Shown here in pieces: positions 1-64,000 of a DNA stretch of 64,000 nt; the stretch's first letter is position 1, and each line of letters starts with the position of its first letter. The position numbers and the translations under genes were made by a program. The DNA comes from an uncultured Gemmatimonadales bacterium (lineage in GTDB: Bacteria; Gemmatimonadota; Gemmatimonadetes; Longimicrobiales; Gaopeijiaceae): assembly GCA_963809895.1 (NCBI GenBank), contig CAWELD010000003.1:3072001-3136000 (forward strand), in the 5' to 3' direction. Below the pieces are notes generated by a model. The model did not search any database. It was not told the DNA's origin and saw nothing but the letters and a program-made list of their open reading frames with translations.

Positions 1-22
1 GGCCTCGAAAGTCCAGATCCAT
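1..22 (-). CDS. 5' end of a gene running off the left edge (MDLDFRG...)
   Basis: Minus-strand ATG at 22-20 preceded by GGAGG; only 7 codons visible. Confidence 0.3.
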
Positions 23-189
23 CGAACCCCTCCAAACGCGTGTTGAGCTTCTGGACCGGAGTGCGGTCCACGCGGGAGGGGTTTTGCCGTTCGTGGCGGA
101 TCATAGGATCACTCGCGGCGGCAGACAACTCGACGCTTCGCGGCGGCGGGCAGCCGAGGTGCGCCCCCCTGGCACGGGCTGCTAGACCG

Positions 190-516
190 TCAGGCTTCGT
201 CCAGCGCCGGGTCCAGACCGTCGAAGTAGCCGAGGAGGATGTCCCGGGCCTCGCGCACGGCGACGCGCCCCTCTTCGGTGACCATGAGGCGGCGCATCGG
301 GTGGCCTCCTCGATCGGGCGTCGCGCTTGGCTCGAGCTCCCAGGCCAGATAGCCCTTGCCGGTGAGGCGGTCGATGGTGCGGTAGAGCGCACCCCGGGTC
401 ACCGAGCGACCTGCGTTTTGCTCCAGATCCTCGCGGACCTGGTTCGCATACGGCGCGTCGGCCTGCCTGAGGATCGACAGGAGTACCAGGAGCTCGAACT
501 CTCCGAGCTTCGACAT
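190..516 (-). CDS. PadR family transcriptional regulator
   Basis: MSKLGEFELLVLLSIL...GALYRTIDRLTGKG...GGHPMRRLMVTEEG winged-helix PadR pattern; start moved to ATG 516. Confidence 0.9.
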   Translation of the reverse strand: MSKLGEFELLVLLSILRQADAPYANQVREDLEQNAGRSVTRGALYRTIDRLTGKGYLAWELEPSATPDRGGHPMRRLMVTEEGRVAVREARDILLGYFDGLDPALDEA

Positions 517-673
517 GGGCGCGTGGGTGGCGAGGGGACGTGTGACCGGCGCGAGCCCCAATAGTCTACTTTTTATGCTACGAAACGACAACAGCGCGTA
601 TGTCGAGGCGTTGCCGGATGCGCCGGGACCGGACCTTGCCTCTCGCCAGAATCGTCGCAAGCTTGAAGTTCTG

Positions 674-1099
674 ATGACCCTCCACGGCAAGACGCGACGC
701 TTCGCCACCCTGCCAGTCGTGGCATTCCTGTGCCTCGGCCAGCCTGGGCTGCCGTGCGCGGTTCATTGCCTGATCTTCGGCCGCATGGCCTCCGCCATGA
801 CCTCGGCCGTATCGCCCCAGCCAGCCGCCCGGCCCGGCGCCCGTGGGATGCCCCGGATGGCGCAGGCCGAAGGACGGGATCCGACGTCCGGCCACGGCGG
901 CGCGCACTCCTTCTGTCACCCCGACGATGCATCGCAGCCCGGAGCGCCCGCGCATCTGCGGCATCGGAACCCGATGACCGTCGCTCCGCACGCGGGGGTC
1001 GACTTCCTCGCCGGCATCTTCGATGCCTCCGCACCCGCCTTCCGAGAGCCATCCGAGGACCTGCCGTCTCCACCTCGGGGTCCCCCACCCCGCGCCTGA
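674..1099 (+). CDS. Putative leader/arrest peptide (DUF2946/CruR-like), C-terminal RGPP
   Basis: Hydrophobic N-terminus, CAVHC motif, His-rich middle, ends PPRGPPPRA; directly upstream of an outer-membrane barrel gene. Confidence 0.65.
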   Translation: MTLHGKTRRFATLPVVAFLCLGQPGLPCAVHCLIFGRMASAMTSAVSPQPAARPGARGMPRMAQAEGRDPTSGHGGAHSFCHPDDASQPGAPAHLRHRNPMTVAPHAGVDFLAGIFDASAPAFREPSEDLPSPPRGPPPRA

Positions 1100-1200
1100 G
1101 AGCCCTGACGCCGGCGGCCCTTCGCGGCGCCGGTGCATTCCAATTCGATCGATCACACACGATCGGTCGCACGCAACGGAACTGCTCTCACAGGAGTGGT

Positions 1201-2385
1201 ATGTCCATGTCCCAATTCTCGTACGCCCGCCGAGCACACGGGGCGGTAGCGCTCGCGGCTTTACTGGCGCTCGCTTGGCCGCTCCCGACCGCCGCGCAGC
1301 AGGATACGACTCGCACGAGCGAGACCTCCATCGACCTGGGCGAGCTCGGTGGGCAGGAGTTGGAGTCGCTCACCGGAGAGGATGCGTTCCCGCTGCAGAT
1401 CACCGGATTCGGCATCGGCACCTACGACCTCGACGCGCGCACCTCCGAGAACACCTTCGCCGGCAGTAAGCTGGCGGTGGCCCTGTTCCGGGAGATGAGT
1501 GACCAGATCTGGTTCTTCGGCCAACTGACGACGGCATTGCAGGAGCCCGAGTCCCCCGACGAAGAAGTCGCCACCGAGATCGAGATCGACAACCTGATCG
1601 TCAACTTCACGCCGGCCAGCGCGACCAACCTCAGCCTCAGCTTCGGCAAGTTCGACTCGCCCATGGGCTTCGAGCGGGACGACGAGCCGCTCAATCTGCA
1701 GCCGACCGAGAGCTACAACTTCGAATTGGCGCGACCGCCCAAGATGGTGGGGATGATCGGCCGCTGGTCCCCGACGCCTGAAGCCGATGTCGCCGCCTGG
1801 TTCGCCAACGGCTGGGGAGACGCCGTCGACTCGAACCACGGCAAGACCGTCGGGCTGCGGTTGGGCGTGAGGCCGAGCGACATCGCGAGTTTCGGTATGG
1901 CCGGTCTGTGGGGCCCCGAGGGCGAGACGGGCGAAACAAACAACCGATACCTCCTCACCTTCGACTACGCGATCCAACCGACACCCGACTTTCTCGTGGC
2001 CGGCGAAGCGAACTACGGCGGTGACCGGGGCGTGATGGACGACGGCGGCGATGCCCGCTGGTACGGGGGCCTCCTGACGCTGTTCGGGCGACTCGACCGC
2101 AACTTCGGCGTCACGCTGCGTGGGGAGACGTTCCGGGACGAGGACGGGGCGCGCACCGGGGATCCCCAGACGCTCCAGTCAGTCACCTTCACGCCGGTCT
2201 ACTTCGTGGGCACCGGGCGCGAGGGGATCTTCGCGAACGTGGAGCATACGACGCTCCGGATCCCGCGCTTCCAGCTACGGGGCGGCATCCGTTACGACCA
2301 CTCGAGCATCGACGCCTTCGAGAGCGATGCCGGGGAGTCCAACTGGAGCCTTCGGTGGGTCGCCGAGCTGGTGGCGACGTTCTGA
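1201..2385 (+). CDS. Outer membrane beta-barrel porin (BBP2/DUF1597-like)
   Basis: AGGAG RBS, signal peptide (…PTAA/QQ), FGKFDSPMGFE and NHGKTVGLRLG motifs, amphipathic strands, C-terminal F. Confidence 0.8.
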   Translation: MSMSQFSYARRAHGAVALAALLALAWPLPTAAQQDTTRTSETSIDLGELGGQELESLTGEDAFPLQITGFGIGTYDLDARTSENTFAGSKLAVALFREMSDQIWFFGQLTTALQEPESPDEEVATEIEIDNLIVNFTPASATNLSLSFGKFDSPMGFERDDEPLNLQPTESYNFELARPPKMVGMIGRWSPTPEADVAAWFANGWGDAVDSNHGKTVGLRLGVRPSDIASFGMAGLWGPEGETGETNNRYLLTFDYAIQPTPDFLVAGEANYGGDRGVMDDGGDARWYGGLLTLFGRLDRNFGVTLRGETFRDEDGARTGDPQTLQSVTFTPVYFVGTGREGIFANVEHTTLRIPRFQLRGGIRYDHSSIDAFESDAGESNWSLRWVAELVATF

Positions 2386-2402
2386 GGCCCGGAGGAAACG
2401 AT

Positions 2403-2963
2403 ATGAAGGGCCTCTATGACCTGGCCGACATGAACCGCACGGTCAAGCTGTCGGCGATCCTCTTCCTGATGGTAGTCGGATACGCCTACATCTTCGCCTT
2501 CTTCATGGTGAAGCAGTATTCCGGCCTCACGCCCGACGACGTCGCGGCGACCTACGTGCCCGTCACCGTCGATACGACGGAGCTGCCGGAGCAGTCCACC
2601 AGCCAGGAGCAACCGCTCGACCTGGGTGAGATGCACGAGATGAAACACACGATCGACACCCAGCTTCTGATCCAGGACAGCCACATCCACATCATGATGT
2701 TCGCGATGATGGCGGCCCTGGAGACGCTCATCATTCTGGGGCTCGGCTGGCCGGCGTGGATTCGCGACCTGGTGGTCCTCGGAGCGTTCGGCTCGGGCGC
2801 GCTCGACTTCAGCGGGCAGTGGCTGATGAAGGCCGGGATCGGGGGCTTCGCGTGGCTGACCATCGCGTCGGGCTGGACCATGGCGATCGTCTACGTGCTC
2901 GTCCTCGGACGAACGCTCCAGGTCGTATTCCGCCGGGGGCCGGCCCCTGACCCGGAACCCTGA
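2403..2963 (+). CDS. Integral membrane protein with His/Met-rich motif
   Basis: GGAGG RBS; about 4 hydrophobic segments; EMHEMKH and DSHIHIMMFAMM. Confidence 0.75.
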   Translation: MKGLYDLADMNRTVKLSAILFLMVVGYAYIFAFFMVKQYSGLTPDDVAATYVPVTVDTTELPEQSTSQEQPLDLGEMHEMKHTIDTQLLIQDSHIHIMMFAMMAALETLIILGLGWPAWIRDLVVLGAFGSGALDFSGQWLMKAGIGGFAWLTIASGWTMAIVYVLVLGRTLQVVFRRGPAPDPEP

Positions 2964-3016
2964 TTCGCGAACCGCATAGGAGACCCCCCGAGAGGGGAAG
3001 GACCACGGAGGATACC

Positions 3017-3631
3017 ATGAGAGACGCAAAGCGCTGGACGTTGAAGAAGCTCTGCCTGCCGGTGATCCTGACTTCGGCTGCCACGGCCATCGCCATTCTG
3101 GGCGGGGCCACCCACATCACGCCCACGGTCGTGCTCCAGAAGCAGGCCGACGTGATCCGGGCGAGCCTACCCGCCGATCGGTACTCCCTCAAGACCGTGG
3201 AGGTCGGCAAGGAGGACGTGAAGCGTATCGAGGATGTCGGCGGCTTCAAGCTGAAGGAGCCGAAGGTGAAGTTCTACGTGGGCAGAGACGCCGGCGGTCA
3301 GGTGCTCGGCGTGGTGCTGTTCCCCCAGGTGAACACGCGCCACGGTCCCTTGGAGGTCGGACTGACCCTGGCCCCCGACGGCGAACTGACGAAGGTCGCC
3401 GTGACCAAGGCTACCGTAGAGACGAAGCCGTGGATCCAGAAGGCGATCGAGACCGGCTTCCTGAGCGAGTTCGAGGGCGCGCCGGCCGCCGATGGGTCCT
3501 CCCGCGCCCTGGCCAGGCTCCAGGGTGCCCACCTGGGCCGGCTGCCCGAGTGGATGGGGAAGATCGCGGTCCAGGCCGTAGATCAGGGCAACGTGCTGTA
3601 TCGCACGCTGTACGCGGCCGTGGCCCAGTAG
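3017..3631 (+). CDS. Exported FMN-binding-domain-like protein
   Basis: GGAGG RBS, signal peptide, FYVGRDAGGQVLGVVLF...EVGLTLAPDGELTKV...FLSEFEG resembles FMN_bind proteins; no canonical SGAT motif. Confidence 0.6.
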   Translation: MRDAKRWTLKKLCLPVILTSAATAIAILGGATHITPTVVLQKQADVIRASLPADRYSLKTVEVGKEDVKRIEDVGGFKLKEPKVKFYVGRDAGGQVLGVVLFPQVNTRHGPLEVGLTLAPDGELTKVAVTKATVETKPWIQKAIETGFLSEFEGAPAADGSSRALARLQGAHLGRLPEWMGKIAVQAVDQGNVLYRTLYAAVAQ

Positions 3632-3676
3632 GTAGTGCGGCCCCCCGACGGGGCAGAAGAGCGCCTTGTGGTGGCC

Positions 3677-6382
3677 TCAGCCCTCGGCCCTCAACGCCTC
3701 GTTGGGGTCTACACGTAGCGCACGCAGCGTGGGGCCGGTGCAGGCGGTGAGCCCGACCATCACCAGCAGGCCGACGCACGCTGCCAGCACGCGTGCAGCC
3801 CAGGCGTATCGTGCCGCGTCGCCGGTGGAAAAGAACTCCACGGTCAGTGGGAGGCAGCCCAGCAGCACGCCCAGCATCAGCTGGCCCACCGCCCTCCTGA
3901 CCACCGCGCCGACGATCTCGGGCCGCCCGGCGCCCAGGGCCACTCGGATCCCGATCTCGGTGGTCCGCTGCGCCACTGCCGACGACATGATGGCGTAGAT
4001 GCCCGAAGCAGCCAGGGCCAGGAGCACGCCTACGAGTAGCCCGGCGCCCACGCCCGCAGCCAGGATGAGATACCAGTCGCCTTCGTACACCCCATCCAGC
4101 GGACCCACCACCGACACGATCATCGCCGGATCCACCTGCCCCGCGAGCTCCCTCAACCGGGGAGAGAACGAGGCTGGATCGCCACCCACATGAATCCCCA
4201 GGTCGAGGGTCGCCAGGTCGCCGGCTGCCACGGGCACGTACACGCCCTGATCGTTCCGCGGTGACGCGATGCGCATCCCCAGGTGTCCGACCACCCCGAC
4301 GATCTCCTGCCAGGGCCCCGGCTCACCTTCGCCCCAGGGCACGAAGCGAATCCTGCGACCGATGGGGTTCTCGCCGCCCAGAACGTGCTCCACGAAGGTG
4401 GTGTTCACGATCACGACGTCATGGCCCGCTTCGACGTCCGCGACCTCGAAGTCGCGCCCGGCCACCACCGGCCGGTCCAGCGCCTGGAAGTAGTCCACGG
4501 CGACGCGGGCGACCCGGCTCGACACCCCTCGCCGGTCGTCGGGCGACGCCACGTCCTCGGCCTCCACGCGGGAGGTGTGGTGGTCCATCCTCGGCAGCGC
4601 ATCGGCCACCGCGACGCCCCGCACCTCCGGCGCTTCGCGAAGTCGCCGGAGCAGCTCCTCCTGCGCGCCGGCCATGCGCTCTCGCCGGTCGCGGGCGCTC
4701 CCCACACTCGGGGCCTCGCCGATGCCCGACGAGAGGCGGACCGTCGCCGCCAGATACTCGCCCGCGGGGATGCCCACGGAGTCCTCTGCGGTGCCGGCAC
4801 GGCGGAGTTGGTCCACGGCGGTCATGGCCAAGGCCACGGCTATCACCGACACGGCCACGTCCGCCACGATGAGAATCCCCGACAGCCCTCCGAATCGGAC
4901 GCCGGTCCGGCGCGTCCGGGCCCGTCGGATGTTGGACTGTACCGAGCGACCGGTGAAGCGCAGCGCCGGCACGACCCCGGCCACCGCCGCGCTCACCCCG
5001 GCCAGCGCCAGCGCATGCAGCGCGGTCGCCGGGCGTACGTCCAGGTCGATCCAATAGGGTGCGGCCGCGGCCCATGTGGCCGGCATCAGGCGCCACATCG
5101 CCTCGACGATCCCCTGCATCAACAGGAGCCCTGCAGCCGCGGCCACGAGGGCCAGTACCAGACACTCGACGAACACCTGCGCCACGATACGCGTGCGGCT
5201 CGCGCCCAGAGCGGTGCGCACGGCGAGCTCGTCGGCGCGGGCGGAGGTGCGCGCGAACACCAGCATGCCGACGTTGGCGCACGCCACCAGGAGCACCAGC
5301 CATGCGAGCCCCTGGAATCCCAGGAACTCGGGGGTCGTGCGCAGGCTCCCGTTCAGACCACCCGCCACCATGAGGGCGAAGGGCTCCACCTGGTACCTCA
5401 GTCTGAAGTCGGGCCCTGGAGCGGCGGAGCGCGATGCCACCAGCGTGAACTCAGCGTCGGCCTGCGCCTGGGCCACATCAGGGCGGAGTTTCCCGAAGAT
5501 CCGCACCGGCGCCACGGATTCCGGTCCACCCCCGGTGACGGCGCGCAGCGGCGTCCACAGGTTCTCGTGCTTCGGAAACAGGAAGCCCTGGGGCATCACC
5601 CCGACCACCGTATGCGGCTCTCCTCCCAGGCGGACGACCCGCCCGACGATGTCCCGGTCGCCCCCGAAACGGCTCTGCCACACGTCGTAGCCCAGCACGG
5701 CGACCTGCTCCGCTCCAGGCGCCTGGTCGGCGGATTGGAAGGTCCGCCCCAGCAGCGGGCTCACGCCCAGGATAGCGAAGCTCGAGGCCGTGACCTCGGC
5801 GCCGCGCACGACCTCCACGCCTTCGCCGGACCCCAGGTTGTAGCGGGTCTCGCGGAAGGCACCGAGCTCCTCGAACGACGTGAGGGAGCCCTTCCACGCC
5901 TCGAAATCCCGAGTCGTAGTGTGCATCACCTGGCCCAGCCCCCGGCTCCACACCTTGAGCCAACGGATCTGCGCCCCCTCCGGAACGGGGAGCGGCGCGG
6001 TGAGCCCATCCACGAAGTGGCCCGGAGCCAGCCCCACCGGGATCCCCACGGCCAGCGCGAAGGTCGACACCAGGGTGAGTCCCGGGTGCTTCACGAGCAT
6101 GCGGGCGCCCAGCTTCACATCGAGCCAGGAAAAGAGGCGGGCCGGGCCAATCGACCTGTCGGCCGCTGCGCCCGGCTTCCGGGAAAAGCGCTCGCGGACG
6201 CCGGCGGCCGTCAGGTTGACGGTCGTCCGCACGAGGAACGCCGCCAGCGCCAGCCAACCCCGGCCACGCCGTTCGGTCCACGCTCGCGCAAACGTCTCGC
6301 GCATGCCGTCGCCGTGTCGCTCGCGGAATGGGGCCGGAAACAGCCGCAGCAACAGGTCGAACCAGCGCTCGGCCAGCCTCAC
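3677..6382 (-). CDS. Duplicated MacB/FtsX-type ABC permease (ADOP family)
   Basis: LLVACANV, ELAVRTALGASR and EIGIRVALGAGR motifs; two periplasmic domains; overlaps PadR stop. Confidence 0.93.
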   Translation of the reverse strand: MRLAERWFDLLLRLFPAPFRERHGDGMRETFARAWTERRGRGWLALAAFLVRTTVNLTAAGVRERFSRKPGAAADRSIGPARLFSWLDVKLGARMLVKHPGLTLVSTFALAVGIPVGLAPGHFVDGLTAPLPVPEGAQIRWLKVWSRGLGQVMHTTTRDFEAWKGSLTSFEELGAFRETRYNLGSGEGVEVVRGAEVTASSFAILGVSPLLGRTFQSADQAPGAEQVAVLGYDVWQSRFGGDRDIVGRVVRLGGEPHTVVGVMPQGFLFPKHENLWTPLRAVTGGGPESVAPVRIFGKLRPDVAQAQADAEFTLVASRSAAPGPDFRLRYQVEPFALMVAGGLNGSLRTTPEFLGFQGLAWLVLLVACANVGMLVFARTSARADELAVRTALGASRTRIVAQVFVECLVLALVAAAAGLLLMQGIVEAMWRLMPATWAAAAPYWIDLDVRPATALHALALAGVSAAVAGVVPALRFTGRSVQSNIRRARTRRTGVRFGGLSGILIVADVAVSVIAVALAMTAVDQLRRAGTAEDSVGIPAGEYLAATVRLSSGIGEAPSVGSARDRRERMAGAQEELLRRLREAPEVRGVAVADALPRMDHHTSRVEAEDVASPDDRRGVSSRVARVAVDYFQALDRPVVAGRDFEVADVEAGHDVVIVNTTFVEHVLGGENPIGRRIRFVPWGEGEPGPWQEIVGVVGHLGMRIASPRNDQGVYVPVAAGDLATLDLGIHVGGDPASFSPRLRELAGQVDPAMIVSVVGPLDGVYEGDWYLILAAGVGAGLLVGVLLALAASGIYAIMSSAVAQRTTEIGIRVALGAGRPEIVGAVVRRAVGQLMLGVLLGCLPLTVEFFSTGDAARYAWAARVLAACVGLLVMVGLTACTGPTLRALRVDPNEALRAEG

Positions 6383-6735
6383 CGGGACTGCTCCGGCAGC
6401 AAGCGCCGCTCCCGGGCGAGGGCGAGGGCGTCCTGGAGACGAGCGGCTTCCGCTCGTAACGCCTCGCGTCCCTCGGCGGTCAGGCCGTAGTAACGCCGCG
6501 GGCGTCCTCGCGTGTCGGCGGGCGCGTCGCCCGGCGCCTCGACCTCTTCGACGAGGCCTTCGTCCAGCAGGCGGTCCAGGACGCGGTAGAGAGAGCCGAT
6601 CTCGGCCGACACCTTACCGGCGGAGTCGCGCTCTACGGCCTTCATGATGCCGTACCCGTGCAGGGGATCTTGCGACAGCGCCATGAGGACGTGCCAGTCG
6701 CGCGCGCTCAGGGGAAGGACGTCGGGGTCGGCCAT
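6379..6735 (-). CDS. PadR family transcriptional regulator
   Basis: LHGYGIMK, GSLYRVLDRL and RRYYGLTAEG motifs. Confidence 0.93.
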   Translation of the reverse strand: MADPDVLPLSARDWHVLMALSQDPLHGYGIMKAVERDSAGKVSAEIGSLYRVLDRLLDEGLVEEVEAPGDAPADTRGRPRRYYGLTAEGREALRAEAARLQDALALARERRLLPEQSR

Positions 6736-6749
6736 GGTCTCGCTCCGTT

Positions 6750-6787
6750 CATATCAGCGTTGTACATATATGTATCGTGCTGATATG
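6750..6787. promoter_or_regulatory. Palindromic operator upstream of padR (likely autoregulatory)
   Basis: CATATCAGC-N4-TACATATATGTA-N4-GCTGATATG, AT-rich dyad 15 bp upstream of the ATG. Confidence 0.7.
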
Positions 6788-6986
6788 TCCGTCAAGGCCG
6801 GGCCACCGCACGGGCGTCCATTCGAGTTGGCGAGTCCGACCACGCTGACGGTCCAGCGCGACACCGGTCGCGTGCGGAAGGGGCGGCGGGATTCTGCCGG
6901 AATTTGTCGTTGCGCGTATACTGAGGGGGGGGGGTAACCTATGGATGTCGTCCCACCAGAGATGATTCAAGCCCCGACGGATTCTC

Positions 6987-7781
6987 ATGACCCTCTCCCA
7001 GGGCCCCTCCGCTTCCCCCGCCCCCAACCTGGTGTGGATCGAGCCCCAGACGTGGCGAGTCGTGGCTCGCCAAGCGACGGACGCCGCACAGGTGCGGTTG
7101 GGCACCCTCTGCGTCGTGAGAGTTCACTACCGATCGACCGGCCGAGATCTCGCGACCCTCGTTCGCAAGCTACGATGCCTCCACTCCGGTTCGCCCATCG
7201 TGGTGCAGACGGGGACTTGGGCAAGCTCGCATGACACCCTCGAAATCGCCCGATGCGTCGAGCACTACGGATGCTCGGGCGCGCTCGCTGCTGGACAGGA
7301 TCTCGAAAACCTCATCCCGCAGCTCACCGACGCAAGCGCCCTCTTGCCGAGGATCGCGCGGTGGCTGTTCCTGACGGGCCGAACGTCGCTGGACGAGGCG
7401 GCTTTCGTCGAGTCCGCGTTCGCATCTTGGGAGACCCGTACCACCGTAAAGGGCGCCGTGCGCGGAGTGGCGCCACCTCGCACGGTGCGGGATCGCTTTC
7501 GTAGAGCTGGGCTCCCGACGCCGTACGAGTGGTTGAACGCCCTCCACTTACTGCAGGGTCTCCTGAGGCTTCAAGCCGCGTACCGTGGTTCCCGGCCCAC
7601 TCCGTACGTAGGCCCCGGGCCATCCGCCGCCGACCGTCCGCTGGAGGAGAACCGTTCGGAACTGATCGGCCTTTCAGCGGACGACGCGGTACGCGTGCTG
7701 GGATGGGAGCCTCTGATGGCATCGTGGTTGGGTAGCCCGGGCGGGCGGAGGGCGGGAGGTAATGCTCGTGGCGCTGCGTAG
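6987..7781 (+). CDS. Putative degenerate AraC-like HTH regulator
   Basis: PRTVRDRFRRAGLPTPYEWL segment resembles an AraC HTH; N-terminus receiver-like by eye. Confidence 0.45.
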   Translation: MTLSQGPSASPAPNLVWIEPQTWRVVARQATDAAQVRLGTLCVVRVHYRSTGRDLATLVRKLRCLHSGSPIVVQTGTWASSHDTLEIARCVEHYGCSGALAAGQDLENLIPQLTDASALLPRIARWLFLTGRTSLDEAAFVESAFASWETRTTVKGAVRGVAPPRTVRDRFRRAGLPTPYEWLNALHLLQGLLRLQAAYRGSRPTPYVGPGPSAADRPLEENRSELIGLSADDAVRVLGWEPLMASWLGSPGGRRAGGNARGAA

Positions 7782-8757
7782 ACATCGCCTTGGCGTGCGG
7801 AACCTCATGCTCGCGGCGGGGATCATCGGCCTTTCGACTGCTGCATTGGCCCGGACCCACTTCGCTCGGTCGAGTGCCGCGGAAGCATGCGCTCCAGACG
7901 CAAGACTGCGACTCGAGTTGAGCCGGGTGGTGTCGGGCCCTTTCGTTGCACCGCCGGTCGCGCTGATCCCGAACGGCGACAGCTCCTTCATCGCCCTCGA
8001 CCAGTCGGGTACCATCCGCTCGGTGGGCGACGGTCCGGAATTGGCGGGTTTGGATCCGTCGCTGGCCTACGCCGGGGCGACGCGTGGAGGGGACGAGAGC
8101 ATCGTCTACACCGACCGAACACTGTTCAGACTCGCGTCAGGCCGCGACGTATGGGCGCCGCTCGCACTCGACAGTGTGGCTGGAATACGGAGTGTGGCAG
8201 TGGACGGAGCGGACGGAAGTCTGTGGATCGCCACCGGGGACGACGATCATTTCACAGTCCGCCGATTCAACTCTCGCCAGCGCTCAGGGCCGGCGGACCG
8301 CGAAGCCTTCCGAAATTCGGGGGCATGGGAACTCACCGGTAATTGGCGGCTCGCGCCCGTGGGCGCGGGTGCCGCCCTCGCCATTTCCACCCGACTTCCG
8401 TTCGAAGTCTCCCGCCTCCACGGCGATGGGCGATCCACCGCATTGACGCCCCTGCGCATGTCCGACCGCTACCCCATCTGGCCCGACAGCGCGGCGCCCT
8501 ACGTCTCCGGCCTGGCCCCGCTGGACTGCGGCGGCGTGTTGGTGACGCTTGCGGACCTACGCTCCCGAACGCGGTGGCTGTTCCTCATCGACGAGCGGAG
8601 TGCCGAGGTCCGCAAGACCACGAAGATCGAGGCCACAATGGGGTTCTTCTACGCCGATCCTGAAGACCACGCACTCTACGGATTTCGAGCGACGCGAGAC
8701 GGGGGAGAGATGCTCGTGTATCGCTGGACCTGGCTCGCCCCCACAGGTGGCGAGTAG
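7762..8757 (+). CDS. Exported beta-propeller-like hypothetical protein
   Basis: N-terminal hydrophobic anchor; repeated beta-rich blades (FIALDQSG, VAVDGADGSLWIA); ends LVYRWTW. Confidence 0.6.
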   Translation: MLVALRRHRLGVRNLMLAAGIIGLSTAALARTHFARSSAAEACAPDARLRLELSRVVSGPFVAPPVALIPNGDSSFIALDQSGTIRSVGDGPELAGLDPSLAYAGATRGGDESIVYTDRTLFRLASGRDVWAPLALDSVAGIRSVAVDGADGSLWIATGDDDHFTVRRFNSRQRSGPADREAFRNSGAWELTGNWRLAPVGAGAALAISTRLPFEVSRLHGDGRSTALTPLRMSDRYPIWPDSAAPYVSGLAPLDCGGVLVTLADLRSRTRWLFLIDERSAEVRKTTKIEATMGFFYADPEDHALYGFRATRDGGEMLVYRWTWLAPTGGE

Positions 8758-8779
8758 ACTATCAACGAAGGAGGTATCC

Positions 8780-9189
8780 ATGAAGACGCTGTTTCTGACC
8801 ACCGCGCTGCTCGTCGCGGCGCTGTTCAGCATCCCCGAGCACGCCGCCGCGCAGTCGGGCTGCATCACGCCCGAGCACTGCGTGAACCCCACCGGTGGCG
8901 GGGACCAAGACGTGCGAGGACGGAATCGGTCGGGTTCGACTTCGAGGAGTGCGAGGTGATCGTGGGCTTCTGCCAGCTTAGTGATCGCTGCGGCTTCGCA
9001 TACTTGGATCTCCCGGCCGATGAGGACGTGACTCCGGCTGGAACCCTGCGGTCGGTCGCCACTGTGAAGAACGCCGCCGTGGTTGCGAGCGTGCTGACTC
9101 GCGAGAAGGTGGTTCGCTCCTGCAGAGGCCTGATCGTGGCCGTCGCCGAGTCGTCGGAGGTGCGCCCCGCCGTCATCGTGATGGACTGA
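8780..9189 (+). CDS. Small secreted Cys-rich protein, split by two apparent +1 frameshifts
   Basis: AAGGAGGT RBS, signal peptide MKTLFL...AAA/Q; removing one G near 8900 and one near 8922 joins ORFs 8780-8959 and 8956-9189. Confidence 0.6.
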
Positions 9190-9256
9190 AGGAAGGAACC
9201 AGACACCCATGAGCATCTCTCCCCCGAACGTATGCAGGCACGAAGGTCTTCAAGGC

Positions 9257-10387
9257 ATGGCGCGTTGGTTTCTGCTCGTGTGCCTGCTCGGCGCGCCCGG
9301 CCGGTCTGCAGCCCAGGACCTCCAGGTCCGGAAACTCTGGGAGAAGGGCGAGGTCGACGGCCCGCCGGAGACCATCTGGGTGCGGATCGAAGACGCCACG
9401 ATCCTCCACGGACGTGTCTACGCCGTGGACATCGCGGCCCCCACCGTGCGGGCGTTCTCGGTGGCGGGAGACTATCTCGGGGAACTTGGCGGCAAGGGGC
9501 AGGGGCCCGGCGAGTTCGCTCTTCCCAACTTCGCCTCGGTGTTCCGCGACTCTCTTCGCGTATATGACCTGGGCATAAGACGGGTCGTAGTCTACGACGA
9601 CGCCGGCAACCACGCGCGGACCAGCAGCCTGTTGGCGTCGCGCTTTCAGGGTGGTGCTGTCTACTGGACAGAGAAGCTCTGGCCCGCGCGTTTCGGATGG
9701 TCTATCGGCGTCACGGCGCTCATCGACAGGAGTCATCCGAGCCAGTCCCTGAGTTGGCACCATCTCCTGGCCTGGAACAGCATCGACCAGGTCGATACGG
9801 TCGCCACCTATGATGGAAATCCCCTTCGATTCCGGAGGAAGTTGAGCGACTCCCTTCACATCAGCACGAGCGGCTTCAGCAACCTCGGCCCCGACGGCGG
9901 AGTTTGGGTGATGGGGGACTCCCTGGTGGTGCGCGTAGACGGTTCAGCCTCCAGCGGCACCATCTACCAGATTGGTCCAGACGGCCTGACCCTCCTTCGC
10001 ACCAAGAAGCTGCCCGGTACGGCTCACCCCCTCACAAATAGGGATCGTGAAGCCGCCATCGCCTGGTTGTACCGCCGCTGGAACACGGAGCCCGGCGCCG
10101 AAGACGCGCCCATCGAGGTCGTCCCCCCCGACCACTGGTCCGCCTGGACCAAGGTCGTCGGTGACGAGAAGGGCAACATCTGGATGCGCCAGGGCGGACC
10201 CAGGATCCTGGACCCCGACAAGGGCGAGCGATGGGCCCGCTGGTCGCTGGCGGACGACTCCCTGCGCTGGGTCGAACTCCCGCCGGGCGTCGAGGGACTT
10301 CGCTTCCGGGAGGGCTACGTCGTGGGCCTGGAGCGCGGCCAGTTCGGTGTGCAGTCGCTGGTGCTGCTCGAATTGGTGGGGGGTTAG
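9257..10387 (+). CDS. 6-bladed beta-propeller (NHL-like) exported protein
   Basis: Signal peptide; GGKGQGPGEF motif; DSLRVYD and DEKGNIWM blades; alternative start 9209. Confidence 0.8.
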   Translation: MARWFLLVCLLGAPGRSAAQDLQVRKLWEKGEVDGPPETIWVRIEDATILHGRVYAVDIAAPTVRAFSVAGDYLGELGGKGQGPGEFALPNFASVFRDSLRVYDLGIRRVVVYDDAGNHARTSSLLASRFQGGAVYWTEKLWPARFGWSIGVTALIDRSHPSQSLSWHHLLAWNSIDQVDTVATYDGNPLRFRRKLSDSLHISTSGFSNLGPDGGVWVMGDSLVVRVDGSASSGTIYQIGPDGLTLLRTKKLPGTAHPLTNRDREAAIAWLYRRWNTEPGAEDAPIEVVPPDHWSAWTKVVGDEKGNIWMRQGGPRILDPDKGERWARWSLADDSLRWVELPPGVEGLRFREGYVVGLERGQFGVQSLVLLELVGG

Positions 10388-10668
10388 GCCGGCGGGCGCA
10401 CCTACGACGCGGCTTTCGAGGTCTTGACGGGCGGCCCCGGTGCACGCGGGACAGGGCTCGAAGTCACAATGCAGCCCACAACGCCCCTGCAACCGACGCT
10501 CGGCCGCGGAGTGGCGAATAATCGCCTACACTGCAACCCACGGGGCCCGAAGCGCGCCGTCCGGGCGACATCGTGGCGAATTATTGCCCAATCCGGGGCG
10601 GATTGGGCTCACGGCAGGTCATGTGGGCGACATTCTGGCCAATCGCCGGCCACCCTCCTCCGGCGAGC

Positions 10669-12471
10669 CTACCCCCGCTCGACCACGTGCCTCATGACCT
10701 CGCGGGCGCGCTCCGTGGCCAACGCCTCCGGTCCGATGAGGGCGGGAAAGATGGGCGGATACAGCGCGGAGGCCTGCGGCCCGCGCGCCATGGCCTCCAG
10801 GAGGTCCAGGGCAGCGTCCATGCCCTGCAGCTCCAGCGTGGCCAGGAAGCGCAGCTCCGGGCGTGCCATGAGCCGGGTCGCCACCGCGCCTTCCGAGCCC
10901 GGCAGGCCCCAGCGCGAGGGGCTCGCAGCACCCTCGGAAGTGTCGCCGCCCCCCTGGGCCAACGCCTCGAGGAGCTCCCGACGGCGTCCCCGATCAGCCA
11001 GGGCCTGCTCGACGCTGGCGCCGGCCGCCGCGTCGCCCCCGATCTCGGCCACGCGCCGGAACGCCTGGCCGACACGGTTCCAGAGGCCGAGTCTCATGAA
11101 GAAATAGGCGGCGAAGGTATGGACCAGCTCCGCGTCGGGGAGCAGCTCCATGGACTTGTCGAGTTGCGCGAGCGCGTCGTCGTATCGCCCGAGCATCATC
11201 AACGCCTCGGCCTTCTCCACGAGGATGGCGGGAGCGACCGGGTCCAGGGACTCCGCCACGTCGATGGAGGCCAGGGCCCCCTCGCCGTCCAGCTTCATCA
11301 TGAGCAGGTCGGCCAGCCAATGATGGGCGGTGGCGTATCCGGGACTGTAGCGAATCGCCTCCCGAAACCAGTGCTCACTCTGGACCAGGTCACCTCGTTG
11401 CATCGCGCCGTCACCCAGGGCCGTGTAGGCGGACGGAAGCTCGGGATCGAGGTCGATGGCACGCCGAGCCGCAGCTCCGGCCCGTGCCAGGGCTTCTCCA
11501 CGGGTGATCCCCGGAACCGCGTACTCCTGCGGCGTGCTGAGAGTGTAGGCCAGCGCCAGACCACCCCAGGCTTCTGCGTAGGACGAATCGGCGGCGATGG
11601 CCTCCTGGAAGAGCGCGGTGGCCTTCTCCATGTCCTCGGTCGTCCGAAGCGTCCAGTGGTGCACACCCAGGTAGAACGCGCGTTGGGCGTCGGGGCTCAA
11701 CGTGCCACCGCGTACGATGCGCTCATCCTCTCCACCCGCGAGACGCCCGCGCAGGGCTGCCACGATGTCGCGGGCGACGGCGTCCTGCAGATCGAACAGG
11801 TCGGCCTCGTCCACCTCGTCGTCGAACTGCTCGGCCCACTGGTTCTCGCCGGTGCGGGTGTCGACCAGGCTGGCCGTGATGCGGACGCGGCCCCCGACCT
11901 GAGCCACCGTCCCTTCCACGATGGATCCCGCACCCAGCCGCCGCCCGATCTCCCGCACGTCTCCCGAATCGCGAAAGGCGAAGGCCGATGTGCGCGCGAC
12001 CACACGGAGGTCGTCGATGCGCGCCAGCGCGCTGATGAGCGTCTCGGCGATGCCGTCGCCCAGGTAGTCCCTCCCGCCGTCGGGGCTCAGGTCCCGGAAT
12101 GGAAGGACCGCCAGCGTCGATGCCGGTGCCAGCGATGCGGCCGCAGCGTCGGGCACCTGGTCACGTGCGGGGCGCGAGCGCCACGCGGCGGTGGCACCGG
12201 CCAGGCCGAGAACGACCAACATCGAGAGAAGGACGGTCTCGGCGGCCGAGACCCTTTGCCGGCCCCGCTCCCCGTGGAACCACGCAAGCACCACGGTAAC
12301 CCCCAGCCCAGCCACCAGGAGCGCGAAGGCCACCCGGCCCACCCCCGGCGACCAGTCCCACATGCCTCCGAGCACGTCGATCCCCTGGAGGATCAGCCAG
12401 GCCGCCGCGGCGTAGGCGAGGACCCACTGGATCAGCTTGCGATCGGAGAGGCGCGAGAGGCGGTCGGGCAT
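10669..12471 (-). CDS. Membrane-anchored TolB-N-like + TPR protein
   Basis: RKLIQWVLAYAAAAW TM region, LAVLPFRDLS...LRVVARTSAFAF, multiple TPRs; start ATG 12471. Confidence 0.88.
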   Translation of the reverse strand: MPDRLSRLSDRKLIQWVLAYAAAAWLILQGIDVLGGMWDWSPGVGRVAFALLVAGLGVTVVLAWFHGERGRQRVSAAETVLLSMLVVLGLAGATAAWRSRPARDQVPDAAAASLAPASTLAVLPFRDLSPDGGRDYLGDGIAETLISALARIDDLRVVARTSAFAFRDSGDVREIGRRLGAGSIVEGTVAQVGGRVRITASLVDTRTGENQWAEQFDDEVDEADLFDLQDAVARDIVAALRGRLAGGEDERIVRGGTLSPDAQRAFYLGVHHWTLRTTEDMEKATALFQEAIAADSSYAEAWGGLALAYTLSTPQEYAVPGITRGEALARAGAAARRAIDLDPELPSAYTALGDGAMQRGDLVQSEHWFREAIRYSPGYATAHHWLADLLMMKLDGEGALASIDVAESLDPVAPAILVEKAEALMMLGRYDDALAQLDKSMELLPDAELVHTFAAYFFMRLGLWNRVGQAFRRVAEIGGDAAAGASVEQALADRGRRRELLEALAQGGGDTSEGAASPSRWGLPGSEGAVATRLMARPELRFLATLELQGMDAALDLLEAMARGPQASALYPPIFPALIGPEALATERAREVMRHVVERG

Positions 12472-12552
12472 GTCGCAAAGTGACTGGAACGCGCGCCGTG
12501 GCGCCAGCCTGCGCACTGGACCATGCGCCGCTCTTTCCGCTAGCATCCATCC

Positions 12553-12879
12553 ATGGCTCGCCTGCTTCTCACCTGGATCGGCTTCACCGTCCTGCAACTC
12601 GGGGCGCCCAGCGGCCCGAGCGTGGCGGCGTTCCGTCCGGGTGGCGAGTCCACCCACGCGGTGCCACAGGTCGAGCTGCGCTCGTCGGCTGCGTTCGCCC
12701 TCAGCGACGCCCGGGGGCACGACCTCCGGGGGGAGCACGCCGCGCCACCCCTGCCGTCCAGACCTGGACGGCTCACCCTCGCTCCTCCCTGCGGCGCGCT
12801 GACGCCGCAGATCCCCGGACCGTCCGGTCCGGCGTCGAGCGGGCTCGCCCTCCCGGAAGCCCGAGCCCCTCCCGCGTAG
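12553..12879 (+). CDS. Putative secretion-monitor arrest peptide (ApdP/ApdA-like, RAPP)
   Basis: Signal-like N-terminus, Pro/Ala-rich spacer, ends EARAPPA-stop about 105 bp before secDF. Confidence 0.75.
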   Translation: MARLLLTWIGFTVLQLGAPSGPSVAAFRPGGESTHAVPQVELRSSAAFALSDARGHDLRGEHAAPPLPSRPGRLTLAPPCGALTPQIPGPSGPASSGLALPEARAPPA

Positions 12880-12983
12880 TCCCTGCTCCGACAACACGAC
12901 GAACGATCTCGCGCCGGCCGACACTGCGGCGGGGCGCGTACGCTCGTCCATCGTTCACGACAGGACTACGACGGTGAAGACCC

Positions 12984-15418
12984 ATGAAGACCATCCGATC
13001 ACGCATGCTGCTGATCGCCCTGCTCGCGCTGGGCAGTGTGGTATCCCTCCTTCCTCGCACGGTCACGGAACGCGCCTACGATCCGGACACCGGCCATGTG
13101 GTCGAGACCACGGCGCGCAGGGTCCCCATCGAGCTCGGTCTCGATCTGCGCGGGGGAACGCACCTGGAACTCGAGGTGGACCGATCCAGGGCACCGAAGG
13201 CCGACTGCGCCGATGCCATCAGCGGTGCGGCGCAGATCATACGGAATCGCGTGGACGAGTTCGGCACCCTGAGCCCGGTCATCCAGGTCGCGGGGGATTG
13301 CCGGTTGATCGTCGAGCTGCCGGGCGAGCGCGACCCGGTGCGCGCCCGCGCAATCGTCCAACGGACCGCGTTTCTCGAATTTCGGCTGGTGGACGCCGAG
13401 GACCGGTTCGACAGGCTCGCCGCGTCGGTTGCCGAGGCGACGGGTGAGACCGGCGCACTCGTACGCGGGGCGATGCCGGGCGAGTATCTCGTGCCCGAGC
13501 GCCTGGCGGAGCCGGTCGAGAGCGCGCTCACATCGACTGGCTCCCGCAGGCTGCTGCCGTCCACCCTGGAGGTCCGGTGGGGGACGGAGGTACGCCAGCT
13601 TCGGGGCACGGCATACCGCGCCTTCTACGTCGTCGGGTCCGACGCCGTAGTCACGGGCGAGAAGCTGGTCGGGGCCATCTCCGCACACGACCCTCTCACG
13701 TCCACACCGCAGGTGCAGTTCGAGCTGACCCGCGCTGCCGGTGAGGCCTTCGCCGACGCCACCGGCCGCCATGTGGGCGAGTACCTCGCCATCCTCCTCG
13801 ACGGTCGCGTGCAGGGAGCGCCGGCGGTGATCCGCGAACGCATCGGCTCCACCGGACGCATCGAGTTGCCGGGCCGGTCGATGCAGGAAGCGGGAGACCT
13901 GGCGCTCACCCTTCGCGCCGGCGCGCTGCCGGCGCCACTGCGTGTGGTGGACCAACGCTCCGTCGGCCCGTCGCTGGGCAGCGATTCCATCGCCGCGGGC
14001 GTGCGCACGTCCGTGCTGGCGGTGGCCGTGGTGGTGCTGGCCATGACCCTCTACTACCGCTTCTCGGGCGTGCTCGCCGTGGGAGCGCTCGCCCTCTACC
14101 TCCTCTACTCCCTGGGCGGGCTGGCCGTGTTGGGCTCCACGCTGACGCTGCCCGGCATCGCGGGCTTCGCGCTGGCCATCGGCATGGCCGTGGATGCGAA
14201 CGTGCTCATCTTCGAGCGGATTCGCGAGGAGCTGTCGCCTTCGGGCTCGGCGCGTGTGGCGGTGGACCGGGGGTTCCGCCACGCCATGAGCGCCATCGTC
14301 GACTCGAACGTGACCACCGCCCTCACCGCCTTGATCCTCTATCGCGTGGGGACCGATCCGGTGAAGGGATTCGCGGTCACGCTGCTCATCGGCCTGTGTG
14401 CTTCGATGTTCGCCGCGGTCTTCGTCACCCGCACCCTCTTCCTGATCTGGCTGCGGCGGAAGGGGCGAAGCGCCAGACTCGCGTACCGGACCGTGAGGCC
14501 CCTCGCGCGGGCGCGCTACCGCTTCATGCGCGCACGGCGATGGGTCCTCGCTCTCTCGGGCACCTTCATCGTCGCCGGCCTGCTGATGCTCGCCGTGCGG
14601 GGCATGAGCTACGGCATCGACTTCACCGGAGGCACGCTGCTCCAGGTCCGCACCGAGAGGCCGGTTCCCATCACCACGATCCGCTCCGCTCTGGCGGACG
14701 GTCCCTCGGCGCGGCGGAGATCCAGCGCTACGGCTCCGACCGGGATTTCCTCGTCCGCACGGGCCCCGAGGACATCGGCACCGCGGCTCCCGCCGGGGCC
14801 GGCGGCTCCATGGCGCAGGGAGTTCGCTCGCAGGTGAGTGATGCCCTGGACGCGGCCCTCGGCCCCGACAGCCACGAGATGCTGCGCGCCGACGAGGTCA
14901 CGCCGCAGGTCGGCCACGAGCTCCAGCAGAGGGCCGCCGCGGCGATCGGACTCAGCTTCGTGAGCACGCTCGCCTATCTCGCGATCCGCTTCGAGTGGCG
15001 CCTGGGATCCGCAGCCGTGCTGACCACGGCCCACGACATCCTCGCCACCCTGGCCTTCATGCGGATCTTCAACCTGGAGATGAGCCTGATCACGGTGGCC
15101 GGGGTCCTCACCGTGATCGGCTATTCGCTCAACGACACCATCGTGATCTTCGACAGGGTACGCGAGAACCGGCGGGCGGGGCCCCGGGAGGGACTCCGGG
15201 AGGTGCTGGACCGATCCATCAACGAGACGCTGCCCAGAACCGTTCTCACGGCGGGGACCACCCTGCTCGCGGCACTCCTTCTGGCGAGCTTCGGCGGCGA
15301 GACCATCCGACCGCTGGCACTCGTCATGAGCTTCGGCATCACGGTGGGCACGTTGTCTTCGATCTTCGTGGCATCACCGGTGCTTCTGTGGCTCACCCCC
15401 TCCGGGGATCGCTCCTGA
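12984..15418 (+). CDS. secDF: Protein translocase SecDF fusion (apparent frameshift near 14700)
   Basis: LGLDLRGG, GPSLG, IGMAVDANVLIFERIREE (SecD); GIDFTGG, GYSLNDTIVIFDRVRE (SecF) spread over two frames. Confidence 0.93.
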
Positions 15419-15439
15419 GGCGTTCCGCGCTCCCGACGC

Positions 15440-15476
15440 ACGAGCCCCCGCCGATGTCACCCCGGTGGGGGCTCGT
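15440..15476. terminator. GC-rich hairpin between convergent genes
   Basis: ACGAGCCCCCGCCG / CGGTGGGGGCTCGT inverted repeat. Confidence 0.55.
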
Positions 15477-15494
15477 TATGGGTGTGCGACCGGG

Positions 15495-17930
15495 CTATTC
15501 GATCCCCAGCGACCTCATGGGGTCCACCGAAGACGCACGCCGTGCGGGCAGGTAGCTCGCCAGGAGCGCCACGGCCAGCATGACGGCGGACATGGCCAGG
15601 AAGGTCGGCGCGTCGAGGACCTGGACCCCGAAGAGCATGCTCGCGAGAAAGCGTGTCACGCCCAGGGCGGCGAGCACGCCCACCGCCACTCCGACGAGTG
15701 CCACCCGGCCGCCCTGCCACACCACCATGCGACGCAGGGCCGGCGGCTCCGCGCCCAGCGCCATGCGCACCGCGATCTCGCGCGTGCGCTGCGTCACGAG
15801 ATAGGAAAGAACGGCGTAGAGCCCGACCGCACCCAGGATGGTCGCCAACGCCGCCGCGATGCCGAGCATGAGCATGGTGAACGACAGGCTGGCCATGGTG
15901 CTGGCCACCAGGCCCTTCATGGTGAAGACCCTGTACATGGGCGATTCGGGGATCATCTCGTTGATGATGGCGCGGACGTCCGGGGCGAGTCCCTCGGCCC
16001 GGGCCGACTTCACGACGTACGCGGGCGACAGGGACACCGCGGGCAGATACACCATGGGCTGCGGAGGCTCGCGGAAGTCGTGGATGCGGACGTCCTCGAC
16101 GACGCCGATGATGGTGAACCACTGCTGGCCGGTCTCGGGACGGATCTGCTGGTCCAGGGGATTCTCACCCGGGAAGAGCAGATCGGCCGCTGCCTGGCTG
16201 ATGATCACGTTGGGCGTGCCCTCCTGCTCCTCGACGCGCTCGAACAGGCGGCCACGCAGGAGCTGGATGCCCATGGTCTCAAAGTACGCGCCTCCCGCAC
16301 CGGCGTTGTTGATGGGCGGCGGCTCGGCGCCGCTGGCCGCCATGGCCCGGGTGGTGACGGTCGTCTGCCCTGCGCCTTCGTCCAGCGGCAGGGTGGTGAT
16401 GTAGCCCACCGACTCGACGCCGGGGAGCGCCGCCACCCGGTCCATGAACTCGTACTGGAAACGGGACACCGAGGCGCGGTCCCTCAGGTCGTCGCGGTCC
16501 GGTGCGATCTGGAAGGTGAAGATGCCCTCGGTGTCGAATCCGGGATCCACGTGGCTGAGCTGCCAGAAGCTGCGCACCAGCAGCGCCGATCCCACCAGGA
16601 GCACCAGGGCCGAGGCGGTCTGGACGACCACCAGCGCGTCCCGCGCCAGCCCGCGGCGACCGACCACGCCGCGCCCCGCGTGCCCGAGGCTGCCGAGGAG
16701 CCCGGTGCCCGAGTAGCGGATCGCGGGCAGAAGCCCAAAGGCGAGCGCCGCCACCACCGAGATCCCCACGGTGAAGAGGAGCGCCGTTCCATCGAGGCCC
16801 GCCGTGGCCAGCCCGGGGATGGGCGCGCTCCGGAAGCCTCCGGCCACGGCGTCCGGCGCGGCACGAATCAGCAGCGGAACGCCGGCCCAGGCGAGGAGCG
16901 CCCCGACCAGGCCCCCGGCGGCCGCCAGCAGCAACGCCTCCGCCATCTGCGCACGCACGAGTCCCGCGCGGCCAGCGCCCAGGGCCCGCCGCACGGAAAA
17001 GTCCCGGCGACGACCCTCCGCCCGGACCGTGAACAGATTCGCCACGTTCGTGCACGCGATCAGGAAGACGACGGCGACGGTGCCCAGCACGATCCACAGC
17101 GCGGTCGAGACACTGCCGACCAGGTGCTCGCGGAGGGGCACCACGATGGGGCGGAAACGCTCCATGATCCGGGCGTAGGGGGCGGGGCCACCCAACCGCT
17201 CCTGCACGCGCGCAGCCAGGGGTTGGAGCTGGGCTTCGAGCCCGTCGCGGTCCGCGTCCGCGGTCATGCGGGCCACCACGCCAGCCCCGAACCCACCCGG
17301 GGTCACCTGAGCGGCGCGGATCTGCCAGGGAACCCAGAAGGCGGTGCGCTCGTCGGGAAACCGGAACCCTGGCTCGAGAACGCCGATGACGGTGCGGGTC
17401 TCGCGAGCGAATTCGTAGCTCCGGCCCACCACCTCGGGATCGGCCCCGAACCAGTCCTGCCACAGCCAGTTGCTCAGCACGACCACGCTGTCGTCGTCGT
17501 CTTCGTTCGGAAGCCGACCCACCACGGCCCGCGCGCCGAGAGTCGTGAACAACGACGGCGTCGCCCGGGTCAGAAAGAGCTGCTCGGTGTGGCCCTCGGC
17601 CCGGGTCGTGGACGACCCCGTGCCGTACGTGCCGAGGTCTTCGATGGTCGGCACGCTCTCGTCGTACTCGAGGTAGAGCTCGTCGGGGACGCCGAGATCG
17701 GCGGGAAGGTCCGTCCCGGGCGCCGTGCCCCCGATGTAGACCAGCCGGTCGGCGTCCGGAAACGGCAAGGGCTCCAGGAGCACCGAGCGCACGACGCTGA
17801 AGATCGCGGTGTTCGCTCCGATGGCGAGCGCCAGCGTCATCACGATCACGACGGTGAACAGCGGCGCGCGCGCAAGGCTGCGCGCGGCGAGCTTGAAATC
17901 CCTTACCCACGCTTCCAGGCTCCTGCCCAC
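15495..17930 (-). CDS. Duplicated ABC permease (ADOP family)
   Basis: LALAIGANTAIFSVV, LIACTNVANL and EIAVRMALGA; GTG start at 17930 behind GAGGAGGT. Confidence 0.92.
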   Translation of the reverse strand: MGRSLEAWVRDFKLAARSLARAPLFTVVIVMTLALAIGANTAIFSVVRSVLLEPLPFPDADRLVYIGGTAPGTDLPADLGVPDELYLEYDESVPTIEDLGTYGTGSSTTRAEGHTEQLFLTRATPSLFTTLGARAVVGRLPNEDDDDSVVVLSNWLWQDWFGADPEVVGRSYEFARETRTVIGVLEPGFRFPDERTAFWVPWQIRAAQVTPGGFGAGVVARMTADADRDGLEAQLQPLAARVQERLGGPAPYARIMERFRPIVVPLREHLVGSVSTALWIVLGTVAVVFLIACTNVANLFTVRAEGRRRDFSVRRALGAGRAGLVRAQMAEALLLAAAGGLVGALLAWAGVPLLIRAAPDAVAGGFRSAPIPGLATAGLDGTALLFTVGISVVAALAFGLLPAIRYSGTGLLGSLGHAGRGVVGRRGLARDALVVVQTASALVLLVGSALLVRSFWQLSHVDPGFDTEGIFTFQIAPDRDDLRDRASVSRFQYEFMDRVAALPGVESVGYITTLPLDEGAGQTTVTTRAMAASGAEPPPINNAGAGGAYFETMGIQLLRGRLFERVEEQEGTPNVIISQAAADLLFPGENPLDQQIRPETGQQWFTIIGVVEDVRIHDFREPPQPMVYLPAVSLSPAYVVKSARAEGLAPDVRAIINEMIPESPMYRVFTMKGLVASTMASLSFTMLMLGIAAALATILGAVGLYAVLSYLVTQRTREIAVRMALGAEPPALRRMVVWQGGRVALVGVAVGVLAALGVTRFLASMLFGVQVLDAPTFLAMSAVMLAVALLASYLPARRASSVDPMRSLGIE

Positions 17931-18254
17931 GTCCCACCTCCTCGCTCGGGTCGTCGAGCCCACCACCGTCGGACCTGTCACGAATGCGCCGCGCCGGGGC
18001 GAGCCCGTTCACGGTAGTTCCGAGTCTTTTTCAGGGCAAGTACTTTGTGATGCAAAGACGAACGATGTTCGCGGTATGCCGCGTCGGCGCCGACGGTTCG
18101 GATGGGCGGTAGGCGGCGGGACTCCTCCCGCCCCGAGCGCGCGAAATCCACACCGATCCGCGTCGCGCATGCAAGCGCCCGAGACCACTTCGGCGCATCT
18201 TGCGACCGACGAGCCCCCTTGTACCGGGGCGACCACCCCTCCCATCTATCGACC

Positions 18255-21200
18255 ATGGTCCCGATCCCCAGCGTCAGCCGGTTCATCGCCCGTGCGGGGC
18301 GGCGACACGCCGTCGGGCACGGTCGGTGGACCGCTGTGCTGGTGACCCTCGTCGTGGCGGTCCCTCACGCGGGTGACCTCGCCGCCCAGGATGCGCGCTC
18401 ACCGCTGGAGATGAGGATCGCCCACTCCGGCGGGCCGACGACGTACGCCATCACCCAGGACAAAGCGGGGTTCGTCTGGCTCGGCACACACCGGGGCCTC
18501 GCGTGGACCGACGGGCACGAGTTCAGGGAGACGCCGCTGGGCCCGAACGGGACCGCCGTAACCGCGCTGACCACCGATCGGGACGGCAGGATCTGGGCAG
18601 GCACGGCCGCAGGCTTGTTCCGACTGGACCCGGCCACGGGAGAGGTCGAGGCCTTTCACCACGATCCGGCCGAGCCCGGCAGCCTCAGCAACGACTGGAT
18701 CACCACCATCTTCGCGGACGATCAGGGACGGATCTGGGTGGGCGCGCTGGACTGGGGCCCGTCTGAGGGCGGTGGTCTCAATCTGTTCGACCCCGCCACC
18801 GGGACCTTCCGTCGTTTCCTCCACGATCCCCGCGACCCGGAGAGCCTGAGCCACGATCGTGTTCGATCCATCACCCAGACTCCCGACGGGGACATCTGGA
18901 TCGGCACCTGGTACGGGCTCAATCGACTCGACCCGACCTCGGGGCGCGTCCGGCGCTGGCTGCACGATCCCGGCGACCCGGGGAGCCTCGCCTACGATGA
19001 CGTCAAGACGCTGCTCCCTACACGCGACGGCCGCCTGTGGGTGGGAACGCTGGGCGGCGGCCTCGATCTTCTGGATCCGAGAACCGGCGTCTTCGAGCAC
19101 AGAGTCCATGATTCCGGCGACGTCACTTCGTTGCCGAGCGATTACGTCATGGCGCTGCTGCAGGACCCGCTTCAGCGCCTCTGGATCGGTACCATGGACG
19201 GCGGCCTGGCGATCCTCGACACTGTCGACGGCTCACTGCGACGAGTGGTCTCGGGCGTGGATCTCGATGACCGAGGACGGCTCGGCCGCATCGAGGCGCT
19301 TTACCTCACCGACGACGACGTCCTGTGGGTCGCCGGATATCATCCGATGTTCTACACACCCCTCCTGGCGACCGTCGACGTGCGGACGCCCCGGATCGAT
19401 GTCCTGCCAACGGGCCGATTGGCCGTGGCTGTGGCGGAGGAGTCACCGGGTGTGGCGTGGGCTCTGCTCGCCGGCGGACGACTTCTCCGCTGGGACCGCA
19501 ACCGCGGCGAGGTCCGTGAAGCGCGTTGCATGAGGCCGGGAGCCGAGGAGCTCCCCATGATCGACGCGGGGGCCCTGCGTCGGGCGCCGGACGGCACGCT
19601 CTGGGTCTCCACCTGGGGCGCCGGCCTGTGCCGCATCGAGCCCGGGGCAGCGGTCCGACCGTTCCAGCCCGCCGACGGAGCGTCGATCCCGCCTTTCCTG
19701 TTGGGCCTGGCCATCGACGCATCGGGCGGACTCTGGCTCGCCGATGCCAACGGCGTGAGGCTGGTCGACCCGGCGACCGGAAGGATCAGGGGCACACCCG
19801 CTGGCAGAGCGTCGGAGGGCACCAGGCTGCTCGGAGGCCGCCCTGGGACCACCGAGTCGGACATCTGGATGGAGACGCCAGCCGGTCTCGCCCGAATCGA
19901 CACCTCCGAAGTGGGCCCCCGGCAGTACCGCCTCTCGGACCCGGCGCAGGGCCCGCGGGTCTTCGGCGTCCGCGGCATCGCCAGAGACACGTCCGGCACC
20001 ATGTGGGCCGCCGCCGAAGTGGGGGGGCTCTGCCGCCTCGATCCGATCGTCAGCGACTGCCGGCCGGTCGATCAATCCGTGGGAGGGGGACACGTGTCGG
20101 GGGTGTACGCCGACCGGCGCGGCCGTCTGTGGGTCACGACCCACTACGATCTCGTCGAAGTCGACCCGGCATCCGGCACAGAGCACGTCATCGCACTTCC
20201 GGACCCGGAGCATCGGTACTTCCAACCGGGTGCCGGCGTGGTGGGCTCCACGGGAGAGATCTATCTGGGCGGCAGCGACGACGTCATTGCCTTCGATCCC
20301 GCCCGAATGGAGGGAAACACCCACCCGCCCATCGTCTACGTCACGGGGGTCAACACCGGCGAAGCGAGCGACCACCCCCCCGACGGTCCCTGGGCGTTTC
20401 CATCGACGGCACCGGATGCACGGCTGAGGAGGGCCCACGACGACAATACCGTCGTGTTCCGCTTCACCGCCGTCCAGTACGCCCGGCCGGAGCGCATCCG
20501 GTACCAGTATCGCCTCGTCGGATTGGAGGACGCGTTTCACGAAGCTGGAGGCCTCGGAGAGGCTACCTACACACACCTCCCGCCGGGCGACTACCAGTTC
20601 CAGGTTCGCGCCGTGAGCGCAGCCGGGATTCAGAGTGCCACCGACGCGACCGTGAACCTCCACATCGTCGCGGCCTGGTGGGACACCGCCTGGGCCTACG
20701 CGGCCTACGCGCTTCTCCTCGGGGGATTGCTCCTCTGGTATCTGACGGTCGTGAAGAACCGTGCCCGATTGGCCGCGAGTCTGGAGGTGAAGAGCGCGGA
20801 GGCCGCGCGCCTCCAGGATCTGGACAACGCCAAGTCGCGCTTCTTCGCCAACATTTCTCACGAGTTCCGGACCCCCCTCACGCTCATCCTCGGACAGCTG
20901 CGGTCCGTCCTCGACAGTCCCGAGCGATCGGGGAACGAGGAGCGCCTCCGGATGGCCGAGCGGAGCGCCGAGCGCGTAGGGCACATGGTCGATCAGATCC
21001 TCGATCTGTCGAAGCTCGAGGCGGGGACCATGACCCTCGACGCCGAGGTGCGCGATGTCGTCCCGTTGGTCAGACTGCGTGTGGCATCCTTCCAGTCTCT
21101 GGCCGAATCCCGCGGGGTGGGACTGAGCCTCGCCGTCCAGCGCGCCGAGATCGCCGTCCGGCACGATCCGGAAAAGCTCGAGATGATCCTCGACAACCTG

Positions 21201-22454
21201 CTCTCGAACGCGCTCAAGTTCACGCATGCCGGCGATTCGGTGCGGGTCACGCTCCGCGTCGTGGACCGGGCGTTGGACCCGGAGCCGTTGATGGAGATGG
21301 AGGTGGCGGACACCGGCATCGGAATCCCCCCGGAACACCTGTCCAGGATCTTCGAGCGCTTCTACCGCGTGGAAGGCCCGGAACGGCCGGACGGCACCGG
21401 AGCCGGTATCGGGCTCGCCCTGACCCGGGAACTGGTGAACCTGCACGAAGGGGACATCGACGTGACGAGCGAGGAGGGGATCGGCACGCGCTTCCTCGTC
21501 CGGCTGCCCTTGGCGCGGGTCGGGCCGGTCGGTCCCGTGGCACCTCCGGCGGGGAACGAGCGAGAGGATGCCGCGGTGCCTTTCCAACCGCCTCCGGCCG
21601 GCACGGTCGCAGGTCCCGTAGCGGAACCGGGGCTGGGCGAGGATCAGGATGCGGTGACCGACGACCGCCCGCTGGTCCTCATCATCGAAGACAACGCCGA
21701 TCTGCGCACGTTTCTACGCGATCACCTCGAGCCCGAGTACCGGATCGTGGAGGCTTCGGACGGCGAAGCGGGGCTCGCCCTGGCCCTCGACACCGTCCCC
21801 GACCTCGTTCTCACCGACGTCATGATGCCGAAGCTCGATGGATACGAGGTGTCACGTCGCCTTCGGGAGGACACTCGCACCAGCCACGTTCCCATCGTCA
21901 TGCTCACCGCCAAGGCATCCGAGGCAAGCCGGGTCGAAGGGTTGGAAACAGGTGTCGACGACTATCTCCTGAAGCCGTTCAGCCAGCGCGTGCTGCTGAC
22001 GCGCCTGCGCTCCCTGATCGAGCTGCGCCGCATCCTGCGAGAGAAATACGCCGGCGAGACGTGGATCCGCCCCGAGGAGGTGGAGGCGGGTTCGGTGGAT
22101 CGTGCTTTCCTGGAGAGCCTGACCACCACCATCGAGGAGAACCTCGGAGACCGGGAGTTCGGGGTGGAGCGCCTGGCGGCGGCCATGCACATGAGTAGCT
22201 CCCAACTCACCCGCAAGCTCAGAGCCCTCATCGATCAGTCGCCCGGACGGCTGATCCGGGCCATGCGCCTGCACCGGGCGGCCGAGCTCATCCGCAAGGA
22301 CGGGGGCAACCTCTCGCGCATCGCGCTGCTCACGGGGTTCAGCGACCACGCTCACTTCTCCCGCTCCTTCAAGCAGCAGTTCGACTGCACGCCGTCGGAA
22401 TACCGCGACCGCCAGCCCGGTATCCAGCCCCCGGAGGCCGACCGCCCGGAGTGA
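18255..22454 (+). CDS. Hybrid two-component sensor-regulator (beta-propeller, Y_Y_Y, HisKA, HATPase, REC, AraC HTH)
   Basis: Reg_prop repeats (DxxGxIWIGT), FFANISHEFRTPLTLI, NALKF, DTGIGI, DVMMP, C-terminal AraC HTH; start uncertain. Confidence 0.95.
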   Translation: MVPIPSVSRFIARAGRRHAVGHGRWTAVLVTLVVAVPHAGDLAAQDARSPLEMRIAHSGGPTTYAITQDKAGFVWLGTHRGLAWTDGHEFRETPLGPNGTAVTALTTDRDGRIWAGTAAGLFRLDPATGEVEAFHHDPAEPGSLSNDWITTIFADDQGRIWVGALDWGPSEGGGLNLFDPATGTFRRFLHDPRDPESLSHDRVRSITQTPDGDIWIGTWYGLNRLDPTSGRVRRWLHDPGDPGSLAYDDVKTLLPTRDGRLWVGTLGGGLDLLDPRTGVFEHRVHDSGDVTSLPSDYVMALLQDPLQRLWIGTMDGGLAILDTVDGSLRRVVSGVDLDDRGRLGRIEALYLTDDDVLWVAGYHPMFYTPLLATVDVRTPRIDVLPTGRLAVAVAEESPGVAWALLAGGRLLRWDRNRGEVREARCMRPGAEELPMIDAGALRRAPDGTLWVSTWGAGLCRIEPGAAVRPFQPADGASIPPFLLGLAIDASGGLWLADANGVRLVDPATGRIRGTPAGRASEGTRLLGGRPGTTESDIWMETPAGLARIDTSEVGPRQYRLSDPAQGPRVFGVRGIARDTSGTMWAAAEVGGLCRLDPIVSDCRPVDQSVGGGHVSGVYADRRGRLWVTTHYDLVEVDPASGTEHVIALPDPEHRYFQPGAGVVGSTGEIYLGGSDDVIAFDPARMEGNTHPPIVYVTGVNTGEASDHPPDGPWAFPSTAPDARLRRAHDDNTVVFRFTAVQYARPERIRYQYRLVGLEDAFHEAGGLGEATYTHLPPGDYQFQVRAVSAAGIQSATDATVNLHIVAAWWDTAWAYAAYALLLGGLLLWYLTVVKNRARLAASLEVKSAEAARLQDLDNAKSRFFANISHEFRTPLTLILGQLRSVLDSPERSGNEERLRMAERSAERVGHMVDQILDLSKLEAGTMTLDAEVRDVVPLVRLRVASFQSLAESRGVGLSLAVQRAEIAVRHDPEKLEMILDNLLSNALKFTHAGDSVRVTLRVVDRALDPEPLMEMEVADTGIGIPPEHLSRIFERFYRVEGPERPDGTGAGIGLALTRELVNLHEGDIDVTSEEGIGTRFLVRLPLARVGPVGPVAPPAGNEREDAAVPFQPPPAGTVAGPVAEPGLGEDQDAVTDDRPLVLIIEDNADLRTFLRDHLEPEYRIVEASDGEAGLALALDTVPDLVLTDVMMPKLDGYEVSRRLREDTRTSHVPIVMLTAKASEASRVEGLETGVDDYLLKPFSQRVLLTRLRSLIELRRILREKYAGETWIRPEEVEAGSVDRAFLESLTTTIEENLGDREFGVERLAAAMHMSSSQLTRKLRALIDQSPGRLIRAMRLHRAAELIRKDGGNLSRIALLTGFSDHAHFSRSFKQQFDCTPSEYRDRQPGIQPPEADRPE

Positions 22455-22508
22455 GCGTCGCCGCCGAGCGCCGGTCCGTGGCCACCGGCGCTCGACGGTC
22501 CCCATCGC

Positions 22509-22946
22509 TCAGTCGCGCATGTGACAGGTGACGCTCGCCTGGCCGTTGGCGCCCGGGGTGACCACTACGTGGCAAGGCTCCATGTCGCCCGCGAAGAAAT
22601 CGAAGCTGAACACCACATCGCGCAGGTTCATGGTGCCGGAGATGCCTTCTCCGAAGAGCAGATTCCCGACGCAGCGGTAGTTCGTGTTGCCCGAGGGCGT
22701 GGTGACGGCGGTCGAGGCTCCCGAGTACCCGTTGGCGCCACCGTCCATCACGACGAAGAAGCAGAAGCCCTCGCTGAACTCAGCCCGCACCACCTCGGGG
22801 GGCGCGCCGAGGACGTCGGCATTGCGGTTGGCGCTCACGAGCGTCGGGCCCGGTGGCGCCGCCATGGGCTCGGGAGCCGTGGCGGACTCGCAAGCGCCGA
22901 AGGTCAGGGCTGCGAGCAGAGCGAAAGAAGAGACGATGGGGCGCAT
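22509..22946 (-). CDS. Small lipoprotein
   Basis: AGGAG RBS; lipobox LTFGA/C; four further Cys. Confidence 0.75.
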   Translation of the reverse strand: MRPIVSSFALLAALTFGACESATAPEPMAAPPGPTLVSANRNADVLGAPPEVVRAEFSEGFCFFVVMDGGANGYSGASTAVTTPSGNTNYRCVGNLLFGEGISGTMNLRDVVFSFDFFAGDMEPCHVVVTPGANGQASVTCHMRD

Positions 22947-23025
22947 GGGACACTCCTGGTGCAGGGGGCCGCGTGGAGCCGGTCTCCACGCCGTCACCAG
23001 GAACATGGCCCGGAACCCCCGGGCT

Positions 23026-23066
23026 CCGATTGAAGATATCGCCCGGATGCTGGACGATTTCGCGCA
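23026..23066 (-). promoter_or_regulatory. Conserved 41-bp motif, copy 1 (candidate AraC/HTCS-type site)
   Basis: TGCGCGAAATC...GCGATATCTTCAATCGG; 34/41 identical to 44328-44368. Confidence 0.6.
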
Positions 23067-23071
23067 CGCGG

Positions 23072-25678
23072 CTAGTCCGCCCGCAACGCGCTCTGGGGAT
23101 CCAGCCGGGCAGCGGCTCGGGCCGGTAGCCAGCTGGCCAACAGCGCCACGGAGGCCAGCAGGATCGGCACCGCCACCAGCGTGAGCGGATCGGTGGGTGC
23201 CACGCCGAACAGCAGCCCGGAGACGAGTCGCCCCAGAAGGAGCGCGCCGAGCAACCCCAAGGCCACACCGGCGAGGGCGAGGCGCATCCCCTGGCCCACG
23301 ACCAGGCGCACGACCTCGCTCCGGCTGGCGCCCAGTGCGATACGCACGCCGAGCTCCGCGCGACGTTGCGTCACCGTGTGGGCCACCACCCCATAGAGCC
23401 CGATCACCGACAGCAGGAGCGCCAGGCCCGCGAATCCCCCGAACAGAAGAAGGTTCATGCGGGGACGGACCGCATACTCCGCCGCCACGGCCTCCAGCGT
23501 GCGGACCTCGGTGACGGCTTGCGCCGGGTCGATCTCGTGGACGACGGCCGTGGCCGCGTCCACCAGCGATGTCGGAGCTCCCGCGGTCTTGAGTGTCACC
23601 ACCAGGGCCGGGCGCGGGAACTGTGCGAAGGGGAGGTAGATCGCCGCCGAAGCCCGGGTCCACGGACCCTTTTCCCGCACGTCTCCCACGACCCCGATGA
23701 CCTCGCCCGCGCGGGCACCGTTACCGAGGCTGAACTCGATACGCTTGCCGACGGGGTCCTGGCCCGGATAGAGCTGGCTGGCCAACGTCTGGTTGATCAC
23801 GAAGACGGTGGGCGTGTCCTGGGATTCCGTGCCGTCGAAGACCCGACCTCGCACGACGGGGATGCCCAGCGAGCGGAAGTAGTGACCGGCCACGCTGCGC
23901 ACATCGGCATCGGGCCTGGCGCGCCCCACCGACCGCGGCCCGTCGGCGACCTGGACGGGAGATCGCATCTCGAGTGACGTCAGCGGAAGGCGTCCGGCGA
24001 CGCCCACGGCGTCCACGTCGGGGAGCGCCTCCAGCCGTCCCGGAAGCTCGGAGGCCAGCCGGAAGAGCCCGTCGATCCGGGCGGTGGTGAGCCGGAGCGT
24101 GAGAACGTCTCCGGGCCGGACGCCCATGTCCACCGACACCAGCCGGTCCAGACTCCGCACCAGCAACCCCGCCCCGGTGAGGAGGACGAGGGCGAGCGCG
24201 ATCTCGGCAACCACCAGCGTACGGCGGAGGCCCGACCGCGACGGTCCACTCCCGGCCCGAGTCGGGGCCGCCTGCTGCGGCCCGCCCCACGGACCGGCGA
24301 GGCCGGGGAGCGTTCCGAACGCGAGGCCCGTCAGCAGGCACACCCCCGCCGTCACGCCCACCACCCGCAGGTCCACGCTCACCTCGTCGAGGCGCGGCAG
24401 CGCCGCGGTGGAAGCGAGCATGCGAACCAGGACACGAGTGCCCGCGACCGCCAGGCCCAGCCCGAGGGCGCCGGCAGCGCCGACCAACACCAGACCCTCG
24501 GTGACCAGCTGTCGGACCACCCGGCCCCGCGCGGCACCCAACGACCGGCGAATGGCGATCTCGTGGCTGCGCGCCGCTCCCCGGCCCAGAAGCAGGTTCG
24601 CCACGTTGGCGCAGGCGATCAGGAGCAGCAGACCCACGGCCCCGAGCAGTGCCAGGAGCGCGGGACGCGCTTCCCGGGTCACGGTGTCCCGCAGTGAAGA
24701 GAGGCCGACCACGTCGGGGCGCCCGTCGGACCCTGGATCGGCGGGAAGGCCCTGCGAGATCGCCCCCAACTCCGCCCGTGCCTCCTCCACGCCGGCGCCG
24801 GGACGCAAGCGGGCGATGACCTGAAGCGACGCCGCCGCCGGCAAGCGGCTCACATCCGCCGGCATCCACACGTCGGCGCCACCGTCCATGTCGTGGAACT
24901 CCGGACCCATCACCCCGACGATGGTCGGCGCCGCTCCTGTCTCGAAGGTGAGCGCGGTTCCGATCACGCCGGGATCCCCCCCGTAGTGCCGCATCCAGAA
25001 GCGATGGCCGAGCACGACAGCGGCCTCGCCCTGGACGAAGCTCCGACCGAGCTGGGGACGCATGCCCAGGACATCGAAGTAGTTCGGCGTGGTGAGGCGC
25101 AGCACGACCTCGTCAGGAGGACCGTCTCCCGCGACGTTCTCGCGAGACTCCGACCCACCCCCGACGACCGCCGCCATGTCCTCCACCGTCCGGCTGCCGT
25201 CGCGGAGCGCCAGGAAGGTCGAGGCGCCGAGAAGCCTGCGCCCGTCGGGTGTGGGGCTCCCCTGCCAGATCGAGACGAGTCGATGGGGATCGCGAAACGG
25301 CAAGGGCCGGAGCAGCACCGACTCCACCAGGGTGAACATGGTGCTGCTCGCCCCGATACCCAGCGCCAGTGTGAGCACCACCAGGGCGGTGAACCCCGGT
25401 GTGCGCGCGAAGCTCCGAACCGCGAAGCGCGCATCCTGGAGCGCGGCCCCCGACCATTCCCGGAGCCGCATTCTGGTCTCGTGCCTCCTGGCTGCGCGCT
25501 CCAGGGCCCGCCGTTTTCGGGATCCCCCGAAACGCCGGAGCGCCTCCGTGCGCGCTTCCTCCAGCGAGAGCCCCTCCGCTCTCAAAGACTCGACCCGGAG
25601 CTCCAGATGGAGACGGATCTCCTCGTCCAGATCCTCCCAACGATCTCGCGGCAGGGAACCACGCCCGGGCTTCGCCAT
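23072..25678 (-). CDS. Duplicated ABC permease (ADOP family, with permease-prefix domain)
   Basis: DLDEEIRLHLE...ALRRFGG N-terminus, LLIACANVANLLL and ELGVRIALGA. Confidence 0.93.
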   Translation of the reverse strand: MAKPGRGSLPRDRWEDLDEEIRLHLELRVESLRAEGLSLEEARTEALRRFGGSRKRRALERAARRHETRMRLREWSGAALQDARFAVRSFARTPGFTALVVLTLALGIGASSTMFTLVESVLLRPLPFRDPHRLVSIWQGSPTPDGRRLLGASTFLALRDGSRTVEDMAAVVGGGSESRENVAGDGPPDEVVLRLTTPNYFDVLGMRPQLGRSFVQGEAAVVLGHRFWMRHYGGDPGVIGTALTFETGAAPTIVGVMGPEFHDMDGGADVWMPADVSRLPAAASLQVIARLRPGAGVEEARAELGAISQGLPADPGSDGRPDVVGLSSLRDTVTREARPALLALLGAVGLLLLIACANVANLLLGRGAARSHEIAIRRSLGAARGRVVRQLVTEGLVLVGAAGALGLGLAVAGTRVLVRMLASTAALPRLDEVSVDLRVVGVTAGVCLLTGLAFGTLPGLAGPWGGPQQAAPTRAGSGPSRSGLRRTLVVAEIALALVLLTGAGLLVRSLDRLVSVDMGVRPGDVLTLRLTTARIDGLFRLASELPGRLEALPDVDAVGVAGRLPLTSLEMRSPVQVADGPRSVGRARPDADVRSVAGHYFRSLGIPVVRGRVFDGTESQDTPTVFVINQTLASQLYPGQDPVGKRIEFSLGNGARAGEVIGVVGDVREKGPWTRASAAIYLPFAQFPRPALVVTLKTAGAPTSLVDAATAVVHEIDPAQAVTEVRTLEAVAAEYAVRPRMNLLLFGGFAGLALLLSVIGLYGVVAHTVTQRRAELGVRIALGASRSEVVRLVVGQGMRLALAGVALGLLGALLLGRLVSGLLFGVAPTDPLTLVAVPILLASVALLASWLPARAAARLDPQSALRAD

Positions 25679-25688
25679 GGCCCCCTCC

Positions 25689-26027
25689 TCAGGCGCCGCT
25701 CGGACGCGACGTGAGGATGGCGGCCATCACGTCCTGCAACCGCAGAAGCTGGTCCGTCTCTGCCCGCAGATGGTCTTCACCTCGACGGGTGATCTCGTAG
25801 TACCGCGCCCGTCGGTTGTTCTCCGTCACGCCCCAGTCGGCCCCGACCATGCCCTTCTTCTCGAGCCGGTAGACGGCCTGATACACGCCCGAGTCGTCGA
25901 ACTCCAGCGAGCCGCCAGAGCGCTCCTCGATCCACTGGGTGATCTCGAAGCCGTGCTTCGCTCCGTCGCTCACGGCTTTGAGAACCAACAGATCCAGCGT
26001 GCCTTTCAGCACAGGAAGCTCGCCCAT
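25689..26027 (-). CDS. PadR family regulator (acidobacterial type)
   Basis: LKGTLDLLVL, HGFEI and WGVTENNRRARYY. Confidence 0.95.
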   Translation of the reverse strand: MGELPVLKGTLDLLVLKAVSDGAKHGFEITQWIEERSGGSLEFDDSGVYQAVYRLEKKGMVGADWGVTENNRRARYYEITRRGEDHLRAETDQLLRLQDVMAAILTSRPSGA

Positions 26028-26111
26028 GGTTGTGCCCTTAGAGTCTCATTTGAGAGTCTCCAAGAAACGAGAAGACCCGCCCCCCGTCAAGGCGTGGGCC
26101 TGCCCGCCGGC

Positions 26112-26762
26112 TCAGGGCAGTTTGATCGTCACATCCAGATACGTGCCTTGCTGGGTGACCGTGAGCGCACAGCTGCCAGGCACCCCCGAGCCGCCCGCTC
26201 CGTCGTTGAAGTAGCGGAAGCACATGCCCACGATGTCGCCGACCTCTGCGGCGAGGTCATCCGGGTCGCCGGTGTTCAGAGGATGCGAGAACTCGTAGAA
26301 GGCGGTGGCGCCGTCCTGGCCCACGGCGCCCTCTCCGTCCTGCGATACGTCGTCCAGCGTGTAGCTACCGCCCGAGTACTGCCCGTCGGTGATCGCGCCG
26401 GACCCCGACAAACCGAAGGCGTCGTCGCCGACCGTGAGCAGGTTGTCGTTGTCGTTGTCGAAGCGGACCTCGAACTGATCCGTCGGCGCGGCCTGGTCCG
26501 TGACCTCCAGAGCGACATAGAGGTTCGTCCCATCGGTGGTGATCAGGATCGTCGAAGGGCCGATGCCCGGCGCGATCTCCGTGGTGGGCTGAAACTCCGT
26601 GGCACCGTCCCACTCGCCGGGACTCCGGATGCCGTCGATGGTCGGTGGCTGAGGCAGTGGAGCGGTGCCGTCGTCGCCGCAGCCGACCGCCAGGGCGGCA
26701 ATCAGAAGCAGGCCGGGTCCGCGTGCGATCGCCCGGTTGAAGGAGGCTCGCGTCAGTTCCAT
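26112..26762 (-). CDS. Lipoprotein with CBM9/DOMON-like domain
   Basis: Lipobox LAVG/C; PTIDG..PGEW, DGTNLYVALEVTD and YEFSHPL. Confidence 0.65.
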   Translation of the reverse strand: MELTRASFNRAIARGPGLLLIAALAVGCGDDGTAPLPQPPTIDGIRSPGEWDGATEFQPTTEIAPGIGPSTILITTDGTNLYVALEVTDQAAPTDQFEVRFDNDNDNLLTVGDDAFGLSGSGAITDGQYSGGSYTLDDVSQDGEGAVGQDGATAFYEFSHPLNTGDPDDLAAEVGDIVGMCFRYFNDGAGGSGVPGSCALTVTQQGTYLDVTIKLP

Positions 26763-26954
26763 CGGAAGGGACCCGGTTGGGGGTGGGCGCGTTGTACGGA
26801 GGGTCGTAGTGTAGCGCCGTCCATGCCCCCGTGGCGAGCGACCGGGGGGCGATGAGGCCGAGGACTATGCCTCCGACGAGACCGCCGGGTGACGAACCCG
26901 ACGCCGGTCGCATGCCCGCGACGACGCACTTCCAGGGATTTTACCCAGGGAATA

Positions 26955-26983
26955 TTGACACCGTAATTTTACCCGGGTATAAT
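26955..26983 (+). promoter_or_regulatory. Consensus sigma70 promoter with overlapping TACCCGGGTA operator
   Basis: TTGACA (26955-60), N17, TATAAT (26978-83); palindrome TTTTACCCGGGTATAA. Confidence 0.85.
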
Positions 26984-27027
26984 CTCTCCTCGGCAGTCAT
27001 CCAGAGGCTTGTGGTACGTGGGAGATC

Positions 27028-27678
27028 ATGATGAAACACACACAGGTCGCGCGCGGGAGCCATACCGCCTTCGCGGGCCACGAGAGGATCGCCACGGGCC
27101 CGCTGGCGGAGGTGGCGCGGCGGACGAAGGAACGGCTGGAGGACGGCGAAGAGCGTCTCGTCCTCATCTTCGACGACGAGACGGGGCGGCCGGTGGACGT
27201 GGACTTCCGGGGCACGCCCGCCGAGGTCGCAGCGCGGGTCGAGAGGGCCGGGGGGATGGCGCCCGTGACGACGAAGGAAGGCGGGAAGCGAAGGACGGGG
27301 CCCGGCCGCCCACGCCTGGGCGTGGTCTCGCGCGAGGTGTCGTTGCTGCCGCGGCACTGGGAGTGGCTGGGACGTCAGCCGGGCAGCACCTCGGCGACGC
27401 TGCGCAAGCTGGTCGAGGCGGCACGGCGAGAGAGCGCGCGCGACGACCGTGCGCGCCAGGTACGAGACGCGGCGTACCGGTTCATGCACGCCCTGGGCGG
27501 CGACCTGCTGGGCTTCGAAGAAGCGTCCCGAGCGCTCTTCCGGGGTGACGTGGCGGGGGTGGAGGCGGAGGTGGCGGGTTGGCCGGCGGACGTGCGCGAT
27601 CATCTGCTCCGCATGCTTCGGCCGCTGGCGCACGATCTCCCCGCGGAAGCGGGTCCCGACGCCATCCCCCCGACGTAG
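27028..27678 (+). CDS. DUF2239 family protein
   Basis: LIFDDETGRPVDVDFRG and GPGRPRLGVVSREVSLLPRHWEWL. Confidence 0.9.
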   Translation: MMKHTQVARGSHTAFAGHERIATGPLAEVARRTKERLEDGEERLVLIFDDETGRPVDVDFRGTPAEVAARVERAGGMAPVTTKEGGKRRTGPGRPRLGVVSREVSLLPRHWEWLGRQPGSTSATLRKLVEAARRESARDDRARQVRDAAYRFMHALGGDLLGFEEASRALFRGDVAGVEAEVAGWPADVRDHLLRMLRPLAHDLPAEAGPDAIPPT

Positions 27679-27723
27679 CGACCCGGTTCAGTGCATTCGA
27701 GGCGACAGCCCCAGAGGATTCCC

Positions 27724-28179
27724 ATGCAAGAAGACAACAAGACACTCCTGAGGGCGTTCATCGATGAGGTGTGGAACGCCGGCAGGGCCGAAGCGGCTGC
27801 GCACTACGTCGCGCCTCGGTACACGATCCATCACGACCCCGGCGACCCCTGGGACGGCCAGGAGCTGGACCTGGTGGGATACCAGGAGCGCGTCCGCATC
27901 TCGCGCGCTCCCTTTCCCGATCAGCGCTTCGAGATCCAGGAGCTGGTGGCGGAAGGAGACCGGGTGGTGATGACCTGGCACTGGACCGCCACCCACCGCG
28001 GCGATCTCCCCGGGTTTCCGGCTACGGGCGACGCCATCCGCATGTCGGGTGCGACCGTGTATCACATCGAAGACGGACGCTTCACGGGCCACTGGCAGAT
28101 CACCGACCGCCTGGGGGTGTACGCGCAGCTCCAGCGGGGGGCCGGGCGGAAGAGCCCGAACGCGGAGGTGTCCGGGTAG
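27724..28179 (+). CDS. SnoaL-like ester cyclase
   Basis: NKTLLRAFIDEVWN, FPDQRF, AEGDRVV and THRGDLPGFPATG. Confidence 0.9.
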   Translation: MQEDNKTLLRAFIDEVWNAGRAEAAAHYVAPRYTIHHDPGDPWDGQELDLVGYQERVRISRAPFPDQRFEIQELVAEGDRVVMTWHWTATHRGDLPGFPATGDAIRMSGATVYHIEDGRFTGHWQITDRLGVYAQLQRGAGRKSPNAEVSG

Positions 28180-29371
28180 CCTCCTCTCCGACGCCTCCGG
28201 GCGGATCCACCCGCAGAAAGAACCCTCCGCTCGCGTACACGCCGCCCACCACCCTGATCAGGACGTGGTTCTCCCCGGCTGTCAGGGGAATCGACGCGGT
28301 GGCGCCGGCGTGCTCCGGGTTCTCCCCGACGTCCCACCATGCCGCGTCCTCGCCGCCCACGAACCCCAGGAAGTCGCCGTTCACCCACAGCGCCAGGTCG
28401 TCCACGGTGCTGATGGCCAGGTGACCGGTGCCGTCGACAGGCGAGTCCACGACGCCGTGGAAATAGGCGACCCGACGAGAGTCCCGCTGCTCGGTGATCC
28501 GGGCCGTCACCACGGCACCCCGTGGATCGGTCGCGAAGGGCCGCCATCGCATGGTGCGCCCGTCGTCCTCCACCGTCAGCTCCGGATCGAAGGGCTCGGT
28601 CTCAGCCTCCCGCACCATGGTGGTGAGCGGGCCCAGAACCTCCCAGCGCGTCACCAGCCGCTCCGGCGCGTACGCCACCGATGGGAGGGGAGGACCGTCG
28701 TACCCGAACCCGTCGATGGCACGCACGACCACGTCATCGATCCATACCGCGCCCCCTGGGCTCCGAGGCTCGAAGCCGAACGCCCCAGGGCCCTGGGGAG
28801 CCCCGAAAGGAAGAGTGAACCGGGGCATGGTCAGGTCCCCCACGTAGAGATGAGCCTCGCCGCCCACCACCTCCAGGGCGAAGGGGATCCAGCGACCGAT
28901 CTCGATCTGTGCCGAGCCGTCGAGGGGCGTGCGCCGCTCCTCGTACAGGGTACGTCCCACGTTGGTGTCGTAATGGGGATTCGCCCGCACGTAGCTCCCG
29001 TTGCCCTTGATGTAGAGGCCGCCGAAGTCGGAACGCCGGCCATCATCCTGATAGCGGTAGATGAAGCACAGGTAGTTGTTGACGTCCTCAGGAAAGAAGA
29101 CGCGCCCCTCGACGCGCACGTCGCCCCATTGGTCCGACCCTTCCATGAGCGCGTATACGGGTAGCGTCTGCATCTGGAGGGCCAGGGCACGGCCGTGTGT
29201 GGGATCCCCCGTCTCCACGACCTCCTGGCCCTGCCCGAGCGGGAAGCGCCAGTGACCCAGACCACTCTCGAAGTCGTCGGCGAACAACACCTGCGCGGCT
29301 CCGACCGAGGGCCAGGCCGACAGGAGCCCGACCAGGGCTCCGATCAGTCCATGGCATCGCAACGTCCGCAC
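28100..29371 (-). CDS. Secreted hypothetical protein (ConA-like/DUF1080-like domain plus beta-sandwich)
   Basis: Signal peptide, LFADDFESG, STVDDLALWVNG and LTAGENHVLIRV; 3' end overlaps the convergent gene by 80 bp. Confidence 0.7.
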   Translation of the reverse strand: MRTLRCHGLIGALVGLLSAWPSVGAAQVLFADDFESGLGHWRFPLGQGQEVVETGDPTHGRALALQMQTLPVYALMEGSDQWGDVRVEGRVFFPEDVNNYLCFIYRYQDDGRRSDFGGLYIKGNGSYVRANPHYDTNVGRTLYEERRTPLDGSAQIEIGRWIPFALEVVGGEAHLYVGDLTMPRFTLPFGAPQGPGAFGFEPRSPGGAVWIDDVVVRAIDGFGYDGPPLPSVAYAPERLVTRWEVLGPLTTMVREAETEPFDPELTVEDDGRTMRWRPFATDPRGAVVTARITEQRDSRRVAYFHGVVDSPVDGTGHLAISTVDDLALWVNGDFLGFVGGEDAAWWDVGENPEHAGATASIPLTAGENHVLIRVVGGVYASGGFFLRVDPPGGVGEEATRTPPRSGSSARPPAGAARTPPGGR

Positions 29372-29547
29372 CGTTCCCCTCCCTGTCTCCCGTCACGTTC
29401 CTTCGGGGCCCGGCGGGCTCCCGACCGATGAAGACCCAGTGTGGGGCAGAGACGGTCACTCCGGAGGCGCGAGCTCGGCGGATCGTGGAGAAGGGCCGGT
29501 GGGCGGTGGAGCGGCAGCGGCGAAAGAGGTGCGCGGGCGGCGAGCGG

Positions 29548-32243
29548 CTAGAAGTACACGGTCACATCCACGACCATGCCGGAGAACCGGCTCTCCATGG
29601 CGCTCACCTGGCCGGCCGCGCCGCTGGCGGGTCCCGCTCCACCCGACAGGAAGAACTTGTAGCTGCTCCCGTCGCTGCCGATGCTCACCCCGCAGTTCTC
29701 GCTCGGGGGTGGGAAGGGCGTCGAGAAGTTCCTGGTGATGTCGGTCCCCCAGTAGGCCGTGTCGTTGAAGCTGTGAGCGTGCATGGCATAGGTGGTCGCC
29801 CCTTCCTGCAGCGGGAACTCGATGTAGGCCGCGATGCAGACCCGGGGATTGCCGAACTCGTCGGTGTAGAACTCCTGGTGGTAATCCCAGTTGCCCGAGA
29901 TCATCCGGGGCTGCGGGGGCTCGACGATCACGGTGGCCATGGCGGTGCCCAGTGAGGTCGTGCCGTCGTCGCCGAACACCTCGACGGTGATGTTGTCCGT
30001 GCCCTCGTCGGCGACGTTCGCCGTGTAGGTCACCGTGCTCAGGCCGCTGAGGCTCCCCGCCGCCGGGAAGATCGATCCGTGCTCGCCGCTGGTGCCGTAG
30101 GAATAGAAGGCTCCGTTCTCCGGGGTCGGGTCGATGGTCACCTGGAAGTCGACGGCTTCACCCCCACGCACGATCTGCTCAGTCGGGACGAAGCCGATCT
30201 CGTATTGCACCTCCTTCACATCGACGGTAGCCGCGTTGGACGTGCCGAGCACCGGCCGGTCGCCGGCCCCCAGGATCGCCGATACGGTGACCGTCACCTG
30301 ATCGGTACCCGTGGTCCCGTCGTTCGCGATGTACCACACCTGCGGCTGCGTGCTCATGACCTCTTTGCCCGTCTCGCCAGCCATGGTCCGAAGGACCCCG
30401 TGGGCCCCCGTCGTCACCCATTTGTACTCGAATCCGGTCACACCGGTGGGCGGATCCTGCAGCGCCACCGCGAGCTGCAGCGAGTCGTCGAGCTCCACGT
30501 CGCTGGACGCCGGGGTGAGGTTCACGGTCCACGGCGCCACGGTCACGTCGAACACCTCGACCTGGTTCGAGCTCAGGATGTCGATGGCCTGCCGCGCCCA
30601 ATCCTGGGCCTGCAGGAAGAGGTCGAACTTTCCCAGCACCTCGCCGACCACCTTGCTACCTTCCTCGAACGCCTGGTATCCCGACAGATCGTCGGGTCCG
30701 ACGAGGAATGCCACCGTGGCGAAGAACTCCATGACGGTGGACTGGAAGAGACCGTTACCGTCCTTGATGAGTGCTTCGTCGAGCTCGTAGAGCGCTCCGC
30801 GCATCTCTCCCTTGCTCGCCGCCTCCACGGCCTTGGGCGCAGCACTGGTGATGGCGTTGATGATCGAGGTCAACTGGCTCGCGCCATCGGTACGTTCCAG
30901 GAACGCGTTGATCTTCTCCTTGTTCATGGGAATGATCGCGCTGGTCATGAGCGGCACGAAGAAGTCCAGGACCATGGACTTCAGCACCAGCGACCGCAGC
31001 TCGGTCTGACGTGCTTCGCTCAGGTCGCCGCTCTCCGGGACGTAGATCCCGGGTCCGACGACCGTGACCTCGTATTTCGTCTCGGTAGCGTCGACCGGCA
31101 CCAGTGGCACTCCGATGGGCTTCGAATTGACCTGCGTGTACACGCCCGCGTCCTTGCCGAGCAGCCACGCGACACCGACATCGGTGATCGCGCCGAAGAC
31201 CGAGGTGACGCCACGGGTCGGAGAGATGTCGACCTTCGCGACCTGGCCGCCGTCCGGCTCGGTCCGGTCGACGTAGGCGGTCGCGCGCCGCCGGAACTGG
31301 TTGCGCACGACCACATCGCTGAGACCGTCGGGATCCACCCGCAGCCCGCTCCGGGGACCCGGGTCGTTCACCCCCACCACGCGGTCCGGAGACGCATCGG
31401 GGTCGGCCGATGCCAGGAGCGCTGCGGCGATCTGCGAGCGAACAGCATCCAATGCCGGGGCGTCCACGTCGAGATGATGCGGCGCGGCCTTCAGCGTCGC
31501 GGCGACCGCGTCCTCGAGCGGCCCCAACGAAGCGTCCTCCGTCAATGCCCGCGCCATGGGACCGATCAGCTCCTGCTGGAGGAGGAAGCCACCGACATCG
31601 AAGAAGGCCATGACCTCGGCGGTCGAGCGCGCCGACAGGGTGTTCATGTCCACGTCCGGGTCCACGAAGCCGAACAGAACCGGGTGGCCGTCCGGATCGA
31701 GTACGATGGCCAGTTGAGGGCCGCCCTCGAAGGCAGGGATCACGAAGGGCGTCGGAGCGACGGGCGTCTCGTGGCCGAGGGCTGACCACACCACGAGCTG
31801 CGACGCATCGATCCCCGCGCCGCCGGGCAACTCGACGCCCACGGTGATGTCGGTGGCCTCGAGTCCGAGCTCGGGGTCCGGATCCGGGGGCACCGCAGGA
31901 AACACGGTCAGAGTGACGGCACCCGACTGCCCCTCGCTGGTGGCGGTGATCGTGGCAGAGCCCCGCGCCACCGCGGTCACCAGGCCCGATGCGTCGACGG
32001 CGGCCACGGTCTCGTCGCTGGTGCTCCAGGAGAGCGAGCGCCCAGTAAGGACCGTGCCGTCGGCGGCCCGCAGGGTGGCCTCGAGCTGCTCGGTGGCCGG
32101 TACGGTGAGGGGAGCGGTCGACGGGGCCTCGACCGTCACGGTGGCCACCGGCTTGGTCTCGGGCATCGCCGGAGTGGTGGGATCCTTGTCCCCCCGCAGG
32201 CGACGACGAGGAGAAGCAGCGTGACCGCAAGACGTCGAGACAT
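29548..32243 (-). CDS. Large surface lipoprotein with bacterial Ig-like (Big_2) domain; frameshift in G6 run at 32190-32195
   Basis: AGGAGG RBS, MSRRLAVTLLLLVVA/CGG lipobox, then WSTSDETVAAVDASGLVTAV...ATITATSEG in another frame. Confidence 0.75.
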
Positions 32244-32431
32244 GGTGGCCCTCCTGGAGCGCGTCTATTCTCTCACGCGCAAACCGCGGTCGGGAGGGAT
32301 CACGGGGCTCGAAACGCTCTCGGGCGTCGGCGCACCTTCGCGACTTCCGTTATGTCTCAACGGGGCGTCGGCACCAACGATCGTCGCTCGCAACCGTGAA
32401 GACCCGGGACTCTGGAACTGGAGCGTGGACG

Positions 32432-33412
32432 ATGACGAAAGACCAACGAAACGCACCGGAGCTCTTCGATGCCGGCGACATCGACACAGCATCGGAGAAG
32501 CAGTTCGTTGAGCGGCTGGAGGGGGCGATCGTAGCAGCCCCTCGCCGAGGGCGGCCGGCACTGCTCCGGAAGCATCTCCTCCCGGAGCACTCGGAGTCGG
32601 GCCAGAAGGCCTTGGCACGTTATTCGACCTACGTCGAGCGAAACGCGGAGGTGAGCTGCGATCCCGAGAACCTCTTCACAGCCGACGACTGCCCGACGCT
32701 TCCGCCCCTCGATGCCATCGGGCAACGCTTCGTGCCCCCGTTCGCGGCTGGGCGCATGCTCTATCGCCGGGTCGACGGCAGCGGAACGATCTTCTCGAAG
32801 GCGATCGTCACCGAGGCCTCGGCCTGCATCGACGCCATGTCGCCGAGCGGGGAGGAGCGTGCGGTCGCCGGTTTCGGCATCCCCTTCCTCCCTCGTTTCA
32901 GGACACTACCCAACCACCGTCTGCGGATAACCGCCCATCTCCACGGCTTCTGGGAATGGGACAACTTCTGGAGCGGCGACGGCCCGGTACGTCGGTGCGG
33001 ATTCAAGAACCGCGGAGTGGTGAAGCTGATCGTGCCAGGTGTGGCAGGCGCACTGCGCGAGTGGGTCCTCTTCGATTCGGAGTGCGAGGGATCGCGGCAG
33101 GGAGCCCTGCCCGCGGCGCTGGATCTCGAACTCCCGGCGAGCCTGCCTGCGCGCGTGTACGTGGCCTGGCTCCTGATCGAGGCGCGCATCGAGCCCCCGA
33201 AGAGCGGATTCCTCCTCTGCCTCGACGCGCTCGCCGACGACAACCGGCCCCCGGGGGTGGCGCCCGAGGAGTGCGACGACGTGGCGCAGGCGAGCTCGGG
33301 AATCACCATGGCCGCGTGCGCCGTCGACTTCGTGTATCGGGAGCGGACCATCCAGGACATCGACCGGGATCGCCTCGCCCAGGAGCTGAAGGACCGGGTT
33401 CGCCGGCTGTGA
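32432..33412 (+). CDS. Hypothetical protein
   Basis: Long ORF with protein-like composition; GGAG upstream; no family recognised. Confidence 0.55.
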   Translation: MTKDQRNAPELFDAGDIDTASEKQFVERLEGAIVAAPRRGRPALLRKHLLPEHSESGQKALARYSTYVERNAEVSCDPENLFTADDCPTLPPLDAIGQRFVPPFAAGRMLYRRVDGSGTIFSKAIVTEASACIDAMSPSGEERAVAGFGIPFLPRFRTLPNHRLRITAHLHGFWEWDNFWSGDGPVRRCGFKNRGVVKLIVPGVAGALREWVLFDSECEGSRQGALPAALDLELPASLPARVYVAWLLIEARIEPPKSGFLLCLDALADDNRPPGVAPEECDDVAQASSGITMAACAVDFVYRERTIQDIDRDRLAQELKDRVRRL

Positions 33413-33430
33413 GGGGATCCCCGCCCTGCC

Positions 33431-34820
33431 TCAGAAGCGGATCACCCCCAGCCCGTCTTCGTAGTCGATCTCCGTCCCGAAGGGCGCGGACAGCTCCTGC
33501 AACCGCGTGATGATGTCCCGGGCCCGCTCACCTTTCGCCGCCAGGGGCCGGCCCCGTTGTGGACGGGCCAGTCCGAATCCGAGCGTGATGGGATGCAGGT
33601 CGATTCGGGTCAGTCGGCCATCTTCGAAGCGCGGCGCCGCGACCACCGCTTCCCAATAGGTGGCCCTGGCCGGAAAGCTCCCGTTCGACTGCTCGATGCG
33701 GGCGTCGTAGAACTCGCCCGGGCAGCGCGTCGTCGCCCAGGCCCACGCTCTCGTAGTTCTCCCACGGCTGCAACTCGACGGTCTCGTTCTCCATGAGGAA
33801 GTCGCCCAACGAATAGAAGATGGGCCGCCCCTTGTAGATCTCCACGCCCCGCAGCACGTGCGGACCGTGCGCCACGAACACGTCTGCGCCGGCGTCGATG
33901 ACCGCATGGGCGAACTGGACCAGGAAGGCCTCGGTGTTCGCGCCTCCCTGGTGGGTGTGGCTCGAGACGATCACCCAGTTCGCCTGCCGCTTCGCGTCGC
34001 GCACCGAGGCCGTGATCGCGTCGACGTCCACCGAGTCCGCGCTGTAGTCCGTCGCGTACGAATCCCCACGGAAAATCGTCGCTCCGAAGAGTCTCATGCG
34101 GGCGCCGGCTTGCGCCGGAACCACTCCCCCCGAACCCCAGGTCGCGTCGCAGGTCGACCAGCTGCTGGAAGCGATCGTCGGGAACCGTATAGGTCGTGCG
34201 GACGTGGAGGGGACTCAGCCCGGCCGGCCGCGCATGTCCTTGCGTTGGGGCCCGGCGGGGTTGAAGTCCGCGAACGTCGACGCCACCGACACGAGGGCCA
34301 CCCGGCCGCCGGGCGTATCCAGGTAGTGCGGCGCCCTCGCCGCCGCCAGGTTCTCGCCGGTTCCCGCAGCGACGAGCCCCGCTTCTCGAAGCCACTTCAG
34401 GTTCGCCCGCAGCCCTCCGTAGCTGTAGTCGAGGGAGTGGTTGTTCGCGGTGCTCACCAGATCGATGCCCATCCAGGTCAGCTCCCGGGCGAGCTCCGGC
34501 TCCGCCCGCATGTACGTGCCGCCGCTCTGTGAGGCCGGGATCACCTCGGGCTCGTCGTAGTCGAGGAAGAGCATCTCGGCGTTGACGTACGCGGCGGTGG
34601 CGCCGCGCAGGACGTCGCGGATCTCCAGGAACTCCGGCTCCGAGTACACCGAGAGCTTGCGCGTGATGATCGCATCGCCCGCGAGCGCGAAGGTGATGTT
34701 GCCGAGGGCGTCCTGGTGGGGCTGGGCCTGCTGCTGAGCGGGGAGTGGAGCCGCCAGCACGGCCAGAACGGTCAGGGCGAGGCTGACAGCAGGGGATACG
34801 CGTGGGCTGGACGGTGACAT
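33431..34820 (-). CDS. CapA family (PGA_cap) metallophosphoesterase-like protein, three apparent frameshifts
   Basis: LAGDAII, STANNHSLDY, SSHTHQ, AHGPHVLRGVEIYKGRPIFYSLG found across frames; breaks near 34217, 34110 and 33720. Confidence 0.85.
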
Positions 34821-35037
34821 CGCAGCGCCTCCGGGGCGGAGTGGATCTGAGCCGAACAAGGGGTCGCGGGCGATCACGGCGCAAGGCGAGGTGCCGACAC
34901 GCCCGTGGACCGGAGGGACGCCGAGCGCCGCGTGGCGACGCCTGTAATCCCCCTGAGAGGTTTAGTCTCGATATTGCGGCGCGGATGTCCGCGCCGCTTC
35001 CGGCCCGGCGCCCGCGGCCTTCGCACCGAGGTGACGT

Positions 35038-36108
35038 ATGAAGACGGCTCGAATCCTCTTTCCGTCCCTGGTCCTGGGAGTGATCGCGTGCGGGTCCGGA
35101 AACCGCACGACGCCGGACGACGCCTCCTCCACGTCGGTACCGACCTACGGGCCCGTGGCGACCGTCGCGGTCGGCGGCGAAGGGGGCGGGTGGGACTACC
35201 TGTCGGAAGATCCGGCGGCGCGGCGCCTCTATGTGAGCAACGGAACCCGGGTGGTCGTCATCGACATGGACGCCGACTCCGTGGTGGGCGTCATCGACAA
35301 CCTGCCGGGCGTCCATGGCTTCGCCGTGGCTCCGGACCTCGGCCGTGGGTTCGCCAGCAATGGCCGCGAGAACACGGTGGCCGTGGTGGATCTGGCGACG
35401 CTTCAGATCCTGGCCCGGGTGCCGACCGGCGACAACCCGGACGGGATCCTCTTCGAGCCCGACTCACGCGAGGTCTACGCCTTCAACGGTCGCGGGCATT
35501 CGGCCACGGTCATCGACGCGGTGGCCGACACCGTCGTCGCCACCATCCCCCTGCCGGGCAAGCCCGAGTTCGCCGTCTACGACCCCACGGCCCGCCGCAT
35601 CTACAACAACATCGAGGACCAGAACGAGATCGTGGTCATCGATCCCTCGAGCCACGAGGTGGTCGCCACCTGGCCCATCGCGCCCGGTGAGGCGGCCTCC
35701 GGGCTGGCCATCGACGTCGCGCACCACAGGCTGTTCGCGGTCTGCGACAACGGCCTCATGGTGATGGTGGACAGCGAGACCGGAACCGTGGTGCACACGG
35801 TGGCCATCGGCGAGGGGCCCGACGCCGCGCGCTTCGATCCTGCGACCCAGCTCGCCTTCAGCTCCAACGGCGGCGACGGCACCGTCACCATCGCGCACGA
35901 GGACTCTCCCGACGAGTTGAGGGTGATCCAGACGCTGTCGACGGCGCGGTCCGCGCGGACGATGACGCTGGATCCGTCGACCCACCGTATCTACCTGTCC
36001 GCGGCCGACTTCGGCGAAGCGCCGCCTCCCGATTCCACCGGGAGGCGGCGGCGCGCACCCATGGTGCCCGGCTCGTTCAAAGTGCTGGTGTTCGGACCGG
36101 GCATGTAG
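35038..36108 (+). CDS. YncE/YVTN beta-propeller lipoprotein
   Basis: Lipobox VIA/C; GGWDYL, GVHGFA, GDNPDGI and ARTMTLD. Confidence 0.88.
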   Translation: MKTARILFPSLVLGVIACGSGNRTTPDDASSTSVPTYGPVATVAVGGEGGGWDYLSEDPAARRLYVSNGTRVVVIDMDADSVVGVIDNLPGVHGFAVAPDLGRGFASNGRENTVAVVDLATLQILARVPTGDNPDGILFEPDSREVYAFNGRGHSATVIDAVADTVVATIPLPGKPEFAVYDPTARRIYNNIEDQNEIVVIDPSSHEVVATWPIAPGEAASGLAIDVAHHRLFAVCDNGLMVMVDSETGTVVHTVAIGEGPDAARFDPATQLAFSSNGGDGTVTIAHEDSPDELRVIQTLSTARSARTMTLDPSTHRIYLSAADFGEAPPPDSTGRRRRAPMVPGSFKVLVFGPGM

Positions 36109-36178
36109 CCCCGGGAGGGGTCAGCCGTTCGGATCGACCCTCCGCCAGACGTCGTCGGCATGCCTGCGGACCATCCGG

Positions 36179-36658
36179 TCAATCCTGCTCCCACTGCCCC
36201 TGCTTCGCGTAGTCGATGAGGTAGGACGCTTCGTAGATCACCGGTGACGCCGACGCACCTTCGGGGATGTCGGTATCGCTGATCGCCCAGATCTCGTCGG
36301 TGTGTTCCTGGATCATGGAGAACCACGTCTCCCACACCTCCGGGTCCATGCGTTGGTACAGCGCCTGCTGGAAGTCGCCGAGCGCCGCCCAGTTCGGAGC
36401 GACGAAGTTGTAGCGCACGTTGTACTCGCCACCGGTGTCGTGCACCCAGAGATCGTAGGCTTGCAGGGTACCTTCGGCCACGAGCGAATCCAGGACCGGC
36501 ACCTCGTGCTGCCGGTAGTCCGCGATCCACGCCGGGATGTCGGGAAAGTCGATCTGGAAGTACATGGCGTAGACGCGGGGGCCGTCAGTCTGGGCCGCGG
36601 CCGGACTCGGCGCGAGAAGCAGAGCAGCGGCCACCAACAGCAGAGCGAGACGTCGCAT
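36179..36658 (-). CDS. Secreted hypothetical protein (dimeric alpha/beta barrel-like)
   Basis: GGAG RBS, signal peptide MRRLALL...AAA/Q; WVHDTGGEYN and HTDEIW. Confidence 0.65.
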   Translation of the reverse strand: MRRLALLLVAAALLLAPSPAAAQTDGPRVYAMYFQIDFPDIPAWIADYRQHEVPVLDSLVAEGTLQAYDLWVHDTGGEYNVRYNFVAPNWAALGDFQQALYQRMDPEVWETWFSMIQEHTDEIWAISDTDIPEGASASPVIYEASYLIDYAKQGQWEQD

Positions 36659-36779
36659 GGAGGATCTCCGGGTCAGGGGGGATGGCGACCCTGCCACGCT
36701 CGCACCGGATCGCCCCCCGAGCCCTATCCCCTCGTCTCGACTTCTTGTCTGAGCGTCCCGGAATACCGACCGGGCGGCC

Positions 36780-39700
36780 CTACTCCGCCGAATTGCGCTT
36801 CAGCACGAAGTACAGCGTCGGCGTGGCCAGAAGTGACAGCAGCACGGAGATCGCCAGGGCGCCGATGACGGCGATGGCCAGGGGCCTCAGCATGTCGGCG
36901 CCCGAGCCCACGCCCCATGCCAGGGGGAGCATACCCAGGGCGGCGGCCAGCGAGGTCATGAGCACCGGACGCAGGCGGCGCCGGCCCGACCGGACGAGGG
37001 CCTCCTCGAGGCTCAAGACCCTCCGCCCGTAGATGCTTGACGAAGTCGAGGACCAGGATCCCGTTCTTGGCCACGATACCGATGCCGATGATGGCGCCCA
37101 GGAACGACACCACGTTGAACGAGGTTCCGGTGAGCCACAGCGCCAGCACCGTGCCGAACAACGCCAGCACGGCGCCGAAGACGATGGCGACGGGCTCGTA
37201 GAAGGAGCCGAACTCCAGCATGAGCACGGTGAACACCAGGGTCACAGCCATGAGGAGCACGAAGACCAGGTTCAGGAAGGACTCGCGCTGCTGCTGATAG
37301 AGCCCTCCGTACTCGACGGCACGTGGCGGGAGTGACGCGTCCGAGCCGAGGACCTGTCGGATCTCCGCCATGGTGCTTCCCAGGTCTCGCCCCTCGAGCC
37401 TCGCGGTGACCGCGATGTCCTGGCGGCCGTCTTCCCGCCGGAGCTCCAACTGCCCGGGCTCCTGCACCACATCGACGACCTGGGACAGCTTCACGAGGGC
37501 CCCCGAGGGCGTGCGCACCGGGAGATCCTCGACATCGGCCATCTTCTCGAGGCGCGTGGAGTCGACCTTGACCCTCACGTCGACCACGCGGTCCCCCTCC
37601 AGCACCGACGAGGCCGTCTGTCCCAGCATGGCGGTGTTCGCCGCGTTGGCGACGTCATCGGCCGTGAGGCCGAACCGGCGCGCGTCGGCGGGACGCGTAT
37701 GGAGGCTGATGGTGGGCCCGGTGTAGGTCAGGCCGTCGAAGACGTCGACCACACCGGGCACCTGCTCGAGCTTCGCGGCGACCTCGGGCCCGTGCTGCTC
37801 CAGCCACGTCTGGTCCGTGGAGTAGAGCTTCACTTCGATGGGGCTCGGGGCCCACATGAGATCCCCGATGAGATCCGAGAGGATCCCGGGGAACTCCCAG
37901 CTCACCCCGGGAATCTCGGTGTTGAACCGGCTCCGCAACTCGGAGATGACGTCGTCCGTGGAGCGCTTTCGGTTGGTGCGGAGCTTGACCAGGAAGTCGC
38001 CGGTGTTCGGTTCGGCGATGGCCAGCGCCAGCCGCGCCCCCGTGCGGCGGGAGTAGCTCTCCACCTCGGGGATGGTCCCCAGGATGTTCTCCGCCAGGAG
38101 AAGCTGACGATTGGTCTCGGCGAGGCTCGTACCCGGCTGGGTGAAGTAGTCGATGACGAACCCGCCCTCGTCCATGGGCGGCAGGAACTCGCTGTCCAGC
38201 TGGCGATAGACCCCGATGCCCAGCACAAGCACCAGCCCGCAGGCTCCCAGCGTCAGCCCGGGATGGTGCAGCGCCGGCCGCAGCGCGCGCTCGTACACCT
38301 CGATGACGCGGCTCAGCACCGGCCCCGCCTGATCGTGGATCGAGCCCGTCTCCATCTCCTCACCCCGGCTGACGAACCAGCCGGCAAGCGACGGCGTCAG
38401 CGTCGCCGCCAGGACCAGCGAGGTGAGGAGGGACACCACCATGGTCAGGGCCAGGGCCCGGAAGAAGACACCCGTGATCCCGTCGAGAAACGCCAGCGGG
38501 AGGAACACCACCACCGGCGTGAGCGTGGAGCCCACCAGGGGCCGGAAGATCTCGGTGATGCCCGCCTCCACCGCTTCGGCCCGCGTGCGCCCTTCCATGA
38601 GCCGTGTGTGGATCGCCTCCACCACGACGATGGCGTCGTCGATGACGAGCCCCACCGCCGCCGCGATCCCCCCCAAGGTCATGAGGTTGAAGGTCAGGCC
38701 CGTGAGCCGCATGGACACCAGCGTGATGAGGATCGTCACCGGAATGACCGCGGTGGCCACCAGCGTCGTCCCCCAGCTCTTCAGGAAGAGGAAGAGGATG
38801 ACCACCGACAGGACCAGGCCGAAGAGGATGGCCTCCCACACGCTGTGCACGGACGAACGCACGATCTCCGACTGATCGTAGAAGAACGCCAGCTTCATGT
38901 CGGGAGGGAGCTCGGCGCGCAGCTGGGTGATCTGGCCGCGCAGCGCGTCGGCGATGTTCAGGGTGCTGCCGTCGGGCTGGCTGCGGACGTTCAGCAGGAC
39001 CGCCGAGTGTCCGTCGGCGGTGACCACGTTGAAGACGGGCTCGGGACCGCGCTGCACCCGGGCGAAGTCCCTGATGCGGACCGGTCGCTCGCCCGGCGCC
39101 GTCACCACGAAGTTCTCCAGGTCCTCGATGCCGTGGACACGACCGTCCACCACCGTCAGGTAGAGGGTGTGGTTCTCTTCGTGCATCCCCGCGGGCGCCA
39201 CCAGGTTGTTGCTGTTCAGGGCATCGGTGACGTCGTCGAGGCTCAGGTGCGCGTTCTGCAGGAGGAGTGGATCCACCACCACCTGGTACTCCGGCGCCTT
39301 CCCGCCCACGAGATCGACGCGGGCCACACCGGGAATCTGGAGGAAGCGGGGCTTCAGGTCGTAGCGCGCTTCCTCCCAGAGCTTCGTGATGTCCCGGGTG
39401 TCGCTGGTGAGGCTCACCCCCACGATGGGGAAGGCGGCGAAGGTCAGCCGATGAACCGTGGCCACCGCCGTGGAGGGAAGGGTGCTCCGGATCTGGGCCA
39501 GCCGGCTCAGCACGTAGAGCTCCGACCGGACCATGTCCACCTTCCAGTTGAAGAAGACGTTGATCTCGGCCGAGCCCCGTCCGGTGGCGGACTTCACCGT
39601 CACCGTGCCCGGGATGTCCTTCATCGCCTCCTCGATGGGGCGCGTGATGCGCGCCATCATCTCGTCTCCGGGCATGACCCCGTTGTCCACCAGAACGACC

Positions 39701-39840
39701 ACACGCGGGAAGTCGGTCTTCGGGAAGACCGACGATGAGATGCTGGTCGCGGCGTACACGCCCGCCAGGCACAACGCGATGCTGATGAACACGATGGACA
39801 TCGCCTGCCGGGTGGCGAACTTGCCGATCACGTCAGCCAC
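36780..39840 (-). CDS. RND efflux permease (AcrB/CusA family); frameshift near 37015
   Basis: GLVIDDAIVVVE, GIVAKNGIL; true C-terminus RLRPVLMT...LGMLPLA in ORF 36780-37016. Confidence 0.92.
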
Positions 39841-40897
39841 CCACCACGCGGATCTGGGTATCCGTGGGCAGGCCGTAGGCCTCGTCGGTCACGATCACCA
39901 TGCCCGCGCTCACGCCGTCGCCGGAGACCTCGGCGAGGCCCCGGTCCCGGAATCCCACGGTCACGGGCACGTGAATCGCCCGCTCGCCCTGCACCGCCAC
40001 GATCCAGGTTCCTTCACCCGCCCGCGTGATCACGCTCTCCTCGGGAACGACCAGCACATCGGGGTGTTCGGCCGCGACGATGTGGATCTCCGTGAACTGG
40101 CCGGGCATGAAACCCGAGCCCGGAGGCACCGCGACCTGTACGCGATAGGTGCCGTCCGTCGGATCCACGTCTCTGCCCAGGATCTTCACGGTGCCCTCGG
40201 GCACCGAATCACCCACGCCGAGCAGGACTCGCTGACCCACGGAGACGCCCCCGATCTCCCTGGCCGGGACCCCTGCGGTGACGACCAGGCGATCCAGGTC
40301 CACGACCTCGGCGAGCACCGTGTTCGCGTCGACGTGCTGGCCCACCTTCGCGTTCACGTGAAGCACCGTGCCCGAGAGGGGCGCGGCGAGGTTGACCCAG
40401 GCCAGCCCGGTCTCGGCGTCGGCGAGGTCCGCCTGGGCGGCATCGCGCGCCGCCTTGGCGTCCAGATACGCCCTCTGGGACGTGCCGTTGGACGCCACCA
40501 GCAGCTCCTGTCGCTGGAATGCGCTGTCGGCCGCATCGGCCGTCGAGCGCGCGCGCGTCAAAGCCGCCCGGGCCATGCGATCGTCCAGACGGACCAGGAC
40601 GCTTCCCTTCGCGACGCGGTGTCCTTCGACGGCTTCGACCTGCGAGACCACACCGTCCACGAAGGGCGTGATCACGGCGCCCGCCGCCGGCTCACCATCG
40701 ACCGCCGGCGACGGCTCCACGGTCCCGTAGGCCGTCACCGTGCGCCGGAGCCTAGCGGTACGGACCGTATCGACGTGCACCGCGACGTTGGGGGTCACCT
40801 CCTCTTCGGGCGGCCCACCGCGGCGCAGCCACACGATGGCGAGCACGGCCACCAGGACGATGGCGACGAGCGTCACGAGCTGTCGGCGGCCGATCAT
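39833..40897 (-). CDS. RND efflux periplasmic adaptor (MFP)
   Basis: N-terminal TM, lipoyl/hairpin motifs (APLSGTV), VPVTVGFRD. Confidence 0.92.
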   Translation of the reverse strand: MIGRRQLVTLVAIVLVAVLAIVWLRRGGPPEEEVTPNVAVHVDTVRTARLRRTVTAYGTVEPSPAVDGEPAAGAVITPFVDGVVSQVEAVEGHRVAKGSVLVRLDDRMARAALTRARSTADAADSAFQRQELLVASNGTSQRAYLDAKAARDAAQADLADAETGLAWVNLAAPLSGTVLHVNAKVGQHVDANTVLAEVVDLDRLVVTAGVPAREIGGVSVGQRVLLGVGDSVPEGTVKILGRDVDPTDGTYRVQVAVPPGSGFMPGQFTEIHIVAAEHPDVLVVPEESVITRAGEGTWIVAVQGERAIHVPVTVGFRDRGLAEVSGDGVSAGMVIVTDEAYGLPTDTQIRVVGG

Positions 40898-42354
40898 CGG
40901 GCGCCTCCCGCGGAGCCGGCGTCGCGCCGCGGATCATCGAGGGTCCAGGTCTCCATGTCCAGCGGCGTCTGCATCGCGTCCTCCAGTGCTCCGACGGCGG
41001 TTTGCGCCCGGGAGAGGGCGTCCAATCTGGCCAGGGCCGTGGCGACCGCCTCGGCCTGGAGACCCAGAAGGTCCAGGCGGGAGATCTCGCCCACGGCGTA
41101 GGCGGACTGCGCAGTGGCTTCCTGCTGTCCCAGGACCTCCAACAGGGTGTCCGCGGCCTGCACCTGCGCCGCCGCCCCACGGGCAGCGGACACGGCACCC
41201 TCCACCTCACCGAGCACCCGCGACTGGAGCGCCAGGAAGCTGGAGGCCGCCTCCTCGCGCCGCGCGGCCGCTTCGGCGATGGGTCCCTGATTCCGGTTCA
41301 GCAGCGGCAGGCTCAGCCCGAGGAGCAGCGTCCACTTGGTGTCGGACTGATCGAGCTGGTAGCCGGGCCCCAGGCTGATGTCGGGATACTGCTTGCGGAC
41401 TTCGAGCTGCAGATCCTTCTGGGTCGCCTCGTACTCCGCCAGCGACGCCAGGATGTCGGAGCGGTGCAGCATCGCCCGGCGGCGTGCTTCCACGTCCGGC
41501 ACCCTCACGGTCACCCCTGCCAGATCCGAGAAGTCCAGGGCCACGGAATCGAGGGCGGTGGGAGGCACCCCGATGGCATCGGCCAGAGCGCTGCGAGCCC
41601 GCACAGCGGCCTGGGTGGCGTCGAGGGCAGCGACCCGACTCTGGGCCAGCGCCACCCTGGCCTGGGTCACCTCCGTCGGCGAGGCCTCGCCGACCGCCCG
41701 TCTCGCCTCGAGAATGTCGAGGGATTCCGTGCGGATCTCACGCTGACGGGCCAACAGAGAGTCGGACTGGCGCGCCACGAAGAGGCCGGTGAAGGCGTCT
41801 CGCACCCGGCTGCGCACCTGCCAGGCGGCCGTGAACAGGTTCAGTCGTGCCGCCTCCGAGCGCTGGCGGGCGGCGGCGACACGGATGCCGCGCTTGCCCG
41901 CGACCTCGATGGGCAGCTCGAGCGAGACCTCGGGAATCCAGGGGGTGACCTCGCTCGAGGAGGTGGTCACGTTGTAGCCCGTGCCCGCCGACAGGGTCGG
42001 GTTCGGTCGGCCGCCGGCCGTGAGGACGCCACCCCGCGCCACCGCCCAGCGGGCGCGAGCCACGTCCAGCGCCGGGCTGAAGTAGAACGCGGCCAGGGTG
42101 AGGTCGTTCAGCGTCCATGCCGCCGGCGGCCAGGATGCGGCCTCACCCCTGGACGCCAGGAACTCAGCCAGTCGGCCGTCGTCGAGACGCCGGGCCTCGA
42201 AGTCCTCCAGGTTCTCGGCGGGTGAGATGGGGCGTGCGTGGTAGTGCGCGCACCCCGCCATGGAGAGGACAACCCAGATCAGGAGAGCGGCGATACGGTG
42301 TGCGGGCCGTGGCCGCCATCCCCCGATCCTGACTGTTCGGCCGTTTGGAGTCAT
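40894..42354 (-). CDS. TolC family outer membrane efflux lipoprotein
   Basis: Lipobox MAG/C, PNPTL, QYPDISLGPGY and LSLPLLNRNQG. Confidence 0.92.
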   Translation of the reverse strand: MTPNGRTVRIGGWRPRPAHRIAALLIWVVLSMAGCAHYHARPISPAENLEDFEARRLDDGRLAEFLASRGEAASWPPAAWTLNDLTLAAFYFSPALDVARARWAVARGGVLTAGGRPNPTLSAGTGYNVTTSSSEVTPWIPEVSLELPIEVAGKRGIRVAAARQRSEAARLNLFTAAWQVRSRVRDAFTGLFVARQSDSLLARQREIRTESLDILEARRAVGEASPTEVTQARVALAQSRVAALDATQAAVRARSALADAIGVPPTALDSVALDFSDLAGVTVRVPDVEARRRAMLHRSDILASLAEYEATQKDLQLEVRKQYPDISLGPGYQLDQSDTKWTLLLGLSLPLLNRNQGPIAEAAARREEAASSFLALQSRVLGEVEGAVSAARGAAAQVQAADTLLEVLGQQEATAQSAYAVGEISRLDLLGLQAEAVATALARLDALSRAQTAVGALEDAMQTPLDMETWTLDDPRRDAGSAGGAR

Positions 42355-42388
42355 GATCCAATCTCGGACTTACGTCCTTGCATGCGGA

Positions 42389-44182
42389 TTACAGGAGCGG
42401 ATCGGACAGCGTCACACCCACCTTCGCGGCGAGCTCCCGGAAGGCGGGCTCGTCTCGCAACGGCGCGAAGGTGACGTCGTGGAAGACGAACGGGAGTCGC
42501 ACGTCGCCCTCTGCGTACGCCCGTTCGAGCCATGCCAGCGCCTTGTCGTGTTGCCCGACACGTACGTAGGCGGCGGCGATGGCGGTCGTCCGCAAGCGCC
42601 ACGAGGGCTGGGTGATCAGGTCCAGCATGGCGACGACCTCACCGCGCCTGGCGGGATCGCCGGCAGCGAGCGCCACGCGCTCCAGCACGCCCACCTCAGG
42701 GCCGACCAGTTCCGCGTATCGGTGATAACCGTCGGCGGCGTCACGAGAACGCCCGGCATCGAGATAGGCGGTGGCGAGGGCTACCTGCGCGGCGGGGTAG
42801 GTCGCGTCGAGGCGCGTCGCGCGCTCGAGTTGGGTGACGGCCTCCGCCGTCCGCCCGCTTTTCCGCAAGAGCTCGCCGTACCCCAGGTTGAATCGCGGGG
42901 CCAGGGGGTCGAGGTCCAGCGCCCGCCGCTCGGCGTCGAGCGCCTCTTCGATCTGTCCGCGGGCCCCGAGCGCCTCGGACAGCCAGTCCCACGCCTGAGC
43001 CAGAGACGGCTTGAGCCGGATCGCCTGCCGCAGCGCGGCCTCGGCGCCCTCGAAATCGTAGTCCACGTGGAAGCGCAGATCGCCCAGAGCGGCGTAGGCT
43101 TCCGCGACCGTGCTGTCCAGGGCCAGCGCCCGCTCGGCCGCGGCGACGCCGAGGGGCCCGCTGTCACGCGGAGAGACCTCGGCGTAGAAGGGGAGGACCG
43201 CGTAGGTCAGCGCCCGACCGGCGTACGCGAGCGCGTAGCTGGAGTCGATGGCGATGGCGCTTCCGAAGAGGTCGAGGGCACGACGCAGATCCGCTTCGCG
43301 GCGGCGGCTGAAGGCATCGATGCCGCGCAGGTAGAGGTCGTAGGCCTCCACGTCGTCGGTGGGAATCGACGCGATACGGCTCGCCTCCTCGGGCTGGATC
43401 GTCGCCTTCAGCGACGCCGCCACCCTGCGGGCCACCTGCGCCTGGAACGCGAGTAGTCCCTGGACGGTGAGGTCACCGTCGTAGACCTCGGCCCACACGT
43501 GGGCGTCGCTCGCGCTCTCGATGAGCTGGAGGTTGATGCGCACCTCCTGATCGATGCGCGCGACACTGCCCTCCACGATCCAGCGCGCCCCGAGCTCCCG
43601 ACCCAGGGTGCGCATCGGAGCACGCTCCGGACCCGGCGGAAAACGCATGGTGGAGGAACGCGAGATGACGTGGAGGTCGGAGATCTTCTCGAGCTGGGTG
43701 AGGATCTCGTCCTGCACCCCGATGGCGAAGAAGGCGTTGTCCGGGTCCGTGCTCAGGTTTTCCAACGGAACCACCGCGACCGTCCTGTCACCGACGCCGG
43801 AGGTGCCCCCCGAAGCGGCCGAGCGCGCGAGCCAGCCCGCGCCCACGCCGACCGCGAGCATCACCACGACGAGCACCGCCGTGCGCACCGGGATCCAGGC
43901 GGCCGGAGCGGCGGCGGCCACGACCTCCTCCTCGTCTCCGTCGGGCGAGCGCACGACTCCCTCGGGGGTGAGGTCGAAGACCCACGCCAGGCCGAGAGCA
44001 ACCGGGAGGCCGAGCGCCGCGAGGGCCAGCAGGACGGACAGCGCGCGATCCGGAAGCTGGAGAATCGGGAAGACGACATCCGCCGCCTGCAGGACCGCGA
44101 ACGCCGCGGCGACGTAGACCATCGCCGCCCGCACGACCCTGCGGCGCTTGAGCTCGCCGAAGAACGACGGTGGCGGCGTCAC
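42389..44182 (-). CDS. Membrane-anchored TolB-N-like + TPR protein
   Basis: FFGELKRRRVVR, VAVVPLENLS, VISRSS and TPRs; start uncertain (44182 or 44275). Confidence 0.88.
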   Translation of the reverse strand: MTPPPSFFGELKRRRVVRAAMVYVAAAFAVLQAADVVFPILQLPDRALSVLLALAALGLPVALGLAWVFDLTPEGVVRSPDGDEEEVVAAAAPAAWIPVRTAVLVVVMLAVGVGAGWLARSAASGGTSGVGDRTVAVVPLENLSTDPDNAFFAIGVQDEILTQLEKISDLHVISRSSTMRFPPGPERAPMRTLGRELGARWIVEGSVARIDQEVRINLQLIESASDAHVWAEVYDGDLTVQGLLAFQAQVARRVAASLKATIQPEEASRIASIPTDDVEAYDLYLRGIDAFSRRREADLRRALDLFGSAIAIDSSYALAYAGRALTYAVLPFYAEVSPRDSGPLGVAAAERALALDSTVAEAYAALGDLRFHVDYDFEGAEAALRQAIRLKPSLAQAWDWLSEALGARGQIEEALDAERRALDLDPLAPRFNLGYGELLRKSGRTAEAVTQLERATRLDATYPAAQVALATAYLDAGRSRDAADGYHRYAELVGPEVGVLERVALAAGDPARRGEVVAMLDLITQPSWRLRTTAIAAAYVRVGQHDKALAWLERAYAEGDVRLPFVFHDVTFAPLRDEPAFRELAAKVGVTLSDPLL

Positions 44183-44327
44183 GAACGGGTCGGCGGTGAG
44201 GGCGTGGAGAGCATCCGCGGAAGATGCCAGGGTCCCGGGGGACGCGCCATTGCCCTGGCGCTTCAGGACATCCATCCGTGCGGGGGCGGCTCCGTGAGCG
44301 CGCAGAATCAGGGGTGATGCCTGGACC

Positions 44328-44368
44328 TGCGCGAAATCCGCACGCATTCGCGCGAGATCTTCAATCGG
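44328..44368 (+). promoter_or_regulatory. Conserved 41-bp motif, copy 2
   Basis: TGCGCGAAATC...GCGAGATCTTCAATCGG upstream of a lipoprotein gene. Confidence 0.6.
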
Positions 44369-44443
44369 GTCGGGGGGGATGGGAGCCATCGTCCAACCCC
44401 GACGACCGGTTCCGTCCTCGCCCCACGCAAAGGAGCGCGTCTC

Positions 44444-46123
44444 ATGTTCGGCCCCCTCGCCCTGCCCCAACGCGGTATCCCCCTCTCCATGGCCGTCGCG
44501 GCGACTCTCGTCGCTGCCGCCTGCGGCGGCGACAACGGCACCGAGCCGACACCCACCGAACAGAAGACCGGCACCGTCACGGTCTCCGTGACCACCGCCG
44601 GTGTCGAGCTGGACGTCGACGGATACCAGATCCGGATCGACGGGGCACTCAAGGGCAACATCGCCGTCGACGGCTCCCTCACCCTCAGCGACCTCTCCGT
44701 CGGAGCGCGCAGCGTGTCGCTGGAGGGGCTCGCCCGCAACTGTGCGGTCTCCGGTGCGAATCCGGCCACCGCCACGGTCGCCGCCGATCAGACCACGTCC
44801 GTGGCCTTCGAGGTGTTGTGCGCTGAGGACCTCGGCTCCCTCCACATCGTGACCAGCACCGAGGGGCGGGTCCTGGATCCCGACGGCTACTCGGTCACGG
44901 TGGACGGGGATGTCGAGGAGGCACTCGGCATCGACGACGAGGTCACCCTCCAGCTCAAGCCCGGCACCCACACGATCACCCTCCAGGGCCAGGCCGCGAA
45001 CTGTGCGCCCAGGGGATTGCCCGAGGCGACGGCGACGGTTCCGTTCGGCGACACGAAAGACGTGACCTTCGAGCTCGTCTGCTTCGAGGATCCCATCGTA
45101 TTCGAGCGGGAACGCAACTCCGATGGGCGGGATCTCTGGGTCGTGGACGCCAGCGGAGGGCCCGAGGTCCGTCTCACCGACGACCCCGTGAACCTCGACT
45201 ACAGCGGCCTCTCCATCAGCGGATCCGCCTGGAATCCCGGCCACACCCACGTGGTGTTCCAGAGCGCTCCCGTATCGAGCTTCACCGACTACGACATCTA
45301 CGTCCTGGCCCTCAACAAGAGCGAGATGTTCCACCTCCAGGAGGACGGTACCCAGGTCCAGCCCCAGTGGTCGCCCGACGGATCCAGGATCCTGTTCGGC
45401 GACTTCGGCCCCGGGCGTTTCGCCGACATCTTCGTGGCGGACCCCCAACTGACCGAGGTGACCAACATCACGCAGTCGGCGGTCTGGGAGAACGCTGCCA
45501 CCTGGTCGCCGGACGGATCCCGAATCCTGGCCGTGGCCGATCCGGCGAGCGGCCCACCCTCCGGTGCGCTGGTCGTCTTCAATGCCGACGGCTCCGGCCG
45601 CGTGGACCTCTCCGAGATCGTCGGCGGGCACGATGCAGGCGTGAACGATCAGGACCCGAGATGGTCGCCGGACGGCTCGAAGATCGCATTCCTCCGCTAT
45701 CGGGAGGAGAACCTGGAAGGTGACATCTGGGTGGCCGACGCGGACGGATCGAACGCGGTGCGGCTCACGGACACCCCGAACGACGGGAAGTTCGAGCTCT
45801 TGTGGAGCCCGGACGGGTCGACGCTGTACTACTCCCTCTGCCCCGACTGCACCACGTCATCCGGACCGGCGACGACGGACGTCTGGGCCATGGCAGTGGA
45901 TGGATCGAGCAACGTCCAGGTCACCGACTCTGGTGACGAGGCGCCAGGCGCGTTCAACGCCACGACGACGTTCGCCGGGGAGGTGCCGGCGGGGACGAGT
46001 CTGGTGACGGTCAACGGCATCCTGAGCATCGGCCTGCAACTCTACCGCATGGCTCCCGACGGGTCCGGGCGGGTGGCGATCACCTCCACCCAGGGCAGCG
46101 CCAACAACCCGCACTGGCGGTAG
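44444..46123 (+). CDS. Lipoprotein with Ig-like/PEGA-like repeats and TolB-like PD40 propeller
   Basis: AAGGAG RBS, lipobox VAAA/CGG, two DxDGY..NC repeats, several WSPDGS repeats. Confidence 0.88.
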   Translation: MFGPLALPQRGIPLSMAVAATLVAAACGGDNGTEPTPTEQKTGTVTVSVTTAGVELDVDGYQIRIDGALKGNIAVDGSLTLSDLSVGARSVSLEGLARNCAVSGANPATATVAADQTTSVAFEVLCAEDLGSLHIVTSTEGRVLDPDGYSVTVDGDVEEALGIDDEVTLQLKPGTHTITLQGQAANCAPRGLPEATATVPFGDTKDVTFELVCFEDPIVFERERNSDGRDLWVVDASGGPEVRLTDDPVNLDYSGLSISGSAWNPGHTHVVFQSAPVSSFTDYDIYVLALNKSEMFHLQEDGTQVQPQWSPDGSRILFGDFGPGRFADIFVADPQLTEVTNITQSAVWENAATWSPDGSRILAVADPASGPPSGALVVFNADGSGRVDLSEIVGGHDAGVNDQDPRWSPDGSKIAFLRYREENLEGDIWVADADGSNAVRLTDTPNDGKFELLWSPDGSTLYYSLCPDCTTSSGPATTDVWAMAVDGSSNVQVTDSGDEAPGAFNATTTFAGEVPAGTSLVTVNGILSIGLQLYRMAPDGSGRVAITSTQGSANNPHWR

Positions 46124-46140
46124 GTCGCCGAACGTCGACC

Positions 46141-46196
46141 GGCGGCGGGCGCCGCTCGCCTCGTGAACCGCCCCCCCGGGCGGGGCGCCCGCCGCC
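46141..46196. terminator. GC-rich hairpin between convergent genes
   Basis: GGCGGCGGGCGCC / GGCGCCCGCCGCC 13-bp inverted repeat. Confidence 0.5.
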
Positions 46197-46209
46197 TCGA
46201 AGCGAGGCT

Positions 46210-47913
46210 CTACTTCACTCCACCTCGGGCGACGACCAACGGCTTCAGGGGGATGGCCGTCGCCTGCATGGGGAATTCCAGCTCGGTGGCGCCCTCGGGT
46301 CCGACGGCGACGCGCACCTCGGACTGCGCGTAGCCGATGAGCTCGACCGCCACCGGACGCTCGCCCGCCGGAACCCCTTCGATGCGGAACCTGCCCTCGA
46401 TGTCGGCCAGGGTGCCCCGGCCGGTTCCCGGCACGTAGACCTGGGCGTTGGGCAGCGGACGCCCGGACGTCACGTCGCGGACCACGCCGGTGACGACGCC
46501 GGTTTCGCCGGCTGCGGCGGCCTCGTCCAACGCCGGGCTCGCGAGCACGCGGGGCGCCGGGCCGGAAGGAACAGCCGGCTTGTCCAACGCGCTGCCGTCA
46601 ACGCTCCCGAAGACCACCGGGAGCGAGACCCAGACGGGTATCTTCTGGTCGCGGTTCAGCGCCGGAGTGAAGGTCACGTCGGCCAGCGTCCTCAGGGCGA
46701 GCTGGTCCAGCTCCCGGGATCCACTGGAGTGGCTGACACGGGTATCCCGTACCCGACCGCCCTCGCCGATGAACAGCCAGACGGTGACCCGCCCCCGAGA
46801 GATCTCGGAGAGGGCAGCGTAGCGCGCTTCCAGGGCGCCGGTCACCTCATCGGCGTTCGTCGGCTGCGGCGACACCGTATAGGGCGTGAAGACCGGATAG
46901 GAGGAGTCGCCTGTCGGAGCGCCGGTCGCCGCGACGGAGCTGGACCCGGTCCGGCTCGCGTCGGCACTGCTCTCGGGCCCTGCGTCGGTGGGGGGTGGCG
47001 CGTTGCAGGCGAGGATTCCCAGAAGAACGGCGGTTCCCGTGAAGAGGCTGCCGCTGAGCCAGGGTCGCTTCGGGCCGGGCGTGGTCATGATGCGGATCCT
47101 CCGCTTGAGAGTCTGATACGGTTCGGAGAGGAGGGCGGCCAGGGGCGCGGGCACGGCCGGACGCCGCCCCATGGCCAGGAGAAGGTCGATGTAGGCGCGA
47201 GTCCCCGTGGGGTGCCGCCCGAGCACCCGCAGGTCGCAGTCCCCTTCCACCGCCGTGCGCAGGCGGGAGAGCTGCCACCACAGGGGCAGGTGCCAGGGCA
47301 CCAGGATGGGGAGGAGACCGGCGGTCAGCAGGAGCCGCAGGTCACCGGCTCGCAGATGCTCCACCTCGTGCTCCAGCACGAAGCCGAGCCTGTCCGGGTC
47401 CAGCTCCTCGCACCATCCCGGGAGCACGACCCGCGGCCGGAGGAATCCCACAACGGCGGGGCCCCATCCCCCTGAGACGAGGACCTCCCGACCCGCCACC
47501 CGGGCCGTGCGCCATCCTCTGCGCAGTCGCCGGGTGCGAAAGACCAGGACGAGAAGGAAGAGGCCGAGGGCGGCCGTGGCCAGCGCCCACGCCGTCAGGA
47601 TCGGGCGATCGAGGCTCCGGAGCGGCGAGTCCGGCGCCACCTGCAGGATCACCGGCTCCGGTGTCGGGCGCGGCCGCGTGCTTCGAGCCGCCGGCATCGG
47701 GGCCGTCGTCTGGACGAGTGTCGGTGACGGCGGGGCCGGGCGATTCGTCCAGGCCCACAGCGCCACCGGCCACCCCACCGAAGCAACGAGGGCCATCGTC
47801 CACACCCAACGTGCGGGACGCCGGTGGGCGCGCAGCACGTGCTCGAGGGCCAGCGCGCCGGCGCTCAAAAGGCAGCCCACGAGGAGGGCGTAAAGAATCC
47901 AGGCGGCGATCAT
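46210..47913 (-). CDS. BlaR1/M56 peptidase fused to TonB C-terminal and carboxypeptidase-regulatory-like domains
   Basis: GPAVVG, HEVEH zinc motif, EGDCD; SSGSRELD..FTPALNRDQKIPVWV; VTGVVRD..GRPLPNAQV; ATGA-coupled to the BlaI gene. Confidence 0.88.
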   Translation of the reverse strand: MIAAWILYALLVGCLLSAGALALEHVLRAHRRPARWVWTMALVASVGWPVALWAWTNRPAPPSPTLVQTTAPMPAARSTRPRPTPEPVILQVAPDSPLRSLDRPILTAWALATAALGLFLLVLVFRTRRLRRGWRTARVAGREVLVSGGWGPAVVGFLRPRVVLPGWCEELDPDRLGFVLEHEVEHLRAGDLRLLLTAGLLPILVPWHLPLWWQLSRLRTAVEGDCDLRVLGRHPTGTRAYIDLLLAMGRRPAVPAPLAALLSEPYQTLKRRIRIMTTPGPKRPWLSGSLFTGTAVLLGILACNAPPPTDAGPESSADASRTGSSSVAATGAPTGDSSYPVFTPYTVSPQPTNADEVTGALEARYAALSEISRGRVTVWLFIGEGGRVRDTRVSHSSGSRELDQLALRTLADVTFTPALNRDQKIPVWVSLPVVFGSVDGSALDKPAVPSGPAPRVLASPALDEAAAAGETGVVTGVVRDVTSGRPLPNAQVYVPGTGRGTLADIEGRFRIEGVPAGERPVAVELIGYAQSEVRVAVGPEGATELEFPMQATAIPLKPLVVARGGVK

Positions 47914-48281
47914 TCTTCCCCTCCTTCCTTCAGGCGCTCGTCCACCAGCGCCCGCAACTCCTCGAGCTCCTCCTGGGTGAGCTCGCCCCGGCCGAGGAGG
48001 TGGGCCATGAGCATCCTCGGCGAATCGCCGAAGAGCTCGTGCGTGAGCCGCCGCACCGTGCTGGTCCGCACCGCGCTGCGCTCCAGCACCGGCAGGTAGC
48101 GATGGGCCTTGCCCTCGGACTCGTGCTCCACGTGTCCCTTGTCCTCGAGGCGCTGCAGGATGGTGAGGACCGTGGTGTAGGCCAGCTCGTCGGAGAGGCG
48201 CTCCAGGACCTCGGCGACCGTGGCCGAGCCCCGATCCCAGAGCACGTTCATGACGTCGAGTTCGCGAGAGGAGAGGATCAT
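47910..48281 (-). CDS. BlaI/MecI/CopY family repressor
   Basis: LSSRELDVMNVLW, LAYTTVLTILQRLEDKG and LFGDS. Confidence 0.95.
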   Translation of the reverse strand: MILSSRELDVMNVLWDRGSATVAEVLERLSDELAYTTVLTILQRLEDKGHVEHESEGKAHRYLPVLERSAVRTSTVRRLTHELFGDSPRMLMAHLLGRGELTQEELEELRALVDERLKEGGEE

Positions 48282-48396
48282 GGGATGCCTCGTGTGGGTG
48301 GCCTCGTGGGGAGGTTTGCTGGTGCGCCTGGCATGGGAGACCCTGGACTGGCGAGCCTGGCATGGGCCCGACAGGGGCGCCCCCTGGGGCGTTTGT

Positions 48397-48456
48397 TACT
48401 ACATGAGTAGTACGAACCTACGCCCGGCATCCCGCTAAGTCAACTACCTTTGTAGT
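48397..48456. promoter_or_regulatory. Two BlaI-type operators
   Basis: TACTAC-ATGA-GTAGTA (48397-412) and ACTAC-CTTT-GTAGT (48443-456). Confidence 0.75.
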
Positions 48457-48544
48457 AGGACGGCGGTCGAGGCGGGAGCCGGTTCGTCCCGCGACCGCCG
48501 TCTCCATGCGCCCTCGAGCCTTGGGCATCGCCGTCGCCCCCCCG

Positions 48545-48722
48545 ACATGGTCATCGCAGCCGTCGAGGGCCGGGCCGCCGGGGGATGGCTGCGAAGACCA
48601 GGATTGTCATGGTCTTCGCCGCCCGGGACCCCCGCGGCGCCCTCGGCGGCTGCAAACGCCAGGATAGTCATGGTCTTTGCAGCCGCCCCCATGGCCGGGC
48701 ACCGTCCCCGGCGGCAAACCCC
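48545..48722. repeat. Palindromic repeat element copy A (half + 2x37 bp + half)
   Basis: Units at 48587-623 and 48648-684 (GGCTGC...CAGGAT..TCATGG...GCC); spacers 25/24/25 bp. Confidence 0.9.
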
Positions 48723-48853
48723 GCGCTCGGCGCGAGCCCTGTCCCGGCGGTTCGCGGTTCGCGGTTCGCGTGGGAGCCAGCCGCCCTCGCTTCAGGCGTC
48801 GCCTGATTGGTGGCGCCTCCTCACCTCGGAGGTCGGGCCGGCCGCCGTACCGC

Positions 48854-48889
48854 TGTCGATTCCAGCCCCGCCCGTTCGTAGCAGGAGTG
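48854..48889 (+). promoter_or_regulatory. ECF42-like promoter copy 1
   Basis: TGTCGA-N13-CGTTCGTAG; 31/36 identical to 51469-51504. Confidence 0.6.
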
Positions 48890-49011
48890 GGAGGAGCATT
48901 CCTCTCGCCCGTGGCTCTTGACATCCCGCTCGCTGGAGAGCCTCTCTGTACCACCGCGGAGAGAGCCCTCTCGGCGAGCCATTGAACCCTCCGATCCGGA
49001 CGACCCTCCCC

Positions 49012-51438
49012 ATGCGGTACGCCCTCCGCTCGCTGCTGAAAGCGCCTGTCTTTTCCTTCCTGGTCATCCTCACGGTCTCGCTGGGGATCGGCGCCACCAC
49101 CGCGGTCTTCTGTGTCTTCCGTGGCGTGCTGCTACGACCACTTCCTCACGAGGGCGGCGACCGCATCGTCTACCTGAAACAGTCGGCGGCGAAGGCGGGG
49201 ACCGACGACGTGAAGTTCTCCGTCCCGGAGATCATCGACTTTCGCGAAGGGGTCGACGCGTTGGACGGGGTCGCCGAGTTCTCCGCCATGCCGTTCACCA
49301 TGCTCGGCGCCGGCACGCCGACCGAGGTGCGCACAGGCATCGTCAGCGCCAACTACTTCGAGGTGATGGGGCTGAGCCCGGTATTGGGCCGCGTCCTGGG
49401 GCCGGGAGACGCCGGCCCCACCGCCGATCCGGTCATGATCCTCACCTGGGAATATTGGCGTCGCGCCTTCGGCGAGGACCCGTCGGTGCTGGGCCGCACC
49501 GTGGAGATGAACGGCCGCTCGGCGACCATCGTCGGGGTGCTCGAGCCCGCGCCCCCGTTTCCAGGCGAGACGGACGTGTTCGTGAACATCGTGACGAGCC
49601 CCCACCACATGAGCGCGGAGATGGTGCACGGCCGTTCGCACCGCATGGACGACGCGTTCGCGCGTCTGGCGCCCGGCGCTACCATCGACGCGGCGCGCCG
49701 GGAGCTGGCACAGGTCACGAACCGGATGTACGCCGACTATCCGGAGAACTACGATCCGGCAGCGGGCTACGAGACGACGGTCGTGCCGCTACGAGAGGCG
49801 CTGGTGGCCAGAGCCCGCACGACGCTCTATCTGCTCATGGCCGCCGCGGGCCTCCTCCTCGTGGTGACCTGTGCGAACGCGGCGAACCTGGTGCTCACGC
49901 GCAATCTCCGCCGGGACCGGGAGTTCGCCGTGCGTTGGGCCCTGGGCGCCGGCCGGGCGGGACTGCGCCGCATCCTCCTGACGGAGTGCGGAATCCTGGC
50001 CGGCGTGGGCGCGCTGCTGGGGCTGGGTTTCGCGTACCTGGGCCTGGGCCTGCTGGTGCACTTCGCCGAGCGCTTCACGACCCGCGCCAGCGAGATCCAC
50101 ATGGATCCGGCGGTCCTGGCCTTCACGACGGCGGTGGCTTGCCTGGCAGCCGTGGCGTTCGCTTTCGCGCCGGGACTGCGCGATCAGGAGGGTACGGGCG
50201 CGGCCCTCACGCGCTCGGGCGCGCGCACGACCCGGAGCGGACGACGGCTGCAGCGAGGGCTCATCGTCGCCCAGGTGGGGGGTAGCGTCACCGTGCTGAC
50301 GGCAGCCGGCCTGCTGGGTCGCACGCTGCTGGCGCTCAACGCCGTGGACCCCGGGGTGCGGGTGGAGAACACGCTCACCCTGGAAGCTCCGGTCACGATG
50401 GAGGGTCGGATGCCCGACGAGGTCGTCGCCCTCCAGGAGGAGATGGCGCGTCGGATCGGGTCCCTCCCGGGCGTCGAGGACGTGGGCGTGGGGCTGAGCG
50501 TCCCGCTGCGCGGCAGCCTGGTCAAACTGGAGATCAAGGCGGAAGCGCGTCCGCTGGCCCCGGGCGAGCCGATCCCCCTCGCCGAGTACCGGACGGCGAC
50601 GCCGGAGTTCTTCGACGCGGCCGGGATGCGGATCCTCGCGGGCCGGGGGTTCGCCGCGACGGACGAGGCAGGCAGCGCCCGGGTGGCCGTCGTAAACCAG
50701 GCGCTGGCCGAGCGGCTCTTCGGCGATGAGGACCCCCTGGGCAGGCGGGTCACGTGGACGGGTCAGGTGCTGTCCGCCATCGGCATGAAGGAGGACTGGC
50801 GTACCATCGTGGGCGTGGTGAGCAACACGCGTGACGACGGCCCGGATCAGCCCCCGCCGCCGACGCTCTATCAGCCCCTCACGCAGAACGACCTGGCCTA
50901 CTATCCGGGCGCCTTCGTCATCCGCGGCGCGCAGGCGTCCGCGCTGGCCCCGCAGGTGCAGCGGATCATCAACGAGATGGCGCCGGAGCAACCGGTGCTC
51001 CGGGTCGCCACGCTGGAGCAGATCCGCCAGGAGAAGATCGCCGCCGAGCGGCTCAACACGTTCCTGGTGGGGACGCTGGGGATGCTGGCCCTCGTCATCG
51101 CGGCGGTGGGGCTCGCCGGCGTGCTCTCCTTCCTGGTGAGCGAGCGTACCGCGGAGATCGGCATCCGCATGAGCCTTGGTGCGGACGCACGCACGGTTCT
51201 GCGGATGGTTCTGGGAGACGGAGTGCGCCTTCTGGCAGCCGGCAGCGTGCTTGGCTTGCTGGGTTCGCTGGCAGTGGCGCGACTCCTCCAGGGACTGCTC
51301 TACGGGACCCAGGCCACCGACCCCCGCACCCTGGCGGTCGTGCTCCTTGTGATGACCACCGTCGGCCTGGGGGCGACGGCGGGTCCCGCCATGCGAGCCG
51401 CCAGGGTTGATCCCCTGGAGGCGATCCGCAAGGAGTGA
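49012..51438 (+). CDS. Duplicated ABC permease (ADOP family)
   Basis: MRYALRSLLKAPVF, CANAANL and EIGIRMSLGA; start 48982 or 49012. Confidence 0.92.
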   Translation: MRYALRSLLKAPVFSFLVILTVSLGIGATTAVFCVFRGVLLRPLPHEGGDRIVYLKQSAAKAGTDDVKFSVPEIIDFREGVDALDGVAEFSAMPFTMLGAGTPTEVRTGIVSANYFEVMGLSPVLGRVLGPGDAGPTADPVMILTWEYWRRAFGEDPSVLGRTVEMNGRSATIVGVLEPAPPFPGETDVFVNIVTSPHHMSAEMVHGRSHRMDDAFARLAPGATIDAARRELAQVTNRMYADYPENYDPAAGYETTVVPLREALVARARTTLYLLMAAAGLLLVVTCANAANLVLTRNLRRDREFAVRWALGAGRAGLRRILLTECGILAGVGALLGLGFAYLGLGLLVHFAERFTTRASEIHMDPAVLAFTTAVACLAAVAFAFAPGLRDQEGTGAALTRSGARTTRSGRRLQRGLIVAQVGGSVTVLTAAGLLGRTLLALNAVDPGVRVENTLTLEAPVTMEGRMPDEVVALQEEMARRIGSLPGVEDVGVGLSVPLRGSLVKLEIKAEARPLAPGEPIPLAEYRTATPEFFDAAGMRILAGRGFAATDEAGSARVAVVNQALAERLFGDEDPLGRRVTWTGQVLSAIGMKEDWRTIVGVVSNTRDDGPDQPPPPTLYQPLTQNDLAYYPGAFVIRGAQASALAPQVQRIINEMAPEQPVLRVATLEQIRQEKIAAERLNTFLVGTLGMLALVIAAVGLAGVLSFLVSERTAEIGIRMSLGADARTVLRMVLGDGVRLLAAGSVLGLLGSLAVARLLQGLLYGTQATDPRTLAVVLLVMTTVGLGATAGPAMRAARVDPLEAIRKE

Positions 51439-51468
51439 CATCCGGAACGCGCTCGCCGGCCGTGCCTT

Positions 51469-51504
51469 TGTCGAATCCGGCGTCGCCCGTTCGTAGCAGG
51501 GGTG
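51469..51504 (+). promoter_or_regulatory. ECF42-like promoter copy 2
   Basis: TGTCGA-N13-CGTTCGTAG directly upstream of the DGPF gene. Confidence 0.7.
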
Positions 51505-51552
51505 AACGGCTGCCCATCCGGCGGCCACCCACGCGAGAGGAGATATTCCGAG

Positions 51553-51882
51553 ATGCACTACCTGGTTTCCGTGATCGATGACGGTACCGGCGCCGCCACT
51601 TCCGCCGAGATGGAGGCCATCGACGTATTCAACGAGCGGCTCCAGGCCGACGGTCACTGGGTCTACGCCAACGGCCTCGCAGCGCCCGACGCCGCCACCG
51701 TCGTCGATGGTCGCGGTGAGGAGCCCATCTTCACCGACGGTCCGTTCGTGGAAACCAAGGAGTACCTCGCCGGCTTCTGGATCCTCGAGGCGCCCGATCT
51801 CGATGCGGCGCTCGAGCTCGCCGCCGAGGGTTCGAAGGCCTGCAATCGCAGGGTCGAGGTCCGGCCAGTCCTGAGCGAGTAG
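51553..51882 (+). CDS. YciI/DGPF family protein
   Basis: TDGPFVETKEYLAGFW and VEVRP. Confidence 0.93.
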   Translation: MHYLVSVIDDGTGAATSAEMEAIDVFNERLQADGHWVYANGLAAPDAATVVDGRGEEPIFTDGPFVETKEYLAGFWILEAPDLDAALELAAEGSKACNRRVEVRPVLSE

Positions 51883-51884
51883 GC

Positions 51885-53153
51885 GTGCCTGACGTCGGCG
51901 AGGCGGTCACGCGGGCGCACCGGGACGAGTGGGCGCGGGTGGTCGCCGCGGTGGCCCGGCGCTTCGGCGATCTCGACATCGCAGAGGATGCCGCGGCCGA
52001 AGCGTTCGCAACCGCCGTGGAACGGTGGCGGGCCGACGGCGTCCCCCCCAATCCCGGTGCATGGCTCACCACCACCGCCATCCGCAAGGCCATCGACTGG
52101 GTCCGGCGTGAGAGCAAGCGCGACGACAGGCAGAAGACGGCCCACATGCTGTATGCACCGGACGCACCCGTGCCGGCGCCGCGCGAGGTGATCGAAGACG
52201 AGCGACTGCGTCTGATCTTCACCTGCTGTCACCCGGCGCTGGCCATGGAGGCGCGGGTGGCGTTGACGCTGCGCCTGGTGGGCGGTCTCACCGTTCCCGA
52301 GATCGCCCGGGCCTTTCTGGTACGCGAGACCACCATGGGGCAACGGATCACACGGGCCAAGGCCAAGATCAGGGCGGCTCGGATCCCCTTCCGGACGCCA
52401 CCCGCGAAGGATCTGCCGGCGCGTGTCTCCGGCGTGCTCGCCGTGCTCTTCCTGGTGTTCAACGAGGGATACCTGGCGAGCGGCGCCGACACGGATCCGA
52501 TCCGCGAGGACCTTACCGGCGAGGCGATCCGGCTCACCCGACTGATCCGCTTGCTCCTGCCCGACGACGGCGAAGTGGCCGGCCTGCTGGCGCTGATGCT
52601 CCTTACCGAGGCTCGGCGCGCCACCCGGGTGTCGCCAGAGGGCGAACTGGTCACCCTCGCCGAGCAGGATCGCAGCCGGTGGGACGCGTCGCTGATCGCC
52701 GAGGGTCACGCGCTGGTGCGCGAGCGACTGGCCAAGGGCGTCGCGCCAGGTCGATATCAGATTCTCGCGGCGATCAACGCCGTGCACACCGACGCCCAGC
52801 ACGTCCGCGACACCGACTGGCAGCAGGTCGTCGCGCTCTACGACCAACTGGTCGCGCTGGATCCGTCGCCGATCGTCGCCCTCAACCGGGCGGTGGCGGT
52901 CGCGGAGGTGGACGGCCCGGGCGCGGGACTCGCTGCGGTCGAGCCACTCGGAGATGCCCTGGCCGATTATCACGCCTACCACGCCACCCGGGCCGATCTG
53001 CTGCGCCGGCTGGGACGCACTCAGGCGTCGCGGGCCGCGTACGACAGGGCCATCGAGCTGACCGCCAACCGCGCCGAGGTTGCGTACCTCATACGACAGC
53101 GCGATCGGCTCGAGCGGGTCGAGCACGCATCTCACACGAAACGAGGAGACTGA
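51885..53153 (+). CDS. ECF sigma factor with DUF6596/TPR extension (ECF42 type)
   Basis: GVPPNPGAWL, DERLRLIFTCCHPAL, LVFNEGY and ALNRAVA; flanked by DGPF genes. Confidence 0.93.
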   Translation: MPDVGEAVTRAHRDEWARVVAAVARRFGDLDIAEDAAAEAFATAVERWRADGVPPNPGAWLTTTAIRKAIDWVRRESKRDDRQKTAHMLYAPDAPVPAPREVIEDERLRLIFTCCHPALAMEARVALTLRLVGGLTVPEIARAFLVRETTMGQRITRAKAKIRAARIPFRTPPAKDLPARVSGVLAVLFLVFNEGYLASGADTDPIREDLTGEAIRLTRLIRLLLPDDGEVAGLLALMLLTEARRATRVSPEGELVTLAEQDRSRWDASLIAEGHALVRERLAKGVAPGRYQILAAINAVHTDAQHVRDTDWQQVVALYDQLVALDPSPIVALNRAVAVAEVDGPGAGLAAVEPLGDALADYHAYHATRADLLRRLGRTQASRAAYDRAIELTANRAEVAYLIRQRDRLERVEHASHTKRGD

Positions 53154-53156
53154 ATC

Positions 53157-53525
53157 ATGCCAAGGTATCTGGTAGCGGCGTACCTCCCCGACGACTACGA
53201 CCGGTCGGGCGAGAGCGAGGGGACGGCGGCGGCGATCCACGCGCTCAATGCCGACATGGAAGCGGCCGGCGCGCTGAAGTTCGCGTGTGGCGTGTCACCG
53301 GCCAGCGCCGCCAAGACGCTGAGAAAGGAGCCCGACGGCGAGGTGCTCGTCACCGACGGACCCTACATCGAGACGAAGGAACACATCGCTGGCTTCCTGC
53401 TGCTGGAGGCGGCGGACATGGACGAGGTGCTCGCGTGGGCACGGAAGGGTGCCGGGGTCCTGGCGGGACCGGTCGAGGTGCGGGAGCTCTACTTCCAGCC
53501 GGACCCGGGAGAAGCGACGGGGTGA
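53157..53525 (+). CDS. YciI/DGPF family protein
   Basis: VTDGPYIETKEHIAGF and VEVRE. Confidence 0.92.
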   Translation: MPRYLVAAYLPDDYDRSGESEGTAAAIHALNADMEAAGALKFACGVSPASAAKTLRKEPDGEVLVTDGPYIETKEHIAGFLLLEAADMDEVLAWARKGAGVLAGPVEVRELYFQPDPGEATG

Positions 53526-53596
53526 CGCCCGTCGGAGGCCTCCCGGGCCGGAGGCCTTCGCAGGACTCGCCGATCGCTGGCGCCCCGGGGTGGAGG

Positions 53597-53668
53597 CCCG
53601 GACATCCGGATCCTGGAGATCGCCGCGCGGCATCACCACAGCGGTGTGCGACTCTCGGGACCAGAACG
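53597..53668 (+). pseudogene. Internally deleted remnant of the AbiEi/DUF559 gene
   Basis: 53597-632 matches 58352-387 (35/36); 53637-668 matches 59209-240 (25/32). Confidence 0.75.
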
Positions 53669-53878
53669 CACAGGTGCCGGGTTCCGCCGGACCCGAGACC
53701 GCCGGACCCGACGCCCGTGCGCGCGGGACACGGGAGACGCGCGGAACCCGTGAAACGCGCGAGGCTTCCCGGTCGAAGGCACGGGGGCAGAGGCCGCGGC
53801 GCGCGCATGATCGTCACCGCCGCGGGGGGCATGATCTTGGCGGCTGTGGACGACCATGGTCATGGCACTGCCAGGCGG

Positions 53879-54056
53879 ACATGGTCTTTGCAGCCATCAA
53901 CCGTGAGGCCACCACCGGTCGGCTGCGAACGCCAGGATTATCATGGTGTCCGCCGCCCGGAACCTCTGCCACTCCCCCCGTGGCTGCGAACGCCAGGATA
54001 GTCATGGTCTCTGCAGCCATCCCCCCGGCCTTCCAGCGTCGCTGGCTGCGAACCCC
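53879..54056. repeat. Palindromic repeat element copy B
   Basis: Units at 53921-957 and 53982-54018; spacers 25/24/25 bp. Confidence 0.9.
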
Positions 54057-54205
54057 GCGCCGCGCGCGCCCGGCTACCGTCTGACACCCCGTCGTCCGCC
54101 ATCCCGGAGCCGACAGTGTCGGCGAGAGTGGCAGGGGTGTCCTGCGTTGCTTGGTGCCGGCGCATGAAGCTCTCCAGGCAGGTGCTCACGGAACCTGTCC
54201 GTCCG

Positions 54206-55702
54206 CTACACGCGCTCCGCCCAGGCCACGATGCCGCGGATCATGCCCTTGAAGATGAGGGCGTGGAGGGGATAGACGGCGTACCAGTACAGCAGCCCGG
54301 GAAGGCCGACGGGGTCGAAGATGGCGGTCTGACGTATGTTCGACCCTTCGGCGGTCGCGTTGACCTCGAACTGAAGCCAGGCGCGACCGGGTAGCTTCAT
54401 TTCGGCGTGCAGGCGGAGCAGTCGATCCTCCTCGACGGCCTCGACCCGCCAGAAGTCGACGGCGTCTCCGGGGCGGAGCCGGTCGGGATCGCGGCGGCCA
54501 CGGCGTGAGCCGACACCACCCACGAGGAGATCGAGGAAGCCCCGCAGCCGCCACAGCCAGTCGGCGTAGTAGTAGCCGTGGTCGCCGCCGATTCGCCGCA
54601 CGGCTGCGAACGCGCGGGCTGGGGGAACGGGCACCGACGCCGTGCGCGAGTCGACTCTCCGTAGCCCGAACGCGGCACCGCCGTACGGATGATCCGGTGG
54701 GGTCGACGGGAAGGCGTCGTTCCAGCGCGTCTCCGCAAGCTCGCGGTCCTCGTTGGCCAGGGCGCGGGCGATGGCCTCCGCGACCGGGCGCGGTGCGATC
54801 CCGGGAAAGAGCCGGCCCGCCGCGTCCGAGTCCACCACGGTCTCGTTGCGCAGGCTGTCGATGAGCTTGCGCCCGACCCGGGCGTAGAGCGGGGTCACCA
54901 GACCGAGCCAGAGGCTGGAGAGCCAGGGAGTCAGGACCGGAACGGGGATCATGAAACGGCGCAGGCCCCGCTGACGCGCGTACTCGAGCATGAGCTCGCG
55001 ATACGACAGCCGGTCCGGCCCCCCGACCTCCACCACGCGGCCACCGTCGGGGAGGGGGACCTCCAGCGCCGCGACCAGATAGGCGAGCACGTCTTCGATG
55101 GCGATGGGCTGCGCCCGCGTCGCGACCCAACGCGGCGTGATCATGATCGGGAGCTTCTCCACCAGCGACCGGAGCATCTCGAAGGACAGGCTCCCCGAGC
55201 CGAGGATGATGGACGCTCGAAACTCGAGGGTCGGGATGCCCGACGCCCGCAGGATCCTTCCCACCTCCTGACGGCTCTCCAGGTGCGACGACAGGCCGTC
55301 GCCCTCCCCCAGCCCGCCCAGGTAGACGATCCTGCGCACCCCTGCCGAGAGGGCCGCCGCCGCGAACCCCTCCGCCGCCCGGCGATCCCGCTCCCGGAAG
55401 TCGTCACCGGCGTTCATCGAGTGGATGAGGTAGTAGGCCGCGTCGACGTCCCGGAGCGGCTCGGCCAGCGAGCGCGGATCCAGCGCGTCACCCGCTGTGA
55501 CCTCGACACCGGCGGGCACCCGCGCCTGGAGGAACTGGGGGCGCCGAGAGATGCAGCGCACCGTGTGGCCTGCGTCCAGAAGCGGCCGCAGAAGCCGCCC
55601 GCCGACGTAGCCGCTGCCCCCCGTCACGAGAACCCGTAGGCGGCCGTCAGCGGGTGCCCGGTCCGGGAGGCGCTCCGGGGCCTCCATCGTGTCAGAGCTC
55701 AT
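54206..55702 (-). CDS. NAD(P)-binding SDR-like oxidoreductase with DUF2867 (YbjT-like)
   Basis: VLVTGGSGYVGG, YYLIHSM, HLESRQEV and AEMKLPGRAWLQF; ATGA-coupled to the upstream gene. Confidence 0.92.
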   Translation of the reverse strand: MSSDTMEAPERLPDRAPADGRLRVLVTGGSGYVGGRLLRPLLDAGHTVRCISRRPQFLQARVPAGVEVTAGDALDPRSLAEPLRDVDAAYYLIHSMNAGDDFRERDRRAAEGFAAAALSAGVRRIVYLGGLGEGDGLSSHLESRQEVGRILRASGIPTLEFRASIILGSGSLSFEMLRSLVEKLPIMITPRWVATRAQPIAIEDVLAYLVAALEVPLPDGGRVVEVGGPDRLSYRELMLEYARQRGLRRFMIPVPVLTPWLSSLWLGLVTPLYARVGRKLIDSLRNETVVDSDAAGRLFPGIAPRPVAEAIARALANEDRELAETRWNDAFPSTPPDHPYGGAAFGLRRVDSRTASVPVPPARAFAAVRRIGGDHGYYYADWLWRLRGFLDLLVGGVGSRRGRRDPDRLRPGDAVDFWRVEAVEEDRLLRLHAEMKLPGRAWLQFEVNATAEGSNIRQTAIFDPVGLPGLLYWYAVYPLHALIFKGMIRGIVAWAERV

Positions 55703-56580
55703 CCCTTCCAGCCGGGCCGTCGCAACACCAACACCGGCGTCCGGTCCCGATATTCTCGATATTCCGGGTCGTCTCCCCACTTCATCCGGGCTCGTTCTTC
55801 CAGAGGGGGGATGCCGCTGATGCGGGTCAGCAGGAGAAGGACGAAGACCGGCGACACGAGCGTCACGTATCGCCAGCCTTCGAGCTCAGGAAGGGCGATC
55901 AGCGCCACACCGAACCAGAGCACGATTTCTCCGAAGTAGTTGGGGTGGCGTGACCACGCCCACAGGCCGCTCTGAATGAAACGCCCTCTGTTTTCCGGCT
56001 CTTCGCGGAATCGTCTCTTCTGGCGGTCGGCAACGACCTCGATGGAAAAGCCGATGGCCCAGATCAGGATACCGAACGCCGCAGCGACTCCCAGAGGCTG
56101 CGCGCCCTCGCCCGTAATGGCGGCCAGCGCGCACGCCAGGGTCAGGAAGACCCACAATCCCTGAAGGGTCCATGCCGCGAGGAAACGCGAAAAGCTGGAC
56201 CGCATTTCGTCGAAGCGAGCATCCTTCCCCTCACGGTTGATGCGCGCGAACAAGAAGGCACCGAGCCGAACCGCCCAGACCAGCACGAGCGCGCCCAGAA
56301 GGAGCGATCGGGCATCTTCCGCGTCTGACGCCACGAGCGCAGACACGATGACGGCCACGTACGTGAGGCTTCCGGTGAGGTCGAAGAAGCGCTCGGTGCG
56401 GGCTCGATACGACGGCACGAACACGATCCAGTTGATCGTGAACGCGAGCACCCCGCAGACGGTGAAGACCGGCAGTCGGCCCACCCTGACGCCCCCCTGG
56501 CTTCCCGCCCACGCGACCGCCGCCCCCACGGCCAAGACGACGGGGATGACGGCCAAAGCTCGTTGTTCGGGCCGATTCAT
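55699..56580 (-). CDS. DUF1295 family membrane protein (steroid 5-alpha reductase-like)
   Basis: FFDLTGSLTY, WAVRLG, GLWAWSRHPNYFGE and SGIPPLE. Confidence 0.92.
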   Translation of the reverse strand: MNRPEQRALAVIPVVLAVGAAVAWAGSQGGVRVGRLPVFTVCGVLAFTINWIVFVPSYRARTERFFDLTGSLTYVAVIVSALVASDAEDARSLLLGALVLVWAVRLGAFLFARINREGKDARFDEMRSSFSRFLAAWTLQGLWVFLTLACALAAITGEGAQPLGVAAAFGILIWAIGFSIEVVADRQKRRFREEPENRGRFIQSGLWAWSRHPNYFGEIVLWFGVALIALPELEGWRYVTLVSPVFVLLLLTRISGIPPLEERARMKWGDDPEYREYRDRTPVLVLRRPGWKG

Positions 56581-56590
56581 GGTGCAGGCC

Positions 56591-56983
56591 TCACGTCCTG
56601 GACAGCGATAGGGTGCATCCACGAAGGGAGCGCAGCCGTTCTCCAGCGGACGCCGGGGACTTCGCCCGGTGCGCGGCCGCAGCCGTGCGCAACCCACAAT
56701 GGCGCAGCCGCGCGCCGGCACGCCACCGCTCCGGCCCTGGGGACCACGGCCATGGTCGCCGGCCCTCGCCGCGGTTAGACTCCGTTACGCCCTCGTCGGC
56801 GACCCGCTGGTTCCCCGCCCCGGAGAACGACGTGCCGAACGCCTTCACGATCTCCCGCTCCCACCTCTTCTCCACCTCGGACGTCGACCTCCGAAACGAG
56901 ATCACCGGCCACACGGGGAGCGAGACGGAGACCTCGAGCATTCTTCGGTCCATCGACCGCTTCGGTAGCGACACGTCGATCAC
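56591..56983 (-). CDS. Possible small hypothetical protein (boundaries uncertain)
   Basis: First ~70 codons have high GC3; both ends may be frameshifted. Confidence 0.3.
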   Translation of the reverse strand: MIDVSLPKRSMDRRMLEVSVSLPVWPVISFRRSTSEVEKRWEREIVKAFGTSFSGAGNQRVADEGVTESNRGEGRRPWPWSPGPERWRAGARLRHCGLRTAAAAHRAKSPASAGERLRSLRGCTLSLSRT

Positions 56984-57080
56984 CGGCTACCAGGTCCACC
57001 CCAGTCCGGCGCGAGCCACGCGTGTGGTTCCGGCCCGCGTCGCCTGGACGGTGCACGCACTGAGGGTATGAAGCGCGCGA

Positions 57081-57263
57081 TCAGCGCTCCGGGCGGCGGC
57101 GGATCCGGTTCTTCACCGAGTCGAAGCGGACGCCACGCATCCGCTTGACGCCGCTGCTCGTATCCTTGTAGACCCTTTTTCGGGTCGGGGGGCTTCCGTC
57201 CTCGTCGGACCAGAAGTAGGGGCTCGGTACGCCGTTCTTTCGGTCGATCTTCTTCCTGGCCAT
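57081..57263 (-). CDS. Small basic hypothetical protein (60 aa)
   Basis: GGAG upstream; MARKKIDRKNGVPSPYFW... Confidence 0.6.
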   Translation of the reverse strand: MARKKIDRKNGVPSPYFWSDEDGSPPTRKRVYKDTSSGVKRMRGVRFDSVKNRIRRRPER

Positions 57264-57325
57264 GGCTCGGCTCCGCTGTGCGGTGAGAAGGCTCCGTCGA
57301 TCGGTCGACCGGCGAAGATGGAGCA

Positions 57326-57655
57326 CTACCCTGCTTCGTCCGCGTCCGGATCGAGGTGGCCGTCCGTGGTGGACCTGCGCAGCTTCGCCACCTTGAGAGC
57401 CCAGTCGAGCTCACTTTCCGGACGATGATCCGGCATCCGGCCATCGGTCACGGCCCGGAGGAGATCCTCGGTCCTGTGGCGAAGCCCCTGATGATCCACG
57501 TGGGCGTGGCAGGCGTTCAGCAGATGGATGAGGCGGGCGATTTCGGCCTGATCGAGCCTGTGCGCCAGCGCCAGCGGCTCGATCCCGAGCTCTTCCGCTG
57601 CCGTCTGGATCGCCAGGACGGCGAACTGAGCGAGTTGGCCGTCGAGATCGTTCAT
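57326..57655 (-). CDS. Hypothetical protein
   Basis: MNDLDGQLAQF...; ATGA overlap with the upstream ORF. Confidence 0.65.
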   Translation of the reverse strand: MNDLDGQLAQFAVLAIQTAAEELGIEPLALAHRLDQAEIARLIHLLNACHAHVDHQGLRHRTEDLLRAVTDGRMPDHRPESELDWALKVAKLRRSTTDGHLDPDADEAG

Positions 57656-57951
57656 GGCACGTCCCACATCACAGGGGAAATCGGGCTGCTCCCGAGGGGG
57701 GATACCCGGATGTTGGCCGCAGATGCGAAGAACGGTGCCTTGCGCCCGTCGTCCATCGACAGCTCGAGCAGGCGCCCGCCCGAGCCCGTCCGGCCGAGGT
57801 GGCGCACCACCACGGCCGTCCCTTCGTGGGTCAGGACCCGCTCACCCGGCGAAGGCAGCCTGTCGGCGCCGCTCACCGATCCCGGGCAGCGCGCCGGGTC
57901 GACGCGCAGGGCGTTGATACCGCGGGGCCGCTCGATCATCGCGTCCTGCAT
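57652..57951 (-). CDS. Hypothetical protein (SH3-like beta-rich by eye)
   Basis: LPSPGERVLTHEGTAVVVRHLGRT...LLEL; coupled to the downstream ORF. Confidence 0.55.
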   Translation of the reverse strand: MQDAMIERPRGINALRVDPARCPGSVSGADRLPSPGERVLTHEGTAVVVRHLGRTGSGGRLLELSMDDGRKAPFFASAANIRVSPLGSSPISPVMWDVP

Positions 57952-58000
57952 CTCCAACTCTCCCGGGCCCGGGGGCCTCGTGTGCGGGCCAGGGAGAAAC

Positions 58001-58030
58001 AAAAAAAAACCCGGGCATCAGCGCCCAGGT
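58001..58030 (-). terminator. Intrinsic terminator in the 5' leader of the 57951 operon
   Basis: Minus strand ACCUGGGCG-CUGA-UGCCCGGGU followed by a U-run (A9 at 58001-58009). Confidence 0.8.
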
Positions 58031-58337
58031 TCGTTTCCTTTCTGGCATCCGGACCTTGCCGGATCGATTGCCGCTCTTGAAGCTCGCGGGACCCTCGGGG
58101 AGCGTCAAGGCACGGTCACGCCCGCATCGTCTCGAGGAAGACGCCCGTTCGGGCAGCCGTGCCGAGGACGGCCGCGGCGGTGGCTCTGCGAGCGACTCCG
58201 CCGGCCGATACCCGAAGGGGGCAGCGCCGCTGCCGAGCCGGCGCGTCCGAGTCGCCGCGGCCACGCTGCGGGCTCGGGCGGTTCCCCATGTCGCATCCCG
58301 CCATGGCTTCGCCCTGGAGAGCCGATGATTCTCCGGT

Positions 58338-59252
58338 GTGAGTGCCATCCACCCGGACGTCCGGATCCTGGAGATCGCCGCGCGGCAGCATGGCGTGGTC
58401 GCCCGCAAGCAGCTGCGTGAGGCGGGGCTGTCGCGAGGTGCCGTAGAGTATCGGCTCCGGAAGGGGGTCCTTCGAGCCCTGCACCGAGGTGTCTACCGCA
58501 CCGGACCGACGACGCCGCAGTACCAGGCGGAAGCCGCCGCGCTGCTGGCGTGTGGCGAAGATGCCGTGCTCACCCACAGGACGGCAGCCGGCATCCTGGG
58601 CATCATTCCCGAGCCCCGGCCCGAGCAGCCCATCGATGTCTCCGGCCCCCGCAGCCTGCGCGGTCCGCGCTCCGGTGTCCGGCTCCACCGCGTCGGACGG
58701 CTGCCCGACGACGAGGTCGAGCGCCGGCACGGGCTGGTCGTCGCCGCTGGGCCGCGGACGATCCTGGACCTCGCCTCCTGTCTCGGGCCCTACGACCTCG
58801 AGCGCGCCCTGGCGCGGGCCGAGCGGCGGGATCTGGTCACCCTCGATCGGGTCCGGGCCATCGCCGACCGGCATCCCCGCCGACCAGGCCGCGGAAGGCT
58901 ACAGGCCCTCCTCGACGACATCGCGGAACCGGCGCTCACCCGCTCGCCACCGGAGCGCCTGCTCCTGAAGAGGCTGCGCAGGGCGGGCGTCCCGCGGCCC
59001 AGGGCCAACGCCAGGATCCACGGCATGGAGGTGGATCTGCTGTTTCCGGACTACCGGCTGGCCGTGGAGATCGACGGCTACGCTTTCCACCGCCAGCGGC
59101 CGGCCTTCGAAGACGATCGCGGCCGCGGCGCCGCTCTCGCAGCCCGGGGGATCATGGTCCTGCGCTTCACCCCACGACAGCTCAAGACGGAACCCGACAA
59201 GGTGCTCGCACAGCTGTGTCTGGCTCTCGGTGCCAGGACGCCGACGCGCTGA
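58338..59252 (+). CDS. AbiEi-type antitoxin HTH + DUF559 (Vsr-like) endonuclease domain protein
   Basis: AARQHGVVARKQL...LHRGVY, VLTHRTAA, RTILDLA, TRSPPE and EVDLLF...LAVEIDGYAFH...DRGR...VLRFT. Confidence 0.9.
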   Translation: MSAIHPDVRILEIAARQHGVVARKQLREAGLSRGAVEYRLRKGVLRALHRGVYRTGPTTPQYQAEAAALLACGEDAVLTHRTAAGILGIIPEPRPEQPIDVSGPRSLRGPRSGVRLHRVGRLPDDEVERRHGLVVAAGPRTILDLASCLGPYDLERALARAERRDLVTLDRVRAIADRHPRRPGRGRLQALLDDIAEPALTRSPPERLLLKRLRRAGVPRPRANARIHGMEVDLLFPDYRLAVEIDGYAFHRQRPAFEDDRGRGAALAARGIMVLRFTPRQLKTEPDKVLAQLCLALGARTPTR

Positions 59253-59405
59253 AGTCCCGCCTGCCAGGGACCGTGGCGCGCGGGGCCCGTGAGACGCAGA
59301 GATCCGACCGACGCGAGGGGCAGGTGAGACACGAGTCGCTTCTCGGTCGGCCGGGATAAGGACTGCGGCCGAAGTGCGAACATGGCCGTCACAGCCGCCA
59401 GGCGG

Positions 59406-59518
59406 ACGTGGTCTTCGCAGCCTTCAACACTCGGACCACTACCCGAGGGCTGCGAACGCCAGGATTATCATGGTGTCCGCCGCCCGAGACCTCCAGCGCT
59501 CCCCCCGCGGCTGCGAAC
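59406..59518. repeat. Palindromic repeat element copy C (truncated in second unit)
   Basis: Unit at 59448-484; next unit breaks off after GGCTGCGAAC at 59518. Confidence 0.88.
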
Positions 59519-59523
59519 AACAA

Positions 59524-59564
59524 TGTAATATATTTTGGACATCTAGTCGTAAATATCTTACTAT
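59524..59564 (+). promoter_or_regulatory. Promoter/operator of the membrane protein-XRE operon
   Basis: TGGACA-N17-TACTAT; overlapping imperfect dyad TGTAATATATTTTGGACA. Confidence 0.65.
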
Positions 59565-59595
59565 TCGTTTGGACCAACCTCAACTGGAGAACGCC

Positions 59596-60153
59596 ATGAG
59601 CAGCATCCTCTGGTCGGTGGGAGCGCTGGTGGCGGGCAGCCTGATACTCTGGATCGTCGCCCGCTCCGTGATGTCCCGCGTTCCCGACTTCTCCGACGGC
59701 GGGAAGCCGCCGTCTACGCACCTTCAACGGGCGGCCCGCTGGAGCCTGTTTCTGGCGGGGACACCGGTCCTTGCCGTCGCGCTCATGCTCGCCGTGTTCG
59801 GTCTGGAGCGAGCAACAGAAGACGCAGGCCTTCGCTTCACACTGTACGGGCTCATCCTGGTGTCCCTCCTTGCCGCCGGCGGCGGAGCGTGGTGGGTCGC
59901 AAGACGCGGCCGGGCGCCTGCGGGCGGTATCGTACTGGATGAACGGGACCGCGCGATCCTCGAGCGCGCCCCGGCCGTGCAGTCGGTTACCACTATCCTC
60001 GTGCTGGCTGCTTGGACGGTCCTTCTCACCGAGCACTTTTCGGCCACCGGAGCGGTACCCCTGGTCTGGCTCCAGCTCGTCTTCTGGTCGTGTGTGACGG
60101 TGAACGCGCTCGGGCTGCCAGCGGGGGTGCTCATGGGGTACCGGAAGGGGTGA
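59596..60153 (+). CDS. Membrane protein (DUF2178-like)
   Basis: GGAG RBS, about 5 TM segments, DERDRAI motif. Confidence 0.75.
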   Translation: MSSILWSVGALVAGSLILWIVARSVMSRVPDFSDGGKPPSTHLQRAARWSLFLAGTPVLAVALMLAVFGLERATEDAGLRFTLYGLILVSLLAAGGGAWWVARRGRAPAGGIVLDERDRAILERAPAVQSVTTILVLAAWTVLLTEHFSATGAVPLVWLQLVFWSCVTVNALGLPAGVLMGYRKG

Positions 60154-60154
60154 G

Positions 60155-60379
60155 ATGGACACCGATCAGCTCAGAAACGACATCCGTCGACATCGCTTCG
60201 AGCGCAACGAGATGACGCAGCAGGAGCTGGCCGATGCCGCCGGTTGTTCACGGCAAACCATCGTGATGCTGGAAAAGGAGCGCTACAGTCCCTCGCTCGG
60301 ATTGGCCATGAAGATCGCCCGCGTCTTCGATGTGAGGGTGGACGATCTCTTCTGGCTCGACGGGGACGAAGACACATGA
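60155..60379 (+). CDS. XRE/Cro-CI HTH transcriptional regulator
   Basis: MTQQELADAAGCSRQTI...YSPSLGLAMKIARVF. Confidence 0.95.
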   Translation: MDTDQLRNDIRRHRFERNEMTQQELADAAGCSRQTIVMLEKERYSPSLGLAMKIARVFDVRVDDLFWLDGDEDT

Positions 60380-60427
60380 TCAACCATGGCCGGAAGGCGG
60401 ACCTGGCCGTCACAGCCGCCAGTGCGA

Positions 60428-60605
60428 ACATGGTCTTCGCAGCCGCCAACCGTCGGGCCACCACCCGATGGCGGCGAATCCCAGGATTATCATGGTGTCC
60501 GCCGCCCGCGACTCCCGCCGCACCCTCCGCGGCTGCAAACGACAGGATAGTCATGGCCTTCGCAGCCTTCGCCCTTCCCCACTTCCATCTCTGGCTGCGA
60601 ACCCC
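60428..60605. repeat. Palindromic repeat element copy D
   Basis: Units at 60470-506 and 60531-567; spacers 25/24/25 bp. Confidence 0.9.
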
Positions 60606-60686
60606 ACGCCGGGCACGACCATATTGTGGAACCGGGACGACCTGAAGTCCTGGCACGATCGGGGTCGGGTCTCTCATTCTTCTCGG

Positions 60687-63374
60687 ATGTCTGACCCCAT
60701 TACCCGTCTCAACCTCGCCCTCTCCGACCGCTACCGCATCGAGCGCGAGCTCGGCGAGGGCGGTATGGCCACGGTCTATCTCGCCCAGGACCTCAAGCAC
60801 AAGCGCTCGGTCGCCCTCAAGGTGCTCAAGCCCGAGCTCGCCGCCGTGGTGGGAGCAGAGCGGTTCCTGGCCGAGATCGAAACCACGGCGAACCTGCAAC
60901 ATCCCCACATCCTCCCGCTGTTCGATTCGGGCGAGGCCGACGGTTTCCTCTATTACGTCATGCCGTATATCGAGGGTGAGTCGCTCCGAGAACGGCTGGA
61001 TCGGGAGGGGCAGCTCCCGGTGGAGGAGGCAGTCCGACACGTCTCGGACGTGGCAGAAGCCCTGGGCCACGCTCACCGCCGAGATGTGGTCCACCGCGAC
61101 ATCAAGCCGGCCAACATCCTCATCCAGGACGGTCGGCCCGTGGTCGCCGACTTCGGGATCGCGCTCGCCGTGGGGAGCGCCGGAGGCGCACGCCTGACCG
61201 AGACCGGTCTCAGCGTCGGCACGCCGTACTACATGAGCCCCGAACAGGCCATGGGCGACGCCCCGGTGAGCGCCGCCAGCGACATCTACGCCCTGGCGTG
61301 CGTCCTCTACGAGCTCCTCGCCGGCGAGCCACCCTTCACGGGCGGCACCGCCCAGGCCGTCCTGGCCAAGATCATCACGGGGGGACCACCCTCGATCCTC
61401 GAGGTGCGGTCCGCGGTGCCGCGAAACGTGGACGCAGCGATCCGTCGCGCCCTCGAGCGGGTCCCCGCCGACCGCTTCCCTTCCGCGAAGGCGTTCCGGG
61501 AGGCGCTGGCCGATCCTTCCTTCCGCTATGGCGAGGATCCTGAGGCGACCGCTGGGCATCCCTCGCGTCGTCTTCGACTCGTCACCGCCGGCGCTCTCGC
61601 CCTCTCGGTGGCTACGACCGCGGTAGCGGTGGGGGCTTTCACCCGGCTGTCGGAATCACGAGGTCCCACGCGGGTGTTGACCCAGGAGCTGACCCTCGGG
61701 ATCGGCGCGCCCCGGACCAGCTTGAATATCGCCGAAGTGTCCGACGACGGCCGCTGGATTGCGTACAACGGCAGCGACCAGAGGGGCGTCGCCTCGATCT
61801 ACGTCCGGAACGTGACGGAGCAGGCGGCGAGGCTGCTGCCCGGTACGCGAGACGCGCGCCGTATGGCCATTTCGCGGACGAGCGACGAAGTCGCGTTCAC
61901 ACAGATATCCCTCGGACCGTTGAAGGTCGTATCTCTCGAGGGCGGGCCGGTACGGGTCCTGGCCGAGGGCGCCCAGGCGCGACCCGTCTGGGGGGACGAG
62001 CACATCTACTTCGTCAACGCCGAGCTCGGGATCAGCCGCGTACCCATCGAGGGCGGGGCGGTGGAACGGGTGACACCGGTCACGGACGACGGCGTGGTCC
62101 GAGCTCCCACCGACGTGTTGCCCGGGCGCGACGTCGTGATCTTCACCGAGTTCTCCCGCGGAGGGGGGGACGAAACGGTCCGGGCCCTTTCGCTCGCTTC
62201 GGGGGAGATGAAGACGCTCGCCGACGGAGCCGGAGGTGTCGTGAGAGACGGCGTCCTCCTCTTCGCCGCCGCATCGCAGGACGGCCTCGAGGCCGTCCCG
62301 ATCGACCCTGAGACCCTGGATGTAGCGGGCAAGCCGGTCACGGTGGCCACCGGGCTCGTCTCCGTCGGCCCCCTCTTCGGCGGGTTGCTGTTTCGCGTGA
62401 GCCAGTCTGGCGACCTGATCTACGGCATGGCCGGGCAACGCGAGGAGAGCGTGACTCATCCGGTGTGGGTCGATCGGTTGGGAAACGTCACCACCATCGC
62501 GACCGAGTGGCGCGTCTCGCCCGTGATCTCCGTGTCCTCGCTCGCTCTGTCACACGACGGCACCCGTCTCGCGGCGTCCAGCGGAGGAGCGGGCCAGAAC
62601 GACCTGGAGCTCTTCATACAGGATCTGCAGGGAGGACCTCTCCGGCGAATCGCCTTCGACGAGCCGATCAGCACCCGTCCCTTCTGGAGCCCGGACGACC
62701 AGGAAGTCTACTACTTCGAGGACCCCAGCGGGTCGTTCCTCGAAGGGAACCTCGTGGCCCGGCGGGCCGATGGAAGTGGTGATGCCCGCATCATCGTGCC
62801 CGACGTGGGCATCGGAGACGGGGCGTGGAGCCGGGACGGCGCCTGGATGGTCTTCCGGGTCGGTGTGCCGGCCCGCCCGAGCCGGGACATCTTCGCGCTC
62901 CGGGCGGGCACCACCGAGCCCATCGAGCTGGTGGCCACCGACGCCACCGAGCAGGCCCCGTCCCTGTCGCCGGACGGAAGGTGGCTCCTCTACCAGTCCG
63001 ACCGGACCGGGCAGCACGAGGTCTACGTGCGCCCCTTCCCCGAGGTCGACGACGGCCTCCAGCAGATCTCGCTCGACGGAGGGACCGAGCCGCGCTGGGC
63101 CCACTCCGGTCGGGAGATCTTCTATCGGGACGATGAGGGACGCATGGTGGCGGTACAGGTGGAGGCGGGCGACCGAGAGCTGCAGACGTTGGATCACGAC
63201 GTGCTCTTCGATGCCACCCCCTTCTGGTCGGACCCTGCTTCGCAGCAGTACGATGTCGCGCCCGACGACCAGAGGTTCCTGATGCTGCGAGGCGAAGCCG
63301 GTCGCAACAATCTCGTCGTGAGCTGGAACTGGTTCGAGCGGACCAGGCACTTGATCCAGGAGGCGAACCGGTAG
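60687..63374 (+). CDS. Ser/Thr protein kinase with TM and TolB-like PD40 propeller
   Basis: LGEGGMATVY, VALKVL, HRDIKPANIL, DFGIA and GTPYYMSPEQ; SPDGRW repeats. Confidence 0.95.
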   Translation: MSDPITRLNLALSDRYRIERELGEGGMATVYLAQDLKHKRSVALKVLKPELAAVVGAERFLAEIETTANLQHPHILPLFDSGEADGFLYYVMPYIEGESLRERLDREGQLPVEEAVRHVSDVAEALGHAHRRDVVHRDIKPANILIQDGRPVVADFGIALAVGSAGGARLTETGLSVGTPYYMSPEQAMGDAPVSAASDIYALACVLYELLAGEPPFTGGTAQAVLAKIITGGPPSILEVRSAVPRNVDAAIRRALERVPADRFPSAKAFREALADPSFRYGEDPEATAGHPSRRLRLVTAGALALSVATTAVAVGAFTRLSESRGPTRVLTQELTLGIGAPRTSLNIAEVSDDGRWIAYNGSDQRGVASIYVRNVTEQAARLLPGTRDARRMAISRTSDEVAFTQISLGPLKVVSLEGGPVRVLAEGAQARPVWGDEHIYFVNAELGISRVPIEGGAVERVTPVTDDGVVRAPTDVLPGRDVVIFTEFSRGGGDETVRALSLASGEMKTLADGAGGVVRDGVLLFAAASQDGLEAVPIDPETLDVAGKPVTVATGLVSVGPLFGGLLFRVSQSGDLIYGMAGQREESVTHPVWVDRLGNVTTIATEWRVSPVISVSSLALSHDGTRLAASSGGAGQNDLELFIQDLQGGPLRRIAFDEPISTRPFWSPDDQEVYYFEDPSGSFLEGNLVARRADGSGDARIIVPDVGIGDGAWSRDGAWMVFRVGVPARPSRDIFALRAGTTEPIELVATDATEQAPSLSPDGRWLLYQSDRTGQHEVYVRPFPEVDDGLQQISLDGGTEPRWAHSGREIFYRDDEGRMVAVQVEAGDRELQTLDHDVLFDATPFWSDPASQQYDVAPDDQRFLMLRGEAGRNNLVVSWNWFERTRHLIQEANR

Positions 63375-63491
63375 GTCGCGGCGGGGAGGTTCTTCCCCCC
63401 CGCTGCCCCGGGTGCGACGTGGCGGATCGGAGAAGAGGCGTCCAGATTGCGCGGCGGACTCCTCCCTGCCCCCCAGCCGCGATGAACCGCC

Positions 63492-64000
63492 ATGAGTGAC
63501 GGGCCGAGCCGACAGCCCCGCAGTCTACGTGCCTACGCCGCGGAGATCGCCGTCATCGTGTTCTCCATCCTGCTGGCGTTCACCCTCGACCGGGGGTGGG
63601 ACGCCTGGCAGGCACGGGGGGAGGAGCGGGTGGCCCTGGAGGGTCTCCGGGCGGACTTCCTCAAGAATCGGGAGGAGGTACGGACACAACTCTCCGCCGT
63701 CGAAGGCACCGCCGAGGCGTTCGTAACGGTGTTGGCCATCGTCGCCGCTCCGGAGACGTCCGGGGACACGCTCTCCCGGCCTACGCTCGGGGGCCTCTTC
63801 ACTGGGAACTCCCTGGACCCCTACACGGCCACGCTGGACCAACTGGAGTCGTCGGGGCAGATGGACCTCCTGCGCGACCCGGAGTTGCGGACGCTCCTGG
63901 CCCAGTGGCGCGCCGAGACCCAGGACGCGCGGAACGAGCAGGTGCGTTTCGTGGATCTCATCAGCGCGGTCCTGTGGCCGGCTCTGGTCGACGCGGGCTA
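63492..64000 (+). CDS. Membrane-anchored helical protein (DUF6090-like), truncated at window end
   Basis: EIAVIVFSILLAF.LD..W...E...L..L..DF and LESSGQMDLLRD pattern; open to the edge. Confidence 0.7.
   Translation, partial: MSDGPSRQPRSLRAYAAEIAVIVFSILLAFTLDRGWDAWQARGEERVALEGLRADFLKNREEVRTQLSAVEGTAEAFVTVLAIVAAPETSGDTLSRPTLGGLFTGNSLDPYTATLDQLESSGQMDLLRDPELRTLLAQWRAETQDARNEQVRFVDLISAVLWPALVDAG

Follow-up and report, generated by a model that had tools for sequence, protein, structure and literature searches.

In a window of 64,000 nucleotides from the genome of an uncultured Gemmatimonadales bacterium (G000), we identified a dispersed palindromic element of ~185 bp that lies beside the gene for an AbiEi-nuclease fusion protein, here called P1. 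The genome encodes five AbiEi + DUF559 paralogues (P1-P5), and all five were found with an element 60-187 bp away, as compared with 81 of the 4155 called genes with an element at such a distance. These elements belong to four families, P4 and P5 sharing one. The first-pass annotation of the window had proposed a nuclease-plus-repeat unit and had named repeats not enriched near DUF559 genes as evidence to the contrary; the opposite was observed, and the unit is upheld in a genome where neither RAYT nor Cas1 was matched. We propose, as an evenly balanced reading, that the fusion protein is the dedicated partner of the element, binding its arms as double-stranded DNA and cutting or nicking it, with repair then spreading the element.

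Architecture and copies of the element

A repeat search of the window returned one repeat family in four co-oriented copies, at 48541, 53875, 59402, and 60424 (Table 1). Parsed in register, copies A, B, and D consist of an 18-nt half-arm, 25 bp, a 37-bp unit, 24 bp, a second 37-bp unit, 25 bp, and a half-arm, where the outer spacers were searched in the range 23-26 bp only. The 37-bp units are palindromes, and each element contains six inverted 18-bp arms with a period of 61-62 bp; it is oriented, with a conserved left end. The units are 76% identical in pairwise comparison and the spacers 42-48%, as compared with 32-38% for shuffled spacers. Since the spacers are homologous by position between copies, the family represents one element copied many times and not a CRISPR-like array with unique spacers. 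The intergenic, co-oriented layout, the interruption of copy C in its second unit, and the greater divergence of the spacers had all been pointed out in the first-pass annotation and were recovered here, as was the placement of one copy after the intact AbiEi + DUF559 gene (identified by domain matches) and of another after a deleted remnant of it. The remnant matches the P1 gene in two blocks (53597-53635 to 58352-58390 and 53637-53844 to 59209-59421), which indicates an internal deletion of ~820 bp and that the remnant is real. Copy A is flanked by divergent BlaI-like and ABC-permease genes, and copy D is 83% identical over 157 bp to copy C plus its pre-repeats. The 185-aa protein of the cassette gave no Pfam match and no convincing orthologue in 40 relatives.

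Table 1. Features located in the window (positions counted from its first letter).
Feature	Position	Strand	Remarks
Second-family element copy	10462..10645	.	Family found beside paralogue P2 (G000:C3:3055932)
Copy A	48544..48727	+	Half-arm, unit 48587-48623, unit 48648-48684, half-arm
Nuclease gene remnant, internally deleted	53597..53844	+	39 bp of 5' part joined to 3' end and downstream linker
Copy B	53878..54061	+	Units 53921-53957 and 53982-54018; 3' of remnant, between convergent genes
CCATGG-N5-CCC(C/T)G motif	58301..58316	+	37 bp upstream of P1 start; same place in G002 and G424 orthologues
P1 gene, 304-aa AbiEi + Vsr/EDxHD-like nuclease fusion	58338..59252	+	AbiEi_4 and DUF559 matches; structure model
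Pre-repeats, degenerate, 27-bp period	59367..59404	+	5' of copy C; B and D are preceded by related copies
Copy C	59405..59518	+	Adjoins P1 gene; broken 10 nt into second unit
Accessory two-gene cassette	59596..60379	+	185-aa protein and HTH_3; bracketed by copies C and D
Copy D	60427..60610	+	Units 60470-60506 and 60531-60567

Counted genome-wide, as the first-pass annotation had suggested, the P1 family comprises 15 loci, all outside called genes as delimited by a simple gene caller made for this analysis. The P1 repeat pattern gave 28+28 matches in the genome versus 0+0 for a reversed control, and together with the 15 loci this shows that the repeat is not due to chance. Three of the families were found de novo and the P2 family was seeded from the P2 flank; they have 4-23 copies each. 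The parsed set of copies excludes the near-identical duplicate C10:764946 as well as copy C, which has one unit. The arrays of P1, P2, and P4 are located downstream of the gene, and that of P5 between the CCATGG motif and the gene. Elements were in excess in convergent gaps (21 of 63 versus 57 of 670). Different element families sometimes lie side by side. An isolated palindrome, GTTTCAGCTGAAAC, was observed at 19 sites, partly inside genes, and is tied to no paralogue. Two other clustered intergenic families, of 27 and 15 members, which we take to resemble integron attC arrays, were set aside.

The filled and empty states whose comparison was envisaged in the first-pass annotation do occur. 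One locus was found in three states, namely empty, single-element, and double-element-plus-cargo, and element-containing duplicates of 366 bp (94%) and 241 bp (90%) occur at unrelated loci. No target duplication was seen at these two recent duplicates, the exact empty site not being obtained. For copies A-D, mapping of reads to the window yielded no clean empty site, and the junction contigs, which derive from related organisms at a depth of 2-3, carry 23 and 35 other letters in place of a precise empty site.

Pairing of genes and repeats across genomes

Among the 41 genomes of the relatives set, the P1 repeat was found in two, the same two that have a P1 orthologue. A scan of all species identified it in three other genomes, two of which encode an 81% orthologue; in both, the array lies 30-170 bp downstream and the gene neighbours are different. 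The P1 gene is intergenic, at different sites in three genomes. G425, a genome of no given completeness, has the P1 repeat and yielded no P1 orthologue, and its orthologous region is without both gene and array. In a quick protein tree with SH-aLRT support only, the sister proteins P4 and P5 (98), P3 and G040_a (90), and G015_a and G016_a (91) have common repeats. Common flank sequence was found for 7 of 18 pairs at a protein identity of at least 55% versus 1 of 1063 below, counts that include kin and are thus non-independent; across the full set of 1081 pairs, protein similarity did not correlate with flank similarity (Spearman 0.03), and some sister pairs had nothing in common. The flank matches G003_d/G015_d, G015_b/G016_a, and G014_a/G019_b are sequence matches that do not imply array status. 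Three arrays selected beside homologues in G028, G032, and G015 occur at 8, 8, and 4 places, respectively, within the genome of origin; elsewhere among the tested genomes, a match was found only next to the sister gene in G016. The first-pass annotation had proposed to check whether each DUF559 paralogue has its own repeat family; this holds in the genome and in relatives, apart from the family common to P4 and P5.

Of 89 homologue flanks, 31 had their best self-repeat lag at 60-63 bp, versus 96 of 826 non-coding control flanks; 20 of 47 homologues had no such lag in either flank. The repeat families beside the four sister genes of P1 in the genome are different or diverged ones, and usually have the same rhythm of 61-63 bases. 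About 30 close relatives of P1 are known. A metagenome scan with the single P1 protein gave no relative and one with an alignment gave distant homologues only (27-45%); the metagenome flank counts, which cover these distant homologues only, showed the 60-63 lag in 5 of 72 flanks. Some distant homologues had lags of 71-74 bp. In the literature within reach (subscription journals and bioRxiv supplements being outside it), we found no paper tying DUF559/COG2852 or AbiEi fusions to dispersed repeats.

The fusion protein and the form of its proposed substrate

The structure model of P1 (pLDDT 88.6) comprises an AbiEi part with a wHTH and a C-terminal domain (residues 4-196) and a nuclease domain (residues 200-302). 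Over its N-terminal two thirds (residues 4-196), the model matches an entire AbiEi (6y8q; Z 12.4, Foldseek E 7e-6), a type of protein that binds double-stranded inverted repeats. The nuclease domain resembles I-Bth0305I (3r3p; Z 13.8, rmsd 2.5 Å) and Vsr (Z 11.3), and an NCBIfam search gave no match for the nuclease. Residues E206, D233, E244, D246, H251, and D260 are invariant in 105 homologues and, by our mapping, spaced like the catalytic residues of I-Bth0305I; E206, D233, D246, H251, and D260 match the E, D, x, H, D catalytic set of EDxHD homing endonucleases. P1-type genes are under purifying selection (dN/dS 0.15-0.23). At the P1 locus, no neighbour had a Pfam match to the AbiEii nucleotidyltransferase toxin. 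The upstream CCATGG motif is likely the promoter of a leaderless transcript.

The pairing with gene lineages, the common period, purifying selection, the invariant active site, and the filled and empty loci form the basis for our proposal. P1 would bind the 18-bp arms as double-stranded DNA, with one AbiEi module per arm and a nuclease dimer with a footprint of ~60 bp, three such footprints making up the element. It may then nick or cut at one of two dyads, the spacer centre or the unit centre, and repair would place further copies of the element elsewhere, at times together with adjoining DNA or the P1 gene. We infer that the nuclease spreads the repeats. Neither a transposase domain nor a target duplication was seen, and recombinational repair is therefore the suggested route. 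A point against the proposal is that cutting sites in its own genome would be toxic to the host unless held in check.

The same partnership acting on single-stranded hairpin DNA, as in RAYT/REP and Ssn/SRM, is in our view unlikely, although it would suit the inverted arms, the folding of whole elements below shuffles (z -0.9 to -8.5), the excess in convergent gaps, the two duplicates without target duplication, and a borderline arm2-arm3 pairing with wobble (p 0.056-0.061). The hairpin had been the working form in the first-pass annotation, and the covariation check suggested there spoke against it: no pairing register covaried in 21 copies or in 16 of the second family (permutation test of limited power). 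The predicted folds also differ between copies, and the spacers fold no better than shuffles: their mean z values are -0.16, 0.06, and 0.29, and z is below -2 for 4 of 63. REPIN spacers, in contrast, are hairpin-forming and of variable length; moreover, characterised AbiEi proteins bind double-stranded repeats. As the stems lack covariation and the spacers are not hairpins and are fixed in length, hairpin and non-coding RNA are both disfavoured, and a phased double-stranded binding array is the better fit.

It is also rather improbable that the protein binds the arrays without spreading them, as AbiEi-type operators or host-co-opted sites dispersed by general recombination or another mover. 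Autoregulation of AbiEi proteins through such arrays, the P5 array upstream of its gene, and purifying selection are consistent with operators, but the P1, P2, and P4 arrays are downstream, a third of the copies occupy convergent gaps, where there is no promoter to regulate, and the nuclease active site is invariant. As regards another mover, the Y1/HUH (RAYT) profile PF01797 gave no match in G000 (95% complete) and matches in 6 of 14 genomes as a control, and none of the three GIY-YIG matches in the genome is beside a listed element locus. A structured RNA partner or guide of the nuclease, suggested in the first-pass annotation, is very unlikely; an oriented element with a conserved left end would fit it, and joint transcription with the adjacent gene is conceivable for copy C and the P5 array, but we found no covariation, no common fold, and no Rfam match at E<=1 over 46000-62000, and spacers homologous by position are not guide-like. 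That gene and repeats only happen to occupy the same tolerant, variable parts of the genome is highly improbable and already largely refuted by the one-to-one matching of family to paralogue kept across genomes and gene neighbourhoods, even though multi-copy genes are commoner next to elements (21% versus 8% with five or more paralogues) and families can be adjacent.

Under the preferred reading, in which the fusion protein acts on double-stranded arrays, a very common orphan family, whose members are labelled AbiEi antitoxin or very-short-patch-repair endonuclease, gains a concrete and testable candidate substrate in the array beside each gene, and dispersed palindromic repeats in genomes without RAYT gain an explanation. 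Since one genome contains five paralogues and four repeat families, a direct specificity matrix is possible. Provided that they cut, these enzymes are nucleases for long sites, and their specificities vary naturally.

Comparison with known systems

In G000, cas1 (PF01867) gave no match, and the position-wise homology of the spacers differs from the unique spacers of CRISPR-Cas; of the origins contrary to a nuclease-repeat unit that the first-pass annotation had named, neither a RAYT elsewhere nor a CRISPR with a cas locus was thus found. A MITE of a DDE insertion sequence would be expected to have terminal inverted repeats and a target-site duplication; no duplication was seen at the two recent duplicates, in a comparison made without an exact empty site. 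I-Bth0305I is an EDxHD homing endonuclease whose dimer contacts up to 60 bp (PMC3239194), and P1 shares its catalytic fold, residue spacing, bipartite DNA-binding and nuclease design, and, by inference, dimer footprint. However, the P1 gene is free-standing and chromosomal, not in an intron or intein, and its presumed sites adjoin the P1 gene itself and also occur in many copies without a gene, which is the opposite of homing into an empty allele. The AbiEi proteins S. agalactiae AbiEi and Rv2827c autoregulate and bind double-stranded inverted repeats, those of Rv2827c being 23 bp with gaps of 13 and 4 bp (PMC7319586), which by our arithmetic sum to 63 bp. P1 has the same two-domain fold (Z 12.4 and 9.7), and the Rv2827c promoter likewise has tandem inverted-repeat pairs with a ~63-bp period; in contrast, P1 has no adjacent toxin gene, its nuclease domain is fused, and its arrays are often downstream and dispersed genome-wide.

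The closest known systems are REP/RAYT and Ssn/SRM. REP/REPIN sequences are intergenic inverted repeats dispersed in several families per genome, with a single-copy enzyme gene of its own next to each family and with no target duplication seen (PMC3337134), and the present families are likewise dispersed, intergenic, and each beside an enzyme gene. Unlike REP/REPIN-RAYT, the partner is no Y1/HUH enzyme but an AbiEi + Vsr/EDxHD nuclease, the spacers are unstructured and of fixed length, and the copies number 4-23 as compared with hundreds for REP. Ssn is a single-domain GIY-YIG nuclease that cuts single-stranded hairpins, with palindromic SRM/NTS repeats that flank its gene and are dispersed in lineage-specific pairs, and the paper mentions neither DUF559 nor Vsr (PMC11893778). 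Common to both systems are cognate palindromic repeats that lie next to a nuclease gene and are dispersed as well, in pairs specific to a lineage. The comparison suggests a third origin of domesticated nuclease-repeat pairs, in addition to HUH/RAYT and GIY-YIG/Ssn, in which recognition is possibly double-stranded. More tentatively, and with less than even confidence, AbiEi-EDxHD fusions could represent a third, unrelated class of bacterial nuclease-repeat replicator acting on double-stranded DNA, with private 18-bp arms, three ~61-bp dimers per six-arm element, and cutting that spreads element, gene, and captured cargo with no transposase; in that case the family would be a natural library of TALEN-like, long-site nucleases, with targets readable from the DNA beside each gene. 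Unlike Ssn, P1 is a protein of three domains that includes an AbiEi module for reading sequence; its array has six phased arms, and the flanked gene is AbiEi + DUF559 rather than GIY-YIG.

Element anatomy and repeat families

In the source genome (5.33 Mb, 69% GC, 95% complete), of which the window is G000:C3:3072001-3136000, a genome-wide count of the P1-family element gave 15 loci, all outside called genes. The four window copies and their layout, with the break in copy C, the intact AbiEi_4+DUF559 gene P1, and its deleted remnant, were as the first-pass annotation had described them when the coordinates were re-parsed. Spacers are also more divergent than repeats, as it had stated, units being 76% alike and spacers 42–48% within a position (shuffled 32–38%). 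Across 21 copies that could be parsed, drawn from four genomes, the first spacer is 25 bp (n = 15) or 24 bp (n = 6), the second 24 bp (n = 20) or 25 bp (n = 1), and the third 25 (n = 13), 24 (n = 6), or 23 bp (n = 2). From these identities and near-constant spacer lengths, the repeats are therefore one oriented element of ~185 bp with six inverted 18-bp arms and a 61–62-bp period, equally readable as three tandem arm-spacer-arm blocks.

The genome contains five near full-length P1-type paralogues (P1–P5, P4 being frameshifted) and one fragment. When all intergenic DNA was compared with itself without regard to the nuclease genes, three dispersed families emerged, dominated by a 61–63-bp lag. 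The expectation that each DUF559 paralogue has its own family was borne out in that all five have an array; the arrays fall into four families, that of P4 being a diverged relative of the P5 family.

Genes, repeat families, and other repeats of the source genome (G000)
Feature	Location	Loci	Remarks
P1	window 58338-59252		AbiEi_4+DUF559 gene
CCATGG-N5-CCCCG-like motif	window 58301-58316		upstream of P1
Gene remnant	window 53597-53844		deleted
P1 repeat family		15	one adjoins P1; blind comparison
P5 repeat family		20	one adjoins P5, a diverged one P4; blind comparison
P3 repeat family		23	copies flank P3 on both sides; blind comparison
P2 repeat family		3 further clear, 1 weak	seeded from P2 flank
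P2-family copy	window 10462-10645		behind 376-aa gene (window 9257-10387)
P4	G000:C10:855735-856605		array a diverged P5-family relative without close copies elsewhere
P3-family tandem arrays	G000:C10:560764-561789; C3:1952349-1953204		~250–280-bp period; interleaved with G-rich low-complexity tracts
5'-truncated gene copy plus element	G000:C3:539947-541097		80% copy of the 376-aa gene
Replaced segment	window 57665-58109		G425: gene, presumably cold-shock-like, behind leader; G000: leader kept (57987-58109), different 320-bp segment in place of the gene
Clustered intergenic families	G000:C10:603395-644243; C3:3213469-3262749	27 and 15 members	presumably attC-like, from a pair of large integron arrays
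~300-bp element, CTAGCAGGTCGCTGAAGAAG-type ends	e.g. G000:C3:949625-949925; C3:958787-959087	13 members
Perfect 14-bp palindrome GTTTCAGCTGAAAC	including C3:3136692, just past the window	19 sites, 18 clusters	some within genes; no tie to nuclease paralogues
51-bp direct repeat (80%), terminal CCCGTTCGTAGCAGG	window 48839-48889; 51454-51504	2	upstream of ABC permease and YCII-sigma-YCII cluster; possibly a promoter common to both

Pairing and repeat period across genomes

The P1 repeat pattern was identified in two of the 41 genomes of the relatives set, the source genome and G002, and in the source genome only among 401 phylum genomes, a sample that did not include G002. No relative but G002 has a close P1 orthologue (81%); every further match, including the paralogues of the source genome, is at most 51% identical. 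A scan of genomes of all species found the pattern in three others, namely G002, G424, and G425, and G424 also encodes an orthologue at 81%. In both G002 and G424 the array directly follows the P1 orthologue, among neighbouring genes unlike those of the source genome. The P5-family pattern was present in one of the 41 genomes. Three arrays of ~175–180 bp, chosen by eye beside homologues in the relatives G028, G032, and G015, occur at eight, eight, and four places in their own genomes, respectively, and were not found in the four other genomes tested per array, except beside the sister gene in G016. Among the 47 proteins of a quick tree, the sisters with common repeats are P4 and P5, P3 and a homologue in G040 (G040_a), and the G015 and G016 homologues (G015_a and G016_a). 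Common flank sequence was found for seven of 18 protein pairs at ≥55% identity versus one of 1063 below; the overall rank correlation of protein and flank similarity is nil, and several sister pairs have no flank sequence in common.

Although the repeat sequences are unrelated, a 60–63-bp period is common to the flanks. It was the best self-repeat lag in 31 of 89 homologue flanks versus 96 of 826 non-coding control flanks (by gene, 27/47 versus 273/1500), an enrichment for which the Fisher p of 9e-8 is overstated because kin are not independent. Among distant metagenome homologues only 5 of 72 flanks had this lag, and the period is therefore a property of the homologue clade containing P1. A few distant flanks have 71–74-bp lags, including the repeats at metagenome loci L101, L105, and L076 (28–39% identity), which suggests that other clades use another period.

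Presence and absence of elements

Comparison of filled and empty sites, as earlier proposed, revealed empty, single-element, and two-element states at one locus, with no exact junction found. The gene preceding the element at G000:C3:539760, which we take to be guaA from its C-terminal motif, abuts a convergent gene, presumably RidA-like, in four of the seven relatives shown and is next to a different gene in the other three; by eye, the element was not seen at this locus in any of the seven. In the source genome the two genes are separated by 1.43 kb comprising a P1-family element, a P2-family element 10 bp on, and a 5'-truncated gene copy, whose full paralogue likewise has a P2-family element behind it. 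The empty state is represented by a metagenome contig in which 23 letters separate the two genes, and the P1 element alone occurs in two contigs from separate studies, followed by 35 letters before the second gene; these contigs derive from related organisms at a depth of 2–3.

Stretches of 366 bp (94%) and 241 bp (90%) carry the element and some flank at two unrelated loci, and no target duplication was seen at these duplicates. In G424 an element lies 10 bp downstream of a gene, and the orthologue of that gene in the source genome (89% identical) is without one. The G425 region orthologous to window 56749-58109 continues into another gene, with neither P1 nor array. No convincing orthologue of the 185-aa gene in the cassette bracketed by copies C and D was found in 40 relatives; the remnant and this cassette show deletion and gain at element sites.

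The protein, a proposed mechanism, and known systems

The structure of P1 was predicted with 105 homologues (pLDDT 88.6). In the model, residues 4–196 resemble AbiEi of S. agalactiae (Z 12.4 at an rmsd of 4.4 over 181 aligned residues) as well as Rv2827c (Z 9.7), and residues 200–302 resemble NGO0050 (Z 14.0), the catalytic domain of the homing endonuclease I-Bth0305I (Z 13.8 at an rmsd of 2.5), and Vsr (Z 11.3). The two parts are assigned AbiEi and EDxHD folds. S203, E206, D233, E244, D246, H251, and D260 are invariant in homologues and, by our own mapping, appear to be spaced like E170, D196, N208, H213, and D222 of the I-Bth0305I domain (PMC3239194). The dN/dS among three P1 orthologues is 0.15–0.23. 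AbiEi binds 23-bp inverted repeats as monomers, and Rv2827c binds four such repeats with gaps of 13 bp and 4 bp (PMC7319586), a period of 63 bp by our own sum, while the I-Bth0305I dimer contacts up to 60 bp of DNA (PMC3239194); thus, for each half of P1, the footprint of a relative matches the period of the array. A regular-expression search listed the motif upstream of P1 for 19 of the 47 homologues, in an uncontrolled count, and in eight of them it lies at -33 to -73; it is probably a leaderless-message promoter. An AbiE toxin-antitoxin pair was rejected, no toxin gene adjoining P1.

The data establish the anatomy of the element, its lineage-specific pairing with the gene, the common period, an intact nuclease, and differences in presence and absence. 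Beyond this we propose, at about even confidence, that the arms are recognized in double-stranded DNA by the AbiEi modules, that the nuclease domains come together at a dyad to nick or cut, and that the element is then copied by repair along with a variable amount of flank. If the cuts fall at spacer centres, this would account for spacers of constant length but free sequence, and for the three complete footprints in each element; cuts at unit centres would account for the element ending at a unit centre.

A single-strand hairpin, the working form proposed in the first-pass annotation, is an unlikely substrate. None of seven pairing registers matched better within than between the 21 P1-family copies, whether or not wobble pairs were allowed (lowest p 0.056), nor did the P5 family display stem covariation (16 copies, five tests, p 0.29–1.0), and spacers folded no better than shuffled sequence; the covariation test has limited power and so only lowers the probability of the hairpin reading. 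Covariation was seen between arms of the same sense (arms 3 and 5, p < 0.001; 21 copies), a pattern that tandem duplication or conversion would produce. For conserved symmetric sites at fixed spacing that lack stem covariation, a protein bound to double-stranded DNA is a better explanation than RNA or structure in single strands. That the protein binds the arrays without spreading them is quite doubtful; elements are enriched in convergent gaps (21/63 versus 57/670), a preference that argues against a regulon. An RNA partner of the nuclease, also suggested earlier, is highly improbable: whole-element folds are stable, but their registers differ between copies, and an Rfam search gave no match. 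Coincidental co-location is scarcely credible, an element lying 60–187 bp from all five paralogues versus within 250 bp of 81 of 4155 called genes, although G425, in which a P1 orthologue was sought and not found though the repeat is present, counts against the tie insofar as that genome is complete.

The pairing of AbiEi nuclease and repeat is real, and undescribed in the searchable literature: our search found no description, a review grouping DUF559 with Vsr and a homing endonuclease gives no repeat link in its available text (PMC3424549), and the available text of a GTAG/CGTC repeat survey is likewise silent (PMC3733652). CRISPR identity was ruled out by a cas1 search, and no RAYT was found. 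REP/RAYT and Ssn/SRM have a similar genome organization, but membership failed for both, as the source genome yielded no Y1 transposase, and the elements neither hairpin-forming spacers, a REP feature, nor an adjacent GIY-YIG partner, an Ssn feature. The pairing belongs with those of a nuclease and its cognate repeat, and the mechanism proposed for it is distinct and open to direct test.
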